The position numbers and the translations under genes are program-made. Below, in pieces: positions 1-64,000 of a stretch of 64,000 nucleotides of DNA. A model generated the notes under the pieces. The model was not told where the DNA came from, did not search any database, and worked only from the letters and a program-made list of their open reading frames with translations. This stretch comes from an uncultured delta proteobacterium (lineage in GTDB: Bacteria > Desulfobacterota > Desulfobacteria > Desulfobacterales > SpSt-501), in assembly GCA_963791285.1 (NCBI GenBank), contig CAWBSC010000023.1, positions 259,818 to 323,817 of the forward strand, written 5' to 3'. Position 1 is the first letter of the stretch; every line of letters starts with the position of its first letter.

Positions 1-284
1 CGAGCCGCTCCCACTCCGCCTGGTAGTCGCCCGCCTGCGGCAGCGGGAATTCCTGGCCATTCGGGCAGGTGGAAATGTTCCGGCGGGCGGACGGCCCGTC
101 GCTCTCAGGTCCGGTCGGTTTTTGCACGCTCAAGCCCTCCCTTTGTGTGGTGTCGAATTCGATAGGGTGTCAGGTTTTTATTTTAGACCAATGCGGGGCG
201 GGAAACAACCGGACCCATTCCAACCGTTTTGCTTCCTCCTTGCAAGGCCGCCGCGCTCATTGTAAACAGGCCGGGCAGTTTGAA

Positions 285-344
285 GGGTGTCCGGTTTTAG
301 GTGTCAGGTTTTAGGTTTTAGGTAACCCTTAACACCTAACACCT
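285..344. repeat. G/T-rich degenerate short-word tract (GGTGTCAGGTTTTAGGTTTTAGG...) with a partly palindromic right end
   Basis: Read directly: gggtgtccggttttaggtgtcaggttttaggttttaggtaacccttaacacctaacacct. The same words occur inverted at 1762-1820. Confidence 0.7.
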
Positions 345-418
345 TTCCGCCCCTTTAACCCAAAAAACACTCTGCGCTGCGAACGAACTGAACCTCAGAC
401 CTTAAAGGAGCGGAACAC

Positions 419-1276
419 ATGAAACGCGTTGTCTTGTTTATCTTCTTAGCAGCCCTGTTTTTAATGCCGCACACCGATGCCGGCGCGGTCAACTTCGAGA
501 CCTTCTTCTTCCAGACCAGCTACTCGACCAACCCGGACCCCGCCATGCAGCAGTACCCGGAATACTCGCGGGACATCCGGCTCGACTCGGTCAACTACAA
601 CGGGACGACCTTCTCCAGCTTCCAGCTCGTCTCGGCCGCCCACGTCATCCAGAACGACTACGACCCGACCACCGGCAACGTTGACGCGACCCTGGGCTAC
701 CGCCGCGAGCCGTACACCATCGTCAACACCGGCTACGGCAAGTACACCCCGATCGACCCCTGGGTGAACGAGGGCACCCGCTCCGGCAAGTACGGCGCGA
801 CGGACGCGGACATGGTCGCGAGCTACGGCAACCTGAACCTCAACTCGATCAACTACAACCGCGAGCGCAAGACCTACGGCATCTTCACGATCTCGTTCGC
901 GCAGCCGACCGACCGGTTCTTCATCTTCGAGCGCGGCATGGACTCCGACATCCACCTCGACGCCCTCGACGACAACGGCAACGTGCTGGCGCACTGGGAC
1001 TTCCTGCGCAACGGCGGCTACGTGGACACCGGCTTCGACATCATCGTCGACACCGGGTTCCCGGGCTGGGAGAGCACCGCCCCGCAGAGCGTCGGCACGG
1101 TGGGGATCCTGCTGAACGGCGCGGCGGCCCGCACGCTGAAGTTCACGATCGACTCGATCCCGGACTTCGGGCCCGACCTCAAGGTGTTCGGCGGGGCGCC
1201 GGTGCCCGAGCCGGCCACGCTGCTGCTCCTCGGCGCCGGCCTGATCGGCCTCGCCGCGGCCGCGCGCAGGCGTTAA
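419..1276 (+). CDS. PEP-CTERM sorting-domain secreted protein
   Basis: 285-aa ORF with an AAGGAG RBS about 8 nt upstream and an N-terminal signal peptide. The C-terminus VPEPATLLLLGAGLIGLAAAARRR is a PEP motif plus TM helix plus Arg tail. Confidence 0.85.
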   Translation: MKRVVLFIFLAALFLMPHTDAGAVNFETFFFQTSYSTNPDPAMQQYPEYSRDIRLDSVNYNGTTFSSFQLVSAAHVIQNDYDPTTGNVDATLGYRREPYTIVNTGYGKYTPIDPWVNEGTRSGKYGATDADMVASYGNLNLNSINYNRERKTYGIFTISFAQPTDRFFIFERGMDSDIHLDALDDNGNVLAHWDFLRNGGYVDTGFDIIVDTGFPGWESTAPQSVGTVGILLNGAAARTLKFTIDSIPDFGPDLKVFGGAPVPEPATLLLLGAGLIGLAAAARRR

Positions 1277-1294
1277 CCTTACACGATGCAAAGG

Positions 1295-1323
1295 GGGCCG
1301 GGCGCGTCCGCCCGGCCCTTTTT
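1295..1323 (+). terminator. rho-independent terminator
   Basis: GGGCCGGGCG-cgtc-CGCCCGGCCC forms a perfect 10-bp stem followed by TTTTT, 19 nt after the stop codon at 1276. Confidence 0.7.
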
Positions 1324-1376
1324 GTTGCCTCTCCCCTGCCGTTTCGGCGGTATCCGCTCCGAAAAACCTATAATTG

Positions 1377-1629
1377 GCCACAGACCCACACAGACACACA
1401 CAGACGGGTCCTTTATGCCGGCCGACCTGACCGGCATAAAACCGTCGGCCTGCGGCGCCATGCTTCTGCCCAACCCGGTCCATCAATTCTCGCCAGCCTG
1501 TCGTCCATAACCACTATCCGCGCGCAAAAACACCCAAGCTGCGCGCAGCGCGCGGGGCTTTTGCCCGGGCAGGTCGCCCGGGCAAAAAGAACCTGCCCTT
1601 GTCCGCGTGGGTCTGTGTGGGTCTGTGGC
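1377..1629. repeat. perfect 19-bp inverted repeat enclosing two long hairpins
   Basis: Arms are GCCACAGACCCACACAGAC (1377-1395) and GTCTGTGTGGGTCTGTGGC (1611-1629). Internal hairpins: TTTATGCCGG/CCGGCATAAA (1412-1440) and TTTTGCCCGGGC/GCCCGGGCAAAA (1558-1589). Confidence 0.8.
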
Positions 1630-1711
1630 TGAAAACGCTTTTAGTCCGCGTCAGCGTGCGCCCATCCGCGGCTGATTCCACTCCTATGTCGACCGCCAAG
1701 GTTTTTTCCCC

Positions 1712-1738
1712 TGTGGGAGCGGCTTTCCAGCCGCGATG
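1712..1738 (+). repeat. REP-like 27-nt element TGTGGGAGCGGCTTTCCAGCCGCGATG
   Basis: The exact reverse complement is present at 39072-39098. It contains a GCGGCT/AGCCGC hairpin and resembles the architecture of Pseudomonas-type REP elements. Confidence 0.75.
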
Positions 1739-1761
1739 ATCGATGCTAAAAGCCTCTCCCA

Positions 1762-1820
1762 CCGACAACCGGACACCGGGCACCAATCACTTAAAACATA
1801 ACACCTAAAACCTGGCACCC
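1762..1820. repeat. C/A-rich strand of the G/T-rich short-word tract (inverted relative to 285-344)
   Basis: The reverse complement reads gggtgccaggttttaggtgttatgttttaagtg..., sharing the AGGTTTTAGGTGT words with 285-344. Confidence 0.6.
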
Positions 1821-1849
1821 TTCTTCAATATGTGACCCCCAAAGGCGAA

Positions 1850-1874
1850 GGGCGGCGCCCGAACGGCGCCGCCC
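1850..1874 (-). terminator. possible terminator hairpin downstream of the second PEP-CTERM gene
   Basis: GGGCGGCGCC...GGCGCCGCCC is a 10-bp GC stem. The T tract on the minus strand is weak (TTCGCCTTT). Confidence 0.4.
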
Positions 1875-1915
1875 CGCAATCCACTTGAAACCCAACACCT
1901 GAATCCTGTCGCCGA

Positions 1916-2905
1916 CTAGACCTTTCTTTTTCGGCCGTACCCGGCCAGCCCGATCAGGCCGGCGCCGAGGAGCAGCAGCGTGGCCGGCTCAGGCACCGCA
2001 TTGGCCCCCACCACGATGGAGAACATGTTCGAATAGCTCAGCTCGTTGAAGTCGAGCTCGAAGGGGTTCACGTTGAAGAGGTTGATCGCGAGGGTCCCGG
2101 GGGACCAGTCCCCGACGGTGTAATCGATGTACGGCCGCAGCCCGAGCCCGAAGGCCGTGGCGAAATCGTTGTCCAGCGTGAGGTTGAGCAGCGAGAAGTA
2201 CCAGGTCCCGGGCTTGTTGAGGTCGGCATTCACGGTGAGCGTGCCGTTCGGCCCCAGCAGGAAATCGGCCACCCCGAAATCGCTCGCCCCTGCGAGCTGG
2301 TATTTCAGCTGCCCGCCGATGTCCTTCACCGTCAGCTTGTTGGTTTCGATGACGTCGAAGCTCAACCCGACGTAGACCGGCCAGAGGCCGGCTTCCAGGC
2401 TGTACGCGGAGAACGAATCCTGACCGGACACCGTGCTGCCGATCCACGGCGTGAACGACCGGTAGACGTTCAGACCGTAGTTCTTCGAGAAAAGATCGCC
2501 CTCCATGTTGATGTTGGGCAGGGGCACATACCAGGGCGTGTTGACGTGGACGAACCACCCGATGTCCACCCACGCCCCCAGGTCCGACTTCAGGAACCCG
2601 TTCGTTCCGGTGAACCCCATCGTCACGGGCGTCAGCCCCGGTGCGGCGAGGTTCGACGAATAGTTGAGGGACATGCCGCCGTTGAACTGCCCGGAGGCGG
2701 TGCCGGTGTTCGCGCCGACGTCCCACGAAATCCCGAGCGCGCCGCCGGTGGAGCCCTGCTCCTGGAAGCCGAGGGCGACGCCGCCGCCCCAGAGACTCTG
2801 GTCGGGGGCAGTGAACGCGAGGTTGAGATTGGTGAGATCGGCGTAGGCGTTCGCGCCGCATAAGAGAAGGATCAGGCAGGAAACAGAGATCAGTGTTCTT
2901 CTCAT
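1916..2905 (-). CDS. PEP-CTERM sorting-domain secreted protein
   Basis: 329-aa ORF with a signal peptide (MRRTLISVSCLILLLCGANAYA). C-terminus is VPEPATLLLLGAGLIGLAGYGRKRKV. Confidence 0.85.
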   Translation of the reverse strand: MRRTLISVSCLILLLCGANAYADLTNLNLAFTAPDQSLWGGGVALGFQEQGSTGGALGISWDVGANTGTASGQFNGGMSLNYSSNLAAPGLTPVTMGFTGTNGFLKSDLGAWVDIGWFVHVNTPWYVPLPNINMEGDLFSKNYGLNVYRSFTPWIGSTVSGQDSFSAYSLEAGLWPVYVGLSFDVIETNKLTVKDIGGQLKYQLAGASDFGVADFLLGPNGTLTVNADLNKPGTWYFSLLNLTLDNDFATAFGLGLRPYIDYTVGDWSPGTLAINLFNVNPFELDFNELSYSNMFSIVVGANAVPEPATLLLLGAGLIGLAGYGRKRKV

Positions 2906-3459
2906 AACCGGGGGTTCCTTTCACCAGGCAGGCCATGGAATGAGTTCATCGCAGACTACTTCCTTTTCAGGGTCGGGAGGCCTCTGTGGAAAAGTACTGC
3001 CGAAGTCGCTCACCTCCTTTTCTTCCGGAATTTCAGACTCCGGTGAAAATAATGCAAACCCTGTGCCCTATTCCGCTCCCATATTGTTCAATCTATCCCA
3101 ATATCCTTTAAAATCAAAATAAAATTGCTTCGGTAACGAACGGCATGACGTTCCGGGATTCCCGGCTGGATACGCGACGAAATACTTTCAGGTAGTGTTT
3201 TCCTCCGGCGGGAGTCGAATAGTTGACACCCCGTGGGGAATGCTGCCGACCGGCGCCCGCCGGCCCGGCGTTTGCCCGGGGGGGCCCCCGCCCATTCCGC
3301 GAACCGCCGCGCTGCCGGGGCCCGGCGGCCCGATATGAGATGGCTGCCTTTATTTCAACCGCCGCCTCCAACAGGTCCTCAAGTTCCCGCGCGTTTTGGC
3401 CGACCTAACCTGCCATGACCCCCATCGATCACCCCATCCCCGGAGAACCTCGGCGCGAC

Positions 3460-4671
3460 ATGAAGCTGGCGTATGTTCTGACCAACGGCTGCCCTGAAAA
3501 CCGCATCGACGGCAGCCGCATGCGAAAATGCCTGGAGCTGAACGGGTGGGGCGCGGCGGCCACGCCCGGCGAAGCCGACCTGATCCTGTTCAACGCGTGC
3601 GGGCTCGTCGACGTGACCGAAACGCTGTCCATGCGGATCTACCGCGGGCTCGAGCGCTCGAAGAAGCCGGGGGCGCGGCTCGTCGTGTGCGGCTGCCTGC
3701 CGCGCATCAACCCGGCCGCGCTGGCCGGGGAGTACGACGACGTCACGTTCGGTTCGGACGACATGGAGGCCCTGGGCCGGCTGATCCGGGCCGAGCCGGG
3801 AACCCTCGCCTGCTACGCCAACGATCTTCTGCCCTACACCGACCCGCCGAAGCCGACGCTCTTCGAGCGCCTCCGCGGCACGCACTTGAGCCTGCACCCG
3901 TATGCGCTCAAAACCCGAAAGTTCCAGACCGAATACGAGTTCCTGTTCAAACGCGTCAACATCACCGGCCACGGCGGCTTCTTCATCAAGGTCGCGACCG
4001 GGTGCCTGAACGAGTGCGCCTACTGCGCGGTGAAGCTCTCCCGCGGCACGGTGCGGAGCAAACCCATCGCGGAGATCCTGCGCGAGCAGGAAGCGGGGCT
4101 GAGCCGGGGCCATACCGAGCTCAACCTCATCGGGACCGACCTCGGCAGCTACGGCCGGGACATGGAGGTCACGCTGGTCGACCTGCTGCGGGCGATGACC
4201 GGGGTAGCGGGCGCGTTCAAGATCAAGCTGCGGAACGTGAACGCCCGGTTCCTGAAACTGATGGCGCCGGAGCTGGCGCGGGTGCTCGCAGGCGGCAAGG
4301 TCGTCTACATGAGCTCCGCGGTGCAGTCGGGCAGCGACCGGATCCTGAACCGGATGAACCGCGGCTACACCGCGGAAGAGTACCGGCAGGCCGTGGCGAC
4401 GGTCCGCAGCGGGTACCCCGATCTGCAGCTGCGGACCCAGATCATCGTCGGGTTCCCGGGCGAGAGCGAGGGGGATTTCGAGGAGACCCTGAGGCTCGTG
4501 GACGAGGTGGATTTCGACTTCGTGGAAGTCCGCACGTTCTCGGCCCGCGCGGGCACGCGGGCGTTCGATCTGCCGGGCAGGGTTTCGAGGGGGACGATGC
4601 TCAGGCGGTATTACCGCATGCTGAAAACGGTCGTGGAAAAGTGCGGCCGCAAAATCGATTTGCCGAACTGA
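3460..4671 (+). CDS. radical SAM methylthiotransferase (MiaB/RimO-family-like, no obvious TRAM domain)
   Basis: N-terminal UPF0004-like MKLAYVLTNGCPENRIDGSRM and a radical SAM CxxxCxxC motif (CLNECAYCAV). GGAGAA lies about 13 nt upstream of the ATG at 3460. The ORF is also open from the ATG at 3415. Confidence 0.75.
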   Translation: MKLAYVLTNGCPENRIDGSRMRKCLELNGWGAAATPGEADLILFNACGLVDVTETLSMRIYRGLERSKKPGARLVVCGCLPRINPAALAGEYDDVTFGSDDMEALGRLIRAEPGTLACYANDLLPYTDPPKPTLFERLRGTHLSLHPYALKTRKFQTEYEFLFKRVNITGHGGFFIKVATGCLNECAYCAVKLSRGTVRSKPIAEILREQEAGLSRGHTELNLIGTDLGSYGRDMEVTLVDLLRAMTGVAGAFKIKLRNVNARFLKLMAPELARVLAGGKVVYMSSAVQSGSDRILNRMNRGYTAEEYRQAVATVRSGYPDLQLRTQIIVGFPGESEGDFEETLRLVDEVDFDFVEVRTFSARAGTRAFDLPGRVSRGTMLRRYYRMLKTVVEKCGRKIDLPN

Positions 4672-4727
4672 GACGCCCGACGACCCGCGGCGCGCCCCGG
4701 TCCAGCGGCCGATCCCAACCCTGGCGT

Positions 4728-6369
4728 TTAAAATCAAGAATCAAGGGGCTGTTGCTCAAAGCACTGCCCTCATATTAAATTGCCGAGTACTAACCTGTTC
4801 GGGAACGGCCGAGCCGTCCAGAGGTGCGATAACCAGCCGGCCGCTTTTGCGACTAACTGCCTGCCGATGCCCTGCGCTACGGGTCTTGAGCTGTCCTCGA
4901 CCCGCCCCAAGGGCCTGGGCACCGCCCGCAGTGGCTCTTTGAGATAGCGAACCAAAACCATGACGTTCTGGATGGTGGCGGTCAGATATTCCTGGATGGC
5001 CACGCGCCACAGCCTGCGCCAGCGCGCCCGCTTGATCCCGTAGCGGGTGCCGCGGGCAAAGGAGCGCTCCATGAGGTGCTGGCGCTGCTTGCGGTCCGCT
5101 CGCCCCTGCAGGCTCTGGGATTGCAAGAGCATCTGGTCGAGAGCCTCTTGCCGCAGGTGACGCTTGAGGCTGCGTCCGGCACGGCTGCGCGTGCACTGCG
5201 GCCGCAGGCTGCAGTGGCTGCACGTCTTGGAGGCTGCCGTGTACTCCCACTGTTGGCGCTGAGCGTTGAAGCGGCGGCGAGTCAATCGCCGGCCGGCCGG
5301 ACAGATGAAGCTATCGGTGCTCGCCTCATAGCGAAAGGACTCTTTGGGCAGGATCCCGGCTTGCCGGCCCGAGCCCCGCTGCCCGTGCTCCAAAGAGGCA
5401 AAATGACTTTTGACCCCGCGGTCATGGCAGCTGAGGTAATTGTCCATGGTGCCGTACTTGCTGTCGGCCACACAGACTTCGGCGGCAACACCCGTGTTGC
5501 GGGCGTGGCCATCCAGCAGGCTGTCCATGCGATGGGCCTCGTGCACCGAGCCGGTGCTCACCTCGGTAGCGGTGATGACCTCGCAGTGCTCGTCCACCGC
5601 CCGGTGCACCTGGTACTTGAGCCGTGAGCCGCCCGCGCCTCGGCGCACGGTGGAGGCATCCGGATCGGTCGTGGAGACGTGGGTGCGGTTGACCGCTTCC
5701 GGCTGCGCGGGCTCATCCAGGCGCTCTTGCAGCTTGCGGTAACCTGTATCCAGCTGGGCTTTAAGCGTTTGGGTGTTCACCACCGAGGTGTTGGAGGCGT
5801 CGGCCTGCACCAAGCAACTGTCCATAAACAGCTTGCGGCCGTCTACCAGACCGGCCTCAACGCATTGCAACACGATACGCTCAAAAAAGAGTTTGAACGC
5901 CTCGGCCCCCCAGCGCGTGCGGGCCTTGGAGAGCACACTGTGGTTGGGGATCTCGCTGTCGAGGTCAAACCCCAAAAACCACAGCCAGTCCAAGCGCTCC
6001 GGGATGGTGGCCAGCAACTCACGCTCGGAGCGCACGTTATAGAGGATCAACAAGAGCATCATCTTCAGGATGACCGGCGGGGGCACGGACACATTGCCAT
6101 TGCTCCCATAGCGATCCCGGACTTCCTGGTAGATGAAATCAAAATCGATGTGCGTGGCGATCTGCCTCAACACATGATCGCTGCGGATGCGCTGATCCAG
6201 GCGGATCCGCTCGTAAAACAGCTTCTGCTGCGGCTTTGGCTGGCGGCCCATCATGGCGAAGGTGCACCTCAAGTGGAAGTAAACGAAATGCTTCCTACTA
6301 GCAGATTAACCCAGCGCTTGCGAGACCTATTTGATCTATTTGGGCAACAACCCGTCAAGATGTGACCCC
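4728..6369 (-). mobile_element. IS5/IS1182-family insertion sequence, copy 1 (1642 bp)
   Basis: Boundaries were defined by comparison with copy 2 (27506-29147); identity stops at both ends. Imperfect terminal inverted repeats: GGGGTCACATCTTGACGGGTTGTTGCCCAAA versus TTAAAATCAAGAATCAAGGGGCTGTTGCTCAAA. Confidence 0.8.
4770..6272 (-). CDS. IS5/IS1182-family DDE transposase
   Basis: 500-aa ORF with an N-terminal InsH-like region (LFYERIRLDQRIRSDHVLRQI...VPPPVILKMMLL) and a C-terminal ERSFA...KRARWRRLWRV motif. It differs from the copy-2 protein at 6 residues. Confidence 0.85.
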   Translation of the reverse strand: MRCTFAMMGRQPKPQQKLFYERIRLDQRIRSDHVLRQIATHIDFDFIYQEVRDRYGSNGNVSVPPPVILKMMLLLILYNVRSERELLATIPERLDWLWFLGFDLDSEIPNHSVLSKARTRWGAEAFKLFFERIVLQCVEAGLVDGRKLFMDSCLVQADASNTSVVNTQTLKAQLDTGYRKLQERLDEPAQPEAVNRTHVSTTDPDASTVRRGAGGSRLKYQVHRAVDEHCEVITATEVSTGSVHEAHRMDSLLDGHARNTGVAAEVCVADSKYGTMDNYLSCHDRGVKSHFASLEHGQRGSGRQAGILPKESFRYEASTDSFICPAGRRLTRRRFNAQRQQWEYTAASKTCSHCSLRPQCTRSRAGRSLKRHLRQEALDQMLLQSQSLQGRADRKQRQHLMERSFARGTRYGIKRARWRRLWRVAIQEYLTATIQNVMVLVRYLKEPLRAVPRPLGRVEDSSRPVAQGIGRQLVAKAAGWLSHLWTARPFPNRLVLGNLI

Positions 6370-6381
6370 AAAGGCTTCAGG

Positions 6382-6420
6382 AAAAAAAAGCCTGCAAGCG
6401 CTCGTCGCTGCTTGCAGGCT
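6382..6420 (-). terminator. rho-independent terminator of the tRNA-Gly/tRNA-Cys unit
   Basis: The minus strand reads AGCCTGCAAGC-agcgacgagc-GCTTGCAGGCT followed by TTTTTTTT, 16 nt after tRNA-Cys. Confidence 0.8.
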
Positions 6421-6436
6421 GGTGGTCTGTCGGTGG

Positions 6437-6511
<75 letters not shown>

Positions 6512-6650
6512 AAGACTCAACGACCACCCGCTTCAGCGGGTGGTTTGTCTTTTCGGACGTAAACCGAAAAGACAAAAAGCACGACCGTGCTTCAACGTTG
6601 AAGCCTGCAACCGCGTCGGTTGCACGCGGTTTGAATGCAGGCAATAAAAA

Positions 6651-6725
6651 TGGAGCGGGAAACGGGATTTGAACCCGCGACTTCGACCTTGGCAAGGTCG
6701 CACTCTACCACTGAGTTATTCCCGC
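6651..6725 (-). tRNA. tRNA-Gly (GCC)
   Basis: Acceptor GCGGGAA/TTCCCGC, anticodon arm CGACC-TTGCCAA-GGTCG, T loop TTCAAAT, encoded CCA. Confidence 0.9.
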
Positions 6726-6768
6726 TCGATTCGAAAGCCGCTTTTAGCGGCTGCATCCCTATTTGTCA

Positions 6769-6915
6769 AGAACCTATCTAAAAAATCACGTCTGACGGCC
6801 GCATGCGGCGTTGCCGCTCGCCTCGACCTGCTCACATACTGGTCCGTATGCTGCGCGGTCTCGGCTTGCGGCGCCTTGCCTGCGGCCGTGATCCGCAATT
6901 TTTTAGCGAGGTTCG
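6769..6915 (+). repeat. palindromic MITE-like repeat, subfamily B
   Basis: The core tctgacggccgcatgcggcgttgcc...ctgctcacatactg...gccttgcctgcggccgtgatc is near-identical to 35453-35568. Terminal inverted repeats are AGAACCTATCTAAAAAAT and AATTTTTTAGCGAGGTTC. Confidence 0.8.
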
Positions 6916-6942
6916 GTAGAAAACCCGCGCCAGAAACCCGGC

Positions 6943-7614
6943 TCAGACGACCCGCTTGAACTTGATGAAATAATCCGTGCCGGACCACATCGTGAAGATC
7001 AGCGCGGCCCACAGCAGCACCCGGCCGATGCTGTCGAAGTCGACCCCGAGCAGGGGGTAGTGGATCATCAGCGGAATGATGGCCGCGATCTGGAACCCGG
7101 TCTTCAGCTTGCCCAGGCGCGAGGCCGAGATGTCGACCCCCTTGCCGGCGATGACGCTGCGCAGCCCCGTGACGGCCAGCTCGCGGCCGATGATGACGCA
7201 CACGACCCAGGCCGGCGCCCACCCGTGGGCCGCCAGCATGATGAAGGCCGAAGAGGTGAGCAGCTTGTCCGCCACCGGGTCCATGGCCTTGCCCAGGAAC
7301 GTGACCTTCCCCTGGCGGCGCGCCAGGAACCCGTCCAGGTAGTCGGTCGCCGCGGCGAAGCTGAACAGCAGCGCCGCCATGAAGCACATGAAGGGGCTGG
7401 ACGGGAACGAGAAAACCGCGAGGATGAGCGGGATGCAGGCGATGCGGATGAGGGTCAGCCCGTTGGGGTGGTTGGCCGTGCTGAGCAGCCGGGTCCAGAG
7501 GTCCGGGCGCAGGGTCGCCTCGGCGCTGTGCGCACCCGCCGCGGCGCCGCCCCCGCCGTCTTCCGACCGGGGCGCGAACCCCTGCTTGTCCTGCGAAACG
7601 TTCATCGGCTCCAT
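6943..7614 (-). CDS. pgsA: CDP-diacylglycerol--glycerol-3-phosphate 3-phosphatidyltransferase
   Basis: CDP-alcohol phosphatidyltransferase motif DYLDGFLARRQGKVTFLGKAMDPVADK within a polytopic membrane protein. Start taken at MEPMNV, just after the upstream gene's stop; the ORF is open to 7701. Confidence 0.8.
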   Translation of the reverse strand: MEPMNVSQDKQGFAPRSEDGGGGAAAGAHSAEATLRPDLWTRLLSTANHPNGLTLIRIACIPLILAVFSFPSSPFMCFMAALLFSFAAATDYLDGFLARRQGKVTFLGKAMDPVADKLLTSSAFIMLAAHGWAPAWVVCVIIGRELAVTGLRSVIAGKGVDISASRLGKLKTGFQIAAIIPLMIHYPLLGVDFDSIGRVLLWAALIFTMWSGTDYFIKFKRVV

Positions 7615-7624
7615 GGCGCGCGAT

Positions 7625-7882
7625 TCAGCCTTCCGACTTTCCCGAGTTGACGTAGCGGTCGCGGCACGCGCGGCTGCAGAAGCGCAGCTCGCGCTCGCCA
7701 TCTTTCAGGACGACCCCGTCGCGCTGGGGGAAGTAGCTCCCGCACTCGGGGTCCTTCACCATGACGTCGTCGATGCGGCCCGGCTCCCGGGGGTCCGGCC
7801 GCGGGGAGCGTCTCGACAGAAGCCGGCGCGCGGCGCGGTAGGCCAGAAAGAGCACCAGCAGAAATAGTGCCCAGCGGATCAT
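7625..7882 (-). CDS. small membrane-anchored Cys-rich (TRASH/YHS-like, PP0621-type) protein
   Basis: 85 aa with an N-terminal TM helix MIRWALFLLVLFLAYRA and C-terminal CGSYFP...RFCSRACRDRY. Its ATG overlaps the folK stop (ATGA). Confidence 0.6.
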   Translation of the reverse strand: MIRWALFLLVLFLAYRAARRLLSRRSPRPDPREPGRIDDVMVKDPECGSYFPQRDGVVLKDGERELRFCSRACRDRYVNSGKSEG

Positions 7883-8397
7883 GGGAGTTCGACCACCTCC
7901 TGGCCCGCTTCGCCCAGCTCGGCCAGCATCTGCGCGGCGGTTTTCCCCGTGACCGGGTGCCGCACGCCCGGATCTATATCACACATGGGCTTCAAAACAA
8001 AGCGCCGCCCGGCCATGCGCGGGTGCGGGATGACGACCCGCGGCCCGGCGCACACGAGCCCGTCGTAGAGCAGGATGTCCAGGTCGAGCACCCGCGGTCC
8101 GAAGCGCACCGCGTCCCCCGTGCGCCCGAACGCCCGCTGCACGGCCTGGATCCGGTCCAGCAGCTCCTCCGGCCGCAGCGCGGTCTCGACGCGCACGACC
8201 GAGTTGACGAACCAGTCCTGGTCCGCGAAGTCGACCGGCGCGGTGCGGTAGTCGCGCGAGCGGCCCGTCAGGCGCACGGCCCCGTCCGCACACAGCCGCT
8301 CGACGCCCTGCCTGCAGTTTTCGAGCGCGTCGCCCAGGTTCGAGCCGACCGAGAGGAAGACCGTGTGCCGCACGTCCTCCGCCTGCACCCGGCTCAC
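7879..8397 (-). CDS. folK: 2-amino-4-hydroxy-6-hydroxymethyldihydropteridine diphosphokinase
   Basis: HPPK signature VFLSVGSNLGD...RTAPVD...FGPRVLDLDILLY...PHPRM..R.FVL.P. The GTG start overlaps the dapF stop (GTGA). The long 370-aa ORF upstream of this is an Arg/Gly-rich read-through. Confidence 0.8.
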   Translation of the reverse strand: MSRVQAEDVRHTVFLSVGSNLGDALENCRQGVERLCADGAVRLTGRSRDYRTAPVDFADQDWFVNSVVRVETALRPEELLDRIQAVQRAFGRTGDAVRFGPRVLDLDILLYDGLVCAGPRVVIPHPRMAGRRFVLKPMCDIDPGVRHPVTGKTAAQMLAELGEAGQEVVELP

Positions 8398-9215
8398 CTC
8401 CAGGCCTCGGAGTGGATGACCCCGCTGTAAACGAGGCGGGCGTCGCCCTCCTGGTGCACGTCGCAGAACCGGCCCGCGCGCTGCTCGAAGTACACCGTCA
8501 GGACCTCGCCGCCGGCCGTGCGCACCCGCACCGGCGAGGGCAGCCCGAGCGCACGGGCCGCCACGAGCGCCCCGGCGGCCGCACCGGTGCCGCAGGCGAG
8601 CGTCTCCGCCTCGACCCCGCGCTCGTAGGTGCGGATCGCGATCCCGCCCGGCTCCGCGCTGATGAAGTCGGCGTTCGTGCCCGCGGGCGCGAACCGCGGG
8701 TGAAACCGGATCTCGCGGCCCACGGCGGCCACGTCCACGCGGCCGACGTCGTCGACCACGAGGACCGCGTGCGGGACCCCGGTGTCGACGCAGCTCACGC
8801 CGGCCGATCCGCCGGCGAGCTCCAGGCGCACATCGGTTTGAAGCTCCCCCGGCTCGGTCAGCTTCACCCGGACCCGGCGGCCGTCCACCCGGGCCGCGAT
8901 CACCCCCGCGCCGGTTTCGAAGCGCAGCCGCGGCCCGCAGACCCCCTGCAGGACGGCAAAGCGCGCGGCGCAGCGGGCGCCGTTGCCGCACATGGCGGCC
9001 GGGCTCCCGTCCGCGTTGAAGAAGCGCCAGCGAAAGTCGGCCGTCTGCGAGCCCTCGATGAGGATGACCCCGTCCGCGCCGACCGACAGGCGCCGCCGGC
9101 AGACCCCGACGACGAAGGCATCGAGCCTCCCCTCGTCCAGCGTGCCGCCGCGGTTGTCGATCAGGATGAAATCGTTCCCGCTGCCGCTCATCTTGGTGAA
9201 CGGCACCGTGTCCAT
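8394..9215 (-). CDS. dapF: diaminopimelate epimerase
   Basis: FTKMSGSGNDFILIDNR plus the two catalytic Cys motifs (MCGNGARC and ACGTGA). Confidence 0.9.
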   Translation of the reverse strand: MDTVPFTKMSGSGNDFILIDNRGGTLDEGRLDAFVVGVCRRRLSVGADGVILIEGSQTADFRWRFFNADGSPAAMCGNGARCAARFAVLQGVCGPRLRFETGAGVIAARVDGRRVRVKLTEPGELQTDVRLELAGGSAGVSCVDTGVPHAVLVVDDVGRVDVAAVGREIRFHPRFAPAGTNADFISAEPGGIAIRTYERGVEAETLACGTGAAAGALVAARALGLPSPVRVRTAGGEVLTVYFEQRAGRFCDVHQEGDARLVYSGVIHSEAWR

Positions 9216-9228
9216 GCTGGCCGACCGC

Positions 9229-9702
9229 TCAGGGGGTGATGTGGACGACATTGGAGTCGCGGCCCTCCCGGTTCAATGCGGAGTAGCTCCGGACCTTGTA
9301 CTGGTAGCGGTACCCGGGTTCGAGGCGCTCGACGTACTGCTTGGCGCCGGACTCGACCGGGCCGGTCGGGCGCACGTCGCCGACCACCTGGAACTTCGGC
9401 GGGCAGCTCTGGCACTCGGCGGCCTCCTGCTCGGTCTGGCGCGAGCGCAGGACCTTGAACCCGACCGCCGGGCTGTCCTTATCGGGCGCGCCGGCCGGCA
9501 CCGTCCAGCTCAGCACGACCTCCTCGCCGCGCACCTGGAACGCCAGGTCCTTGACGGCAGGGGGCGGGTAGGTCCCGGGCTGGATCGGCGGCAGCTTGCG
9601 CCCGCACCCCGCCAGGACGGTGATTGCCGCCGCAACCAGCACGAGCGCGAAACGCACGGGGTGGCGCGGCCGCAGCGCTGCGTGGATCGGCGGCTCAGGC
9701 AT
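9229..9702 (-). CDS. lipoprotein of unknown function (beta-rich, Ig/FN3-like)
   Basis: Signal peptide with lipobox VLAGC. The start overlaps the argD stop by 8 nt. It sits between argD and dapF. Confidence 0.6.
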   Translation of the reverse strand: MPEPPIHAALRPRHPVRFALVLVAAAITVLAGCGRKLPPIQPGTYPPPAVKDLAFQVRGEEVVLSWTVPAGAPDKDSPAVGFKVLRSRQTEQEAAECQSCPPKFQVVGDVRPTGPVESGAKQYVERLEPGYRYQYKVRSYSALNREGRDSNVVHITP

Positions 9703-10915
9703 GGACCGGCTCCGGCCGCGGGGTCGCGGCGAAGAGCCGGTCCAGGAGATCGACCAGCCGGTCGATCTCCTCCGCCGTGACGATCAACGGGGGCACGAAC
9801 CGCAGGATGTTGCCCTGGACGCAGTTGATCAGGAACCCCGCGTCCATGCAGCGCTGCACGTACGGGTCCCCCTCGACCGCGAGCCGGATGCCGAGCAGCA
9901 GCCCCAGCCCGCGGACCTCTTCGATCACGGGGTGGCGCTGCCGCAGCCACTCGAGCCGGCCGCGGAAGTGCTCGGACGTCTTCCGGCAGCGCTCGACGAT
10001 ACCCTCGGATTCCATGATGCGGCAGACTTCCCGGGCGGCGGCGGACACGATCGGGGTGCCCCCGAAGGTCGACGCGTGGGCCCCCTGCCCGAAGGCCGCG
10101 CCGACGCTCTCCCGGGCCAGCATGGCGCCCATCGGCAGTCCGTTGGCGAGCGCCTTGGCGAGCGTCATGATGTCCGGGGCGATGCCGAAGTGCTCGTAGG
10201 CGAAGAGCGTGCCCGTGCGCCCCATCCCGGTCTGGATCTCGTCGAAGATCAGCAGCACCCCGGCCTGGTCGCAAAGCGCGCGCACCTCCTTGAGGTAGCC
10301 GGGCGACGGGCAGCGCACCCCGCCCTCGCCCTGAACCGGCTCGAGCAGCACCGCGCAGGTCGCGGGCCCGATGCGCTCCCGCAGCGCCGCCAGGTCGTCG
10401 AACGGCGCAAAGTCGAAGCCCTCGAGCAGCGGGTCGAAGCCGTGCTTGACCTTCTCCTGACCGGTGGCCGAGAGGGTTGCCATGGTGCGGCCGTGGAAGG
10501 ACTGCTCCATGCTGACGATGCGGAAGCGCTGCGGCTGCCCGGCGTCCTTGAAGTGCTTGCGCGCCAGCTTGATCGCGGCCTCGTTGGCCTCCGCCCCGCT
10601 GTTGCAGAAGAACACGCGGTCGGCGAAGCTGTGGCGCACGAGCCACTCGCCGAGCTCAATCTGCGGCAGCGTGTAGAAGAGGTTGGAGACGTGCCACAGG
10701 GTCTGGGCCTGGGCGCACAGCGCCGCGGCCACGGCCGGGTGGGCGTGGCCGAGGTTGCAGACGGCGATCCCGGCCACGAAGTCCGTGTAGGCCTTGCCGT
10801 TCTCGTCCCACACGGTGCAGCCGCTGCCGCGCGTCAGCACCAGCGGGAAGCGCTTGTAGGTCTTGAAGATGACGCCGTTCGCCCGGTCCATCGACTGCGT
10901 TGTTTCCATCGACAC
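9695..10915 (-). CDS. argD: acetylornithine aminotransferase (class III PLP aminotransferase)
   Basis: 406 aa, with FCNSGAEANEAAIKLAR, LLIFDEIQTGMGRTG and TFGG motifs. Confidence 0.8.
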   Translation of the reverse strand: MSMETTQSMDRANGVIFKTYKRFPLVLTRGSGCTVWDENGKAYTDFVAGIAVCNLGHAHPAVAAALCAQAQTLWHVSNLFYTLPQIELGEWLVRHSFADRVFFCNSGAEANEAAIKLARKHFKDAGQPQRFRIVSMEQSFHGRTMATLSATGQEKVKHGFDPLLEGFDFAPFDDLAALRERIGPATCAVLLEPVQGEGGVRCPSPGYLKEVRALCDQAGVLLIFDEIQTGMGRTGTLFAYEHFGIAPDIMTLAKALANGLPMGAMLARESVGAAFGQGAHASTFGGTPIVSAAAREVCRIMESEGIVERCRKTSEHFRGRLEWLRQRHPVIEEVRGLGLLLGIRLAVEGDPYVQRCMDAGFLINCVQGNILRFVPPLIVTAEEIDRLVDLLDRLFAATPRPEPVHA

Positions 10916-11046
10916 TCCTCTCCTCTATTCCTGCAAGTAAACGCGCTTAACGGACAGCCCGCGAAGCTCAAAGCTCATAGCACAGACAAAGGGTTACGTT
11001 GTCTCCTATCCCCTCCCGATAGAAAGGAAAATAGGATGGACCGGCA

Positions 11047-11174
11047 GCCAAAAGCAAGTATCGGGCCGTCAGCCAAGGCGCGCGGCCTTTTGGAAATCGC
11101 AGCATGCCGGAGGCATGTGAGCATTTGCAAAAGGCCGCGCAACGCCGGATCACGGCCCGAGACGCCGCTTTGGC
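11047..11174 (+). repeat. palindromic MITE-like repeat, subfamily A
   Basis: The core aagtatcgggccgtcagccaaggcgcgcggccttttggaaatcgcagcatgccggaggcatgtgagcatttgcaaaaggccgcgcaacgccggatcacggcccgagacgccg is near-identical to 21400-21512, and inverted at 29162-29275. It ends 2 nt from the hslU stop. Confidence 0.85.
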
Positions 11175-11176
11175 GT

Positions 11177-12544
<1,368 letters not shown>

Positions 12545-12581
12545 AGGCGTAGGGTCCGAGGCGGCAGGCCGCCGCCCGGGC

Positions 12582-13112
12582 TCACATCTCCTCGATCGTG
12601 ATCACGTCGTTGGTGTAGATGCAGATGGAGGCGGCGATGCCGAGGGCCTCCTCCGCGATGCGGCGCGCGTCCAGGCCCGTGTGGCGCAGCAGGGCGACCG
12701 CCGCGGCCTGGGCGACGGTCCCGCCCGAGCCGATCCCGATCACCCCCTCGTCGGGTTCGATCACGTCCCCGTTGCCCGAGACGAGATACATGTGCGTGGC
12801 GTCGACCGCGACCATGACCGCCTCCAGCCGCCGCATGGACTTGTCGGTGCGCCAGTCGCGCGCCAGCTCCGCCGCCGCCCGGGTGAGGTTGCCATTGTAG
12901 CGCTCGAGCTTTTCCTGGAGCCGCTCCGACAAGCTGAGCGCGTCGGCGGTCGCGCCGGCGAAGCCGACGATGATGCGGTCGTTGTAGATGCGGCGCACCT
13001 TGCGCGCGGTGTGCTTGATCACGCTCGCGTTCAGGGTGACCTGGCCGTCGCCGGCGACGGCCGTGCGCCCCTGGTGGCGGACGGCGAGAATGGTGGTCCC
13101 GTGGGTGATCAT
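12582..13112 (-). CDS. hslV: ATP-dependent protease peptidase subunit HslV
   Basis: 176 aa. The N-terminal [12 protein letters not shown] places the catalytic Thr after Met processing, followed by GDGQVT. Confidence 0.95.
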
Positions 13113-13154
13113 GCAGCGCCTCCGATCCGCGGCTGCGGCGAGGCCCGCTCCCGC

Positions 13155-14087
13155 TTACTTGCGGGGGTGGGCTTTGTCGTAGGTTTCCATCAGCCGCTCG
13201 ATGCTCACGTGGGTGTACTTCTGCGTGGTCGAGAGGTTTTTGTGCCCGAGCAGCTCTTGCACGCTGCGCAGGTCGGCCCCCGAGTCGAGCATGTGGGTGG
13301 CGAAGGTGTGGCGCAGGGTGTGCGGGGACACCGGCGTCAGGATGCCGCAGGCCGTCACGAGCTTCTTGAGGATGCGGGCGATCGAGCGCGCGGACAGCCG
13401 CTGCCCGTCGCGGTTCAGGAAGAGCGCGCCCCCGGGAGGCGCGGCGACGCCCGCCTGCTGGAGCGCGGCGCGGTAGCCGGCGATCGCCGCGAGGGCCTTG
13501 GCCCCGACCGGCACCACGCGCTCCTTGGCGCCCTTGCCGAACACCCGCACCGTCCCCGCGGCCGGGTCGACGTCGTAGACGTTCAGGCCGGCCAGCTCCG
13601 ACACGCGGATCCCGCAGGAGTAGAGCATCTCGAAGATCGCGCGGTTGCGGGCCGCGAGGACGCCGTCGGGCTCGATCGAGTCGAGCAGTCGGAAGACGGC
13701 GTCGACCGACAGGTACTCCGGCAGGTGCTGGCCCTGCTTCGGGGTGAGGATGCCTTCGACCGGGTTGACGTCGGTCACCCCCTTGCGGATCAGGAATTTG
13801 AAGAAGCTCCGCAGGGTGGAGAGCTTGCGCGCGATGCTCGACTTCTGGTTCTTGCCGTGCAGCCACCCGAGGTAACCGCGGATCATGACCGCGGTCACCG
13901 CCTGGAGGGCGGGAGCGCCCCCGTCCCGGCCGTTGCCCGTTGGAGCCTCCGCGGTGTCACCGAGGTAGCCGATGAACTCTTCCAGGTCCCGGGCGTAGGC
14001 CCGGCAGGTGTGCGCGGAGTAGCCCTTTTCGGCCGGCAGCGCTTCGATGAACGCGCGGACGGACTCCACCAGCGGGGACGGGGTCAT
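13155..14087 (-). CDS. xerC: site-specific tyrosine recombinase XerC
   Basis: 310 aa with an R..HxxR..Y catalytic set (SPHTLRHTFATHML...LLGHKNLSTTQKYTHV). It is syntenic with hslVU. Confidence 0.85.
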   Translation of the reverse strand: MTPSPLVESVRAFIEALPAEKGYSAHTCRAYARDLEEFIGYLGDTAEAPTGNGRDGGAPALQAVTAVMIRGYLGWLHGKNQKSSIARKLSTLRSFFKFLIRKGVTDVNPVEGILTPKQGQHLPEYLSVDAVFRLLDSIEPDGVLAARNRAIFEMLYSCGIRVSELAGLNVYDVDPAAGTVRVFGKGAKERVVPVGAKALAAIAGYRAALQQAGVAAPPGGALFLNRDGQRLSARSIARILKKLVTACGILTPVSPHTLRHTFATHMLDSGADLRSVQELLGHKNLSTTQKYTHVSIERLMETYDKAHPRK

Positions 14088-14158
14088 GGGGTCACGATCT
14101 TTCTATTTTCGCGATGCTCGATTCCGGATACCCGATGCGCGGCCACCCGGTCGTTCAG

Positions 14159-14209
14159 CCACACACCCACACACCAAAATACCCAAACACCCCAATACCC
14201 CTACCCCCC
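14159..14209 (-). repeat. G/T-rich tract with a canonical G-quadruplex motif on the minus (mRNA-sense) strand
   Basis: The minus strand reads GGGGGG-TA-GGGG-TATT-GGGG-TGTTT-GGG-TATTTTGGTGTGTGGGTGTGTGG. The TAG stop of the HAD gene lies inside it. It shares GGTGTTTGGGTATTT exactly with 15296-15370, in inverted orientation. Confidence 0.8.
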
Positions 14210-14803
14210 TGATGTCCACCGTATCAACCCCTCGATCTGGTCCCAGGAGGCCACCTCGATGAACGGGTGCGGTGCGCGGTTCCACGGCTGCACGAAGAGG
14301 ATCGGGTCGATCCCGGCGGCGTCCAGCGTGAAGCAGGTTTCGAGGCGGTCCTCCACGAAATGGGTGACCCCGCGCTCGAGCAGCACCTCGGTCTTGGCGT
14401 CGTAGGAGCCGGTCGCGACGATGTCCGCGCACTCGCCCGCGCACGGCATGATGCCGCGGATGAAGTCGGCGATCGGGCCGACCGTGGGCCGCGCGGTCAC
14501 GAACAGAACCGACCCGCAGCACCGCACCAGGCGGTTCAGCACCTCGGGCGCGCCCGGGACCGGGTTGAGCCGAGCGCGGTAGCCGCCCTCGAGCAGCCGC
14601 ACGATCACCCGGTCGATCACCGCGGCGGGCACGTCGAGGCACTCCTCGAGGTTGTAGCTGGTGATGTCCTCGTAGCGGATGCCCGTGACGTCGAACTCGT
14701 CGCGGGCGATGTCCAGGAAGAGCCGCATCGTGTCCGCGATGACCCCGTCGATGTCGAAGGCGATGCCCGTCGGCGCCACCTGCCCGCCGTTGCCGACCGC
14801 CAC
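14201..14803 (-). CDS. HAD-superfamily hydrolase (nucleotidase/phosphatase-like)
   Basis: HAD motif I FDIDGVIADT. A GTG start is proposed 5 nt after the stop of the upstream gene. The longer 320-aa ORF overlaps the Rho_N-like gene in another frame. Confidence 0.65.
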   Translation of the reverse strand: MAVGNGGQVAPTGIAFDIDGVIADTMRLFLDIARDEFDVTGIRYEDITSYNLEECLDVPAAVIDRVIVRLLEGGYRARLNPVPGAPEVLNRLVRCCGSVLFVTARPTVGPIADFIRGIMPCAGECADIVATGSYDAKTEVLLERGVTHFVEDRLETCFTLDAAGIDPILFVQPWNRAPHPFIEVASWDQIEGLIRWTSGG

Positions 14804-14808
14804 GGGGG

Positions 14809-15141
14809 TCAGGCCGCCTTCCGGGTCTGTTTTTTGAGCCGCGCGATCTGGCGCCGGCAGGCGGTCGCCTGCTTGCGATCCCGGGCTTCGAGGGCGGCGG
14901 CGCGCTGGGCCTTCAGGGCCCGGATCTTCTCTTTCAGGGTCCGAATCGACTCGCCGCCCTTCTTCGCCTTCGGCGCCTCGATGCCCTTGGACTTGCGCAG
15001 GGCGTCGATCAGCTCTTCCTTCTTCATCCCGTGCACGCCGGTCAGCCCCTCGATCCCCTTGGCCAGCTCCCGCAGCTCGGTCGCGGTGAACTTCTCCAGC
15101 GGCTGCTTCCAGTGCTCGATCTCTTTCTCGCTCATGGGCAC
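14809..15141 (-). CDS. Rho termination factor N-terminal (SAP-like) domain protein with Lys/Arg-rich coiled tail
   Basis: 110 aa with a Rho_N-type motif (FTATELRELAKGIEGLTGVHGMKKEELIDAL), then a basic helical tail. Confidence 0.65.
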   Translation of the reverse strand: MPMSEKEIEHWKQPLEKFTATELRELAKGIEGLTGVHGMKKEELIDALRKSKGIEAPKAKKGGESIRTLKEKIRALKAQRAAALEARDRKQATACRRQIARLKKQTRKAA

Positions 15142-15295
15142 GCGTCCTTTCCGTGGGGTTCAAAACACGGGGCGGAAGCCGTGCGGCCCCCGCCCGAACA
15201 CTGCGTGATCGCGGTTCCTCCGTCCGTCGTCAATCGGACGACTCCCCGGGGAATTTCATAGTCCGAATCGAATTTGACTGTCAATAGGGCCCCCC

Positions 15296-15370
15296 GGGGG
15301 GGGGGTAGGTGTTTTGGTGTTTGGGTATTTAGGTGTTTAGTGTTCAGTGTTTGGTGTTTGGGTCGGGTGG
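15296..15370 (+). repeat. G/T-rich short-word tract
   Basis: gggggggggtaggtgttttggtgtttgggtatttaggtgtttagtgttcagtgtttggtgtttgggtcgggtgg. It is the inverted partner of 14159-14209. Confidence 0.8.
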
Positions 15371-15376
15371 AGCGGA

Positions 15377-16144
15377 TCAGCTCGACTCGCCCCCGCCCTT
15401 CCCGCCCGCGGGCCGCAGGAACGGCGCGAACAGCTCGATCGGGATGGGCAGGAACGTGGTGGAGTTGCTCTCGGCCGCCATCTCGCTCATGGTCTGCAGG
15501 TAGCGCAGCTGCAGCGCGACCGGGTGCCGCTCGATGATCCCGGCGGCTTCGGTCAGCCGGTTGGCCGCCTGGTACTCGCCCTCGGCGTTGATCACCTTGG
15601 CGCGCCGCTCGCGTTCGGCCTCGGCCTGGCGCGCCATGGCACGCTGCATCTCCTGGGGCAGGTCGATGTGCTTGAGCTCGACCGTGGCGACCTTGATCCC
15701 CCAGGGCTCGGTGTGGGTGTCCAGGATCTCCTGCAGCTGGGCGTTGAGCTTTTCGCGGTTGGCCAGCAGGTCGTCGAGCTCCCCCTCGCCGCAGACGCTG
15801 CGCAAGGTGGTCTGCGCGAGCTGCGAGATGGCGTAGAGATAGTTCTCGACGTCGATGATGGCTTTAACCGAGTCGATGACCCGGAAGTAGATCACGGCGT
15901 TGACCTTAATCGACACGTTGTCGCGCGTGATCACGTCCTGGGGGTCGACGTCCATGGCCACCAGGCGCAGGCTCACCTTCACCATGCGGTCGACGAGGGG
16001 GATCAGCAGGATGAGGCCCGGGCCCTTGGCGCCGACCACCCGCCCCAGGCGGAAGACGACGCCGCGCTCGTACTCGTTCAGAATCCGCAGCGACGCGGAA
16101 AGGAAGAGAACCACGACCAGCACCACCGCGAGTATTGCGTACAT
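15377..16144 (-). CDS. SPFH/band-7 (stomatin/slipin-like) protein
   Basis: 255 aa with an N-terminal TM helix and an SPFH core ([16 protein letters not shown]...ITRDNV). It is paired with an upstream nfeD. Confidence 0.9.
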
Positions 16145-16207
16145 GGCAGACCTCCTGACGTGAGACGGTCCTGTCCGGATGACGGCCGTCGTCGATAGCG
16201 TGAGCCC

Positions 16208-17572
16208 TCACTCCCCGTGGTCAACCGCCTTCGGGCCGGGCGCCCCCGGGCTCATCTCCGCGGGTTCCACCTCGAGGGACAACCCCCTCACCCGGGTCAC
16301 CCGCACGCGCCGGCCTTCCTCCAACCCGGCGGGGCCGACGGCGTTCCAGAGCTCCCCGTGCACGAAGACCTTGCCCTCCGGCCGCAACGCCTTCCGCACG
16401 ACCCCGATCTCCCCCACCATGCCGGCCGACCCGGTCGCGGGGCGCGAGCGCTGCGACCGGAACACCAGGAAGGCCGCGGCCGTGAAGGACCCGGAAACGA
16501 GCATCAGGGTGGGGATCAACACCTGCCAGGACAGCCGGTCCTCCGGGGAGTCCCCTTCAAACAGCATGAGCGAGCCGAGCAGCAGCGACACCATCCCAGC
16601 CACACTCAGCAGCCCATAGCTCGTGAGCTTCATCTCCAGCACGAAGAAGACCACGGCCAGAGCGATCAGCAGGATCCCGGCATAGTTCACCGGCAGCGTC
16701 TGCAAGGCGAAGAAGGCGAGCACCAGGCAGATGCCGCCGACCACCCCCGGGAAGAGCGCGCCGGGGTGGGAGAACTCGAAGTAGAGCCCCGCCAGCCCGA
16801 TCATTAGCAGCAGGTAGGCGACGTTGGGGCTGCTGATGGCGCGCAGCACGCGGTAGCGCAGCCCCTCCTCGAGCTCGACCTTGCGCGCGGGGTCGAGCGC
16901 CAGCCGGCCCTTGCCCGGCACCTCGCGGCCGTTGATTTGTCGGATGAGGTCGTCGACGTCGGTCGCGATCAGGTCGACCACGTGCTCCCGCAGCGCTTCG
17001 GTCTCGGTCGCCGAGACGCTCTCGCGGATCGCACGCTCCACCCACGCGGCGTTGCGGCCGCGGCGCTCGGCTACGCTACGCGCGTTGGCCGCCATGTCGT
17101 TGACGATCTTCTCGGACATGGTGCCGCCGATGTCCTGACCGCCGGCCCCCACCGGGTGGGCCGCGCCGATGTTGGTCCCCGGCGCCATGGCGGCGATATC
17201 CGCGGCCAGGGTGATCATCACCCCCGCGGAGGCCGCCCGCGCGCCGCCCGGAGCGACGAAGACCACCACCGGCACGGGGCTGGCGAGGATGTCCTGGACG
17301 ACGCGGCGCATGGAATCGGCCAACCCCCCGGGCGTGTCGAGCTCGATCACCACGCACCCGGCCCGGTCCAGCTCCGCTTTCTTGAGGCTGTGGTGGATGA
17401 ACTCGGCCGTGCCCGGGCCGATGGCGTCGGCGACGCGAACGAGGTAGGTTTCGGCCGGGTCCGCAGCCGCCGGGGCCGGCATCAGGGCCGCCAGCGCGAG
17501 CAGAGCGATGAACGCACGGCAGGCGCGCAGCAGCAGCGCGCGCCGCCGCGTCGCAACGGAGAATCGTTCCAT
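16208..17572 (-). CDS. nfeD: NfeD-family membrane-bound ClpP-class serine protease
   Basis: 454 aa, made of a signal peptide, a ClpP-like domain, multiple TM helices and a C-terminal OB-fold NfeD domain (GEIGVVRKALRPEGKVFVHGELWNA). Confidence 0.85.
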   Translation of the reverse strand: MERFSVATRRRALLLRACRAFIALLALAALMPAPAAADPAETYLVRVADAIGPGTAEFIHHSLKKAELDRAGCVVIELDTPGGLADSMRRVVQDILASPVPVVVFVAPGGARAASAGVMITLAADIAAMAPGTNIGAAHPVGAGGQDIGGTMSEKIVNDMAANARSVAERRGRNAAWVERAIRESVSATETEALREHVVDLIATDVDDLIRQINGREVPGKGRLALDPARKVELEEGLRYRVLRAISSPNVAYLLLMIGLAGLYFEFSHPGALFPGVVGGICLVLAFFALQTLPVNYAGILLIALAVVFFVLEMKLTSYGLLSVAGMVSLLLGSLMLFEGDSPEDRLSWQVLIPTLMLVSGSFTAAAFLVFRSQRSRPATGSAGMVGEIGVVRKALRPEGKVFVHGELWNAVGPAGLEEGRRVRVTRVRGLSLEVEPAEMSPGAPGPKAVDHGE

Positions 17573-17576
17573 GGGG

Positions 17577-18290
17577 TCACCCCCCGTACGGGTACTCCTG
17601 CATGAGCAGCTTCATGTCCTCCCACACCTCGCGCTTGTGCTCCGGGTTGCGCAGGAGGTAGGCCGGGTGGAAGGTTGGCAGCACTTTAAAACCGTCGACC
17701 TCGTGGAAGCGGCCGCGCAGGCGCGAGATCGGCACGCGGGTGCGCAGCAGCGTCTGCGCGGCGCACGCGCCCAGGGTGCAGACGAACACGGGACGGATCG
17801 CGGCGATCTGGCGCCGCAGGAAGGGCGAGCAGCTCGCGATCTCGTCCTCCTCCGGCACGCGGTTGCCCGGGGGGCGGCACTTCACCACGTTGGCGATGTA
17901 GACGTCCTCGCGCCGCAGGCGGATCGCCTCGATGATTTTGGTCAGCAGCTGCCCGGCCGCGCCCACGAAAGGCTCGCCGGCCAGATCCTCCTCCTGCCCG
18001 GGGCCCTCGCCGACGAACACGAGCCGGGTGGCCGGGTTCCCCTGGCCGAAAACGATGTGCGTGCGCCCGCGTGATAGCTTGCAGCGCACGCACTCGCCGA
18101 GATCGCTCCGGACGTCGGCCAGGCTTTCCGCCGCCGGGGCCCGGGGCCGGGGCGAGACCCGCCCCCAGCGCGCGACCGCGTCCCGCGACTCGGGCGCGAA
18201 GGCGCCGGTCCGCGGCCGGGTGCGCGCGAGCTGCCGCAGGCTGCGGGCGGCCTCGTCGATCAGCTCGAGGAATGCGCCGCGGTCGACCAT
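17577..18290 (-). CDS. uracil-DNA glycosylase, family 4
   Basis: CxxC Fe-S cysteines (CVRCKL), GEGPGQEEDLAGEPFVG, and the HPAYLLR motif. Confidence 0.85.
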   Translation of the reverse strand: MVDRGAFLELIDEAARSLRQLARTRPRTGAFAPESRDAVARWGRVSPRPRAPAAESLADVRSDLGECVRCKLSRGRTHIVFGQGNPATRLVFVGEGPGQEEDLAGEPFVGAAGQLLTKIIEAIRLRREDVYIANVVKCRPPGNRVPEEDEIASCSPFLRRQIAAIRPVFVCTLGACAAQTLLRTRVPISRLRGRFHEVDGFKVLPTFHPAYLLRNPEHKREVWEDMKLLMQEYPYGG

Positions 18291-18312
18291 ACCCCCTCCG
18301 ACCCGGCCCGGG

Positions 18313-18765
18313 TCACTTCTTCGGCGGGGTGCCGTCGAAGGTCTCGTTCATCGGGACGACCCAGATGTCCGCGTAGGTCGTCAGGCTGTCCTCGGACAGG
18401 GCGATCACGGCCATGCGGTTGGCCTTCTGGAAGACCATGAGCGACTGCGGGGCCCGCATCACGGAGACCTGGCGCCAGCCCTCGTTGCCGAGGTTGTTCT
18501 GGAAGTACCGCATGAGCGAGCTCAGGTCGATCCGGCCCGACATGCGCAGAATGCCGATGCTCGCCCCGTCGCGGCGGTAGATAGCCGAGGCGTCCCGGTC
18601 GATGTCCATATCGCGCGGGACCAGGACGTCGTCGAACTCGCGCTGGTCGGGCAGGCGTTGAGGCTCGGGTTTGGCCGGGCCCTTCTCGAACAGGGCGCAG
18701 GCGCTCAGCAGCAGGAGCGACAGGGCAAGGGCCATCAGGCGGACGAACGGTTTACGGGTCGACAT
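18313..18765 (-). CDS. lipoprotein of unknown function
   Basis: 150 aa with a signal peptide and lipobox LLSAC. Confidence 0.6.
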
Positions 18766-18837
18766 GGGGGCGGCCTCCTTTCGGGCAACGGTGAAAAGGT
18801 GGTGAGAGGTCCGGAGCGCAGCTCGGGCTGCCGCGGC

Positions 18838-19794
<957 letters not shown>

Positions 19795-19915
19795 GCCCCA
19801 TCCTTTCGTTGACGGTCGATCTGCCGGCTCTATAGCACGGCGCCACCCGCCAGACAATGGCGCGAGGGGGTGGGCTCGGGGGTGAGGATCAAAAGCAAAA
19901 TTCAAGAGCAACAAC

Positions 19916-20019
19916 GGGTTCAGGGTTCAGACAAAGTCACAACCGGTTTGAAATCCTTTTTCATTCCTGAACACTGAACCCTTTATCCCGAAGACTGGCT
20001 GAACCCCGAACCCTGAACC
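19916..20019. repeat. GGGTTCAG-word inverted repeats
   Basis: GGGTTCAGGGTTCAG (19916-19930) against CTGAACACTGAACCC (19967-19981), 14/15 complementary, and CTGAACCCCGAACCCTGAACC (19999-20019). The word is related to the G/T-rich tracts elsewhere. Confidence 0.7.
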
Positions 20020-20026
20020 TGCTCCC

Positions 20027-21193
20027 TCAGTATTCCATCGCTCCTGGACCCTTCTCGTCCTGCGGCCACCGGACGGCCGGTAGCCGCCGCGCAGCCCGCC
20101 CGCGGAAAACACGATCTGCCACAGCTGGTTCGACCGGGCGCGGAAGCTGCCGGCGCTGGCGAGCAGGTAATACCGCCACATCCGGAAGAAGCGCTCGCCG
20201 TAGCGCTCCGGAGCCGCTCCCAGCCCGCGGCGAAGTTGGCGTTCCACGCCATGAGCGTCGGTCGTAGTGCGGCCGAAGCTGTGCCAGTCCTCGATGACGA
20301 ACAGCCCCTCGGCGGCGGCTGCCAGCTGGCGCATCGAGGGGAGCATGCAGTTCGGGAAGATGTACTTGTCCGCACCACGGGTCCACCGAGCGCGCCGGAG
20401 ATGTTGCTCGCCGATGGTGTGCAGCAGGAACAGGCCGTCCGGGCCCAGGCAGCGCGTGCCGACCTGCATGTAGCGCCGGTAGTTCTTCACCCCGACGTGC
20501 TCGATCATCCCGATGGAGACGATGCGGTCGAAGCTGCCGTCGACGTCGCGGTAGTCCTGCAGGCGGATCTCGACCGGCAGGCCGCGGCAGAGCTCCCGCG
20601 CGAGCTCGCCTGCTCCTTGGAAACGGTGATGCCCACCACCGCGGCGCCGTGCCGTCTCGGCCGCGTGCCGCGCGAACCCGCCCCACCCGCAGCCGATGTC
20701 GAGGACCCGCATTCCGGGCTTCTCGAGCCCGATCTTGCGGCAGATCAGCTCGAGCTTGTCCGCCTGGGCCTCGTCGAGGTCGTCGCCCGCTTCCAGTAGC
20801 CGCAGCTGTAGTTCATCGCCTGTCGAGCATCAGCGCGGTACAGGTCGTTGCCCAGGTCGTAGTGGCGGCGGCCGATGTTCGAAGGCCCGCGCGGGCCTCT
20901 GGGGGTTCACAGAGGCGGTCGAGCCACAGCAGACCGACAGCAGGCGGCGGGCAAGACCTTCTGCGGGGCGCGGTCGAGCCGGCGCAGGACCCTTCGACAA
21001 ACTCGTCCAGGGCGTCGCAGTCCCACCACCCGTCCATGTAGGCTTCGCCGAGCGCCAGCGAGCCGCCCGCCAGGACGCGGCCGAAGAAGCGCGCGTCGCT
21101 GACCCGCAGGTCCCAGGGCCGCTCCCCGTCGATGGCCACATCGGCCCGATCCAGCAGCGCCTGCAACAACCGCCGGCTGCGTTCGACCTTCAT
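20027..21193 (-). pseudogene. cfa: cyclopropane-fatty-acyl-phospholipid synthase, riddled with frameshifts
   Basis: Conserved CFA-synthase peptides are scattered over all three minus frames: MKVERS...GEAYMDGWWDCDALDEFV, HYDLGNDLYRA, MNYSCGYWK, MRVLDIGCGWGGFARHAAE, SVDPW, KYIFPNCMLPS, LMAWNANFAAGWERL and ERFFRMWRYYLLASAGSFRARSNQLWQIVFS. The 3-prime end is uncertain (stop at 20027 or 19927). Confidence 0.8.
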
Positions 21194-21394
21194 GGCGCGC
21201 CCTCCTCCCCCTCCCCATCCCGCGCTGCGCGGGGTGGGCGGTTCCAGTGCGAACCCGGCCGCTCACGTCCTGCAATCGTTTCTGTGACACCCAGCGTAGC
21301 AAACTCGGGGCCCCGGGATCAAGCCGTTCGGCGATTGCCGGTTGACAACCGCGCACCGTTGGAGTTTGGATGACCAGTAGCAGCAGACTCTATT

Positions 21395-21517
21395 AGAACC
21401 AAGTGTCGGGCCGTCAGCCAAGGCGCGCGGCCTTTTGGAAAGCGCAGCATGCCGGAGGCATGTGAGCATTTACAAGAGGCCGCGCAACGCCGGATCACGG
21501 CCCGAGACGCCGGTTCT
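21395..21517 (+). repeat. palindromic MITE-like repeat, subfamily A
   Basis: Near-identical to 11055-11167. Terminal inverted repeats are AGAACCAAGTGTCGGGCCGT and ACGGCCCGAGACGCCGGTTCT. It ends 10 nt before the MBL gene's ATG. Confidence 0.85.
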
Positions 21518-21526
21518 TGCGAGGTG

Positions 21527-22452
21527 CCCATGCCGGTCTCCGAGATCCTGCCCGACTTTTATTTCTTCGAACGCGGCTACCTGAACGGGAACCACTTCGC
21601 CTGGCGCGGCGAGCGTCCGGTGCTCGTCGACACGGCCTACCTGCCCCACGTCGACACCACCCTGGAACTCCTCGCCGGCATCGGGATCGACCCGGCCCGG
21701 ACCGCCACGATCCTCACCACCCACTGCCACTGCGACCACGTCGGCGGTCACCGGCGCATCCAGGCGCTGTCCGGCTGCGGGGTGGCGCTGCACCCCCTCG
21801 GCCGGCACTTCATCGAGACCGGCGACGACTGGTCGACCTGGTGGCGCTACTACGACCAGCCGGCCGAGCCCTTCGAGTGCACCCACAGCCTCGAGGACGG
21901 GGAGGTCGTGGACGTCGGCCCCCACCGCTTCACGGTGCTGCACACGCCCGGGCACTCCGCGGACGGCCTCGTGCTCTACTGCGCGGCGGAACGGGTCCTG
22001 CTCTCCTCCGACGCCCTCTGGGAGCGGGACATCCCGGTGATGACCGTGCGGGTCGAGGGCAGCCGAACGCTCTTCGACGCCTTGCGCTCGCTCGAGCGCA
22101 TCGAGGCGCTGGACGTCCGGCGGGTCTACCCGGGGCACGGGCCCGGGTTCGATGACCTGCCGACTGCAGTCGCACGCAGCCGGGAGCGCCTGCAGCGCTA
22201 CCTGCGCCGCCCGCAGGACCTCGGCCGCGACCAGATCAAGCGCATCGTCGTCTACACGCTCCTCATGCACCCCGGGATCCCCGTGGACGGGTTTTTCGAC
22301 CGCCTGATGGGGACGTTCTGGTTCCCCGAAACCTGCGATCTCTTCTTCCGCGGCGATTACCGCCGTCACTGCGACGACACCCTGGCCGGGCTGCTGGAGC
22401 GCGGCATCCTGACCCGCGCCGACGGCGGCTCTTTACAGTCGTCCCTCAATAA
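21527..22452 (+). CDS. MBL-fold metallo-hydrolase (C-terminus probably frameshifted)
   Basis: HCHCDHVGGH metal-binding motif, with TPGHSADG and YPGHG. The ORF track runs straight on into the next gene. A TAA at 22450-22452 becomes in-frame if one indel near 22425-22435 is assumed. Confidence 0.6.
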
Positions 22453-22615
22453 GGCCCGCCTCCAGCCGCACTCGAAGGCCGCAGGCCGCGGCGCTGGCAA
22501 ATCCCCCCGGGTTCGTGTAAGTGGTATAGTCATCGGACACTCCGATCGTCCCGCCCGCGCGGGGCGACGGCCGCAGAAAGGAAATTTCAGGAAATCGACC
22601 GCGATACCCGGTGCG

Positions 22616-23960
22616 GTGTTCCACCGCGTTCTGGACGACCAGCTGCCCGTGGCAAAACGCTCCGCGGGCGTCTGGATCGAAACCGAAGACGGGCGGCGCT
22701 ACCTCGACGCGAGCGGCGGTGCGGTGGTCGTCAACGTCGGCCACGGGCGGGCGGAAATCGCCCGGGCCGTGGGGGACCAGCTCCAGACCCTTTCCTACGT
22801 GCACCCCACCATGTTCACCTCGACCGCCCTCGAGGAGCTGGCCGCGGCGCTGGCCGCGCACGCGCCGGCGGGGCTGGACCGGTTCTACTTCATGTCCTCC
22901 GGCTCGGAGGCGGTCGAGACCGCCATCAAGCTCGCCCGGCAGATCCAGACCGCCCGCGGCGACGCGGACCGGCAGGTGCTCGTCTCGCGCTGGAAGTCCT
23001 ACCACGGGCTGACCATGGGGGCGCTCGCCGCCGCGGGGCGCACCTCCTTCCGCCTGCCGTTCTACCCCATGCTGCGCGACGCCGTGCACATCCCGCCCCC
23101 GTACTGCCTGCGCTGCTCCTACGGCCTGAAGTATCCCGGGTGCGGCCTGCGATGCGCGCTCGCGCTGGACGAGACCATCCAGAACCTCGGCCCGGCAGTG
23201 GTCTCAGCCTTCATCGGCGAGACGGTCGGCGGGGCCAGCATCGCCGTCTCGCCCGCCCCCGGAGGGGTACTGGCCGCTCGTGCGCGAGATCTGCGACCGC
23301 CACGGCGTGCTCCTGATCCTGGACGAGGTGATGTGCGGCATGGGCCGCACCGGCCGGTGGTTCGCCTGTGAACACTACGGGGTCGTGCCCGACATCCTGG
23401 TGCTCGGCAAGGGGCTTTCGGGCGGGACGCTGGCGCTCTCGGGGGTGGCGACCACGACGGGCCACGTGGACACGGTGCAGCGCGCCGCGGGGAACTTCGC
23501 GCACGGCGGCACCTTCAGCCACAACTGCGTCAGCTGCGCCGCCGGCCTCGCGGCCGTGCGCATCCTCGAGCAGGAGGACCTCGTGGCGCGCTCCCGCGAG
23601 CTCGGCGAGCGCCTCGGGCGCTGCCTGCGGGACGCGCTGTCGGGTTCGCCCCACGTGGGCGACATCCGCGGCATCGGCATGATGTGGGGGGTCGAATTCG
23701 TCCAGGACCGCAACACCCTGCAGCCCTTCCCGCGCAGCCGCAAGGTGACCGAAACCCTCTGGCAGAACCTGTTCGACCGCGGGGTCATCCTCTACAAGAG
23801 CGTCGGCATGGCCGGGACCGACGGCGACGGGCTCATCGTCGCACCGCCCTTCGTGATCACCGCGGAGGAGATCGACCTGGTGGTCGAACGCCTCAAGCAA
23901 GCGATCGTTCAGGTCCTGGGGCTTGAACCCGCGAACGGCCCCGCCCGCCCGGGGCATTGA
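22616..23960 (+). pseudogene. class III PLP aminotransferase, split by a single frameshift near 23256-23266
   Basis: VFHRVL...DASGGAVVVNVGHG...SSGSEAVETAIKLAR...AFIGETVGGAS is in the frame of ORF 21449..23371. REICDRHGVLLILDEVMCGMGRTG...HGGTFSHN is in ORF 23280..23960. Removing one G from cccggagggg restores PEGYWPLVREIC. The GTG start at 22616 is tentative. Confidence 0.75.
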
Positions 23961-23985
23961 CAAACGCCCGCGCCACCTCAATTGT
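23957..23985 (+). promoter_or_regulatory. possible sigma-70 promoter of the cold-shock gene
   Basis: TTGACA (23957-23962), a 17-nt spacer, then AATTGT (23980-23985). This would give a leader of about 85 nt, as is usual for csp genes. Confidence 0.3.
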
Positions 23986-24076
23986 GTGCACGGTTAGACC
24001 GGATGTTCCGCTCTCCGGGGCCGCCGGGATCAACAGAGCTTCGCGTCGTCAGCGGGCGCGAGGAGAGGAGTCGATT

Positions 24077-24280
24077 ATGGTCGAAGGCACGGTGAAGTGG
24101 TACAACGAGAAAAAGCAGTACGGGTTCATCGAATCTCAAGGGATCGAAGACATTTTCTTCCACGGGACGAGCATCGTCGACCACGGTTTTTTCGGGTTGA
24201 CGAAGGACGACCGCGTTTCCTTCGAAGTCCGCCAGACCGATCGCGGACGGCAGGCCTTCCAGGTGAAAGTTCTGCGCTGA
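24077..24280 (+). CDS. cold-shock domain protein (CspA family)
   Basis: 67 aa (MVEGTVKWYNEKKQYGFIES...) with RNP1-like KQYGFI. AGGAGAGGAG RBS lies 7 nt upstream. Confidence 0.85.
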   Translation: MVEGTVKWYNEKKQYGFIESQGIEDIFFHGTSIVDHGFFGLTKDDRVSFEVRQTDRGRQAFQVKVLR

Positions 24281-24372
24281 GCCGCGCTGTGCCCGCCCGA
24301 CAGGTCCTCGCGACGCTCGGCCGTCACCGGCCGGGCGTCCTGTTTTAACAGCCCGTTACGCCTATCTCAACC

Positions 24373-25140
24373 ATGCGCCAGACGGCCCCATGCGGCGTTG
24401 CCGGCCGCTTCAATCGGCTCACATCCCGCGGCATTAACGCCCGCCTGCGGCTGGCGGGAGTCGTCGCCCTGGCCCTGCTCGCCGCCGCCTGCACCCGGTT
24501 GCCCGAGTACGCCCAGCCGCGCATGAACCCGGGGGACCCGCAGCAGGCCGCGTACAAGGGATTCACCTACCGCGACCTGACCCCGGCGGACTTTCGCGCC
24601 CCGGCGCCCCCGGACCACCTGGGCGGCCACGCCGCGCGCATCAACGCGCACTCGGCCATCCAGATCCGGCCCGTGCCCGCCTCGAAGTTCGTGGTCACCC
24701 AGGGCGAGCTCTTCGGCCAGCCCTATTTCTTCGGCCGCATCGAGCAGCTCGCGTTCGAAGCCGTCATGATTCCGGAGCGCAGCTGGTGGAACCCGGCCAT
24801 GCCGCCCGCCGCGACCGCCTACGTGCTCCAGCACGAGCAGATCCACTTCGCGCTGACCGAGCTCGCCGCGCGCCGGCTGACCCGGGAGTCGACGGGCTGG
24901 GCCGCCGCGCAGCTCGTGATCCGGCCGAGCCCGCAGGAGGTGCAGGCCGAGATGGCACGGCTGGTGCGCGAGCGGGTCAACACGGCCATGGAAGAGGGTC
25001 TGAAGCGGCACGCCGAATTCGACGAGGACGCCTCGCTCTTCTACAACCCGCGCCGCCAGCGGTGGTGGGCCTGGAGCGTGGAGGACGAACTCAAGGCGAC
25101 CGAGGCGGCGGCGCTTCAGAACGCGCCGGTTGCCCCGTAG
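24373..25140 (+). CDS. lipoprotein with HExxH motif (DUF922-like putative Zn metallopeptidase)
   Basis: Lipobox LLAAAC and the motif YVLQHEQIHFALTE. The first about 20 codons are encoded by a half copy of the subfamily-B repeat. Confidence 0.6.
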   Translation: MRQTAPCGVAGRFNRLTSRGINARLRLAGVVALALLAAACTRLPEYAQPRMNPGDPQQAAYKGFTYRDLTPADFRAPAPPDHLGGHAARINAHSAIQIRPVPASKFVVTQGELFGQPYFFGRIEQLAFEAVMIPERSWWNPAMPPAATAYVLQHEQIHFALTELAARRLTRESTGWAAAQLVIRPSPQEVQAEMARLVRERVNTAMEEGLKRHAEFDEDASLFYNPRRQRWWAWSVEDELKATEAAALQNAPVAP

Positions 25141-25988
25141 CGCGAGACTCGGCCCGCGCCGGCTGCCGCCAAGCCGCCCGTCAGCTCGGCGACGAGCTCC
25201 GGGCAGGCCCGAAACGGGTTGGCGGGGGTCGCCGCGTCCGACACCCTGAGACCGGCGGCAAACGGCGTCGCCGCAATGTTGCGGTTGTAGGCCTCGACCA
25301 GGAGCCGCTCCAGGTTGATCGTGTCCTGGACGTTGTAGGCGAGCAGGGCCTCGAGCGCGCGGTCGTCGCGCGAGCGACGGTAGCGCTCCCACAGGAGGAC
25401 GGCCGTGAACCCGTCCACCCCGTCCAACTCCCCGCGCCCCATCCCCAGGCTGCGCTCGCAGCCCTTCAGCCCGCCGCTGAACCCCAGATCCTTGAGGATG
25501 TAACGCAGATCGACGGCCGCCTGTCTCAGCCGCACCCCGAAGCAGCGTTCCAGGAAGGGCTGGTCGAAGGATTTTCCGTTGTAGGTGACGAGCACCTTGA
25601 AAGCCTGCACGTCGCGCGGAAACTCGTCCAGGTTCCGGCCGCGCACGTAGGTCTTCACCGTGCGGCCGTCGTAGAGGGCGACCGTCGTGACCCGGTCGCG
25701 CTCGCGGTCGAGCCCGGTGGTCTCGATGTCGAGGTACGCGGTCGCAGCGCGGAACTCGGGGAAGATGCGCCACGCCATGGCGGCCGGCAGGCGCCGCGCG
25801 AAATAGGCCGGGTCGTGGCGGTTCCGGAGCGAGTCGGCGACCCCGACGCGCAGCACCCCGCGGAGACGGTCGGGGACGTCTGCCGCGGCAGCGTCCAGAC
25901 GGTCCCAGGAGAGCAGGCCGTCCTCCCAAAGCCGCTGCTCGGTCGTTCTCCCGATCCCCTGCATGTGCATGAAGGTGTGCGCGAGCAA
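25116..25988 (-). CDS. RNase H-like / YprB-type predicted 3-prime-5-prime exonuclease
   Basis: 290 aa with the acidic motif YLDIETTGL, then YNGKSFDQPFL and AYNVQD (a DEDD-like arrangement). Confidence 0.6.
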   Translation of the reverse strand: MLAHTFMHMQGIGRTTEQRLWEDGLLSWDRLDAAAADVPDRLRGVLRVGVADSLRNRHDPAYFARRLPAAMAWRIFPEFRAATAYLDIETTGLDRERDRVTTVALYDGRTVKTYVRGRNLDEFPRDVQAFKVLVTYNGKSFDQPFLERCFGVRLRQAAVDLRYILKDLGFSGGLKGCERSLGMGRGELDGVDGFTAVLLWERYRRSRDDRALEALLAYNVQDTINLERLLVEAYNRNIAATPFAAGLRVSDAATPANPFRACPELVAELTGGLAAAGAGRVSRYGATGAF

Positions 25989-26174
25989 ACCGGTCCTCCT
26001 GCAGAATATGGTGCGAAGACCATAGCACGATTGCGCCGGGAGTCCAGAGTCGCACGCCCCCGGCGGGGGGTTTCGGCTTGACGGCGGTTGGATGCATCGC
26101 TATTTAAACGCATCCCGGTCCGCGGGTGCGACCCGCGTCGGGGCCGACGGGGACCACCGAGGGGGAGACGATTC

Positions 26175-27503
26175 ATGTCGCAATCCTTGCCGAAACACAT
26201 AAAATTCCTGGTGATCGGCGCCGGGGTGCACGGCTTGAGCACCGCCTACCACCTCGCGTGCGAGCTGAAGGCCCGCGGGCGCGGGAGCGCCGACGACGTG
26301 CTGGTGGTCGACAAGACCGCGGTCGGCGCCGGGGCGAGCGGCATCGCCTGCGGGGTCGTGCGCAACTACTACGTGCAGCCGGCCATGGGTGCCTTGATGG
26401 CCCACAGCGTCGGCGTTTGGGAATCCGACCCGGAGGCGTATCACTACCACCCGGTCGGCTACCTCGCCGTCGCCGGCGACGTCCAGCGGGAGGATTTCGA
26501 GCGCATCGCCGCGCGCCACGAGCGCATCGGCTACCGGGCGCGGCTCGTGCGCGGCGAGCAGGCGGTCTCCGACTACATGCGCGCCCTCTTCCCGGACTGG
26601 CGCGCGCGCGGGCTGAGCGTCTGCCTGCACGAATTCCAGGGCGGGTTCGCCTTCAACCGCGAGTCGATGCGCGGGCTGGCCAAAAAGGCGACGGACGAAG
26701 GCGTCCGCATCCTTCAGGGAGTGCGGGTCGAGGGGTTCGAGATGGCCGCCGACGGCCGCGTGCGCACGGTCCGCACCACGGCCGGGGAGCTCGCGGTCGA
26801 GCACGTGGTCGTGGGCGTCGGCCCCTGGATCAAGGGCATCTGGGGCCTGCTCGGCCTCCCTCTGAAAGTCGACGTGCGGGCCGAGGGAACGCTCCACGCG
26901 GGGCTCGACATGTGGACCTACTGGCAGCTCCAGGAAGGCGAGATCCGGCTCGACCCCGGCCGCTACGTCACCGCCGAAGGCAAGACCCCGCCGGTCATCC
27001 ACGTCGACTCGAGCGAGCCGCTTCTGGCCGACGGGACCGATCGAAAGATCTCCAACGGCCTGTGGGGGATCTACTTCAAGCGCGACCGTCAGGGGGTGCA
27101 GGGCGGGGCCGTTCCGCTCAAGCTCGGCCCCGACGCGCAGGTCGACCCGTACGGCCCGCGCAGCGGGCGCTACACCGTCACCGACGACTTCGCCGAACAC
27201 TGGACCGCGGGGCTCGCCCACTGCCTGGAGCGCTTCCGCGGCTGCAGCAAACTGTATCAGCGCGCCCCCACCGGCGGGATCGGCTGCTTCACGGTGGACA
27301 ACTTCCCGGTGTTCGACCGGATGCGGCCCAACGTCTACGTCATCGCCGACAGCAATCACGGCTACAAGATGATCGGCGTAGGCCAGGAAGTCGCGCGCGT
27401 GCTGATGGGCGAGACCAGCACCCTGCTCCACCCGTTCCGCTTCGGCCGCTTTGCCGAGGGCGACCTGCACCCGCGCTCCAGCGGCCCCTTCCCCTGGACG
27501 TGA
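26175..27503 (+). CDS. FAD-dependent oxidoreductase (DAO / sarcosine-oxidase-beta-like)
   Basis: Dinucleotide-binding motif KFLVIGAGVHGLSTAYHLA. GGGGGAG RBS is upstream of the ATG at 26175. IS copy 2 starts 3 nt after its stop codon. Confidence 0.75.
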   Translation: MSQSLPKHIKFLVIGAGVHGLSTAYHLACELKARGRGSADDVLVVDKTAVGAGASGIACGVVRNYYVQPAMGALMAHSVGVWESDPEAYHYHPVGYLAVAGDVQREDFERIAARHERIGYRARLVRGEQAVSDYMRALFPDWRARGLSVCLHEFQGGFAFNRESMRGLAKKATDEGVRILQGVRVEGFEMAADGRVRTVRTTAGELAVEHVVVGVGPWIKGIWGLLGLPLKVDVRAEGTLHAGLDMWTYWQLQEGEIRLDPGRYVTAEGKTPPVIHVDSSEPLLADGTDRKISNGLWGIYFKRDRQGVQGGAVPLKLGPDAQVDPYGPRSGRYTVTDDFAEHWTAGLAHCLERFRGCSKLYQRAPTGGIGCFTVDNFPVFDRMRPNVYVIADSNHGYKMIGVGQEVARVLMGETSTLLHPFRFGRFAEGDLHPRSSGPFPWT

Positions 27504-27505
27504 AG

Positions 27506-29147
27506 GGGGTCACATCTTGACGGGTTGTTGCCCAAATAGATCAAATAGGTCTCGCAAGCGCTGGGTTAATCTGCTAGTAGGAAGCATCTCGTTTACTTCC
27601 ACTTGAGGTGCACCTTCGCCATGATGGGCCGCCAGCCAAAGCCGCAGCAGAAGCTGTTTTACGAGCGGATCCGCCTGGATCAGCGCATCCGCAGCGATCA
27701 TGTGTTGAGGCAGATCGCCACGCACATCGATTTTGATTTCATCTACAAGGAAGTCCGGGATAGCTATGGCAGCAATGGCAATGTGTCCGTGCCGCCGCCG
27801 GTCATCCTGAAGATGATGCTCTTGTTGGTCCTCTATAACGTGCGCTCCGAGCGTGAGTTGCTGGCCACCATCCCGGAGCGCTTGGACTGGCTGTGGTTTT
27901 TGGGGTTTGACCTCGACAGCGAGATCCCCAACCACAGTGTGCTCTCTAAGGCCCGCATGCGCTGGGGGGCCGAGGCGTTCAAACTCTTTTTTGAGCGTAT
28001 CGTGTTGCAATGCGTTGAGGCCGGTCTGGTAGACGGCCGCAAGCTGTTTATGGACAGTTGCTTGGTGCAGGCCGACGCCTCCAACACCTCGGTGGTGAAC
28101 ACCCAAACGCTTAAAGCCCAGCTGGATACAGGTTACCGCAAGCTGCAAGAGCGCCTGGATGAGCCCGCGCAGCCGGAAGCGGTCAACCGCACCCACGTCT
28201 CCACGACCGACCCAGATGCCTCCACCGTGCGCCGAGGCGCGGGCGGCTCACGGCTCAAGTACCAGGTGCACCGGGCGGTGGACGAGCACTGCGAGGTCAT
28301 CACCGCTACCGAGGTGAGCACCGGCTCGGTGCACGAGGCCCATCGCATGGACAGCCTGCTGGATGGCCACGCCCGCAACACGGGTGTTGCCGCCGAAGTC
28401 TGTGTGGCCGACAGCAAGTACGGCACCATGGACAATTACCTCAGCTGCCATGACCGCGGGGTCAAAAGTCATTTTGCCTCATTGGAGCACGGGCAGCGGG
28501 GCTCGGGCCGGCAAGCCGGGATCCTGCCCAAAGAGTCCTTTCGCTATGAGGCGAGCACCGATAGCTTCGTCTGTCCGGCTGGCCGGCGATTGACTCGCCG
28601 CCGCTTCAACGCTCAGCGCCAACAGTGGGAGTACACGGCAGCGTCCAAGACGTGCAGCCACTGCAGCCTGCGGCCGCAGTGCACGCGCAGCCGTGCCGGA
28701 CGCAGCCTCAAGCGTCACCTGCGGCAAGAGGCTCTCGACCAGATGCTCTTGCAATCCCAGAGCCCGCAGGGGCGAGCGGACCGCAAGCAGCGCCAGCACC
28801 TAATGGAGCGCTCCTTTGCCCGCGGCACCCGCTACGGGATCAAGCGGGCGCGCTGGCGCAGGCTGTGGCGCGTGGCCATCCAGGAATATCTGACCGCCAC
28901 CATCCAGAACGTCATGGTTTTGGTTCGCTATCTCAAAGAGCCACTGCGGGCGGTGCCCAGGCCCTTGGGGCGGGTCGAGGACAGCTCAAGACCCGTAGCG
29001 CAGGGCATCGGCAGGCAGTTAGTCGCAAAAGCGGCCGGCTGGTTATCGCACCTCTGGACGGCTCGGCCGTTCCCGAACAGGTTAGTACTCGGTAATTTAA
29101 TATGAGGGCAGTGCTTTGAGCAACAGCCCCTTGATTCTTGATTTTAA
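27506..29147 (+). mobile_element. IS5/IS1182-family insertion sequence, copy 2 (1642 bp), inverted relative to copy 1
   Basis: Co-linear with the reverse complement of 4728-6369 over its full length, with only scattered substitutions. Confidence 0.8.
27603..29105 (+). CDS. IS5/IS1182-family DDE transposase
   Basis: 500 aa, differing at 6 residues from the copy at 4770..6272. Confidence 0.85.
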   Translation: MRCTFAMMGRQPKPQQKLFYERIRLDQRIRSDHVLRQIATHIDFDFIYKEVRDSYGSNGNVSVPPPVILKMMLLLVLYNVRSERELLATIPERLDWLWFLGFDLDSEIPNHSVLSKARMRWGAEAFKLFFERIVLQCVEAGLVDGRKLFMDSCLVQADASNTSVVNTQTLKAQLDTGYRKLQERLDEPAQPEAVNRTHVSTTDPDASTVRRGAGGSRLKYQVHRAVDEHCEVITATEVSTGSVHEAHRMDSLLDGHARNTGVAAEVCVADSKYGTMDNYLSCHDRGVKSHFASLEHGQRGSGRQAGILPKESFRYEASTDSFVCPAGRRLTRRRFNAQRQQWEYTAASKTCSHCSLRPQCTRSRAGRSLKRHLRQEALDQMLLQSQSPQGRADRKQRQHLMERSFARGTRYGIKRARWRRLWRVAIQEYLTATIQNVMVLVRYLKEPLRAVPRPLGRVEDSSRPVAQGIGRQLVAKAAGWLSHLWTARPFPNRLVLGNLI

Positions 29148-29156
29148 CAGGGCGTT

Positions 29157-29280
29157 GAAAACCGGAGTCTCGGTCCGTGATCCGGTGTTGCGCGGCCTTT
29201 GGCCATGCTCACTTACTGCCGTGTATGCTGCGCCGGCCAAAGAGCCGCGCGCCTTGGCTGACGGCCCGATACTTGTTTTC
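29157..29280 (-). repeat. palindromic MITE-like repeat, subfamily A (inverted, more diverged)
   Basis: cggtccgtgatccggtgttgcgcggcc...gccgcgcgccttggctgacggcccgatacttg matches the reverse complement of the 11-kb and 21-kb copies. It lies between IS copy 2 and azlC. Confidence 0.75.
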
Positions 29281-29303
29281 CAACACCCTGTTAAACAAGA
29301 CCC

Positions 29304-30044
29304 ATGGACCGCATGACCGCACCCGCCCCGCACGCCCGCAGGCAGGAATTCATGGCCGGCGCCCGCGACACTTTCCCGCTGCTGCTCGGGGCCTTCCCGT
29401 TCGGAATGATCTACGGCGCGGTGGCCGCGACATCGGGGCTCACGCCGCTGGCGGTCATGGCCATGTCCGCCCTGGTGTTTGCCGGTGCGTCGCAGTTCAT
29501 CGCGGTCGGCCTCTTCGCAGCGCAGACGCCCGTCGCGATCATCGTCCTGACCACCTTCGTGGTGAACCTGCGCCACATGCTCTACAGCGCCACCCTGCTC
29601 CCGCACCTGAGCCACCTGCCGCAGCGCTGGCACATCCCGCTCGCCTTCTGGCTGACCGACGAGACCTTCGCGGTCACTGTGCACCGCTACGGCCGGCCCG
29701 ACCCCGCCGGCACGCGGCACTGGTACCAGCTGGGGTCCTCGCTCGCGATGTACCTGAACTGGCAGCTCTGGTGCCTGGTGGGGCTGCTCATGGGGAGCCG
29801 GATCCCGGACGCCGCCGGCTGGGGGCTGGACGTGGCCATGCCGATCACGTTCATCGGCATGATCATCCCCTTCGTGAAGAGCGCCCCCATGGTCGTGTGC
29901 GTCCTCACGGCCGGCGCCGCGGCGCTGGCCACGGTTGGGTTCCCTTACAAGCTAGGAATCCTCATCGCGGCATTCGCCGGCATCGGGGCGGGCATGACCG
30001 CCGAAAAATTTTCGCGGGCCCGCGCGGAGGCACCCCGCCCATGA
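29304..30044 (+). CDS. azlC: AzlC-family branched-chain amino acid exporter subunit
   Basis: 246 aa, polytopic, with [19 protein letters not shown]. Its stop overlaps the azlD ATG (ATGA). Confidence 0.8.
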
Positions 30045-30376
30045 CCGCGACCGAAATCCTGATGATCGCGGGGATGATGGCCGTGACCTTCGGCATCCGC
30101 TACGCGCTCTTCGCGCTGGCGGGCCGCATCCGCATGGCGCCCTGGATCGAGGAGGCCCTGAAGTTCATCCCGCCGGCCGTCCTGACCTCCATCACCCTCC
30201 CGGCGGTGTTGCTGCCGCGGGGCGCGTGGGACGTCTCGTGGTCCAACCCCTACCTCGTCGCGGCGCTCGTCGCCACGGCGGCCGGCGCCTGGACGCGCAA
30301 CCTGCTCGCCACCATCGCCATCGGGCTGGCCGCTTTCTTCCTGTTCCGACTGCTCGTTCCGGGAGTCACATTCTGA
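30041..30376 (+). CDS. azlD: AzlD-family small membrane protein
   Basis: 111 aa ([26 protein letters not shown]...), translationally coupled to azlC. Confidence 0.75.
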
Positions 30377-33300
30377 GGGGCCGCTGCCCGGGTGGGGCCG
30401 CCGCCAGCGGGAGGCTGTGGGCGAAGACGGCCGATGGCTCGAGGACGCCGGCCGCCAGCTCGAGCAGGTGCCGGTGGTGGGTGAAGAAGATGACCTGGGT
30501 CCGGGCCGACAGCGCGGACAAGGCCTGCAGCGCGGCGGCCGCGCGCTCGTCGTCGAACGTGATGAGGATGTCGTCCACCACGAAGGGCATGGCCTCGTTC
30601 GCGTCGAGGTAGTGCTCCAACCCCGCGAGCCGCAACGCCAGGAACAGCTGGTCGGCCGTCCCGTCGCTCATGCCGTCCACCGCCACCGCCTCGCCGCCGC
30701 CCGGCCGCACGCCCGCGATCACCGGCTGGCCGTCGGCGCCGAGCTCCGCGCGCAGGCTGTCGAACGACCCGCAGGTGAGCTGCCGGAAGAGTGCGCTCGC
30801 GCGGCGCAGGATCGGCCCCTGGTTGCGCTCGCGGAAGCGCTCGATCGCGGTTGTCAGCACCCGGCTCGCGATCCGGATGCGCGCGTAGTGCTCCACGTCG
30901 CGCCCCATCCCGCCGAGGATGGACTGGATATCCTCCGCGATGCGGGCCGCCCGGTCGCTGCCGTCCATGCGGTTGAGCTCGGCGCGCTCGCTGCCGATCT
31001 GCTGATCGAGCTCGGATTTGCGGGTCGTGAGCTCTCGGATCTCATCCTGCAGCCGCCCGATCTCGCCGCCGATGCCGTCGGGGTCGACCGCGGCGACCTC
31101 CCGGACGAAGTCCTCGACCGCCGCCCCGCCGCCCAGCTGGAGCAGGCGCTCGGTCTCGCGCCCGAGCCGGGCCTCGAGGAGGCGCCTGTCGTCCGAACGC
31201 CGTTCGGCGTGGGGCAGCTCGGCCACCGTCGTGCAGCCCGCCTCCGCACACATGGCGGTCAGCACCGCGTGGGCTTCGGCAATCGCCGCCATGGTGTTCC
31301 GCAGCCGCTCTTCCGCCTCCTCGATCTGGCGGCCCAGCGCCGCCCGGCGCGACTGGGCCTCCCGCGCCGCCGTCAGCCGCCGCTGCAGCTCGAGCGCGGC
31401 CGGCTCCGCCGACGTACGGCTCAGGTCCCGGGCCACCTCGGCGGCGAGCAGGCTCACGTTCCGGCCGAACGCCTCCGCGTCGCGTTCGATCCCGTCCAGC
31501 CGCTGCTGCAGGACCTCGGCCTCTCTCAGGTGGTCGAAGAGCCGCTTCAGCTCCTCGATGACGGCGCCGGCTTCGGCCGGCCGGGCCTCCGCGCCGAGCC
31601 CGAGGGGCTTGACGGCCAGCGCCCAGTCCGTCTGCCAGCGCCTGAAATCGGACTCGTCGGACTGCCGGCGCGCCTCGGCGGCGGCGATCTCCACCCGAAG
31701 CCTCGCGCGCTCGCGTTCGAGCTCGTCCCGCCCGCGCGCGGCCTCGTCTTCGGACGCGACGAGCTCCCGCGCCCGGCGCACCAGTTCGGAGAGCACCTCC
31801 CCGGCCTCGACCGGCTCGCCCAGCGCGGCCAGCCCTTCCCCCACGCTGCGGCGGGCCGCGGCCACCTCGGCCTCCATGTGCGCGCAACGGGACCGGCGCT
31901 CGAGGGCGTGCACGGCCTGCGCGAGAGCGAGGGCGAACTGCGCCAGCCAGCGGCGCATTTCGCGGGGCGACCCGGGTCGCACCGGGACGTCCCGCCAGCG
32001 CGCGCCCCACTCCGCAGCGGTCGCGCGCAGCTCCGCCTGCACCGCGGCGAGCTCCTCGCGGAGCGCACCGCGCCGGGGGTGCAAACCGGAGCGGTCGGCC
32101 AGCAGCCGCGCCTTCTCCGCGACCCGGTCCGCCTCTCGCCGCAAGCGGTCCGACAGCGCGTCCGCGCTGCGCAGGGCGGTCTCGAAGCCTTCCGCGAGCG
32201 CGCCGGCCTGCGCCGGATCGGCAGGCGCTCCCTGCAGCCGGGCGCGAATCTCCCGCCAGCCGTCGTCGCGCGCCCGGCGCGCCGCCTGCAGGTCGGCCTC
32301 GGTCGGAACCTCCTGCTGCAGCCGGGACTCCTCGAGTCGGCGCTCGATCTCGGCCAGGCGCTCTTCCACCAGTCGGGCCTCTTCGGCGGCCGCCGCAGAT
32401 CGGTGCTCGAGCCGGTCGAAGCGGTCCTGGAACACCTGGACGGTCTCGTCCGCGGGCACCGGCAGGCGGGCGAGCTCGCGCAGCTCGGGGACGGCCAGGC
32501 CGAGCTGGGCGACGGCGTCGGCGCACCCGTTCAGCAGGATCTCGGCCTCCGCGCGCGCCGTCGGCAGCTGGCGCTCGACCGCCAGCGCCGGCTCGGCCGC
32601 GGCCACCCGTTGCCTCAGCTCCCCGACCGGCCGCGGGGCGGGCGCGGCGTCGAGAGCGGCCGCCACGCGGCCGGCCTGGCGTTCCAGATCCGGAGCCCGG
32701 CTGCGCGAGCTCTCGATCCGTCCGACGATGCGTTCGTACTCGGCCCCGAGCTCGTTGATCCGGACGGCCTCGGTCCTGCGGATGCGCAGCCGCTCCGACT
32801 CTTCCAGGGTCAGGTCCTCCCGCAGCGAGCGCAGAATCTGGCGGGCCTCGCCGCGCTGCGCGCTGCGCCGGGTTTCGAGGCCGATGCGGTCACGGGCGGC
32901 CTTGCGCTGGCTGCCGAGGTCCTGGTAGGCGTCCTCGACCCGCTCGGCGTAGCCCAGGACGGGCTCCGGTTCGCCCAGCTCGGCCAGCGCCGCGCGCAGG
33001 TTCGCCAGGGCGGACAGGGCCTGGTCGCGTTCGCTTTCCGCCACCTGCAGCCGCGTGAACGCCGGGCCGCGCCGATCCGCGAAGCCCTCCGGCAGCAGCA
33101 CCGCGTCGGCCACCGGCTGGAGGGCCTTGAGGGTTTCGCGGCGCGCGGCCATCACGGGGTGCGCCTCGGCGATGCGCTTCAAGCGGCTGAGGCGCTTCTG
33201 CGCCGACTGCAGGTCGCCTTCCGCCGCGGCCTTGGCCGCGAGCGCCGCAGACAGCTCGCGATCGTGCCGCGCCCACTCGGCCCCCATCAGCTGCACCGCG

Positions 33301-33893
33301 GCGAGCTCGGCGCGCCGCTGCTTCAGCTCGGAGACGGCCGCGTTGATCCGCTGCTTCTGCCCCGCGGGCCGGAAGAGCGCGTCCGCCTCGGCATTGAGCT
33401 GGTCCAGCACCCGGCCGAGCGGCGCGGATCCGCTGCCGGCGGCGAACAGGAGCCGGCCGAGGTCCCCGCCGCCCCGGACGACCTCGGTCCCGCCGGCGAC
33501 GAGGTCCTCATAGCCGATCCCGAACATGGTCGCAAAAAAACCGGCGTCCACGCCGTTCAGGAACCGCTGCAGCTCCGCGTCCGGCACGACGCTCTCGTCG
33601 GCCGCGCGCCGCAGCGTCCCGGCCCGCCCCTTGCGCCGCACGACGTCCAGAATGCTCCCGTCGGCGGAGCGCAGGACCCCGCCGATCCGCAGTTTCGGGA
33701 AGGGGTGGCGGAACGCGTCGGCGCTGCGCTCCGGGATGCCGTAGAGCAGGTGTCGCAGCGCGCGCAGCGCGGTGGTCTTGCCGGCTTCGTTGGGCCCGTA
33801 GACGATGTGCAGGCCGTGGTCGCCGCCGGAGAGGTCTATCGTCGCGTCCGTGAAGGGGCCGTAGGCCGCGAGATCGAGGCGCAGCACCTTCAT
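30366..33893 (-). CDS. SbcC/YhaN-like AAA ATPase with long coiled coil
   Basis: 1175 aa from MKVLRLDLAAYGPFTD...GPNEAGKTTALRAL (Walker A), through a very long Ala/Arg/Glu/Leu-rich coiled coil, to a C-terminal signature/Walker B region (MSDGTADQLFLALRLA...PFVVDDILITFD). The ATG overlaps the stop of the nuclease gene (ATGA). Confidence 0.8.
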   Translation of the reverse strand: MKVLRLDLAAYGPFTDATIDLSGGDHGLHIVYGPNEAGKTTALRALRHLLYGIPERSADAFRHPFPKLRIGGVLRSADGSILDVVRRKGRAGTLRRAADESVVPDAELQRFLNGVDAGFFATMFGIGYEDLVAGGTEVVRGGGDLGRLLFAAGSGSAPLGRVLDQLNAEADALFRPAGQKQRINAAVSELKQRRAELAAVQLMGAEWARHDRELSAALAAKAAAEGDLQSAQKRLSRLKRIAEAHPVMAARRETLKALQPVADAVLLPEGFADRRGPAFTRLQVAESERDQALSALANLRAALAELGEPEPVLGYAERVEDAYQDLGSQRKAARDRIGLETRRSAQRGEARQILRSLREDLTLEESERLRIRRTEAVRINELGAEYERIVGRIESSRSRAPDLERQAGRVAAALDAAPAPRPVGELRQRVAAAEPALAVERQLPTARAEAEILLNGCADAVAQLGLAVPELRELARLPVPADETVQVFQDRFDRLEHRSAAAAEEARLVEERLAEIERRLEESRLQQEVPTEADLQAARRARDDGWREIRARLQGAPADPAQAGALAEGFETALRSADALSDRLRREADRVAEKARLLADRSGLHPRRGALREELAAVQAELRATAAEWGARWRDVPVRPGSPREMRRWLAQFALALAQAVHALERRSRCAHMEAEVAAARRSVGEGLAALGEPVEAGEVLSELVRRARELVASEDEAARGRDELERERARLRVEIAAAEARRQSDESDFRRWQTDWALAVKPLGLGAEARPAEAGAVIEELKRLFDHLREAEVLQQRLDGIERDAEAFGRNVSLLAAEVARDLSRTSAEPAALELQRRLTAAREAQSRRAALGRQIEEAEERLRNTMAAIAEAHAVLTAMCAEAGCTTVAELPHAERRSDDRRLLEARLGRETERLLQLGGGAAVEDFVREVAAVDPDGIGGEIGRLQDEIRELTTRKSELDQQIGSERAELNRMDGSDRAARIAEDIQSILGGMGRDVEHYARIRIASRVLTTAIERFRERNQGPILRRASALFRQLTCGSFDSLRAELGADGQPVIAGVRPGGGEAVAVDGMSDGTADQLFLALRLAGLEHYLDANEAMPFVVDDILITFDDERAAAALQALSALSARTQVIFFTHHRHLLELAAGVLEPSAVFAHSLPLAAAPPGQRPLRM

Positions 33894-35152
33894 CCGTCGT
33901 CCCCCGCCTTCATCAGCCGGCGCACGAGCATGGACCGGGACTCCGCCAGCAGACCGGCCAGCCGGCCGGGGGAGTCGGGAGTCCACCCCTCCGCCCCATC
34001 CCGGAATTCCCGCGGCAGCTTTTTCTCCAGATCGCTCAGCTCCGCGGCCAGCGCACCCAGCGCGGCGGGATCGGACCCGATCTCGTCGATCAGGCTCATC
34101 AGCTCGCCCACCGCGCCGTCCGGAGGCAGGTCGTCGGTCAAACTCCGCGCGCGCGTGCCCAGCCTGACCTTCTCCACCCACAGGCGCTCGCCCCCGTCTT
34201 CGGCCGCGGCCGCACGGATCTCGTTCTCCCATCGTTCCGGGTCGGACATGAGGTCGTCGTGCGCCGGGGTGGCGCCTTCGACCCGCACGCGCACGACCGT
34301 GAGCCCTTCCGGGTTCGCGGCCAGGAGCGCGGGGATGCCGCGACGGAAGCGGTCGACGAGGTCGTAGGCGATGTCGCTGCCGGCCGCGTCGACGGCCACC
34401 GCCGCCCAGCGCACGACATCCAGCGGCCGGAAGTCGATCGCCGCCCGCCCGGCATCGTCCACGGTAACGAGGATGCAGCCCTTGGCGCCGGTCTCGCGCG
34501 CGTGCCGGCCCTGGGTGTTCCCGGGGAAGACGACGAGCGGCTCCGCGCTCAGGACCTCGCGCTGGTGCACGTGCCCGAGGGCCCAGTAGTCGTAGCCCTT
34601 CTCGCGCAAGGCGGCGAGGGTGCACGGCGCGTAGGGCTCGTGGCCCTCCCGCCCGTTCACGCCGGTGTGGAGCAGGCCCACGTTGAAACAGCCGGGCACC
34701 GGCGCCGGGTACCCCCGGCTCAGGTCCGCGCGCACGGCCGGGGAGCCGAAGCTCTGCCCGTGCACGGCGACGTTCACGGACTCGATCCGGAAGGTGTCGG
34801 GCCGGTCGTGCGGGAAGACCCGTGCGTTGTCGGGCAGGCGCAGGCTGCGGGAGATGCTGCTGGCGGCGTCGTGGTTGCCGGCCGCGAGGATCACGGGGAT
34901 CCCGGCCTCGCGCAGCCGCGCGATGCGGGAGGCGAAGTGCAGGCCCGTGTTGTAGTCCTTCCAGTCGCCGTCGTAGATGTCCCCGGCGAGCACGACGAAG
35001 TCGACCTTCTCCGCCAGCGCCGTCTGCACGAGGTTTTCGAACGCCCGCCGCGTGGCGCCCCGGATTTCCGCGGCCGGCGCGCCCTCGTAGACGTCGAGCC
35101 GCAGCAGCGGGCTGTCGAGGTGGATGTCGGCGGCGTGCAGGAACTTGAACAC
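33890..35152 (-). CDS. SbcD/YhaO-like metallophosphoesterase (DNA repair exonuclease)
   Basis: 420 aa with calcineurin-like motifs (FLHAADIHLDSP, LAGDIYDG, AAGNHD, GHVH). Confidence 0.85.
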   Translation of the reverse strand: MFKFLHAADIHLDSPLLRLDVYEGAPAAEIRGATRRAFENLVQTALAEKVDFVVLAGDIYDGDWKDYNTGLHFASRIARLREAGIPVILAAGNHDAASSISRSLRLPDNARVFPHDRPDTFRIESVNVAVHGQSFGSPAVRADLSRGYPAPVPGCFNVGLLHTGVNGREGHEPYAPCTLAALREKGYDYWALGHVHQREVLSAEPLVVFPGNTQGRHARETGAKGCILVTVDDAGRAAIDFRPLDVVRWAAVAVDAAGSDIAYDLVDRFRRGIPALLAANPEGLTVVRVRVEGATPAHDDLMSDPERWENEIRAAAAEDGGERLWVEKVRLGTRARSLTDDLPPDGAVGELMSLIDEIGSDPAALGALAAELSDLEKKLPREFRDGAEGWTPDSPGRLAGLLAESRSMLVRRLMKAGDDG

Positions 35153-35430
35153 CGGTAGGCTCTCCTTGTCGGTTCGGGATAGTCTTTCAATTCGTGCACC
35201 CGACGGCTACCACTAATGCAGGCAGCAGGCAAGCGCCACGCTGACGGCTCCATCGCCGGCTCACGGCAGCGGCCGGCCCCCCTCCCCCGTCCGAAGGTCG
35301 GGCCCGGAGCGGCCACCTTCCTGTTTTGATTGCTCCTGCTCGGTCTTGGCGCTCCGGCTTCAGTCAAACACATGACCGCCAAGGTTCCCCCTGAAACGTG
35401 ATAGGCGCGCCTCAACCTCGTCCAACCGAT

Positions 35431-35578
35431 TAGAACCCCTCTCCAAAATGCATCTGACGGCCGCATGCGGCGTTGCCGGCCGCCTCAACCTGCTCACATA
35501 CTGTACCGTATGCTGCGCGGTCTCGGCGACCGGCGCCTTGCCTGCGACCGTGATCTGCTATTTTTGAGATGGGTTCTA
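35431..35578 (+). repeat. palindromic MITE-like repeat, subfamily B
   Basis: Core is near-identical to 6790-6905. Terminal inverted repeats are TAGAACCCCTCTCCAAAAT and ATTTTTGAGATGGGTTCTA. Confidence 0.85.
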
Positions 35579-35691
35579 TCCTTCTGAAGCATTCCCACCC
35601 CCCGCGCAACTTGTCTTGCCAGCCTTGGGTTTGCTAATTAAAAGGACATAGCACCGCGTTACGGCAACGTCTGTCCTCGAGAGGAGAAGAG

Positions 35692-36714
35692 ATGACTTCC
35701 GGATGGCTGTGGTTTGGGTTCAACGCATTCGTCGTGCTGATGCTCGCGCTGGATCTCGGGGTGTTCCACCGCAAGGCGCACGCGGTGGCGTTCAAGGAAG
35801 CGATGATATGGACGCTGGTCTGGGTGGCGTGCGCGCTGGGCTTCAACCTCTGGATCTGGCAATCCCCCGCCTTCTTCTTCCCCGTAGAGATGCTGCAGGA
35901 CTCCATCGCCGCAGGCCTGCTGCCGAAGGGTGCGACGATCGCGGACCTCGGTGACCAACGGGCGCTCGAGTTTTTGACCGGATACCTGATCGAGAAAAGC
36001 CTAAGCATCGATAATGTTTTTATTTTCGCGATGACTTTTTCATACTTCGCCGTCGCCCCGGCCTTTCAGCACAAAGTGCTGTTCTGGGGGATCCTCGGGG
36101 CCTTGATCATGCGGGCCGTCATGATCTTCGCCGGGGCGGCGCTCATCCGCGAGTTCACGTGGGTGGTCTACCCCTTCGGGTTGTTCCTATGCCTGACCGG
36201 CATCAAAATGGTCGTCAAGAAGGAAGGGAAGTTCGAGCCCGACAACAATGTGCTGGTGCGCGGGTTCAAGCGGATCATGCCGGTGACCCCCGATTACCGC
36301 GGCGACCGGTTCTTCGTGGCCGAAAACGGGGTGCGGCACGCCACCCCGCTTTTCATCGTGCTCTTGGTCGTCGAGTTCACGGACGTGATCTTTGCGGTGG
36401 ATTCGATTCCAGCGATCTTCGCGATCACGACCGACGAGTTCATCGTGTACACCTCGAACGTGTTTGCCATCCTCGGCCTGCGCTCACTCTACTTCGTCCT
36501 GGCAGGCATGATGGAGAAGTTCCACCTTCTGAAAATGGGGCTGGGGTTCGTTTTGGTGTTCGTCGGCATCAAGATGTGCCTGGGGCACACCGCCTACAAG
36601 ATCCCGACGGGTGTTTCCCTGGGGGTGGTGGTAATCATCCTGGCGGCTGCCGTCGCGGCTTCGCTGCTCTTCCCAAAACGAGCCCATTCCGAAGCGCCTC
36701 GTCGGCCGGAATAA
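35692..36714 (+). CDS. TerC-family integral membrane protein (Alx/YkoY-like)
   Basis: 340 aa with TGYLIEKSLSIDNVFIF and FAVDSIPAIFAIT repeats. GAGAGGAG RBS is present. Confidence 0.85.
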   Translation: MTSGWLWFGFNAFVVLMLALDLGVFHRKAHAVAFKEAMIWTLVWVACALGFNLWIWQSPAFFFPVEMLQDSIAAGLLPKGATIADLGDQRALEFLTGYLIEKSLSIDNVFIFAMTFSYFAVAPAFQHKVLFWGILGALIMRAVMIFAGAALIREFTWVVYPFGLFLCLTGIKMVVKKEGKFEPDNNVLVRGFKRIMPVTPDYRGDRFFVAENGVRHATPLFIVLLVVEFTDVIFAVDSIPAIFAITTDEFIVYTSNVFAILGLRSLYFVLAGMMEKFHLLKMGLGFVLVFVGIKMCLGHTAYKIPTGVSLGVVVIILAAAVAASLLFPKRAHSEAPRRPE

Positions 36715-36868
36715 ACGAAGGATTCCTCCGACCGCACCGGCCGGCGCAAGGTGGATGGAGCGGGATCAGGTTGAGCCGGTAATTCAGCCCGCGAGATAAA
36801 TACGGCATTGCAATCATGCGCCCGCCTGGAGTAGTTGTTCTGCGAACCGCTCGTAAGGGAGGACCGCG

Positions 36869-37696
36869 ATGAGGTGGAAACAGTTTCTGACCCCCGTGGA
36901 ATCGATGGACCCGGCCTTGGCCCGCGAAACGCTCGCGCGCCAGGGCGGGGCGTTCACCCTGCTCGACGTGCGGCAGCCCGAGGAGTACGCATCCGAGCAC
37001 CTGCCCGGCGCGACGCTCATCCCGCTGCCCGAGCTGAGCAGCCGCCTGGCCGAGCTCGACCCCGGCCGGCCGACCATCGTCTACTGCGCCATCGGCGGGC
37101 GCAGCCGCATCGCGGCGCAGATGCTCGCGGGCAAAGGCTGGGAGAAGGTATTCAACCTCTCCGGCGGCATCAAGGCCTGGCAGGACGAGAAAGCGGCCGG
37201 CCCCGAGGATGTCGGCATGCACCTCTTCTCCGGGTTGGAGTCGGCCGAGGAGACGCTGGTCGCGGCCTGGGCCCTCGAGGAGGGCCTGCGCGCCTTCTAC
37301 GAATCCATGACCGCAACGGTGCGCAGCGAGGCGGCCGGGCGCCTCTTCCGCCAGCTCGCGGGGATCGAAGTCAAGCATCAGGAGCGCATTCTAACCGAAT
37401 ACCAAAAGGTGTCGGGCCGGGCGCTGTCGCGCGCGGAGTTCGACCGCACCGTCGTGAGCCCGGCCATGGAGGGCGGGATGCCGACCGAGGACTACCTCGA
37501 ACGCTACCACCCGGACATGGAGTCGCCGGCGGACATCGTCTCGCTCGCCATGGCCATCGAGGCTCAGGCGCTCGACCTCTACCAGCGGGCCGCCGCGCGG
37601 GCGTCGGCGGACACGCGCGCGGTCCTGTCGCAGATCGCCGACGAGGAGCGCGCGCACCTCGAGCAGCTGGGCAGGCTTTTCCGCAACCCGATGTGA
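36869..37696 (+). CDS. rhodanese domain fused to a ferritin-like (rubrerythrin-type) domain
   Basis: The N-terminal rhodanese domain has the active-site loop YCAIGGRS. The C-terminal four-helix part has E..H pairs (IEVKHQERI and ADEERAHLEQL). Confidence 0.7.
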   Translation: MRWKQFLTPVESMDPALARETLARQGGAFTLLDVRQPEEYASEHLPGATLIPLPELSSRLAELDPGRPTIVYCAIGGRSRIAAQMLAGKGWEKVFNLSGGIKAWQDEKAAGPEDVGMHLFSGLESAEETLVAAWALEEGLRAFYESMTATVRSEAAGRLFRQLAGIEVKHQERILTEYQKVSGRALSRAEFDRTVVSPAMEGGMPTEDYLERYHPDMESPADIVSLAMAIEAQALDLYQRAAARASADTRAVLSQIADEERAHLEQLGRLFRNPM

Positions 37697-37707
37697 CGGA
37701 GGCAGGC

Positions 37708-38271
37708 ATGCGAGGGGACGATCCGGGCGTTTCGAACGTGGCGGTGACCCTGGCCGACGAGTCCAAGACCCGTCTCAACCGGCTGCGGGGTGACGCCGTC
37801 CTGGTGCTGGTCTTCCTGCGCCACTTCGGCTGACCGTTCTGCCGCGCGCAGGTAGCGCAGTTGCGCTCCGAGGAAAACCGCTTTCGAGCGGCGGGCGCCC
37901 GCATCGTGCTGGTGGGGATGGGATCCCCCCCGGAGTGCCGGGCCTTTCTGCAGAAGTTCGACGTGCCCTTCCCCATGATCGCCGACCCCGAACGCGAGCT
38001 CTACCGGCGCTTTCACCTCGAGCGCATGTCCCCGCTGCGGGTCCTGTCGCCGGGCATGCTGGTCAAGGGGGTCGCGGCCCTCTCGAGAGGCCACCTGCCG
38101 GGGGTCCCTCAGGGCGACGTGCTGCAGCTGCCGGGGGTCTTCGTCATCGGCGCGGAAGACCGCGTGTGCCGGGCCTTCGCCCCGGCCGACCCCGCCGGCC
38201 ACCCGTCGCCCGACGACATCCTGAAGGCCGTCGCGGACTGCCCCGGGGGCCCAGCGCCGCCCCGGCCCTGA
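37708..38271 (+). CDS. peroxiredoxin-like (PRX_like2/AhpC-TSA fold) protein with in-frame TGA, probable selenoprotein (UPFC motif)
   Basis: The ATG at 37708 has a GGAGG RBS. It reads ...VLVLVFLRHFG-TGA(37831-37833)-PFCRAQVAQLRSEENRFRAAGARIVLVG... in a single frame. The TGA replaces the first Cys of the family's CxxC motif. Confidence 0.7.
37834..37870 (+). promoter_or_regulatory. candidate bacterial SECIS hairpin
   Basis: GCGCAG (37846-37851) pairs with UUGCGC (37861-37866). The 9-nt apical loop GUAGCGCAG starts 19 nt after the UGA. An alternative pairing is CUGC(C)GC/GCGCAG. Confidence 0.45.
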
Positions 38272-38293
38272 TCATTTCTCGGAATTTCTATGA

Positions 38294-39016
38294 TTATTTC
38301 CGCGTCAGGCGGCGGCGCAGTTCGGCGATCCGGTTCTGCGACTCGGCGCGGGCCGCGCGCAGCGACTCGACCGAAACCTGCGGCCGGCGCAGCGCTGCGA
38401 GCACCACCTCCTCCGCGGCGATGAACTCGTCGCCGGCGTCCGCGACCTCGGAGGCGATCGCAACCGGTATGCCGGTGACGCCGTTGCGGTCGGCGTGCAG
38501 CAGGTCGTTGGGATAGACGGCCAGGCCGCCCACGTGCACGGGCACGTGGATCTGCGGGATGTGGACGTAGCCGTGCGAGCAGTTGGCCCCGCTGGTGAAG
38601 ACGGGGAAACCGATCGTGTGCACCTGGTCCAGGTCCCGGCCGGTGCCGCTCGTGACGAGCCCCTGCGCGCCGAACGTCTTGTAGACCGTGCACATGATCT
38701 CGCCGAAGGTCGCGGCGACCGAGGGGCTGTCGAGGTCCTGGAAGACGACGATCGGGGGGCCGTCCAGCTCCCCGAAGCGGGCGACCTGCGCGTCGAGGCC
38801 GGCGTACGCGTCCCCCTTGCCCGGCGGCGCGGAGGCGCGGAAGGTGGCCGTCGCGGCGAAGCCCACGATCGGCGGCAGGTCGGGGAAGCAGGCCCGGATG
38901 CGCTCGTCCATGTAGCCCGTGTTGCGCGGCCTCACGTCGAAGAGCTCGATCACGTTGCAGATCGTCGGTGTGTCGAACCGGCGCAGTTTGTCCAGCACTT
39001 CCGGTGAAATCTTCAT
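38294..39016 (-). CDS. RraA-family protein (class II 4-hydroxy-2-oxoacid aldolase / oxaloacetate decarboxylase-like)
   Basis: 240 aa from MKISPEVLDKLRRFDTPTICNV, with GEIMCTVYKTFGAQGLVTSGTGRD. AGGAG RBS is present. The ORF-track N-terminal extension reads through the REP element. Confidence 0.75.
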   Translation of the reverse strand: MKISPEVLDKLRRFDTPTICNVIELFDVRPRNTGYMDERIRACFPDLPPIVGFAATATFRASAPPGKGDAYAGLDAQVARFGELDGPPIVVFQDLDSPSVAATFGEIMCTVYKTFGAQGLVTSGTGRDLDQVHTIGFPVFTSGANCSHGYVHIPQIHVPVHVGGLAVYPNDLLHADRNGVTGIPVAIASEVADAGDEFIAAEEVVLAALRRPQVSVESLRAARAESQNRIAELRRRLTRK

Positions 39017-39071
39017 AAGAGCTCCTGTTTTGATCGTGTGTTTTCGCTCGACAGGCAAGAGCTCCAGAGGA

Positions 39072-39098
39072 CATCGCGGCTGGAAAGCCGCTCCCACA
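39072..39098 (-). repeat. REP-like 27-nt element (exact inverse of 1712-1738)
   Basis: CATCGCGGCTGGAAAGCCGCTCCCACA. Confidence 0.75.
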
Positions 39099-39126
39099 AA
39101 GAAGACGGGTGGTCTTTTCCCTCGGT

Positions 39127-39153
39127 CCCTTGACCCCTGGACCCCTTGGCCCC
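39127..39153 (-). repeat. canonical G-quadruplex motif on the mRNA-sense strand, 1 nt after the ilvD stop
   Basis: The minus strand reads GGGG-CCAA-GGGG-TCCA-GGGG-TCAA-GGG. Confidence 0.75.
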
Positions 39154-39154
39154 T

Positions 39155-40825
39155 TTACTTCGGCACCCGCAGCACGGCGCCCTTGTCGGCCGAGGTGACC
39201 AGCGCCGCGTAGCGCTCCAGCGCGCCGCCCCTGGCCTTCTGCGGGTGGACGACGGTCTTGAGCCGATCGGCGATCTCCTGCGCGCTCAGCGCCACGTCCA
39301 GCTTGCGCGCCGGGATGTCGATGCGGATGACATCCCCGTCCCGCAGCGCCGCGATGGGCCCGTCCAGCGCCGCCTCGGGCGAGATGTGCCCGATGCAGGG
39401 CCCCCGGGTGGAACCCGAGAATCGTCCGTCCGTGATGAGGGCGACGCTCTCGTCCATCCCCCGGCCGACCAAGAGCGAGGTCGTCATGTGCATCTCGCGC
39501 ATGCCCGGGCCGCCCTTGGGACCCTCGTAGCGCACCACGATCACCTCGCCCGGCCGGATCGCGTCCCCTACCACGGCGGCCGTGGCGTCCTCCATGGAGT
39601 TGAACACCCGGGCGCGGCCCTCGAACCGGAACATGGAGGGCTTCACGGCGGACTGCTTGACCACGGCGCCGTCGGGCGCGAGGTTCCCGCGCAGGATCGC
39701 CAGACCGCCCTCCGGCTTCAGCGGGGCATCCACGCCGTAGATGACGTCCCCGGGAGTGAAACGGACGGCCGCGAGATTGGCCTGCATGGAGTCGCCGGTC
39801 ACGGTCAACTGCTCCGGCTTGAGGAACCGCTCGACGGCCTTGAGCACGGCCGGGATGCCCCCGTGGTCGCCGAGGGCGCCGACCGGATAGACCCCCGAAG
39901 GCTTGATGTTGCAGAGATGCGGAACGGTCCGGCCGATGCGGTCGAAGTCGTCCAGATCCAGCCGGATTCCGGCTTCGTGGGCGATGGCCATCAGGTGCAG
40001 AATGCTGTTGGTCGAGCCGCCGAGCGCCATGTCGGCCACGATGGCGTTGTGCAGCGCCGCCGCCGTGACGATCCGGCGCGGCGTGATGCCCTTCTCGAGA
40101 AGGGCGATCACCTGCCGCCCGGACCGGCGCGCAAACGCCTCCTTGGAAGCGTGCACCGCCATGGAGGTGGCGCACCCGGGCAGAGTCAGCCCCAGGACCT
40201 CGGTGAGACAGCCCATCGTGTTCGCGGTGCCGAACATGGCGCACGTGCCCGGGCCCGGGCAGGCCACCTGCTCGATGGCGGACAGCTCCTCCAGGCTGAT
40301 CTTGCCGGTCTGGGCCCGGCCGATGAACTCGCGCATGTCGGTCAGCGTCAGGTCGGTGCGCTCCTTGTAGCGCCCCGCCTCCATCGGGCCGGCCGTCACG
40401 ATGACGGTCGGGATGTCGATCCGCAGCGCGGCCATGATGTGGGCCGGCACGGTCTTGTCGCAGCCGGGCAGCATGACCATGGCGTCGAAGCGGTGCGCCT
40501 GCACCATCATTTCGATCGAGTCCGCGATGAGCTCGCGGCTCGGCAGGGGGTAGCTCATGCCCTCGTGGCCCTGGCACATGCCGTCGCACACGGCGATCGT
40601 GTCGAACTCCTTGGCGACCCCGCCCGCCTCGACGATGCCCTGCTTCACACACTCCCCCAGCCGGCGCAGGTGGATGTGCCCCGGCACGATTTCGTTCCAG
40701 GAGTTCACCACCGCGACCAGCGGCTTCTCGAAATCCTCCCGGGTCATGCCCGTGGCGTAAAGCAGCGCGCGGTGTGCCGCGCGCTCGATGCCGTGGGTGA
40801 TCAACTTGCTGCGATTCGGTTTCAT
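39155..40825 (-). CDS. ilvD: IlvD/Edd-family dehydratase (dihydroxy-acid dehydratase or sugar-acid dehydratase)
   Basis: 556 aa with CDGMCQGHEGM, PGCDKTVP, and GGSTNSILHL..A. GGAGGGA RBS is present. Confidence 0.8.
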   Translation of the reverse strand: MKPNRSKLITHGIERAAHRALLYATGMTREDFEKPLVAVVNSWNEIVPGHIHLRRLGECVKQGIVEAGGVAKEFDTIAVCDGMCQGHEGMSYPLPSRELIADSIEMMVQAHRFDAMVMLPGCDKTVPAHIMAALRIDIPTVIVTAGPMEAGRYKERTDLTLTDMREFIGRAQTGKISLEELSAIEQVACPGPGTCAMFGTANTMGCLTEVLGLTLPGCATSMAVHASKEAFARRSGRQVIALLEKGITPRRIVTAAALHNAIVADMALGGSTNSILHLMAIAHEAGIRLDLDDFDRIGRTVPHLCNIKPSGVYPVGALGDHGGIPAVLKAVERFLKPEQLTVTGDSMQANLAAVRFTPGDVIYGVDAPLKPEGGLAILRGNLAPDGAVVKQSAVKPSMFRFEGRARVFNSMEDATAAVVGDAIRPGEVIVVRYEGPKGGPGMREMHMTTSLLVGRGMDESVALITDGRFSGSTRGPCIGHISPEAALDGPIAALRDGDVIRIDIPARKLDVALSAQEIADRLKTVVHPQKARGGALERYAALVTSADKGAVLRVPK

Positions 40826-40906
40826 GGTGGTCCCTCCGTAACGAGGTGGTTCGGTTGACGAGGTGCGCGTGACGAACGATTCCCGGGGCATCCCGCTCGG
40901 GTGCGT

Positions 40907-42430
40907 CTACCCGGGGCCCGGGGATGGCGCCGGGGCCGCTTCGCGACGGATCAGCCGCATGACGCTTCGGATCACGACAGGTCCGACCAGGGCGAGGAGC
41001 CCCGTCGCCAGGATGACGGCCGAAATGGGGCGGGCGATAAAAATCGATAGATCCCCGCGGCTGATCATCATGGCCTCCCGGAAGCTCCTCTCCATCATCG
41101 GGCCGAGCACCAGCGCCAGAACCAGCGGGGCCAGATCGTACTTGAGGTGCCGCAGCAAGTACCCCAGCAGTCCGAAGCCGATCATCAGCCAGAGGTCCAG
41201 GACCGAGTTGTTGACCGAGTAGACGCCGATCAGGCACAGCAGCATCACGATCGGCATCAGCAGATACAGCGGCGTGCGGATGATGCTCGCGAAAAACCCC
41301 ACGAGCGGGAGGTTGAAGATCAACAGCATGAAATTGCCGATGTACATGCTGGCGATCACGCCCCAGAACAGGTCGGGCTTCTCGTTCACCAGCTGCGGCC
41401 CGGGGTTGATCCCGTTGATGATGAGAACCGCCATGACCACCGCCATGACGGGCGTGAACGGAATGCCCAGCGCCATCAGCGGGACGTAGGCGGCTCCGAC
41501 CGCCGAGTTGTTGGCCGCCTCCGGGCCGGCGACCCCTTCGATGCTGCCTCGGCCGAACTCGCCGTGGCGGTCGAGCTTGCGCTCGACCGAGTAGGAGACC
41601 ATGGTCGCGATGACCGGCGACGGGCCGGGCACGAGGCCGACGAAGAAGCCGATGAACGAGCCTCGGATGATCGGCCAGAAAGAGCGCTTCCATTCCACGA
41701 GGGTCGGCCAGAGCTCCCGGAAGCGGACCTTCTGCAGCTGCACGCTGGAAACCTTCTCCTCCGCCGTCACGAGCACTTCCGAAATGCCGAAAAGCCCCAT
41801 CGCGACCGGGAGAAAATCGATCCCCTGGGCCAGGAGCGGCTGCCTGAAGGTGTAGCGCATGTAGCCCGCGACGGTTTCCATGCCCACCGTGCCGAGCGCG
41901 AGCCCGATGCCGATCATCATCAGCGATTTCATCAGCTCCCCGCCGGTCAACCGCGACATGATCACCAGCCCGACCAGCGCGACCGTGAAGTACTCGGGCG
42001 GCCCGAACTTGAGCGCGGCCCGGGCGAGCGAGGGCGCGATCAGGCTCAACCCGATCAGGCTGATGGTGCCGGCGATGAACGACCCGATCGCGGCAACCGC
42101 CAGGGCCGCACCGGCCCGGCCGCGGCGCGCCATCTGGTAGCCTTCGATGACCGTGATGACCGAAGCCGCCTCGCCCGGGATGTTGAGCAGGATCGAGGTG
42201 GTCGACCCGCCGTACATCGCGCCGAAGTAGATGCCGGCGAACAGGATCATGCCGGCGATCGGGTCCAGTCCGTAAGTCAGCGGCAGCAGCAGCGCCATGG
42301 TGCCCAGAGGCCCCAGCCCGGGCAGGATGCCGATGACCGTCCCGATGACGGCCCCCAGGAACCCGAAGAAGAGGTTCAGGGGCGTCAGCGCGACTGAAAA
42401 GCCGTGCAGCAGACCACTCGAAAAATCCAT
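40907..42430 (-). CDS. tctA: tripartite tricarboxylate transporter large permease TctA
   Basis: 507 aa, polytopic, with a typical TctA N-terminus (LLHGFSVALTPLNLFFGFLGAVIGTVIGILPGLGP). Confidence 0.85.
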   Translation of the reverse strand: MDFSSGLLHGFSVALTPLNLFFGFLGAVIGTVIGILPGLGPLGTMALLLPLTYGLDPIAGMILFAGIYFGAMYGGSTTSILLNIPGEAASVITVIEGYQMARRGRAGAALAVAAIGSFIAGTISLIGLSLIAPSLARAALKFGPPEYFTVALVGLVIMSRLTGGELMKSLMMIGIGLALGTVGMETVAGYMRYTFRQPLLAQGIDFLPVAMGLFGISEVLVTAEEKVSSVQLQKVRFRELWPTLVEWKRSFWPIIRGSFIGFFVGLVPGPSPVIATMVSYSVERKLDRHGEFGRGSIEGVAGPEAANNSAVGAAYVPLMALGIPFTPVMAVVMAVLIINGINPGPQLVNEKPDLFWGVIASMYIGNFMLLIFNLPLVGFFASIIRTPLYLLMPIVMLLCLIGVYSVNNSVLDLWLMIGFGLLGYLLRHLKYDLAPLVLALVLGPMMERSFREAMMISRGDLSIFIARPISAVILATGLLALVGPVVIRSVMRLIRREAAPAPSPGPG

Positions 42431-42452
42431 GGTCAGTTTCTCCTATCCCGAC

Positions 42453-42941
42453 CTATCCCAGGACATCGTCGAGGATGCCAAGCGGCAGGGGAACCTTGAG
42501 CCACATCACGAAGGCCACGTAGGAGACGGCAGTCAGGACGACCGCCATCCCCAGGGCGGGGACCCACCGGCGGAAGCCGAAAATGCGGATGGCGACCAGC
42601 AGGAAAATGCAGATGCACACCGGGAAGCCGAGCGGCTGCAGCGCGAGGACATAGGCCACCATCAACCCCATGAGCGGCACCGTTTTGCCGCATGCGGCGC
42701 CGGGCGAGGCGCCCGCGGCCTGCAGCGCATCGTCCGATCGGGCGGATGCGCCTCTGAGTCTCAGGATCTCGCGGGCCAGGCACCCCAGCGCCGTCGTCAG
42801 CAGGAAGACCCCGACAATAATGGGGTAGAGGCCCGGCCCCGGGTGGTGGATCGACCCCCGCGGCATGCCGATCGCCATGACTTCATAGACGACGGCGACG
42901 GCGATCATGACCGACGGGAACAGCAGCGCGCTCAGCTTCAT
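42453..42941 (-). CDS. tctB: tripartite tricarboxylate transporter small subunit TctB
   Basis: 162 aa from MKLSALLFPSVMIAVAVVY, with four TM helices. It lies between tctC and tctA. Confidence 0.7.
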   Translation of the reverse strand: MKLSALLFPSVMIAVAVVYEVMAIGMPRGSIHHPGPGLYPIIVGVFLLTTALGCLAREILRLRGASARSDDALQAAGASPGAACGKTVPLMGLMVAYVLALQPLGFPVCICIFLLVAIRIFGFRRWVPALGMAVVLTAVSYVAFVMWLKVPLPLGILDDVLG

Positions 42942-42997
42942 GCGGAACCCTTTCGCATGGAAAACGGGAGGGGGCGGGCCCCCCTCCCGGCGGGAGC

Positions 42998-43981
42998 TCA
43001 TTTGCCGGCTGTGGCTTCCTTGCCGTACTTGTCCCAGAGCGGCCGGTAGATCTCGCCCAGCCGGGTCATGAAGGTCGAGAATTCCGCCGGCCCCATGTAG
43101 TCGGCCGGGAAAGCGGTCTTCGCGGCGTTCTCCTTGAATTCCTGCGACTCCATGACGTCCTTCACCGCTGCCGCGAACTTGTCCACGATCGCCTTGGGGG
43201 TCTTCGCGGGCATGCCGAAGCCGCGGGCGCTGCCGCTCGTGAAATCGTAGCCGAGCTCTTTGAAGGTGGGCACGTCCGGCAGGAAAAGGGAGCGCTTGTC
43301 AGTCATGACGGCGAGGGCCCGCAGCGCGCCGGCTTTCACCTGCGGGTAGACGATGCCGAGGTTGTTGGCGGAGGCGTCGACGTGCCCGGCCAGCGCGGCC
43401 TGCCAGGAGGGGCCGTCGCCCGAGAAGGGCACGATGTTGTACTTCGTTCCGGTCGCCTGCTGCAGCATGTGCATGGCGAACCAGTCGTCGCCGGGGGCCG
43501 ACGCGACGCCGACGCTGATGGTGGCCGGCTTCTCCCTGGCCGCCTGGATGAAGTCGGCCAGGGTCTTGTAGGGGCTCTCGGCCCGCACCACCAGGATGCC
43601 GGGGTCCGTGACGACGTTCGCCACGAATCCGAGGTCAGAGATTTTGTAGGCGGTCTCGCGTACGTAGGCGTTGATGGGGATCATCGGAGTGGTGGTGACG
43701 ACGACCGTGTAGCCGTCGGGCTTGGACACCGCCAGTTCGGTCAGCGCGATGTCGCTCCCGGAGCCCGGCTTGTAGACCGGGACCAGGGTGGTCTTCAGGA
43801 CCCGCTCGAGCTGCGGCCGGATCATGGACAGCATCACGTCGCTGCCGCCCCCGGGCGCGTAACCGATCAGGACGTTGATCGGCTTGCGGGGGTAATCGGC
43901 GTCGGCCGACTTGCCCTGGGCCGACAGGTTGGTTGCGAGGAGCACACAGCCCAGAACGACGAGAACGGACTTCTTGAACAT
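42998..43981 (-). CDS. tctC: tripartite tricarboxylate transporter substrate-binding protein (TctC/Bug family)
   Basis: Signal peptide MFKKSVLVVLGCVLLATNLSA, YPRKPINVLIGYAPGGGSD, and an AAGGAGA RBS. Confidence 0.85.
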   Translation of the reverse strand: MFKKSVLVVLGCVLLATNLSAQGKSADADYPRKPINVLIGYAPGGGSDVMLSMIRPQLERVLKTTLVPVYKPGSGSDIALTELAVSKPDGYTVVVTTTPMIPINAYVRETAYKISDLGFVANVVTDPGILVVRAESPYKTLADFIQAAREKPATISVGVASAPGDDWFAMHMLQQATGTKYNIVPFSGDGPSWQAALAGHVDASANNLGIVYPQVKAGALRALAVMTDKRSLFLPDVPTFKELGYDFTSGSARGFGMPAKTPKAIVDKFAAAVKDVMESQEFKENAAKTAFPADYMGPAEFSTFMTRLGEIYRPLWDKYGKEATAGK

Positions 43982-44226
43982 TGGCAGTCTCCTTGTTTGA
44001 GAGGTGCGGAAAGCCTCGGTGGCCATCGCAGGAGGTTCCCGATGCCGCGAATGTTTCCTTTACCGTACCCGGCAGAACAAGTGGAGTGCTTTTTTTTGAC
44101 GCATCCCTATCCTGTCGCAGCCGGGTCGATCAGGGGCATGGGCTGATGCGGTACCCGGGTCGACGAGATGCGTCGCATCCGCCTGAACGACGTGTGCGGG
44201 GACCCGGGCGTATCGATCCTGTAGGC

Positions 44227-45507
44227 TCAAATCGGCAGCAGCCAGTCCGGCAGCAGCATGACCGCGGAGGGCAGATAGGTGACCAGGGCCAGAACGACGA
44301 TGAGGGCGCCGATGAAGATCGCGCACTCGCGCGTGAACTCGGCGATGGTGATCTTGGCGATCCCGCACGAGATGAACATGCACACTCCGACGGGCGGGGT
44401 CAGCTGACCGATCGCCGTGTTGACCGTCACGATGATCCCGAAGTGCACCGGGTCGATGCCCAGCTTGGTGATCAACGGCATGAAGAACGGCACCATGACG
44501 ATGATGATCGCGGTGGGGTTCATGAAGCACCCCAGGATGAGCAGCACGATGTTGACCATCAGCAGGATGGCCCAGGGTTCGCGCGAGATGGAAAAAAAGA
44601 ATGTCGTCATCATCTCCGGGATGCGTTGATAGGACAACACCCACCCGAGCACGTTGGCCGTGGCGATGATCAGCATCACAACGGCGGTCGAAACCGCGGC
44701 GTTCATGAAGATCTTCGGCAGCTCGCGGGTCTTCAATTCGCGATAGACAAACGCGCCGACGAGGTAGGCGTAGACGACCGCGATCACGGCCGCCTCGGTC
44801 GGGGTGAACACCCCCCCTAAAATTCCGCCCAGGATGATGAGCGGCATCACCATGGCCCAGAACGAGGAGTAGAAGCTGCGCCATATCTGCGCCAGGCCGG
44901 CGCGCGGCTCCCTCGGGTAGCCGCGCCGTGTGCTGATGACGTAGGCCACGCCCATCAGGAAAATCCCCATGACCACCCCGGGGATGACCCCCCCCAGAAA
45001 GAGCCGCCCGATGGAGACGTTCGCGATCGACCCGTAAACGACCATCGGGATGCTCGGCGGAATGATGGGGCCGATGGTCGAGGCCGCGGCGGAGATGGCG
45101 CCCGCAAAGGAGGGGCTGTAGCCGCGCCGGATCATGGTCGGGATCAGGATGGCGCCGGTCGCGGCCGCGTCGGCCGCGGCCGACCCGGAGATCCCGGCCA
45201 TGATCATGTTGGTGACCACCACCACGTGCGAGAGGCCGCCCACGATGTGGCCGACCAGTTTGTCCGCGAAATCGACCAGGCGCTGGGTGATCCCGCCGCT
45301 GTTCATCAGTTCGCCCGCCAGGATGAAGAACGGGATCGCCAGGAGCGAGAAGGAGTCCACTGCGACGAACATGCGCTGCGTCACCACCGCGAGCGGGACG
45401 TCGCCCTGGGCGATCAACGCCGCGAGCGCGCTGATTCCGAGCGTGAACGCGAGCGGGGTCCCGACGAACAGGAAGACCAGCAGGCCGAGCAACAGGATGA
45501 GCGTCAT
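44227..45507 (-). CDS. dctM: TRAP transporter large permease DctM
   Basis: 426 aa, polytopic, with a typical DctM N-terminus. It overlaps the dctQ stop. Confidence 0.9.
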   Translation of the reverse strand: MTLILLLGLLVFLFVGTPLAFTLGISALAALIAQGDVPLAVVTQRMFVAVDSFSLLAIPFFILAGELMNSGGITQRLVDFADKLVGHIVGGLSHVVVVTNMIMAGISGSAAADAAATGAILIPTMIRRGYSPSFAGAISAAASTIGPIIPPSIPMVVYGSIANVSIGRLFLGGVIPGVVMGIFLMGVAYVISTRRGYPREPRAGLAQIWRSFYSSFWAMVMPLIILGGILGGVFTPTEAAVIAVVYAYLVGAFVYRELKTRELPKIFMNAAVSTAVVMLIIATANVLGWVLSYQRIPEMMTTFFFSISREPWAILLMVNIVLLILGCFMNPTAIIIVMVPFFMPLITKLGIDPVHFGIIVTVNTAIGQLTPPVGVCMFISCGIAKITIAEFTRECAIFIGALIVVLALVTYLPSAVMLLPDWLLPI

Positions 45508-45980
45508 CGGTCACCCGCCTTGCATTCCGACGGGAAGCGGAACCGCTGCACCATCTGGATGAGCGTGCAGACTGCCATGAGGGCGAACCCGATCGGCACG
45601 GCCGACATCACCAGGCCCATGGGGATCTCGAGGGCAGCCGACTGCTGGATCATGTTCTGCTCGGCCATCCGAAACCCCTGGTAGCTGATGAACACCAGGA
45701 ACGCCAGGACCGAGAGATCGCCGAAAAGCAGCGTGTACCGCTTCCAGACGGGCGGCAGCTTCGCGACGCAGACATCGAAACCGATGTGCACCCCCTTCTG
45801 CAGGGCCACCACCGACCCGAGGAAGGATATCCACACGAAGAGGTAGCGCGCCGCTTCCTCAGACCAGTACAGCGAGTAGCCGATCAGGTAGCGGAACACG
45901 ACCTGGGCGAAGGTCACCACGACCAGCACGAAGAAGGCGACCGAGATGACCGGGGTAAGGATCCGGTTGATGAACCCCAC
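45504..45980 (-). CDS. dctQ: TRAP transporter small permease DctQ
   Basis: 158 aa with four TM helices and the YWSEEAARYLFVW motif. Confidence 0.85.
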   Translation of the reverse strand: MGFINRILTPVISVAFFVLVVVTFAQVVFRYLIGYSLYWSEEAARYLFVWISFLGSVVALQKGVHIGFDVCVAKLPPVWKRYTLLFGDLSVLAFLVFISYQGFRMAEQNMIQQSAALEIPMGLVMSAVPIGFALMAVCTLIQMVQRFRFPSECKAGDR

Positions 45981-46038
45981 GGCATGTCTCCTGGGTTGGA
46001 AGTTGGAGTGATGAACGGTTGCCGACGATGCGACGGAT

Positions 46039-47032
46039 TCACTTGCTTGTGCGGATCTGCTCGATCAGCTCGACCGCCTTCAGTTTCTCGCCGTATTCCG
46101 TGTAGATGGGCCGGACGGCCGCGCGGATCGGGGCCATGTCCGGGGAGGTGATCGTGACCCCGGCCGCCTTCAGCTTGTCGAAGTAGTCCATCTCCGCCTT
46201 GATGGTGACGTCCGTGAGCCACCGGCCGGCTTCCGCCGCGCTTTCGGCGATCGCTTTCCGGGTGCCCGCCGGCAGCCCGTCATAGTACTTCCCGTTCACG
46301 ATCAGCATGGTGCAGTTGTAGATGTGCCGTGTGGGGCAGAGAAACTTGGCCACCTCGTGGAGCTTGGTGTTGTAGATGCTGTCCGGGGCGGACTCCATCC
46401 CCTCCACCACCTTGGTCTGCAGGCCGGTGTAGATTTCGCCCCAGGGCATGGGGGTGGGGTTGGCGCCGAGCAGGCGGAAGATGCGCGAGTACACGGGCGA
46501 CTCGGGGACGCGGATCTTCAGGCCCTTGAAGTCGTCCAGGCCGTTGACCGGCCGGACGGAGAGGACGTCGCGGAAGATGGTGTCGAACCACGCCAGGACG
46601 ACCACGCCGGTCTTTTTCTTTATGGCCTCGATCATCTGCTGCCCGATGGGGCCGTCGAGGACCTTGTGGACGTGGGTGATGTCGGTGAAGAGGAACGGCA
46701 GGTCCAGCACCCCGATGAGGGGTTCGAAGTTGACGATGGTCGCCGGGTTCGCGAGCGACATCTGCACCGAGCCCATCCGCACGCCTTCGAGGTTGTCCCG
46801 TTCGTTGCCGAGCGACCCGCCTGGGAAGACCTGGACTTCGACCTCTCCTCCCGTTTTCTGGGCCACGAGCTTGGCGAACTCGTCCAGGGCCAGGTTGCGG
46901 TTTTCGGTGGGCGGCAGGTGGTGGGCCACCTTGATCACGGTCTTGGCCTCCGCCGGGTCAAAGCCATCCGCAGCAGGCGGCGAGGACAAACAGGCAGCAG
47001 AGCACGATCCGAAACATCGCGTGGGTGTTCAT
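46039..47032 (-). CDS. dctP: TRAP transporter substrate-binding protein DctP (apparent frameshift in the signal-peptide region)
   Basis: The mature domain is intact from 46989 (TTG in the ORF track). A good start (GGAGGG RBS, ATG 47032) encodes MNTHAMFRIVLCCLFVLAACC in a different frame and stops after 24 codons. Confidence 0.7.
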
Positions 47033-47095
47033 GGGGTCCCTCCCGTTTTCCGATGGTGGTTGTGAACGAATCTCGCTTCAGGCCGAGCGGACGGC

Positions 47096-49000
47096 TCAGC
47101 TCGGTTGCATGAGGCGCTTGACGAGCGGCACGGCACTGCCGGCGTCCTTGGCATACCCGTCCGCGCCGATGTCGTGCGCGAATTTCTCGTTCAGCGGCGC
47201 CCCGCCGACAATGACCTTGAGCCCGTCGCGCAGGCCGGACTCGGCCAGCTGCCGGATGATGGACTTCATCTCCGGCATCGTCGTGGTGAGCAGGGCCGAA
47301 AGGGCCAGCACGTCCGGCCGATAGTCCTGGACCTGCTTCAGGAACTCCTTGGCGGGCACGTTGATGCCCAGATCGCGGATCTCGAAGCCGACCCCGCGCA
47401 GCATCGTGGCAACGATGTTCTTGCCGATATCGTGCAAGTCCCCGCGCACGGTGCCGATCAGGACCTTGCCCGCCCTCCGCATCTTGTCCTTCGACAGGAA
47501 CGGCTCGAGCGTTGCGGTCGCTTCGTTCATGGCGCGCGCGGACAGCAGCACCTCCGGGATGAACACTTCGCCGTTGCGGAACCGCTCGCCGATGACCTCC
47601 ATCGCGGGCAGCATGCCCTTCTGCAGGATGTCGCCGGCGTCAACGCCCATTTGCAGCAACGCCTTCACATGCTGCGTGATCGCCAGGTGGTCGCCCGTGA
47701 GCACGTCGGCCTGGACGTTTTCGAATCCCTGCGCGAAACTGAAGGCCGTGCGAGGCGCCGCGGCCACGTCCGCGGGTGCGAAGACCGGGTTGAACCCCCC
47801 GGCCTCGATCGGCAGACGGGCCTCCTCCGCGATGCGCTGCCCGATGCGGCGGATGCGGTCGAAGACCGCGTTGGGGGGAACCGAGTCGGCGATGCCGAAG
47901 ATCATCCGCCGGCCCGGGGCGACCGCCTTGAAGAGGTGCGTCATGTAAGCGTCGAACTCCTCGTCGCTGGTGCTTTCCGCCAGGAGCAGGATGGACGGGA
48001 TTCCCCCGTAGATCGTGAGCGTCCGGCTCCACCGCGCGTAGTACTCGTCCATCGTGACCTTGGTCATCGGGTGCGGCGTCACGGCCTCGGCCACGTGCAT
48101 ACCCGAGTCGCGGATCAGATCCATCAGCCCCCTGTTCTCGCCGTCGCAGTGGCAGGAAATGTAGATCCCCTGGGCGCCCAGGGTATCGGCCGCTTTGCGG
48201 ATCCACGGCATGATATCCGCCTCGAAGTACGCGGGGTAGGTGATCATGTCGTCGAAGTTGGCCCCCCAGTAGACGGCCTCAGCGGGCGAGCGGCCGATGA
48301 GGTCGATGGTCTGGTCGAAGAAGGGGGCCATGCTCTCGGCGAGCGCCGTCATCTCGCGCCGGTGGTCCTTGTAGTGGAAAAAGAACTCGGTCGCGTCGAT
48401 GAAGTACTTCTGGATGTGGTGCACCGGGGACGCGGCGCGGCCCGCCATGGTGAAGGCCAGGCCGTCTTCGCCGATGTCCCGCTTCCAGGCAACGAAGTCG
48501 TCCCAGTCCGGATGGAGTTTCAGGTTGGCGAAGATGTGGGCCAGGGGCGCGTAGTCTTTTGCCGTCTTGATCGGATGCTCCTCAATGTTGAATCCGGTGA
48601 CCCCCGCCCGCCGCATGGCCTCGGTGAACACGATGCACGTGCTGACGTCCCCCCGGGGGGTGTGGTAGGTGATGCGCGTACGCCCGTTGTCGTGCCGGAT
48701 GTCGACGTCCACGTCCGAGGGCAGCGTGTAGTTGAAGACCATCTCCTTGAAGGAGAGGATCCCCAGCCCCCAGTGGATGTGGTCCTCGGGCCGGCGGACA
48801 TCCTGGTAGGCGGGGTTGATCTTGTGCAGTCCCCAGCCTTCGGCGCGCGAGATCTCGTCCTGGGTGCAGTCCCGGTACGTGGCCGGCAACCCGCCCAGGC
48901 TCTTCTGGGCCGAGTACCAGAGGTCCAGCCGGGGGGCGAAGGGGATGACGTCCGGCATCTCCCCCCTGATCGCCTTCAAGATGCGTTGCTTGTTGGTCAT
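47096..49000 (-). CDS. URO-D-like methyltransferase fused to a corrinoid-binding module (CmuA/MtaA-plus-corrinoid-protein architecture)
   Basis: 634 aa. The N-terminal about 400 aa is a uroporphyrinogen-decarboxylase-family fold. This is followed by a B12-binding_2 cap (GDILQKGMLPAMEVIGERFRNGEVFIPEVLLSARAM) and a B12-binding domain with DxHxxG (GDLHDIGKNIV), ALSALLTTTM and VIVGGAPL. Confidence 0.8.
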   Translation of the reverse strand: MTNKQRILKAIRGEMPDVIPFAPRLDLWYSAQKSLGGLPATYRDCTQDEISRAEGWGLHKINPAYQDVRRPEDHIHWGLGILSFKEMVFNYTLPSDVDVDIRHDNGRTRITYHTPRGDVSTCIVFTEAMRRAGVTGFNIEEHPIKTAKDYAPLAHIFANLKLHPDWDDFVAWKRDIGEDGLAFTMAGRAASPVHHIQKYFIDATEFFFHYKDHRREMTALAESMAPFFDQTIDLIGRSPAEAVYWGANFDDMITYPAYFEADIMPWIRKAADTLGAQGIYISCHCDGENRGLMDLIRDSGMHVAEAVTPHPMTKVTMDEYYARWSRTLTIYGGIPSILLLAESTSDEEFDAYMTHLFKAVAPGRRMIFGIADSVPPNAVFDRIRRIGQRIAEEARLPIEAGGFNPVFAPADVAAAPRTAFSFAQGFENVQADVLTGDHLAITQHVKALLQMGVDAGDILQKGMLPAMEVIGERFRNGEVFIPEVLLSARAMNEATATLEPFLSKDKMRRAGKVLIGTVRGDLHDIGKNIVATMLRGVGFEIRDLGINVPAKEFLKQVQDYRPDVLALSALLTTTMPEMKSIIRQLAESGLRDGLKVIVGGAPLNEKFAHDIGADGYAKDAGSAVPLVKRLMQPS

Positions 49001-49038
49001 TCACTCCTCCTTCGGTGCGTGTGGACGGCCCGCGGGCC

Positions 49039-50229
49039 TCAGCCCATCTCGAAAATTTTCCGGTGCATTCTGAACGACCGGGTTCGCGCTCCGAGGAGCG
49101 ATGCTGCCAGCGGTCGGGTCAGCCGGCGAAAGGGCTCAATGTCGGTCTGGATGAACACCGCGCCTTGCCGGATCATCTTCGCCTTGTCGTCCGACCAGAG
49201 TTGAAGCGTTTGGGCGGAGTAGTCGCGGCCGGCCTCCGTGCTCACCTGATGGAGCGCGGCCTGCAGGTCCTTGCGCAGTGACTGGAAGCTGGCTTCGCCG
49301 ATCAACAGGCAGGCGCGCGAGTACAGGTGACGGGTGTGCGTGATGTAGCGCGCCAGCCGGTGCAACCCGGCGTCGCGGATCGCGTCACGCGGCACGTCCG
49401 CAGCATCCACCTCCCCCGTTTCGAGGCAGCGCCGGATATCGCGGAAGGCGGACGGCACGGGGACGGCCCCCAGCGCCTCCCAGTGGCGATGGTAGCTGGG
49501 AATGGGCGGCACGCGCAGGCGCAGGCCGGCCAGGTCCCCCACGGTCATGCACGGCCGCTTGGCGATCAACACGCGGGAGGGCCTGAGCCAGTTGTCGGCC
49601 AGGACCCGCACCCCGCATTTCACGCGCACCCGATCCCTCAGCTCGGCCGCGATCTGGCTTTCCACGAAATCCCGCACATGCGCGAGATCCCGGAACAGAA
49701 AGGGGATGTTGGTGATGCCGTACACCGGGTCCAGCTTCTCCAGCCAGTCTGCCGCGGCACCAAACATCTCCAACTCGCCATTGCAGAGCATGGCCAACTG
49801 CTCGGTGTCCGACCCGATGCGCGAGGATGGGACCACGTCCACACACACCTGGTTGCGCGTCAGCTCCGCCATCCGGCGGGCGAACTGGGTCTGCGATTTA
49901 ACGATGAAGGATTCGGGGGGGTAGATGGCCCCCAGCCGCAGCCTCACGCCGGTCGGCGAGGGATCGCCTTTCATCCGCAGCGGGGCGACGAAGCTCCCCG
50001 CCCCCTGCCTGCGGGTGACCAGGCCTTCGTGAGTCAGGAGTTGCAGAACGTAGCGCGCGGTGTGCCGGCTGACCGCGAACTGCTCCGCGATCGCCTTTTC
50101 CGTGGGCATGCGTTCGCCGGGGAGATATTTCCCGGAAGCGATGAGGGCCTTCAGATGGCTGTGGATCTGGCGGTAGCGCGGGGCGCCGTCATGCAAGGGC
50201 GAGGAGTGGGGGGGCGCGATGGGTCCCAT
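49039..50229 (-). CDS. GntR-family winged-helix regulator fused to a DctP-like (TRAP solute-binding) domain
   Basis: 396 aa from MGPIAPP. The GntR HTH is RYRQIHSHLKALIASGKYLPGERMPTEKAIAEQFAVSRHTARYVLQLLTHEGLVTRRQGAGSFV. About 300 aa follow, similar in pattern to DctP proteins (GSDTEQLAMLCNGELEM...ITNIPFLFRD...). Confidence 0.7.
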   Translation of the reverse strand: MGPIAPPHSSPLHDGAPRYRQIHSHLKALIASGKYLPGERMPTEKAIAEQFAVSRHTARYVLQLLTHEGLVTRRQGAGSFVAPLRMKGDPSPTGVRLRLGAIYPPESFIVKSQTQFARRMAELTRNQVCVDVVPSSRIGSDTEQLAMLCNGELEMFGAAADWLEKLDPVYGITNIPFLFRDLAHVRDFVESQIAAELRDRVRVKCGVRVLADNWLRPSRVLIAKRPCMTVGDLAGLRLRVPPIPSYHRHWEALGAVPVPSAFRDIRRCLETGEVDAADVPRDAIRDAGLHRLARYITHTRHLYSRACLLIGEASFQSLRKDLQAALHQVSTEAGRDYSAQTLQLWSDDKAKMIRQGAVFIQTDIEPFRRLTRPLAASLLGARTRSFRMHRKIFEMG

Positions 50230-50428
50230 GAATTTGTATGGTTTTGCGTACAACCCGGCATTATGCGGGTTGAACGAAAAAGTCAACCGCTGTCGGGTTC
50301 CGCGCATCCGGGCCGGTGCAGGCCTCTCCGGCGGTCGATCCCGCTCCCGCCCGTACGACGCATTTCGGCTACGGTTGACGTATGTCGTTGCCGGACCAGT
50401 CAGTCGCCTCTCCGGCGTCGAACTGCCA

Positions 50429-50457
50429 TTGACATCCCATTTTGTCATATGATAACT
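50429..50457 (+). promoter_or_regulatory. possible sigma-70 promoter for the LacI-family gene, overlapped by a TGACA-N8-TGTCA palindrome
   Basis: TTGACA (50429-50434), a 17-nt spacer, then ATAACT (50452-50457). The palindrome spans 50430-50447. The start codon is only about 9 nt downstream, so the mRNA would be near-leaderless. Confidence 0.3.
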
Positions 50458-50465
50458 GACGCCCC

Positions 50466-51503
50466 ATGGGAAAACGATTGCCCACGCCCCCGACCCTGAA
50501 GGACGTCGCGAGCCTGGCCAAGGTCAGCATCCCCATCGTGTCCAAGGTCCTCTCCGGCAACCCGCAGGTCCGGGTGAGCGCGGACACCCGGCAACGCATC
50601 CAAAAAGCCGCCAGCCGCCTGTCATACCGCCCGAACGCTTCCGCCCGCAGCCTCAAGGTCAAACGCACGTACACCCTTGCCCTGTTCGTGCCCGATGTCG
50701 GAAACCCGGTCATCCCCGAGATCATACGGGGGGTCGAGTCCGGCGCCCGCGAGCGCGGCTACTCGGCGTTCGTGAGCCACCTCGATGAAAAGGCGACTCG
50801 GGACCGGCTCTACCTCACGTGGCTCCAGGAGGGACGCTTCGACGGGTTGATCATCGCGACCACGCGGGTGGAGGATGCGATCATTGCCGATTTGATCCGG
50901 TCGGGACGGCCGTTCGTGCTCGTCAACCGCCGGGAGGCTTCGACCAACCAGCACATCACCGTGGACGATGCCGGCGGGGCCCGGGTCGCCGTGGCACACC
51001 TGGCGGCGTTGGGCCACCGTCGCATCGCCCACCTGGCCGGCCCCCTGCTGTTCGACACCGCCCTGCGGCGCCTTCAAGGCTACCGCCAGGAGCTGAGCAC
51101 CCATGGGATCCCCTACGACCCGGGGCTGGTGCAGGAGTACGAGTGGCACACCTGGGAAGGCGGCAAGACCGCGATGAATCGTCTGCTCCGGAAGAAGCGG
51201 CGGCCGACAGCGGTTTTCGCGGGCAACTTAATGGGAGCGGTGGGGGCGCTGAGCGCCGTCAAATCGGCGGGAATCAAGGTCCCGGAGGAGATGTCGATCA
51301 TCGGACTCCACGACTCGCCGATAGCGGATGTGCTCGATCCGCCCCTCACGGTGGTGAGAATGCCGTTGTACGAAATGGGAAAGGGGGCTTCGGCCATGCT
51401 CGTCGATCTGCTGGAAGAGCGGGCGGAGGTGGCCCCGCTCATGCTCCCGTGCGGCGGGCTGGTGACTCGGAGATCGACCTGCCCCTGCCCGACAGGGGCA
51501 TGA
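50466..51503 (+). CDS. LacI-family transcriptional regulator
   Basis: The N-terminal HTH is TLKDVASLAKVSIPIVSKVLSG, followed by a periplasmic-binding-protein-like sugar-binding core. Confidence 0.9.
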   Translation: MGKRLPTPPTLKDVASLAKVSIPIVSKVLSGNPQVRVSADTRQRIQKAASRLSYRPNASARSLKVKRTYTLALFVPDVGNPVIPEIIRGVESGARERGYSAFVSHLDEKATRDRLYLTWLQEGRFDGLIIATTRVEDAIIADLIRSGRPFVLVNRREASTNQHITVDDAGGARVAVAHLAALGHRRIAHLAGPLLFDTALRRLQGYRQELSTHGIPYDPGLVQEYEWHTWEGGKTAMNRLLRKKRRPTAVFAGNLMGAVGALSAVKSAGIKVPEEMSIIGLHDSPIADVLDPPLTVVRMPLYEMGKGASAMLVDLLEERAEVAPLMLPCGGLVTRRSTCPCPTGA

Positions 51504-51554
51504 GGGCTTGAACCTGGAACCCAAGCGAGCAAACGATTAACCCCGGAGGGCAAA

Positions 51555-52544
51555 ATGAGAATGAACCGGCGCACCATCACCATCACCTGCATGTTCCTGA
51601 CCTTGGCGATCCTGTGGGCCGTCCCGGCCAGTGCCGCCCGCACCCTGAAGTATGGCCACAACACCAAGGAAAACCAGCCGACCGGCAAGGCCGCGCTCCT
51701 GTTTGCCGACCTGGTTCAAAAGAAGACCAACGGCGAAATCGTGGTCCAGGTGTTCCCCAACAACCAGCTGGGCAACAACAAGCAGATGGCGGACAACCTG
51801 CGCATGGGCGCCCTTGACCTGAGCACGATGGGGCTCGCCGCCCTGGCCTATCTGAACGACGCCTACATGATGATGCAAGTGCCCTACGTGTTCCGCTCCC
51901 AGGAACACATTCACAAGGTCGTCAACGGCGAGATCGGGCAGCAGCTGAAGGCCGATTTCGCGCAGAAGAACGGGATCGTCCTGTTGGCGCAGGATTGGGA
52001 CCGGATGCCCCGGCACATTGCCGGGCGAAAACCCATTCGCACGCTCGAGGACTTCAAAGGCTACAAAGTCAGGGCCGGAGTGCTTCCGCCGATTGTCGGC
52101 TTCAAGGCCATCGGTGCGAGCCCGGTGGACATCCCGCTGAACGAGATGTACCTCGCGCTTCAGCAGGGGGTGGTGGACGGAGCCGAGCTGCCGACGGACT
52201 ACATCTACGAGTACTCCATCTTCGAGGTCAGCAAGTATTTCAACAAGACCTCCCACACGTTCGGGACGCAGTTCCTCGGGATCAACAAGCGCGTGTGGGA
52301 CTCGCTCAAGCCCGAACACCAGAAAGCCATCCAGGAGGCGGCCGACGAGGCCGGGAGATTCAACAACAAGCTGGATGCCGAGCTGCAGGATGACTACATC
52401 GAAAAGCTGAAAAAAGGCGGCATGGAATTCGTCGACACCGACGTGGAGGCGTTCCGGAAGGCCACCTTCGAGAAGATCAACGAGATCTCCAAGAACTGGG
52501 AAGGCGGGGCCAAGCTCTTCGAGCGGATTCAGGCGACCCAATAA
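51555..52544 (+). CDS. dctP: TRAP transporter substrate-binding protein DctP
   Basis: 329 aa with a signal peptide and LKYGHNTKENQPTGKAA. GGAGGG RBS is present. Confidence 0.9.
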   Translation: MRMNRRTITITCMFLTLAILWAVPASAARTLKYGHNTKENQPTGKAALLFADLVQKKTNGEIVVQVFPNNQLGNNKQMADNLRMGALDLSTMGLAALAYLNDAYMMMQVPYVFRSQEHIHKVVNGEIGQQLKADFAQKNGIVLLAQDWDRMPRHIAGRKPIRTLEDFKGYKVRAGVLPPIVGFKAIGASPVDIPLNEMYLALQQGVVDGAELPTDYIYEYSIFEVSKYFNKTSHTFGTQFLGINKRVWDSLKPEHQKAIQEAADEAGRFNNKLDAELQDDYIEKLKKGGMEFVDTDVEAFRKATFEKINEISKNWEGGAKLFERIQATQ

Positions 52545-52598
52545 ATGGGTACGACGGGCGGCCGGGCGGCGAACCGGACCCCCACGTGGAGGCGGACA

Positions 52599-54431
52599 AT
52601 GGAAACGTTCTTCAGCTTTCTGGACCGAGTGGAGCATTCTCTCAAGTGGGTGTGCATGGCCCTCGTGATCGGGCTGAGCCTGCTCGTGTTCTCCTCCGTG
52701 ATGTTCCGCTACCTCCTGAACAGCCCGATCGAGTGGGCGGACGAGGTCGTCGGCTTCTTCATCCTGGGGCTGACGTATTTCGGGTCGGCCGTGGCCTGTA
52801 GCCGCCGTTCCCAGATCTATGTTGAAATCGTGGAATCGGCCCTAAAGAAGAAACCCGGAGCCCTGCGATGGGTGCGGATCGGCGTGGACACGGTCGTGAT
52901 GATCGCGCTGGTCGCGATGGTGTTCGTCGGGCTTCAGCTCTGCGTCGACTGCCGCACCCAGAAGACCGGCATCCTCGTGCTGAGCTATTTCTACGTTTAC
53001 CTGATCATGCCGGCCGGCGTGTCCTTCATGATTCTCATGATGATCAAAAAGCTGATCCAGGACACGCGGGAAGGCAAAGCGCCGAAGACCGCAGCAGCTC
53101 CACAGATCGGCCGCTATGCATCGAACCCGGGCAGGAGGGAATCATTCATGTTGAGCCTGTTGATCGGAGGGCTGCTGTCGCTGATGGCCACCGGGATCCC
53201 CATTGCGGTGTGCATGCTCATGATCGGCATCATTTACATGATCCAGCAGGAAATCCCGCTCATGGTGGCCGCACAGTACATGACCGAGGGCGCCATGCTG
53301 AACGTCCTCATCGCCATCCCGCTGTACCTGCTCACGGGGGTGCTGATGAACGAGGTGGGGATGAGCCACCGCATCGTACGGCTCTGCAACGCCGTGGTCG
53401 GGCACATCCGGGGCGGGCTGGCCATCGTGAACGTGATGGCCTGCATGATCTTCGCGGGCATGACCGGCGAGGCGGTGGCCGAAACCGCGGGCCTGGGCTC
53501 GGTCATGGTGCCCGCCATGGAGAAGGACGGCTACGACAAGCCGTTCGCCTCGGCGCTGACGGTCACGGCGGCCGTGATCGGCCCGATCATTCCGCCCTCC
53601 GTGCCCATGATCATCTGCTCGGCCCTGGCATCCCTGAGCGTAGGGCGGATGTTCCTGGGAGGCATGATCCCGGGGATCCTCTTCGGGGTGCTCCTGATGG
53701 GCCTCAGCTATTTCTACGCGGTGCGGCGCAACTACCCCATCAAGGCCAAGGCCGCCAAGGGCGAATTCTGGGTTTCGCTCAAGGATGCCTGCTTCGGGCT
53801 CCTGACGATCTTCATCATTTTGGGGGGGATCTTCACCGGGGTGTTCACACCGGTGGAGGCGGCCGGCATCGCGGCCGTTTACAGTTTCCTGGTGGGCCTC
53901 TTCATCTATCGCAGCCTCGACCTGAAAAAGCTGCCGAAGATGTGCCTCGATGTGGCCGTGAGCACGGGCGTCATCATGTTCATCATCGCCATGGCCGGGC
54001 TTTATAATTTCGTGTTGACCCGCGAGCGGATCCCGCAGGAAGTCATCCGCCTGGTCATGGGCGTCAGCCAGGACCAGACCGTTCTCCTGATTATGATCAG
54101 CATCGGACTGTTCATCCTGGGCTGTTTCCTGAGCACCACCCCGGCGCTGCTCCTGGTGGTGCCGGTCCTCTCGCCCCTGGTGCAGCAGGCGACCTTTCAC
54201 CCGATCCACTTCTGGGTGGTCATCGTCCTGGCGCTGTTGCTGGGAACGCTCACGCCTCCGGTCGGGATCAACCTTTACCTGATCACCAGCATTTCCGGTG
54301 TAGGTACCGGGCGGTTGATCAGGGAATTGCCGCCGTTCTACATGGTGCTCATCTCCGTGATCTTCATCGCGATTTTCTGCCCATGGATCGTGACCGCTCC
54401 CGGGGATTGGGTATACGGAACGCGGGTATGA
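52599..54431 (+). CDS. TRAP transporter fused DctQ-DctM permease
   Basis: 610 aa in a single ORF. A DctQ-like N-terminal 4-TM part joins through a short linker to a DctM-like part (MLSLLIGGLLSLMATGIPIAV...). GGAGG RBS is present. Confidence 0.85.
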   Translation: METFFSFLDRVEHSLKWVCMALVIGLSLLVFSSVMFRYLLNSPIEWADEVVGFFILGLTYFGSAVACSRRSQIYVEIVESALKKKPGALRWVRIGVDTVVMIALVAMVFVGLQLCVDCRTQKTGILVLSYFYVYLIMPAGVSFMILMMIKKLIQDTREGKAPKTAAAPQIGRYASNPGRRESFMLSLLIGGLLSLMATGIPIAVCMLMIGIIYMIQQEIPLMVAAQYMTEGAMLNVLIAIPLYLLTGVLMNEVGMSHRIVRLCNAVVGHIRGGLAIVNVMACMIFAGMTGEAVAETAGLGSVMVPAMEKDGYDKPFASALTVTAAVIGPIIPPSVPMIICSALASLSVGRMFLGGMIPGILFGVLLMGLSYFYAVRRNYPIKAKAAKGEFWVSLKDACFGLLTIFIILGGIFTGVFTPVEAAGIAAVYSFLVGLFIYRSLDLKKLPKMCLDVAVSTGVIMFIIAMAGLYNFVLTRERIPQEVIRLVMGVSQDQTVLLIMISIGLFILGCFLSTTPALLLVVPVLSPLVQQATFHPIHFWVVIVLALLLGTLTPPVGINLYLITSISGVGTGRLIRELPPFYMVLISVIFIAIFCPWIVTAPGDWVYGTRV

Positions 54432-54445
54432 GGAAAGGAAAGCAT

Positions 54446-56197
54446 ATGAATTCAAGAGAACGGGTCCTTGCGGTGCTGAACGGTGAGATCCCGGACCGGG
54501 TCCCCTGGATCGAGAATTTCATCTCCAACGAAGTCATGGCGGGGCTGGCCGGGAACACCGAGTTCGTGCACGCCACCTATTCCCAGAAGATCGAGACGCC
54601 CGGCATGATCCGGATCCCGCCGGAAATCCACCGGCTGATCCCGCTCGACAACATCAGCTACGACCTCGCCCCACCGCGCTTCGCCAAGACCGAGCGCATC
54701 GACGGGCACGACCACATCACCGAAGGGCTCATCAAGGAACAGGCGGACCTCCGCTACCTGGATGCGCTGCCCGACCCGGACGACGAAGCGCTCTACCGGC
54801 CGGCGGAGGAGTTCCTGCGGCGTTACAAAGGCGACCTGGCCGCGATCGCGACCGTGCGGACCGGCCCCGGGAATACCTATCTGTCCATGGGCATCGACCG
54901 CTTCTGCACCAAGCTCGTGACCGACCCCGAGCTGGTCAAGGCCATCCTCTGGCGGTTCAGCCACTGGAGCCGGCGGGTGGCGATCAACATGCAGGAGCTG
55001 CCGTTCGATCTCTTCTTCATCCCGGACGACATCGGCTTCGGCCACGCCCCGATGATCTCGCCCGCGCATTTCCGCGAGTTCTGCGTCCCGGTCATGCGCA
55101 ACGTCATGGACGCCGTGAAGCTGCCGGTCATCTACCACAGCGACGGGAACATCATGCCGCTCATGGAGGAGATCATCGGGCTCGGCGTGGCCGGGATCGC
55201 CAACATGGAGCCGGGCCCCATGGACATCGAGGAGGTGAAGCGGCTCTATGGCGACCGCGTGACCATCGTCGGGAACATCGACCTGCATTACACCTTGACC
55301 AAGGGGACCCCGGAGGAAACCCGCGACGAAGTGCGGCGGCGGATTGAGGCCCTGGCACCCGGCGGCCGATATATCCTGGCAAGCGCCAACTCGCTGCCCA
55401 ACTACGTGAAGCCGGCAAACGTGCGCGCCATGGGGGAGGCGCTCATGCAGCACGGGGTCTACACGGATCGACTCAAGGCCAACGTCCGGCCGCGACAGCA
55501 GGCTGCGCCAAAGGCGCCGCAGCCCGTGGCGGCTGCGCCGCAAGCGGGGCCGCAGGTGGCTCCCCCCATCCAGGCCATCCGGAACGCCATCATCGGGCTC
55601 GAGCGGGAGAAAATCGGCGATTTGGTTCGAAGTGCGGTGGCCGCCGGCTGCCCGGCCGAACAGATCATCCAGGACGGGTTCATCGCGGCCATGGATCAGG
55701 TCGGGAAGAGCTTCGCCGCGAACACGATCTTCGTCCCCGAGATGATGGTGTCGGCCATGACCATGAAGGAAGGGCTGGAACTGGTGAAACCCATGCTCCA
55801 GGGCCAGAACGCCTTTTCCCGCGGCCGGGTCATGCTGGCCACGGTCAAGGGCGACCTCCACGACATCGGAAAAAACATCGTCGGTATGATGCTCGAGGGC
55901 GCGGGGTTCGAAGTCATCGACCTCGGGATCAACATCGATTGCCCGGCGATCCTCCGGAAGGTTCGTGAACTGCAGCCGAAGGTCTTGGGGCTCTCGGCCC
56001 TGCTGACGACCACCATGCCCGAGATGGCGCGTGCCATCCAGGAGTTGCACTCAGACGGGCTGCGAAAGCAGGTGAAGGTCATGGTCGGTGGAGCGCCGCT
56101 CAGCGCGAAGTTTGCCGGTGAGATCGGGGCTGACGGCTACGCAGCCGATGCGGCCACCGCTGTTGATCTCTGCAGAAAGCTTACCGACACCTTGTGA
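54446..56197 (+). CDS. URO-D-like methyltransferase fused to a corrinoid-binding module (second, divergent paralog)
   Basis: 583 aa with an N-terminal URO-D-family fold and an Ala/Pro/Gln linker. These are followed by a B12-binding_2 cap (IIQDGFIAAMDQVGKSFAANTIFVPEMMVSAMTM) and a B12-binding domain (GDLHDIGKNIV, LSALLTTTM, VMVGGAPL). Confidence 0.8.
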   Translation: MNSRERVLAVLNGEIPDRVPWIENFISNEVMAGLAGNTEFVHATYSQKIETPGMIRIPPEIHRLIPLDNISYDLAPPRFAKTERIDGHDHITEGLIKEQADLRYLDALPDPDDEALYRPAEEFLRRYKGDLAAIATVRTGPGNTYLSMGIDRFCTKLVTDPELVKAILWRFSHWSRRVAINMQELPFDLFFIPDDIGFGHAPMISPAHFREFCVPVMRNVMDAVKLPVIYHSDGNIMPLMEEIIGLGVAGIANMEPGPMDIEEVKRLYGDRVTIVGNIDLHYTLTKGTPEETRDEVRRRIEALAPGGRYILASANSLPNYVKPANVRAMGEALMQHGVYTDRLKANVRPRQQAAPKAPQPVAAAPQAGPQVAPPIQAIRNAIIGLEREKIGDLVRSAVAAGCPAEQIIQDGFIAAMDQVGKSFAANTIFVPEMMVSAMTMKEGLELVKPMLQGQNAFSRGRVMLATVKGDLHDIGKNIVGMMLEGAGFEVIDLGINIDCPAILRKVRELQPKVLGLSALLTTTMPEMARAIQELHSDGLRKQVKVMVGGAPLSAKFAGEIGADGYAADAATAVDLCRKLTDTL

Positions 56198-56367
56198 CGG
56201 CCAGCAGGGGATGCCGGCAGAGGTTCACTCTCCATAGCGAACAGGGCTTGTCGCGATGCAAAAGTTGGTGTAAGGATCTGCCACGATTTGAGACAGGTCG
56301 CGGCACCTCCGGGTTCTCCACGGCGTGCCCGGGCAACCATATGAAGCACTGTCACATCCAGCCCTAA

Positions 56368-56444
56368 GCCCCTGTAGCTCAGTGGATAGAGCACCAGATT
56401 CCTAATCTGGGTTTGCGCAAGTTCGATTCTTGCCAGGGGCACCA
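56368..56444 (+). tRNA. tRNA-Arg (CCT)
   Basis: Acceptor GCCCCTG/CAGGGGC, anticodon arm CCAGA-TTCCTAA-TCTGG, T arm GCAAG-TTCGATT-CTTGC, encoded CCA. Confidence 0.9.
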
Positions 56445-56865
56445 CCAATCCCCCCCTGCTGTATCGGGCCCGCGGTACTCGCACTTAGGGATGTCGCAAA
56501 CGACAGGATGTTGCATACGGGCAGGAACGCCTGATCAAGCTCGCCTGCCATAGCGCAATAGAAAAGGTGTTGAGCCATAATGCGGCGCTATTATTTGCCC
56601 AGATCTTGTGCTTGATGGAAATTTAAATTCGACCGAATTCCCGCAGATATGTTTGGGAGGGACCGGCAGACAGAGCTGTTGCAGACGCGCTTGCGTGTAA
56701 GGCCGTGTGGGACTACAGGCAGAAGAATCCGAAGGCCCATCCTTCCACAGAATCAAAGGGAGTCGAACAGACGGAGACATCATGCGACATGCCCCGGAAG
56801 CAGGCATGCATATGCAACTTAACCCTCTGAGTGAGTGACGTTGCCATACTTGAACCACCCCCCGC

Positions 56866-57320
56866 TTAGTCGTGATTGATTTCCACGTCGTTGGGCGCAG
56901 GCTGCCCTTTGCCTTTTTCTAAAAGGTCCTTGAGGCTCAACATAAAAACCGCCCATTTTGTTGAGCAGTGAGGGAGAAGTCCGCTATCCCTGCGCCAGCC
57001 TGAATGACTGAAGTGGACGATAACACTGTTTTTCATCGGCGCTTAAAGAAAAGGCTACCTCAGTTCCAGCCCATTCCTCTACCCCTTCATTTTTATTAGG
57101 CTTTCCAACGAACGAGCTTGCCCGGTTGAAGCTCTACGACTTCAAACTTCTGACAAAAGTCTCCGAACCAGAACTCAAGTACGTCTCCGACCTTTGAGCC
57201 ACTGCCACGGGTATCAGAGGTCCACCATCCCGCGAGTTTATTTGTGTCCGTTAATGCCTGGTAAACGGCTTTCGGTGATGCGTTGATCCCGACTTCGTGA
57301 AGGATGTTGTATGTTGTCAT
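56866..57320 (-). pseudogene. SRPBCC/Aha1-domain protein remnant (stops and frameshifts)
   Basis: The N-terminal 74-aa ORF (MTTYNILHEVGINASPKAVYQALTDTNKLAGWW...LVRWKA) ends in TAATAA. The continuation NEGVEEWAGTEVAFSLSADEKQ and then VIVHFSHSGWRR...LKDLLEKGKG lie in two other frames. Confidence 0.65.
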
Positions 57321-57658
57321 TTTTTGCCCCCGTGGTTCGGACCGTGAGGGGTCGAAGCCCTGGCGGTCTGCTGAGTCTTTCCGGGAACGCCGATTCAGAT
57401 CGCTGCGCCCTGTCTCGATTGCGGCAAGCCCCTGCGAGTTGTCGTGCGGGACGGGGTAATCGAAGGTCGAGATCCGACCGGGACCTGCGGGTATTGGCCC
57501 GTCGTCCAGGAAATGTTTTCTTCTTCTTTAGCTATATCCAGACGTACATCTTCTGTGCTGCGATAGCTTTCCGATTCTATTGTGCTACGTAGATGCTCCC
57601 TTTATGTCATGCTTTGCCCCCCTTGCAGATGCCCCCACTGCTTTTTGAGCCTGCCGGG

Positions 57659-57733
57659 CTAGTACACCCCGAGGAACTTCAAGACCACCACGACTACCAC
57701 GATGACGCCGATAATATAAAAGATGCTGTTCAT
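57659..57733 (-). CDS. candidate 24-aa hydrophobic peptide MNSIFYIIGVIVVVVVVLKFLGVY
   Basis: AGGAGAAAACGT-ATG gives a strong RBS at ideal spacing. It forms a single TM-length hydrophobic helix and lies in the low-GC islet. It is too short for the ORF track. Confidence 0.4.
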   Translation of the reverse strand: MNSIFYIIGVIVVVVVVLKFLGVY

Positions 57734-58119
57734 ACGTTTTCTCCTGCGATAGATGTTTAAATATCGATTTCTTCTTCGTCGCGAAACACGGCTGCTACGT
57801 TTTTGAAAAACTGTCCTAACCGCTCAGTGAAGGACAACCACAAAATTGGGAGAATGACACCTATCCTCTGCAACTGTCTTGCCGACTTCCTGATAGCAAC
57901 CAAAGTTATTTATAGGCAAACGATAACGAGTGGTTATATGAGCGTCGAGAAGCATATAGGAATGTAGGAGGGCTCGTCGGGCCTCAACATTTGGTGGAAC
58001 CTCAAAGGATGGAGGGAACCTTTAGGGTTAATCCCTATAAAAAATCTGAAAATGAGATGCTATATTCGGGGTCTGTTTAGAAGAGAAAGAGTTTCGAGGA
58101 GCTCGGTTTGAGACGGGTT

Positions 58120-58401
58120 TCAGAACGAACCAAACGGCCGCACCAGGACCTTCAACTGCTCCCGGCGGGCGAACTCGTCCGCGTGGGCCTGGGCGGCTTG
58201 GCGGCTGGGGAAGTCGCCCACCCGCACCGTGTGCCAGGTGCGGTTCTGGCCATCGCGGATCTCGAAGATGTAGGCCCGCACCCCCTTCTCCGTCAGCTTG
58301 GCGACCAGCTGCCGCGCGTTTTCAGGCTGCCGGAAGGCACCCACCTGCACGGAATGGGTCATGCGTGCAGGGGCAGGCGCAGGGGGCCGGGATGCCTGCA
58401 C
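58120..58401 (-). CDS. SPOR (peptidoglycan-binding) domain ORF, probably the frameshifted C-terminus of the ExeA-like gene
   Basis: The SPOR pattern is SVQVGAFRQPENARQLVAKL...VRVGDFPSRQAAQAHADEF. Its reading frame stays open upstream through the Pro-rich linker of ORF 58359..59450. Confidence 0.65.
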   Translation of the reverse strand: MQASRPPAPAPARMTHSVQVGAFRQPENARQLVAKLTEKGVRAYIFEIRDGQNRTWHTVRVGDFPSRQAAQAHADEFARREQLKVLVRPFGSF

Positions 58402-59450
58402 GACCTTAGGCGGTGGCGGGGATCGGGCCGGGGGGGCGGGGGGAACTCCGGCAGTGGCTCGACGGGCGGGGGCGGCGCCGGGGTTGGCTCGGGTGTGGCC
58501 GGCAGGGACAGCACCACCGGTTCGCTGGCGACCGGCGGCACAGGGGCTTCGTTTCGCCGAGCGAAGTAGACGCCGGCGACGAGAATCAGGCCCCCCACCA
58601 GGCCGGCCGCCGCCGCCGTGAAGAGGAAACGCCCGCGGCGCTGCCGGTCGGGCTCCTTTGAGAATTCGCCCGTGGCCTCCTCGGCGAGCTCACGGCCGAT
58701 GGCGCCGGCCTGGCGGCTGCGCGCCAAGCCTAATGCGGTGGCACAGACCCGGTTGATGAGCCGGGGGTTGCCCTGCGTGTGCCTGAAGACCACCTCCGCG
58801 GCCTCCCGCGTAAACCCCGGGGCCTCGCCGTCTGCGTGGAGGTCCATGCGCTGGCGGATGTAGACCGCAGTCTCGTCCTCCGTGAGCGGGCCGATTTCGT
58901 AGCAGACCGAAACGCGCTGCCCCATCTGCCGCAGCTCGCGCGAGTCGAGCAGTTCGAGCAGCCCCGGTTCGCCGGCCAGGACGATCTGGATCAGCTTCTC
59001 GCGTGTGGTTTCGAGGTTCGAGATCAGCCGGACCTGCTCGAGGACCTCAGCGGGCAGGGTCTGGGCGTCGTCGATGAAGACCATGACCTTTCGGCCGGCA
59101 ACCCGCTGCTGCATCAGGAAGCGGTTCAGACCGTCGATCAGGTCCTTGGTGCTCTCGCCGACGGTCTCCAACCCGAACTGCCGGGTGATATGCCGCAGGA
59201 GCTCCCCCGACGTCTGCTGGGAACCCGAGAGATAGGCCACCGCCGCCTGCGCCGGCGCCAGCCCGCTCACGAACGCGCGGCAGGCGCTGGTTTTCCCGAC
59301 TCCCCGCTCTCCGGTGATGACCGTGAAGCCTTCGCCTTCCGTCAGCGCGTAGCTCAGGTGGGCGGCCGCCTCCTGCTGGTGCCGACCGACGAAATAGTGG
59401 GCGATATCGAAGCTCGAGGCGAACGGGTTATCGCGAGCGGGGGGATCCAT
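58359..59450 (-). CDS. ExeA/GspA-like AAA ATPase with TM segment and Pro-rich linker
   Basis: Walker A GERGVGKTS, Walker B VMVFIDDAQ, and the family motif GNPRLINRVC. These are followed by the TM helix FLFTAAAAGLVGGLILVAGVYF and a PxP linker. Confidence 0.8.
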   Translation of the reverse strand: MDPPARDNPFASSFDIAHYFVGRHQQEAAAHLSYALTEGEGFTVITGERGVGKTSACRAFVSGLAPAQAAVAYLSGSQQTSGELLRHITRQFGLETVGESTKDLIDGLNRFLMQQRVAGRKVMVFIDDAQTLPAEVLEQVRLISNLETTREKLIQIVLAGEPGLLELLDSRELRQMGQRVSVCYEIGPLTEDETAVYIRQRMDLHADGEAPGFTREAAEVVFRHTQGNPRLINRVCATALGLARSRQAGAIGRELAEEATGEFSKEPDRQRRGRFLFTAAAAGLVGGLILVAGVYFARRNEAPVPPVASEPVVLSLPATPEPTPAPPPPVEPLPEFPPPPRPDPRHRLRSCRHPGPLRLPLHA

Positions 59451-59605
59451 CCCGATCCTTCGGTTTGGGCGTCAGGGGGTGATCGGTTGCGAGGATGCAC
59501 CACAGGCCAGCGGATGTCAACCGGGCGCAGTTGCAGTCGGCGCCTGGGTCCGGTATAAGAGGGCGGCACCGCGAGCACGTTCGCCCACCCGAAGGAGGTC
59601 AGGCC

Positions 59606-60154
59606 ATGTTCATGGATCTGTTGAGGAGACGCCGCAGCATACGCCGGTTCACGGACCAGCCGGTCGAGCCGGAGAAGATCGACCTGCTGGTGGAGGCGGC
59701 CCTGCGGGCTCCTTCTTCCCGCGGGGTCAACCCCTGGGAGTTCGTGGTCGTGACCGACCGCGCCATGCTCGCCCGTTTGGCGCAGGCCAAGGAGCACGGC
59801 TCCGCGTTCCTGAAGGATGCCCCGCTCGGGCTCATCGTGTGCGCGGATTCGCGGAAATCAGACGTCTGGGTGGAGGACGCGTCGATCGCCACGATCATCG
59901 TCCAGCTGGCGGCCGCATCGCTCGGCCTCGGCAGCTGCTGGATCCAGATCCGCCAGCGCCCGCACACGAAAGACCGGGCGGCCCAGGATTACGTCGCGGA
60001 GTTGCTGAACCTGCCGCCGGGGGTGATGGTCGAGGCGGTCGTGGCGGTCGGGTACCCGGCCGAAGGCAAATCCGCCCACCCCCAGGACGCGCTGCTCTGG
60101 TTGCAGGCCCACCGCGGCCTCTTCGGCCGGCCCTACGGCAAGCCCGGGGCCTGA
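59606..60154 (+). CDS. nitroreductase-family protein
   Basis: 182 aa (MFMDLLRRRRSIRRFTDQPVEPEKI...APSSRGVNPWEF). GAAGGAGG RBS is present. Confidence 0.85.
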   Translation: MFMDLLRRRRSIRRFTDQPVEPEKIDLLVEAALRAPSSRGVNPWEFVVVTDRAMLARLAQAKEHGSAFLKDAPLGLIVCADSRKSDVWVEDASIATIIVQLAAASLGLGSCWIQIRQRPHTKDRAAQDYVAELLNLPPGVMVEAVVAVGYPAEGKSAHPQDALLWLQAHRGLFGRPYGKPGA

Positions 60155-60161
60155 GCGCGCC

Positions 60162-61301
60162 ATGTTCGCCTACCAGCAGAACCAGCGTTACTTCGCCCAG
60201 GCGGCCGAAGGCTTGGAGGAGTCGAGCGCGGAAGAGCTGCGCGGGCTGGGCGCCCGCGACCTAAGCCCCTCCTACCGCGGCCTCTATTTCGCCGCGGACC
60301 AGCCGAGCCTCTACCGCATCACCTACCGCAGCCGGCTGACCACCCGCATCCTGGCACCGCTCGCGGCGTTCCCCTGCCACTCGACCGACTACATGTACCG
60401 CAAGGCCAAGCTGATCCCCTGGAAGGAGATCATGGGGGTGGATCAGACCCTGGCGGTGTTCGCGAACCTCTCCAACAGCAAGATCCGCCACTCTCAGTAC
60501 GCCGCGCTCTGCCTCAAGGACGCGGTCGTGGACTACTTCCGGGAGGACTGCGGCCGGCGGCCGAACGTGGAGCGGACCGACCCGGACGTGTGGCTCAACG
60601 TCTTCGTGGACAGCAACCGCGCAGTCATCAGCCTGGACGTGTCGGGCGGGTCGCTGCACCGCAGAGGCTACCGGCGGGAGGCCGTCGAGGCTCCCATGCA
60701 GGAGACGGTGGCCGCAGCCATCGTGCGGTGGACCGAGTGGGAGGGCGCCCAGACGCTGGTCGACCCGATGTGCGGCTCCGGAACCCTGCTGGCCGAAGCG
60801 CTGATGCACTACTGCCGCATCCCCGCCGGCTACCTGCGCTCCCGCTTCGGGTTCGAACGGATGCCGGACTTCGACCGGGCCGCCTGGGATGAGGTGCGGG
60901 AAGCCGAGAACCGCCTGATGCGGCCGCTCCCGGAGGGGTTGATCGCAGGCAGCGACATCGCCGCCGACGCGGTGGCGCTCGCCGCCGAGAACCTGCGCCG
61001 ACTCCCCCACGGGGCCTCCGTCCGCGTGCAGCGCACGGAATACCAGCGCCGGCAGGACCTGGGCGGCCGGGTCATCGCCTGCAACCCGCCCTACGGCATC
61101 CGCCTGAAGCAGCCCGGCGGCATGGAAGGTTTTTATCGAGAGCTCGGCGACTTCCTGAAACACAGCTGCCAGGGCTCGACGGCCTTCATCTACTTCGGCG
61201 ACCGCGCGATGCTCAAGCACATCGGCCTGAAGCCGTCCTGGAAGCGGCCGCTCAAGAACGGCGGGCTCGACGGTCGGCTGGCCAAATTCGAAATGTATTA
61301 G
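60162..61301 (+). CDS. THUMP-domain class I SAM-dependent RNA methyltransferase (RlmL/COG0116-like)
   Basis: 379 aa with the SAM motif DPMCGSGTLLAEA and the catalytic NPPYG. Confidence 0.8.
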   Translation: MFAYQQNQRYFAQAAEGLEESSAEELRGLGARDLSPSYRGLYFAADQPSLYRITYRSRLTTRILAPLAAFPCHSTDYMYRKAKLIPWKEIMGVDQTLAVFANLSNSKIRHSQYAALCLKDAVVDYFREDCGRRPNVERTDPDVWLNVFVDSNRAVISLDVSGGSLHRRGYRREAVEAPMQETVAAAIVRWTEWEGAQTLVDPMCGSGTLLAEALMHYCRIPAGYLRSRFGFERMPDFDRAAWDEVREAENRLMRPLPEGLIAGSDIAADAVALAAENLRRLPHGASVRVQRTEYQRRQDLGGRVIACNPPYGIRLKQPGGMEGFYRELGDFLKHSCQGSTAFIYFGDRAMLKHIGLKPSWKRPLKNGGLDGRLAKFEMY

Positions 61302-61370
61302 CAGGCCGTTAAAATTTCCAGCACCCCTTAGCAGCCATCCGCCCGAAGTTCCCCGATGGCCGGAACGCGC

Positions 61371-61682
61371 TTAACCCTTCCAGTAGTCCGTGACCTCAAA
61401 CACCCGGCGCTTGATCTCGCCGATGAATCGGGGAAGTTTCCTGCCGTCCTCGGCCGCGAGCGCCCGCTCCGGGGAGTTCAGCGCCGCCTCCATCTCCGTG
61501 CGGCTGTCGAAATACAATTCGGCTATCTGGTAGAGGTCGTCGCCGGGCTGCCCCCGGCTGAGCACGATGCGCCTGATCCGAGGCCAGCGGACAACGAGCG
61601 GCAGATGGTGGTCCCGATAGTACGTGTCGAAAGCGGCGGGGTCCTCGGGCTTGCCGTAGTAGAAGACGCAGAACTTGACCAT
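61371..61682 (-). CDS. EthD-family protein
   Basis: 103 aa (MVKFCVFYYGKPEDPAAFDTYYRDHHLPLV...), a typical EthD/TIGR02118 pattern. Confidence 0.75.
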   Translation of the reverse strand: MVKFCVFYYGKPEDPAAFDTYYRDHHLPLVVRWPRIRRIVLSRGQPGDDLYQIAELYFDSRTEMEAALNSPERALAAEDGRKLPRFIGEIKRRVFEVTDYWKG

Positions 61683-61742
61683 TCGACTCCCTCTCTTCCC
61701 GATCAGGTCGACTTTTCTCTCCGATAGCCCGGGCCGGGCCCC

Positions 61743-62252
61743 TCACAGATCCGGGTGCAGCTCCACGCGGCGGTTCTGGGCGCGCCCCTCGGCCGTGTCG
61801 TTGGCGGCGACGGGGTACGCGGCACCGAACCCCATGGCGCGGATGCGCTCGGGCGCAATCCCCTGCTTGACGAGATAGTCGCGCACGGCCCTGGCCCTGG
61901 CGTCCGAGAGCTTCCGATTGAGCTCGAGCGAACCCGTGTTGTCCGTGTAACCGCGCACCTCGCCCGTCATCGCGGGGTTCATCTTCAAAATTTCCACCAC
62001 CTCGTCCAGGACTTCGGGGTTCTTGATCACGGCCTTGCCGACATCGAAATTGACGTCGCGCAGCTCCCAGCAGCCGATGGCATTGACTTTGACGCCTTTG
62101 GGCGTGTTCGGACACTTGTCGATGTCGTCCGGCACCCCGTCGCCGTCGGAGTCCGGGACCGTGGCGGGGGCCGGGGCCGGTGTCCCGGCACAGCCCGCGA
62201 ACGACATGACCAGGGATACTGCGAGAATGGCTGCCGCGAGTTGCTTGTACAT
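61743..62252 (-). CDS. OmpA-family peptidoglycan-binding lipoprotein with thrombospondin type-3 repeat
   Basis: 169 aa with lipobox SFAGC and a calcium-binding repeat (DSDGDGVPDDIDKCP). The OmpA_C motif is GYTDNTGSLELNRKLSDARARAV...NRRVEL. Confidence 0.85.
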   Translation of the reverse strand: MYKQLAAAILAVSLVMSFAGCAGTPAPAPATVPDSDGDGVPDDIDKCPNTPKGVKVNAIGCWELRDVNFDVGKAVIKNPEVLDEVVEILKMNPAMTGEVRGYTDNTGSLELNRKLSDARARAVRDYLVKQGIAPERIRAMGFGAAYPVAANDTAEGRAQNRRVELHPDL

Positions 62253-62397
62253 TCGTCCATCCCTTTCAATGCGAAATTGTCTGGAGACCGCCAAGACCGT
62301 CACACAGATCATCCTACCGTTCAGCCCTACTTTGCAAGAGACCACATAGACATGGGCAAGCGATATTTCGGAGGGAAAGTCTGAAACGGACCGGCGG

Positions 62398-63361
62398 TCA
62401 GCGGTAGAGCAGAAAATACCCGACCGCGGCCGCCGCCAGGGACGCGCCGAGCAACGCGACCGGCCGCCAGTTCCTCTCCGGCGCGTCCGGGGCCGTGGTC
62501 GAGCATTCGGCTGCCGCGGCCGCCTCCCCCGTGGCCGGCACGTCATCGAGACCCAGCGCCACCGACAGGTCCCGGCTGCACTCCCGGACGGTCCGACGTC
62601 GATCCGCTCGAGATCGGCCCCGTAACCGTAGAGCAACGCGTGGTCGCAGACGATATTGACCAGGCGCGGGTAGCCCTGCGACAACCGGTGAACTTCGCTG
62701 ATGGCCTCCCGCGTGAACAGGGGCGTGTCCCTCCCGGCCACCTTGAGCCGGTGCTCGATGTAGCTCGGGTTTCGCCCCGGTGAGGGGTTCGAGGTGATAG
62801 TGCGCGGCGATGTTTGACGAGCCCTGGGCATTCTCTTCCGGCTGCAGGAGCCGGTTGAGCTCGAGCTGGCCGACGAAGAAGACCTTGAGCGGCGTGCGGC
62901 CGGATAGCTTTGAGATCAGACAGGCTCCGCGGTTTTCTCGAAAACCTCCGGTTTCAGTCGCTGGGCCTCGTCGACGATGACGAGCACGTTCCGGCAGGAT
63001 CGAAAACGCCGGCAGGAGAAAGCGACTCGAGCGCCGCAACGAAATCTCGCGCAACTGCCGAATCGGCGCCCCATTTTAATTCGGACCGCCAGGGCATTGC
63101 AGAAATCGAGAGCCGAGAGGTCCGGGTCGTCTACGGTGAGGAAAATGGCGGCGACACCGTCCAGCCGAGCCATCCCCTGGATCAGGCTGGTCTTCCCCGT
63201 CCCGACGTCGCCGGTCAGCAGCAGGCAGCCGTCCCGCCCGCGAGGATGCCGCGTTTGAAGGCTGCGAGGGCCTTGGCGTGATTGCCGCTCAGCCAGAGAA
63301 ACTGCGGGTCCGGGCTGATGCTGAACGGCGGTTGGTTCAAACCGAAATGCTGCAGGTACAT
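62398..63361 (-). pseudogene. second ExeA/GspA-like AAA ATPase gene, heavily frameshifted
   Basis: Family peptides are spread over three frames: MYLQHFGLNQPPFSISPDPQFLWLS, LLLTGDVGTGKTSLIQ, NVLVIVDEAQRL, LKVFFVGQLELNRLL, IAAHYHLEPLT, YIEHRLKVAG...GYPRLVNIVCDHALLYG, and the C-terminal TM segment VALLGASLAAAAVGYFLLY. Confidence 0.75.
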
Positions 63362-63587
63362 AATGCTCCCTTCGTGCGCAAGACGCCTGCCCTTCCGGCG
63401 CGAACCGCTCTCTGGCCCTCCGGGCACCTGTGGCAGTCGATGTGGATGCTGTCGAAGTAAATAGGACGGATCGCGTCATGATTTCAAGCGGGCTGTCCGT
63501 CCGAGCGCTCCCCGCTTGCCGTCGCTTTGACCTCATGCACGTTTTATACTAAATTGATTTCATCACCCCAATCATGGAAGACCGATC

Positions 63588-63923
63588 ATGACGTTCAAAC
63601 GCAGCTTCACTCCTGACCCCTCGCCCAGCGAACGGCGTTCGGGCTTGAACCGCCGCTGGATCAAGGCCCCATACGACGGGGTCGACCGCCGCAGCCGGCA
63701 GGATCGACGCGGAGAACCCGCATTCGAAGAACTCGTCGCCGCCGCCGACTCCGACCCTGGGCATGACGAATCGCTCGAAGCGCTGCTCGTCTCCACCTCC
63801 GTGCGCCTCGAGGCCCTGGCCCGGCTCCTGATCCAGAAGGGCGTCCTGAGCCACCAGGAGCTGGCCGACGCGCTCCGCGCCATGCAGCAGGAATACGAGC
63901 GCCCCCGGCTCAAAAAAGAATGA
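63588..63923 (+). CDS. hypothetical Arg-rich small protein
   Basis: 111 aa. The N-terminal half has repeated (E/D)RR(S/G) motifs (ERRSGLNRR, DRRSRQDRRG) and the C-terminal half is helical. Its stop overlaps the next ATG (ATGA). Confidence 0.5.
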   Translation: MTFKRSFTPDPSPSERRSGLNRRWIKAPYDGVDRRSRQDRRGEPAFEELVAAADSDPGHDESLEALLVSTSVRLEALARLLIQKGVLSHQELADALRAMQQEYERPRLKKE

Positions 63924-64000
63924 CGGCCACCCATCCCTCGATGCGCATTCTTCTGACCGGCGGCGAGGGCCAGCTCGGCACCGAGCTGATCGCCCAAGCA
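63920..64000 (+). CDS. rfbD: dTDP-4-dehydrorhamnose reductase-like NAD(P)-binding protein, 5-prime partial
   Basis: MTATHPSMRILLTGGEGQLGTELIAQA is a Rossmann GxxGxxG N-terminus typical of RfbD/RmlD. It is truncated by the window end. Confidence 0.5.
   Translation, partial: MTATHPSMRILLTGGEGQLGTELIAQA

Follow-up and report, generated by a model that had tools for sequence, protein, structure and literature searches.

A predicted UxxC selenoprotein of the SelL-related family, annotated as two fragments, and its SECIS-like hairpin in an uncultured high-GC lineage

The described systems that lie closest to the gene reported here include both proteins and an RNA element. Among the proteins, the animal form of PRXL2B is an enzyme that reduces an endoperoxide. 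The RNA element is the SECIS of Escherichia coli fdhF, whose loop of 6 nt begins about 17 nt past its UGA. Selenoprotein L (SelL), reportedly described by Shchedrina et al. in PNAS in 2007, is said to occur in eukaryotes and in marine bacteria, and to carry two selenocysteines (Sec) in a UxxU motif that form a diselenide. The bacterial forms of SelL reportedly have a SECIS in the coding region, just past the motif. Finally, peroxiredoxin-like (Prx-like) thiol:disulfide oxidoreductases with a UxxC motif have been predicted to be selenoproteins since the first surveys of prokaryotic selenoproteomes, and Deltaproteobacteria are rich in them (PMC1976440, PMC2398784, PMC13188914). A literature search on the NCBIfam family NF040769 and on the name "SelL-related" found no report of its Sec form, and in the searchable literature we found no experimental selenium incorporation or activity for any family member.

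The window, by which we mean the whole stretch of 64,000 nucleotides that was analysed, belongs to an uncharacterised, metagenomic lineage with a high GC content (66%). The features of the window that are needed in the following text are these:

36869-37696, + strand: upstream rhodanese-rubrerythrin gene, a 275-aa fusion assigned by Pfam, 11 nt from the selenoprotein ATG
37698-37702, + strand: Shine-Dalgarno sequence GGAGG, read directly, with a 5-nt spacer before the ATG
37708-38271, + strand: predicted complete selenoprotein ORF, 187 residues including U42, of the SelL-related/PRX-like2 thioredoxin-fold type
37831-37833, + strand: in-frame UGA, the predicted Sec codon U42, at the first position of UxxC and aligned with Cys in full-length homologs
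37840-37842, + strand: TGC, Cys45, the second, predicted resolving, residue of the UxxC motif
37846-37858, + strand: alternative hairpin H1 (GCGC, loop AGGUA, GCGC), mutually exclusive with H2 and weak in the window
37851-37869, + strand: SECIS-like hairpin H2, family-wide, with a core stem at 37854-58/37863-67 and the loop AGUU at 37859-62

We put at about 0.88 the probability that positions 37708-38271 are one gene, that its product is a SelL-related/PRX-like2 oxidoreductase of 187 residues with the motif U42-P-F-C45, and that its UGA is read as Sec. The observations behind this reading are that the UGA falls on a Cys column and is conserved there, that the product belongs to a curated family, that a hairpin covaries among relatives and that the gene is linked to an operon partner within its lineage.

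The frame opens with the ATG at 37708 on the + strand and runs to a TGA stop at 38269-38271. It has a single internal in-frame TGA, at 37831-37833, in the codon context ATG...GGC TGA CCG TTC TGC CGC.... The plain translation is MRGDD...VLVLVFLRHFG*PFCRAQVAQLRSEEN..., where the motif reads ...FLRHFG-U-PFC-R..., and reading through gives the 187-residue product MRGDD...AVLVLVFLRHFG-[UGA]-PFCRAQVAQLRSEEN.... The list of open reading frames holds two pieces in this frame, one that ends at 37833 and a TTG-started ORF at 37861-38271, just as the sequence-only reading had described. That reading was also correct in giving a ribosome-binding site to the upstream piece alone, where GGAGG lies 5 nt from the ATG.

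In a screen of the whole window the TGA at 37831-37833 was the only one with coding-like GC3 on both sides and a plausible protein context. The other in-frame TGA candidates of the window were rejected as off-frame, Arg/Ser/Pro-rich noise. This screen bears on the idea that TGA has been reassigned to a sense codon throughout the genome (a code of type 4 or 25), with no Sec involved, an idea that the in-frame TGA itself suggests and nothing further does. Among the high-GC3 ORFs of the window no ordinary stop is used more often than TGA, which ends most of them, including the neighbouring genes and the present one at 38269-71, and we conclude that the genetic code is standard. As the window also holds no second in-frame TGA that looks coding and sits in a plausible protein context, we find reassignment hardly credible.

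The core expectation raised by the sequence alone was that the TGA would stand at the first Cys of a CxxC motif, and this is what the alignment with homologs returned. Full-length homologs read FLRHFG-C-[P/T]-F-C-R at this place, with C in the TGA column. Across 80 homologous loci taken from species-representative genomes, the column holds TGA in 43 and TGC or TGT in 31. The TGA is conserved across phyla, in metagenome-assembled genomes (MAGs) labelled Desulfobacterales, Desulfosarcina, Thermodesulfovibrionales and Chloroflexi/Anaerolineae, among others, and also in those labelled Armatimonadota, Actinomycetota, Planctomycetia, Clostridia and Binataceae. Pairing of Sec with Cys at a redox-active Cys position is the standard signature of a selenoprotein (PMC13188914). 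Bacterial selenoproteins are recognised by an in-frame UGA on a conserved Cys column and by the conservation of the UGA and of both flanking pieces in independently sourced orthologs, and both are found at this locus.

Closer to the window, 22 independent contigs of close relatives keep the TGA, and their N-terminal piece is both intact and conserved. These contigs were drawn from ENA, JGI, NCBI MAGs and Logan, and from different projects and assemblers. The codon is identical in the near-identical sister assemblies L081 and L106-L108 and in 17 further independent contigs. Between close relatives the C-terminal piece has a dN/dS of 0.16-0.21, indicating purifying selection, and the N-terminal piece of 41 codons has a dN/dS of about 0.65-0.71 over few sites, indicating weak purifying selection (these figures leave out two L084 rows, which were out of register by one codon).

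It could be argued that a Cys codon, TGC or TGT, has here been mutated to TGA in a pseudogene or miscalled by a sequencing or assembly error. The source assemblies do appear error-prone, as sister contigs have a neighbouring cation ATPase broken up into 2-5 ORFs, and the hairpin discussed below is not statistically special in the window alone. An error or a decaying gene is difficult to reconcile, however, with the same TGA in the window, its sister assemblies and 17 other independent contigs, with TGA in 43 of the 80 distant homologs, with flanks that are in frame and conserved on both sides, with the low dN/dS of the C-terminal piece and with a truncation point that about 100 protein clusters share. 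We consider this explanation very improbable. The Sec/Cys pairing, the conservation of the TGA, the dN/dS values and the stop usage together lead us to exclude sequencing error, recent pseudogene formation and codon reassignment.

The shared truncation point is evident from protein databases. Some 100 of the closest clusters, at 45-92% identity, are C-terminal fragments of 104-144 residues whose records begin VAQLR..., LR... or MR..., just past the TGA, which implies that gene callers halted at the same codon each time. In the source assembly, as in all relatives, the locus is listed as a 41-aa ORF and an ORF of 129-139 aa, so the forecast that automated annotation would yield two fragments has come true. 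For this gene and about 100 relative clusters the databases hold a 41-aa ORF and a truncated "peroxiredoxin", so that every protein record derived from them lacks the catalytic residue.

If gene callers are taken at their word, the UGA would be a genuine stop, and the locus would make a 41-aa peptide and a 136-aa protein from the TTG at 37861; alternatively, the UGA might be read through by near-cognate Trp or Cys insertion, without Sec. Exactly these two ORFs are what gene callers produce. We also did not find tRNA-Sec in the 64-kb window, where a whole-window Rfam scan gave three tRNAs, and selA, selB and selD are not among the ten largest ORFs tested in the window, which encode transporters, regulators, a B12-binding protein, NfeD, an AAA ATPase and similar proteins. 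The downstream piece, on the other hand, would have neither strand beta1 nor any of the redox motif that defines the fold, and it has no comparable ribosome-binding site. Its start is unconserved: relatives would have to begin from GTG, TTG or ATG at various places, and where they carry GTG the window reads GTA. In addition, the Sec/Cys pairing at the redox-active Cys is the standard pattern of selenoproteins (PMC13188914), and a hairpin, described below, that covaries and complies with the constraints on bacterial SECIS elements occurs specifically in the TGA-bearing members. A true stop or a Sec-free read-through is therefore improbable in our judgement, if somewhat less so than an error or a reassigned code.

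The family of the protein is well defined. For profile scans of the 187-aa product the TGA was translated as Cys. The product matches NCBIfam NF040769, "SelL-related redox protein", with 153.9 bits against a cut-off of 120 (E = 3.1e-45), over model positions 5-172 of 173, and it has the G-[C/U]-x-x-C motif of this family directly after a hydrophobic beta strand (…VLVFLRHFG-). It also matches Pfam AhpC-TSA_2 (PF13911), with 61.5 bits against a gathering threshold of 27, as well as AhpC-TSA (PF00578) and Redoxin. A PDB sequence search gave prostamide/PGF synthase (PRXL2B) 9us9_A as the best solved relative (E = 7.7e-8, residues 24-175), with RRFGCVVCR aligned to LRHFG[U]PFCR, followed in the ranking by ResA-type thiol-disulfide oxidoreductases.

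From the sequence alone the product had been called peroxiredoxin-like, which is appropriate as far as the thioredoxin fold of Prx-like2 type goes (Pfam and NCBIfam) and misleading if peroxiredoxin proper is meant. The peroxidatic motif PxxxT/SxxC is absent: the residues F-L-R-H-F-G precede U42, with no Thr or Ser at -3 and no Pro at -7. The NCBIfam peroxiredoxin equivalogs score far under their cut-offs (24.5 vs 260 and 19.7 vs 140). For these reasons the product of 37708-38271 is classed, by its predicted sequence, as a CxxC-type thioredoxin-fold oxidoreductase and not as a peroxiredoxin proper. The UxxU of selenoprotein L proper is absent too: at the second position the window has TGC, and so does each of the 43 Sec-type loci.

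We now turn to the RNA. Published constraints on bacterial SECIS elements (bSECIS) are a loop of 3-9 nt, a stem of 4-16 bp and a spacing from the UGA of 16-37 nt (PMC13188914, Fig. 2), along with a G in the first two loop positions that is followed by a U, and a minimum free energy of -7.5 kcal/mol or lower (PMC13188914). Hairpin H2 has a 4-nt loop (AGUU) with G in second place and U next, a stem of 5 bp with 2 more beyond a bulge, a spacing of 25 nt and an energy of -10.5 kcal/mol. No other local fold in the window is as stable, and H2 is also the centroid structure there. With positions given by their last two digits, the core pairs are A54-U67, G55-C66, C56-G65, G57-C64 and C58-G63, and the stem is extended past the bulged U53 (U37853) by G52-C68 and G51-C69.

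The case for H2 comes from the comparison of relatives. Numbered from the U of the UGA, columns 24-28 pair with columns 33-37, and in 38 distinct Sec-type sequences 76.8% of the cells are paired. Changes on both sides of a pair were observed in 13 cells, against 3.9 expected, and the covariation score of 0.246, against 0.117 in shuffles, was reached by none of 500 shuffles, in statistics that ignore phylogenetic non-independence. No slid register performs as well in this test. Pairing was scored by explicit pair counting and by per-sequence folds. One compensatory change from G-C to A-U distinguishes GCUCGCC/GGCUGAGC from GCUCACC/GGUUGAGC. Other clades place a hairpin at the same location with a different sequence and register, such as GGCC-AGGUU-GGCC or GUCGC-CGGGUU-GCGAC. 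These differences in register between clades account for the result of RNAalifold, which returned no consensus structure for the 38 Sec-type sequences.

The Sec-type and Cys-type homologs also differ as groups. The median energy of the 36-nt segment is -11.9 kcal/mol in Sec-type and -7.4 kcal/mol in Cys-type sequences (Mann-Whitney p = 2e-6, uncorrected for phylogeny), and per-sequence folds of Cys-type homologs gave no hairpin at a consistent position. H2 is thus a family-wide SECIS-like hairpin, found in the Sec-type and not in the Cys-type homologs.

Nothing of this kind can be learnt from the window alone. There, the stability of the segment is not above that of dinucleotide shuffles (z = +0.98 to +1.42), and among random 36-mers drawn from the window 39% reach the same stability or a higher one. 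As single-sequence folding is uninformative at 66% GC, evidence for the hairpin has to be comparative. A search of Rfam over 37780-37930 gave no SECIS-like match, with Fluoride and P18 at chance level only. The sequence-only reading was right to expect a SECIS-like hairpin after the UGA, though it drew a different pairing from the conserved stem, and it placed the GU of the loop about 19 nt after the UGA, where the conserved loop has it at 27-28 nt. It had also proposed folding as a check: H2 does form, at -10.5 kcal/mol, without exceeding chance in the window alone, for which reason the lack of a stable hairpin could not have served as a refutation.

The pairing that had been drawn, which we call H3, joins GCGCAG (37846-51) to UUGCGC (37861-66) around the loop GUAGCGCAG, at -8.0 kcal/mol, and formally satisfies the bSECIS constraints. 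It is therefore fair to ask whether the gene is a genuine selenoprotein gene whose functional SECIS in the window is H1 or H3 rather than H2. In the 38 family sequences, the pair 17-35 of H3 occurs once, and H3 is without covariation (pairing is as good in 498 of 500 shuffles). H1 has no family-wide support, no covariation and no backing outside the window clade; the column-17 pair on which both hairpins depend is found in 1 of 38. In the window H1 has an energy of -6.2 to -6.5 kcal/mol, short of the -7.5 kcal/mol threshold, and H2 is more stable than either (-10.5 vs -6.2 for H1 and -8.0 for H3).

Within the window clade the picture is less simple. A change from GAG to GCG (Glu to Ala, column 17) gives rise to H1 in this clade, and every member keeps it. 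Six of them (L082, L089-91, L095 and L096) carry ...QLASERE in place of ...QLRSEEN, by which the 3' arm of H2 is replaced. In L082, the only one of the six that was folded, H2 cannot form and H1 grows to a 16-bp stem that begins right after the UGA, with an energy of -23.4 kcal/mol and 56% of the ensemble. The GGU of H1 is found some 21-23 nt past the U of the UGA, which is close to G23/U24 in the E. coli fdhF SECIS. On balance we regard a functional H1 or H3 in the window as unlikely, although it deserves more weight than any of the alternative readings of the TGA.

A tentative possibility of similar weight is that the window clade has been caught midway through a relocation of its SECIS inside the coding sequence. 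Read from a handful of sequences, the pattern looks like a move from H2 to H1. The E-to-A change (GAG to GCG, column 17) would have made H1, 9 nt nearer to the UGA. The R-to-A change in the ...QLASERE sisters would then have replaced the 3' arm of the ancestral H2, and the same change would have lengthened H1 to the 16-bp stem of L082. The window would represent the state that still bears both hairpins. If true, this would be a natural series in which a protein-coding SECIS migrates by coupled amino-acid and RNA changes.

The genomic neighbourhood offers a further, weaker line of information. The product of the gene at 36869-37696 combines two domains. One is a rhodanese domain whose active-site loop (YCAIGGRS) is intact, and the other is of the rubrerythrin/ferritin-like di-iron type and contains two ExxH motifs. 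The arrangement of this gene followed 11 nt later by the Sec gene persists in relatives whose identity is as low as about 69%, including those with different outer flanks. Among the 80 distant homologs there are no conserved neighbours, and the rhodanese-rubrerythrin gene is not nearby; its family, with over 2,500 matches, elsewhere adjoins other genes. The rhodanese/ferritin-like neighbour that had been pointed out is thus conserved within the lineage and not in the wider family. The link is lineage-specific, and so it only weakly constrains the function of the Sec protein. Downstream lies an RraA-like gene on the opposite strand, in convergent orientation.

The preferred reading, a single gene whose UGA encodes Sec, suggests the following mechanism. 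Insertion of Sec at U42 and the choice of the hairpin bound by SelB are inferred from the standard bacterial Sec pathway. On reaching the UGA at 37831-33, the ribosome would meet SelB·GTP·Sec-tRNA(Sec), tethered by an mRNA hairpin within the coding sequence, most likely that at 37851-37869, 25 nt downstream, and selenocysteine would be inserted in place of termination. Judging from CxxC homologs, Sec42 would occupy the position of the N-terminal nucleophilic Cys. It may attack an oxidised substrate, which could be a disulfide, a peroxide or endoperoxide, a sulfenate or a persulfide, and Cys45 would then resolve the adduct to give an intramolecular selenenylsulfide. A thioredoxin-type reductant would reduce this bond again. 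The substrate, the reductant and the role of the partner are all tentative in this scheme. In this lineage the gene would be co-transcribed with that for the rhodanese/di-iron (rubrerythrin-like) fusion, a plausible redox partner or substrate carrier, and the linked protein hints at peroxide or persulfide chemistry. More speculatively, the rhodanese-di-iron operon may mark a new two-component system for peroxide/persulfide or selenium handling.

What is gained from this is chiefly annotation. On the strength of its sequence, the locus is a genuine selenoprotein gene, previously unannotated, of a family that had already been curated. A specialist would be unsurprised, as Prx-like selenoproteins with a UxxC motif have long been predicted and NCBI curates the family, and nothing is altered in the general knowledge of selenoproteins. 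Of some further, modest value are the extent to which public records are mis-annotated, the lineage-specific operon partner and the possible shift from H2 to H1. The gene marks an uncultured, high-GC lineage as a likely user of selenium and adds a clean case of Sec/Cys interchange at a CxxC site over many phyla. In addition, the H1 and H2 variants are a compact natural data set for the study of bacterial SECIS evolution under coding constraint.

We close with the comparison to known systems. Like the E. coli fdhF SECIS and the bSECISearch consensus, H2 is a small stem-loop after the UGA in the coding sequence, with G and then U in the loop, a bulged U (U37853) beneath the upper stem, and a distance and energy within published ranges. 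It differs from fdhF in its 4-nt loop (AGUU), in its position 25 nt after the UGA and in having no sequence similarity. The FGCxxCR of PRXL2B/prostamide-PGF synthase (PDB 9us9, 9usa) aligns with FG-U-PFCR, and a downstream GD.LQ.G is common to both proteins, yet PRXL2B is an animal Cys form at about 25-30% identity. With SelL the product shares a Prx-like2/thioredoxin-like fold and a redox motif at the CxxC position. Unlike SelL, which has a UxxU diselenide, it has UxxC and a predicted selenenylsulfide, and this is why we use the name "SelL-related" and not SelL. The closest match is the NF040769 class, with which it has in common the thioredoxin fold, the G-[U/C]-x-x-C-R motif, the mixture of Sec and Cys forms, the SECIS inside the coding sequence and the commonness in Deltaproteobacteria/Desulfobacterota. 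The window copy differs from this class in nothing essential: it is an unannotated member, split in two, and it is linked to a rhodanese-rubrerythrin fusion gene, whereas the rest of the family is not.

In six close relatives (L082, L089, L090, L091, L095 and L096), the region that corresponds to window 37831-37880 encodes ...QLASERE in place of ...QLRSEEN, a change that also replaces the 3′ arm of H2, the SECIS-like hairpin common to the family. L082 is the only one of these relatives that we folded. Here an alternative hairpin, with the loop AGGUG, is extended to 16 bp and begins just past the UGA. The SECIS of the QLASERE relatives may have been relocated by coupled changes to the coding sequence and the RNA.

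Sec-type genes resembling the Desulfobacterales copies, with a nearly identical motif and SECIS, were also found in metagenome-assembled genomes labelled as Flavobacteriaceae (L021) and as a beta proteobacterium (L008). So close a likeness suggests either that these contigs are mis-binned, or that the Sec form was recently transferred horizontally together with its SECIS.

The region 3′ of the Sec gene differs between the window and the near-identical sister assemblies L106-L108, from ENA. In these, a P-type cation ATPase separates the Sec gene from an RraA-like gene, at ~11.4-14.3 kb in locus coordinates. The window lacks the ATPase, the matching position being ~38272-38293. In two of the three sister assemblies the ATPase is split into 2-5 ORFs, which suggests frameshift errors in those assemblies or a decaying gene.

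Further repeats and genes of the window are as follows:

4728-6369 and 27506-29147, inverted repeat of 1,642 bp, arms 99% identical
33890-35152, minus strand, SbcD-like Metallophos ORF
34843-34919, plus strand, tRNA-Gly(gcc) called by ARAGORN
36869-37696, plus strand, rhodanese and rubrerythrin-like di-iron fusion, 275 aa
47096-49000, B12-binding-domain protein

Each arm of the inverted repeat hosts a DDE transposase ORF of 511 aa (PF13751, PF05598, PF01609). The arms are two IS copies, flanking ~21 kb of the window. They may form a composite transposon, or they may have arisen through duplication during assembly. The tRNA-Gly(gcc) call falls within the Metallophos ORF on the opposite strand, was not recovered at the gathering threshold in an Rfam scan of the window, and is probably a false positive.

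Organic-acid uptake genes are densely clustered at 40907-42430, 42998-44059 and 49039-54431. They encode TctC and TctA, a fused DctQM, a regulator of the LacI type and two binding proteins of the DctP type, one of which is a fusion with a GntR domain. Both these genes and the B12-binding-domain protein are unrelated to the Sec gene finding.

The rhodanese-rubrerythrin fusion belongs to a large and highly conserved family, with >2,500 matches at E <= 1e-10. The family is apparently uncharacterised, and an NCBIfam scan returned no specific model for the fusion. Elsewhere its homologs have different neighbours, either a radical SAM protein and a pyridine-nucleotide disulfide oxidoreductase, or a metallo-beta-lactamase and DUF6600.

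Follow-up and report, generated by a model that had tools for sequence, protein, structure and literature searches.

Two divergently oriented cassettes in the window, the whole 64,000-nucleotide stretch of DNA analysed here from an uncultured delta proteobacterium, each pair a TRAP transporter with a single polypeptide in which a UroD-fold barrel precedes a corrinoid-binding module. Comparative genomics leads us to consider it reasonably probable that each TRAP transporter imports a methylated organic acid, from which corrinoid chemistry would remove the methyl group. The sequence-only reading had proposed such an uptake-coupled demethylation locus; the core of this proposal survives every test run, and the support that it has gained is comparative.

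Two divergent TRAP cassettes

The nine-gene layout in two divergent operons, originally drawn from the sequence, was borne out, since the coordinates and domains match Pfam and NCBIfam. On the minus strand, cassette A comprises a 396-aa regulator with a GntR HTH and a DctP domain (49039-50229; PF00392 and PF03480), fusion A (634 aa; 47096-49000), the solute-binding protein gene dctP-A (46039-47032; PF03480, 287.7 bits), the small permease gene dctQ-A (45504-45980; PF04290, 126.8 bits) and the large permease gene dctM-A (44227-45507; PF06808, 431.5 bits; TIGR00786, 459 bits, above the cut-off). The last and its copy in the related contig L067 share 99% identity where they align. Cassette B, on the plus strand, consists of a LacI-family regulator (50466-51503; PF00356 and Peripla_BP_3), dctP-B (51555-52544; PF03480, 254.6 bits), dctQM-B, encoding a 628-aa fusion of the small and large permeases (52545-54431; PF04290 at residues 45-175 and PF06808 at 208-615), and fusion B (583 aa; 54446-56197).

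The DctP, DctQ and DctM domains of cassette B all scored above their cut-offs. All three are also present in cassette A, where dctP-A is interrupted as sequenced: an extra A at position 46958 (a +1 insertion) introduces a TGA that separates the mature domain from the signal peptide, whose ATG lies at 47032, and the open reading frame covers 46039-46989. The extra base is absent from three metagenome contigs with 96-98% identity (L067, L068 and L069), and its removal restores a 330-aa precursor that includes the signal peptide; the frameshift may represent either a real pseudogene or a sequencing error. The closest solved structures were 4nq8, 4p47, 4p9k and 4pdh for dctP-A, and 4p47, 4pc9, 4x8r, 4ovr and 4xfe for dctP-B.

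The start of the GntR-DctP regulator is supported by the gene calls in the 96%-identical contigs L067 and L068, which give the same 396-aa length. The regulator shares 27% identity with DctP-A over 305 aa, and its DctP-like domain is predicted to be a cytoplasmic ligand-binding sensor. The divergent intergenic spacer (50230-50465) contains an inverted repeat with 16-nt arms at 50242-50281, adjoining the GntR-DctP start, and a strict sigma-70 consensus scan of this spacer gave no match. Downstream on the cassette-A strand, the genes assigned by Pfam to TctC, TctB, TctA, an IlvD/Edd-family dehydratase and an RraA-like aldolase (38294-44026, minus strand) are possibly associated with cassette A. 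In L067, with its 96% identity, dctM-A is likewise followed by TctCB(A), and in L070 an ortholog of the fusion A gene (fusA) is followed by a TctCBA set.

Corrinoid modules and barrels of the two fusions

Both fusions carry the barrel at the N-terminus and the corrinoid module at the C-terminus of one polypeptide, which is the CmuA-type MT1-CP order. The claim of a CmuA-like fusion was thus upheld by the domain order and, for fusion B, by colinearity with CmuA. PF02607 (B12-binding_2) and PF02310 (B12-binding) scored above their cut-offs in both proteins; in fusion A, the B12-binding_2 cap occupies residues 431-499 and the B12-binding domain residues 511-623. The DxHxxG-x41-SxL-x28-GG motif is intact in both, starting at D521 in fusion A and D470 in fusion B, and on alignment the ligand context is canonical, assigning both modules to the base-off/His-on type. 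Among the NCBIfam models, an MtgC model matched both corrinoid domains best, at 232 and 195 bits (cut-off 370), and TIGR02370 gave 187.5 and 174.8 bits (cut-off 215.3), so that neither model reached its threshold.

The URO-D model (PF01208) scored 89.8 bits against a cut-off of 23.9 in fusion B. The 583-aa start of this protein at 54446 is backed by a 100%-identical database protein (P0121) and by the N-terminus MxSRERV, which is common to fusion B, fusion A and CmuA. Its N-domain matched PRK06252 with 72 bits and mtaA_cmuA (TIGR01463) with 63.9-65.2 bits, below the curated cut-off of 235.4, and an HMM of the B-type proteins gave 28 bits to the CmuA N-domain versus 9 bits to E. coli HemE. These profile scores clearly mark the domain as a UroD-family barrel that is closer to MtaA/CmuA than to HemE. 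Fusion B is colinear with CmuA (pCMU01) across the barrel, cap and B12 domain at 22% identity, and a single colinear tblastn piece places its residues 198-550 on cmuA of NC_011758.1. Where CmuA keeps the zinc motif H-x-C...C (H-T-C...C), fusion B has H-S-D...N; the zinc Cys ligands of MtaA/CmuA are therefore absent, and the B-type alignment contains no invariant Cys. Zinc is dispensable in some O-demethylase-type MT1 enzymes (PMC13222342), which would fit a fusion B devoid of Cys ligands.

The barrel of fusion A (approximately residues 1-395, with a beta insertion at about 80-125, followed by a linker) is much more divergent. Its PF01208 score of 20.3 bits is below the Pfam cut-off, its N-domain matched none of the NCBIfam models (TIGR01463 gave nothing at E-values up to 10), and it scores approximately 0 bits against CmuA and HemE alike. 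However, the fusion A family aligned with the B-type UroD proteins over the whole domain in hhalign (probability 97.8%, E 1.3e-12, 328 columns), and the AF2 model of the N-domain (pLDDT 92.7) gave 14 significant Foldseek matches in the PDB, all of which are HemE or MtaA (TM 0.5-0.64). Homology and predicted fold thus place it in the UroD superfamily despite the low Pfam score, so that the UroD-family domain formerly assigned to both proteins holds by Pfam in fusion B, and by hhalign and the structural model in fusion A. The sequence C283-H284-C285-D-G-E-N, invariant in all 38 aligned A-type members, sits where CmuA/MtaA has the H-x-C of the zinc site, and an invariant D372 occupies the position of the distal Cys of CmuA. 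The Cys-His-Cys...D arrangement is a possible metal site, different from the H-x-C...C of MtaA/CmuA, and the A-type proteins are a deep, separate subfamily, which by HMM lies outside MtaA/CmuA.

Genomic context of the relatives

Both fusions belong to widespread, uncharacterised families. The order LacI-dctP-dctQ-dctM-fusB is kept in three contigs (L076-L078) with unrelated flanks, and all of its parts are orthologous to those of cassette B (49-75% identity), including the LacI regulators at the equivalent position (49-75%) and dctP-B (61-67%); the counterparts of dctQM-B are separate Q and M genes. FolD directly follows the cassette in L078, and none of the three has an adjacent MT2. Two relatives of fusion B with 78-79% identity are split into separate genes. 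One operon reads LacI-UroD-CoP-dctPQM-Pterin_bind (L079), and the other reads LacI-UroD-CoP-DASS carrier (L080), in which a DASS anion carrier replaces the TRAP transporter; LacI-family regulators are present in both. Since the regulator, transporter and enzyme are inherited as a unit, cassette B is the firmer case.

For the A-type fusions, the context was counted in the 58 loci in which such a fusion was called. TRAP genes were found within about 10 kb in 41 of them, and a same-strand TRAP gene within four genes of the fusion in 32. These loci also contained MeTr (17 loci), RACo (13), MTHFR (10), HcyMT (7), Fhs (6) and a stand-alone corrinoid protein (18 of 58). Relatives of the two fusions thus adjoin carboxylate importers as well as Pterin_bind MT2, RACo, MTHFR and Fhs, in line with the neighbourhood expected of the proposed locus. 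However, the transporters beside the A-type orthologs are non-orthologous, the DctP proteins sharing 22-36% identity where the enzymes share 46-71%, which is unexpected for a substrate-specific MT1. Many genomes have an A-type fusion and B-like/grp1 UroD methyltransferases in a single locus with a single TRAP transporter, suggesting that the two may act in one pathway; the earlier notion that the two paralogs imply two substrates is therefore not established. In L071 and L072, a fusA ortholog with 67% identity overlaps the Ogt stop by four bases, and Ogt follows Ada-AlkA; this is an alkylation-damage operon.

Within the 64-kb window, tblastn with the relatives' proteins and Pfam analysis of the remaining genes revealed no homolog of MT2, the activase, MTHFR or Fhs, confirming the absence of the first two that the sequence-only reading had noted.

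Proposed pathway, alternatives and known systems

O-demethylases and halomethane dehalogenases both have MT1 enzymes of the UroD superfamily, and in CmuA the MT1 is fused to the CP (PMC13222342, PMC9768040). In the pathway that we favor, methyl transfer would fall to the barrel, and the C-terminal cap and Rossmann domain, judging from sequence and model, would hold cobalamin in the base-off/His-on state. The barrel would load the substrate methyl group onto the Co(I) in the corrinoid domain of the same protein, as in the MT1-CP CmuA. By analogy with the relatives, the methyl group of the resulting methyl-Co(III) would pass to tetrahydrofolate via a pterin-binding MT2, and a RACo-type activase would re-reduce adventitious Co(II), both proteins presumably being encoded elsewhere in this genome; methyl-THF would then enter C1 oxidation via MTHFR, FolD and Fhs. 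LacI would govern cassette B, and the GntR protein with its DctP-type sensor domain would govern cassette A. Our ranked guesses for the substrate of fusion B are methoxylated aromatic acids, or else sugar acids, hydroxy acids or dicarboxylates with an O-methyl group; for fusion A, the guesses extend from these classes to a methylthio-carboxylate. Weighing against the pathway are the absence of MT2 and activase genes from the window, the missing Cys ligands of fusion B, the failure of both fusions to approach the TIGR01463 cut-off, the non-orthologous transporters of the A-type proteins and the frameshift in dctP-A. Because of its separate subfamily, its Cys-His-Cys site and its non-orthologous transporters, the substrate-side MT1 role is less certain for fusion A than for fusion B, and we considered fusion A as a donor enzyme (MT1), a corrinoid hub or an acceptor enzyme.

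The Methanosarcina proteins MtsA/MtsB, MtsD/F/H and MtpA/MtpC also combine a UroD barrel with a corrinoid module, some of them in one polypeptide, and a single Mts barrel can perform both half-reactions. The existence of the fused corrinoid/methyltransfer proteins MtsD/F/H and of the bifunctional MtsA makes it conceivable that one UroD barrel here also conducts both the donor-to-Co and the Co-to-thiol-acceptor transfer, a scheme in which a separate MT2 is not needed and the imported acid is either the thiol acceptor or a methylthio compound (3-methylthiopropionate, for example). Fusion A would fit best, with its invariant C283-H284-C285 at the zinc-site position and D372; the lack of an MT2 in the window and next to the cassettes of L076-L078 also agrees with the scheme. 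We nevertheless regard this as unlikely, since the B-type proteins have no conserved Cys at all, the domain order of the Methanosarcina fusions is opposite (corrinoid first, then methyltransferase), and THF is the acceptor suggested by the genes for Pterin_bind MT2, MTHFR and Fhs that adjoin many relatives of both types. The Methanosarcina systems differ further in being archaeal and using coenzyme M as the acceptor, and to our knowledge have no TRAP link. One substrate of the Mts/Mtp group, 3-methylthiopropionate, is a methylated carboxylate (bioRxiv 10.1101/548461); MtsD/F/H and MtsA are named among the references of PMC10418091. Rather improbable, too, is that fusion A serves as a corrinoid hub shared by stand-alone UroD MT1s, its barrel being MT2-like and working on the acceptor side, with A-type and B-like proteins in one pathway. 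UroD-type MT2s are known (MtqA and bacterial MtaA; PMC13222342), another UroD-family protein accompanies the A-type fusion in 33 of the 58 loci, and the Adiutrix-type loci L040, L043 and L049 contain three UroD domains with the corrinoid domain of the A-type fusion as the only one. The good conservation of the A-type proteins beside non-orthologous transporters is in keeping with such a hub. However, fusion A here has its own TRAP transporter and DctP-sensor regulator with no second UroD gene in the operon, and the Pterin_bind MT2 in many A-type loci would make an MT2-like fusion A redundant.

A role as halomethane (chloromethane-type) dehalogenases beside unrelated TRAP genes would be suggested by CmuA of Methylorubrum extorquens CM4 (pCMU01), a single polypeptide with an identical domain order, and by the L071/L072 fusA ortholog in its Ogt/Ada-AlkA operon. 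In the CmuA/CmuB system, MT2 is a separate protein and THF the acceptor (PMC13222342, PMC9768040). We judge this role very unlikely: the substrate of CmuA is a gas that requires no importer, and no TRAP gene lies among the neighbours in the cmuA stretch examined, which include folD and purU, whereas fusion B forms one module with LacI and TRAP/DASS and the A-type fusions are TRAP-enriched. In addition, CmuA has N-T-Q in place of the D-L-H of both fusions, so that Gln replaces the His ligand that they keep, and the identity to CmuA is low. Finally, methyl transfer might not occur at all, the B12 module sensing light or B12, or the barrel being a HemE-like decarboxylase of the imported acid. HemE shares the (beta/alpha)8 UroD fold and its structures rank high among the Foldseek matches of the fusion A barrel, a search that did not separate HemE from MtaA; likewise, B12-binding domains with the cap also occur in photoreceptors, and the PDB matches include the photoreceptor-type entries 8j2w and 5c8d. 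This is hardly credible, as models of methyltransferase corrinoid proteins (MtgC, MtbC) give the corrinoid domains 160-232 bits versus 25-36 for the CarH photoreceptor, and the relatives co-occur with RACo, Pterin_bind and MTHFR. HemE carries no corrinoid module, and neither N-domain behaves like it in profile searches: the hemE model (TIGR01464, cut-off 302.95) gave 18.5 bits for fusion B and no match for fusion A.

No characterised equivalent of the TRAP-linked fusion cassettes, or of a homologous locus, was found in full-text literature searches. Compared by description, the preferred demethylation pathway resembles the three- or four-component O-demethylases and related systems (MtvABC, OdmABCD, VdmB, MtoABCD and CdmBCA), which comprise a UroD MT1, a CP, an MT2 to THF and an activator, a composition echoed by the UroD-CoP-Pterin_bind operon of L079. 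Unlike these systems, which occur in Bacillota or Archaea, the fusions are hosted by Proteobacteria and Desulfobacterota, join MT1 and CP in one protein, and are genetically tied to carboxylate importers and LacI/GntR regulators. The split methionine synthase/MtgBCD glycine betaine system of Ruegeria pomeroyi is likewise a modular corrinoid system, in an aerobic proteobacterium, but it is unfused and has an MttB-family MT1 rather than a UroD protein and a BCCT transporter. Aerobic Proteobacteria run such modular systems with trans-encoded parts; in R. pomeroyi, different functions draw on a common set of parts, the CP, pterin-binding MT, Hcy-binding module, RamA and MetF2, which are encoded at dispersed sites in the genome (PMC12478193).

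Layout of the two cassettes

The arrangement of two divergent TRAP/fusion cassettes described in the sequence-only reading was reproduced by ORF listing and GC3-based gene calling, combined with Pfam and NCBIfam scans. On the minus strand, cassette A comprises a regulator with GntR-HTH and DctP-type solute-binding effector domains (49039-50229), whose 396-aa start matches the gene calls in near-identical contigs, the 634-aa fusion A (47096-49000), and dctP, dctQ and dctM (47032-44227). A 236-bp spacer ends just before cassette B, which is composed of LacI (50466-51503), dctP-B (51555-52544), a fused dctQM-B (52545-54431) and the 583-aa fusion B, all on the plus strand. For the start of fusion B at 54446, support comes from a database protein of 100% identity (P0121) and from its N-terminal MxSRERV, also present in fusion A and CmuA. 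An exact-sequence look-up of fusion A returned no record. The GC content of the cassette region, ~63-66%, is the general composition of the window.

The earlier description had overlooked a one-base frameshift in dctP-A. Because of a surplus A at 46958, a TGA interrupts the frame after the signal peptide (ATG at 47032) and ahead of the mature domain. This base is missing from three wetland-sediment metagenome contigs that are 96-98% identical to the window, and its removal restores a 330-aa precursor. The interruption is either a real pseudogene or an assembly error.

The GntR-DctP regulator (49039-50229, minus strand) carries a cytoplasmic DctP-type (TRAP solute-binding protein) domain without a signal peptide, which is 27% identical to DctP-A, and the regulator is kept in two of the near-identical contigs (L067 and L068). 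An inverted repeat at 50242-50281, with 16-nt arms (TTTTGCGTACAACCCG / CGGGTTGAACGAAAAA) spaced by 8 nt, lies 13 nt upstream of its start and could be an operator. Consensus scans for promoters and terminators gave nothing above shuffles, and an Rfam scan of the window for a cobalamin riboswitch gave tRNAs only.

Corrinoid modules and barrels of the fusion proteins

Both C-terminal halves matched PF02607 and PF02310 above the cut-offs and are canonical methyltransferase-type corrinoid modules, scoring 160-232 bits to MtgC/MtbC-type NCBIfam models versus 25-36 bits to CarH. Their closest solved relatives are a Moorella corrinoid protein (1y80), MttC (7xcn) and a Desulfitobacterium protein (4jgi). 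The base-off/His-on signature, DxHxxG-x41-SxL-x28-GG, is complete in fusion A and fusion B, confirming the ligand context ascribed to their B12 domains. The two fusions share 37% identity across the C-terminal ~380 residues, and their barrels are alike only remotely.

The barrel of fusion B is a plain UroD-family domain (89.8 bits, Pfam), with 65-72 bits to MtaA/CmuA-type models versus 18.5 bits to hemE; an HMM of the B subfamily gave 28 bits to the CmuA barrel and 9 bits to E. coli HemE. The fusion A barrel fell below the Pfam threshold and matched no NCBIfam model. In profile-profile comparison, it aligned with B-type proteins at 97.8% probability over the whole domain, with a beta insertion of ~45 residues. 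Since the full-length fold search was dominated by the corrinoid domain, we modelled the N-terminal domain of fusion A alone, and the significant matches of this barrel-only AlphaFold model (pLDDT 92.7) were all UroD-fold proteins, HemE and MtaA both among them. As judged by HMM scores relative to CmuA and E. coli HemE, the N-terminal domains did not group with HemE.

The architecture had been likened to that of CmuA. With the cmuA copy on pCMU01 as the reference, fusion B was colinear with CmuA at 22% identity, and the domain order is therefore the same. At the corrinoid ligand position, CmuA has N-T-Q, whereas fusions A and B both have D-L-H. The zinc motif of CmuA, H-x-C...C, is replaced by H-S-D...N in fusion B, whose subfamily lacks an invariant Cys, and by an invariant C283-H284-C285 plus D372 in fusion A. 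Neither fusion reached the TIGR01463 cut-off; the fusions are CmuA-like in architecture, yet outside the MtaA/CmuA family as curated.

Fusion A homologs amounted to >1400 word-index matches, and the full-length ones (57-96% identity) carry no annotation beyond "corrinoid protein" or the like. The fusion A barrel alone matched 1320 clusters at 50% identity (146 at E<=1e-30), many of them stand-alone proteins of ~400 aa. Among GTDB representatives, we found 66 A-type loci; their hosts, nearly all labelled MAGs, belong to Desulfobacterota/Thermodesulfobacteriota, Ca. Adiutrix, Burkholderiales or Betaproteobacteria, and a few Alphaproteobacteria. Orthologs of fusion B range from 61 to 98% identity, and its barrel has stand-alone UroD relatives at 75-79%. 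Public annotation of both subfamilies is only "corrinoid protein" or "uroporphyrinogen decarboxylase".

Genomic contexts and the case for uptake-coupled methyl transfer

Conservation of the neighbourhood was borne out for cassette B. The order LacI-dctP-dctQ-dctM-fusion B is kept in three contigs (L076-L078) with otherwise unrelated flanks, each component being an ortholog of the window copy (LacI, 49-75% identity; DctP, 61-67%; DctQM, 56-68%; enzyme, 61-73%). A FolD gene directly follows the cassette in L078. In relatives encoding the barrel as a separate gene, a 211-aa corrinoid protein gene comes next, indicating that fusion B is a fusion of two adjacent genes. Further along, the operon of these split forms has dctPQM plus a Pterin_bind methyltransferase in L079 and a DASS-family anion carrier in L080. 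The conserved order, together with the split forms bearing anion carriers, indicates that the regulator, the anion importer and the enzyme are inherited as one unit, and the acceptor-side methyltransferase to THF (MT2) is attached to the B-type unit in at least one relative, L079. This co-inheritance and the attached MT2 are the strongest evidence for the predicted uptake-coupled methyl transfer.

In L080 (10001-17060), the split B system (LacI-UroD-corrinoid protein-DASS) stands back-to-back with an MttB-family methyltransferase, a second corrinoid protein and a BCCT carrier, which would cluster two different corrinoid demethylation modules.

For fusion A, we applied de novo gene calling (GC3-weighted) and clustering to the 66 loci, with Pfam checks of cluster representatives, and counted neighbours within ~10 kb in the 58 loci with a called A-type fusion. 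A TRAP gene of any kind occurred in 41 of the 58, and 32 had one on the same strand at most 4 genes away. Another UroD-family protein was present in 33/58, a stand-alone corrinoid protein in 18/58, a Pterin_bind MT2 in 17/58 and a RACo activase in 13/58; MTHFR (10/58), homocysteine methyltransferase (7/58) and Fhs (6/58) were found in fewer loci. A typical locus in Burkholderiales/Betaproteobacteria-labelled MAGs contains PanB-like, GntR, fusion A, FA_hydroxylase, dctP, dctQM, FAD oxidoreductase, corrinoid protein, UroD, MeTr and RACo genes. Its counterpart in Desulfobacteraceae, Syntrophaceae and other deltaproteobacterial MAGs has MeTr, a fused UroD-corrinoid protein (~596 aa), dctPQM, fusion A and RACo, and that in Adiutrix and related MAGs has dctPQM, GntR, two UroD genes, LarA-like, fusion A and glycerate kinase.

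The transporters at A loci vary. DctPs adjoining A-type enzymes are 22-36% identical to DctP-A and DctP-B, and the closest fusion A orthologs (66-71%) lie beside non-orthologous TRAP, TAXI or TTT systems, and also adjoin aconitase-like LeuCD pairs, an enolase-superfamily protein or an Ada-Ogt pair. This variation fits frequent transporter replacement around a conserved substrate, and it also fits a fusion A that serves as a generic corrinoid hub or an acceptor-side enzyme. Moreover, A-type and B-like barrels often share one locus with one TRAP, and therefore the two divergent paralogs do not by themselves imply two substrates, as had been proposed. Comparative genomics supported uptake-coupled corrinoid demethylation as the mechanism class, but neither the two substrates nor the role of fusion A as the substrate-side methyltransferase.

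In L071/L072 (9495-11917), a fusion A ortholog (67%) overlaps by 4 bases the stop of Ogt (O6-alkylguanine-DNA alkyltransferase), which follows an Ada-AlkA fusion gene, an arrangement that would link a corrinoid methyltransferase to an alkylation-damage operon.

The window itself had been said to hold neither an MT2 nor an activase, and tblastn together with Pfam scans of the remaining genes found none in the 64 kb. In the tblastn with relatives' proteins, the only window sequences hit by MeTr, RACo, MTHFR, Fhs, homocysteine methyltransferase, PanB, FA_hydroxylase, PhyH, LarA-like and glycerate kinase queries were the two corrinoid domains. For shared modules encoded in trans, aerobic Proteobacteria offer a precedent (PMC12478193).

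From the gene contexts, corrinoid-dependent methyl transfer from an imported acid, by a CmuA-like fusion with THF-linked partners in trans, appears well backed. Acetogens, methanogens and a few methylotrophs are the main organisms in which corrinoid-dependent demethylation is known, and the substrates known for it are methoxy-aromatics, methylamines, betaines, methylsulfides and halomethanes. The present fusions represent two uncharacterised enzyme subfamilies, apparently hard-wired genetically to carboxylate importers, in Desulfobacterota, termite-gut Adiutrix MAGs and Burkholderiales/Betaproteobacteria-labelled MAGs. In full-text literature searches, we found neither a characterised TRAP-linked UroD-corrinoid system nor any other characterised homologous locus. 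The mlp gene clusters were considered as an equivalent and rejected, being a different assemblage with no mention of TRAP (PMC10418091). If true, the mechanism would open, in sediments, wetlands and groundwater, a route from methyl groups on organic acids to the C1 pool of THF.

Substrate clues and other genes of the window

Identity between DctP-A and DctP-B is 33%. Among solved structures, those nearest to DctP-A are 4nq8, 4p47, 4p9k/4pak and 4pdh, members of the pantoate/erythronate-binding cluster. In general terms, the closed structures of this group are described as containing pantoate or erythronate, with the proviso that co-purified ligands may not be native (PMC11668362). The structures nearest to DctP-B include the glucuronate-bound 4x8r (PMC11668362) and other sugar-acid binders. 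The identities are too low for assigning specificity.

Recurrent neighbours of the A relatives, namely PanB-like, FA_hydroxylase and PhyH in Burkholderiales/Betaproteobacteria-labelled MAGs, and LarA-like and glycerate kinase in Adiutrix and deltaproteobacterial MAGs, may be a suggestive substrate clue. Transfer of a substrate from these loci to the window was dropped, since the DctPs there are only 22-36% identical and the closest fusion A orthologs have other neighbours. The genes around the A-type fusion in L010, L017-L035 and similar loci (~5-20 kb; Burkholderiales/Betaproteobacteria-labelled MAGs) encode a PanB-like ketopantoate hydroxymethyltransferase, an FA_hydroxylase-family membrane protein, a PF12831 FAD oxidoreductase and a dioxygenase of the PhyH family, for which demethylation of 2'-O-methyl nucleosides has recently been demonstrated (PMC12709175).

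Methoxylated aromatic acids are the textbook guess for B. No aromatic-ring enzymes were found in the relatives' loci, and this, with the LacI control and the DASS alternative, makes a methylated acid of the aliphatic or sugar type a serious candidate as well. For fusion A, the Cys-His-Cys site keeps methylthio acids in play. A more specific proposal, which we consider unlikely, is that B12-dependent O-demethylation of a methylated non-aromatic acid is the dedicated function of cassette B, and that fusion A stands for a second UroD subfamily, so far unrecognised, which has a Cys-His-Cys metal site and is used by anaerobes and Burkholderiales alike. Candidates under this non-aromatic reading of B would be O-methylated sugar acids, 4-O-methyl-glucuronate from xylan among them, and methoxy hydroxy acids or dicarboxylates. 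Hints toward it are the LacI-family regulator, the uronate binders among DctP-B relatives, the dicarboxylate-type DASS carrier replacing TRAP in L080, and the glycerate kinase, LarA-like, PanB-like and PhyH genes in relatives' loci. If true, such an acid would be a substrate class new to corrinoid methyltransferases. If uptake and demethylation are coupled, cassette B would be a compact regulator-transporter-enzyme module in which the DctP-B ligand should equal the enzyme substrate, making the substrate question directly testable, and the DctP-type sensor of the GntR regulator would offer a second handle on the cassette A ligand.

The other window genes have unrelated functions by Pfam: hslUV, xerC, dapF, PEP-CTERM proteins, an IS pair, NfeD, UDG, a CFA-synthase-like gene, a YhaN/YhaO-like pair and TerC. 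Also listed as unrelated are TctCBA, an IlvD/Edd-family dehydratase and an RraA-like aldolase, which follow dctM-A on the same strand (38294-44026, minus) and may form a downstream catabolic operon for the demethylated acid. TctC/TctB also follow dctM-A in the 96%-identical L067, and a TctCBA set follows the fusion A ortholog in L070.

A tRNA-Arg(CCT) lies 170 nt past the fusion B stop (56368-58350 region), followed by ~1.9 kb at 53% GC, versus ~65%, with no convincing ORFs; this stretch, which includes a 74-aa ORF at 57096-57320, may be the remnant of an integrated element. The two 1.64-kb IS copies (DUF772/DDE transposase, 500 aa), at 4728-6369 (minus) and 27506-29147 (plus), are 99% identical and inverted, and bracket ~21 kb of apparently housekeeping genes. 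At 21449-23371 (plus), a metallo-beta-lactamase domain (52-230) and part of a class-III aminotransferase domain (401-597) share one 640-aa ORF, which is either a fusion of an unusual kind or the product of an ORF call that joined two genes. The region 30366-35152 (minus) encodes an AAA_27/SMC-like ATPase (ORF up to 1419 aa) and a Metallophos phosphoesterase; its GC content, 74-75%, is the maximum of the window, and it has long ORFs on both strands.
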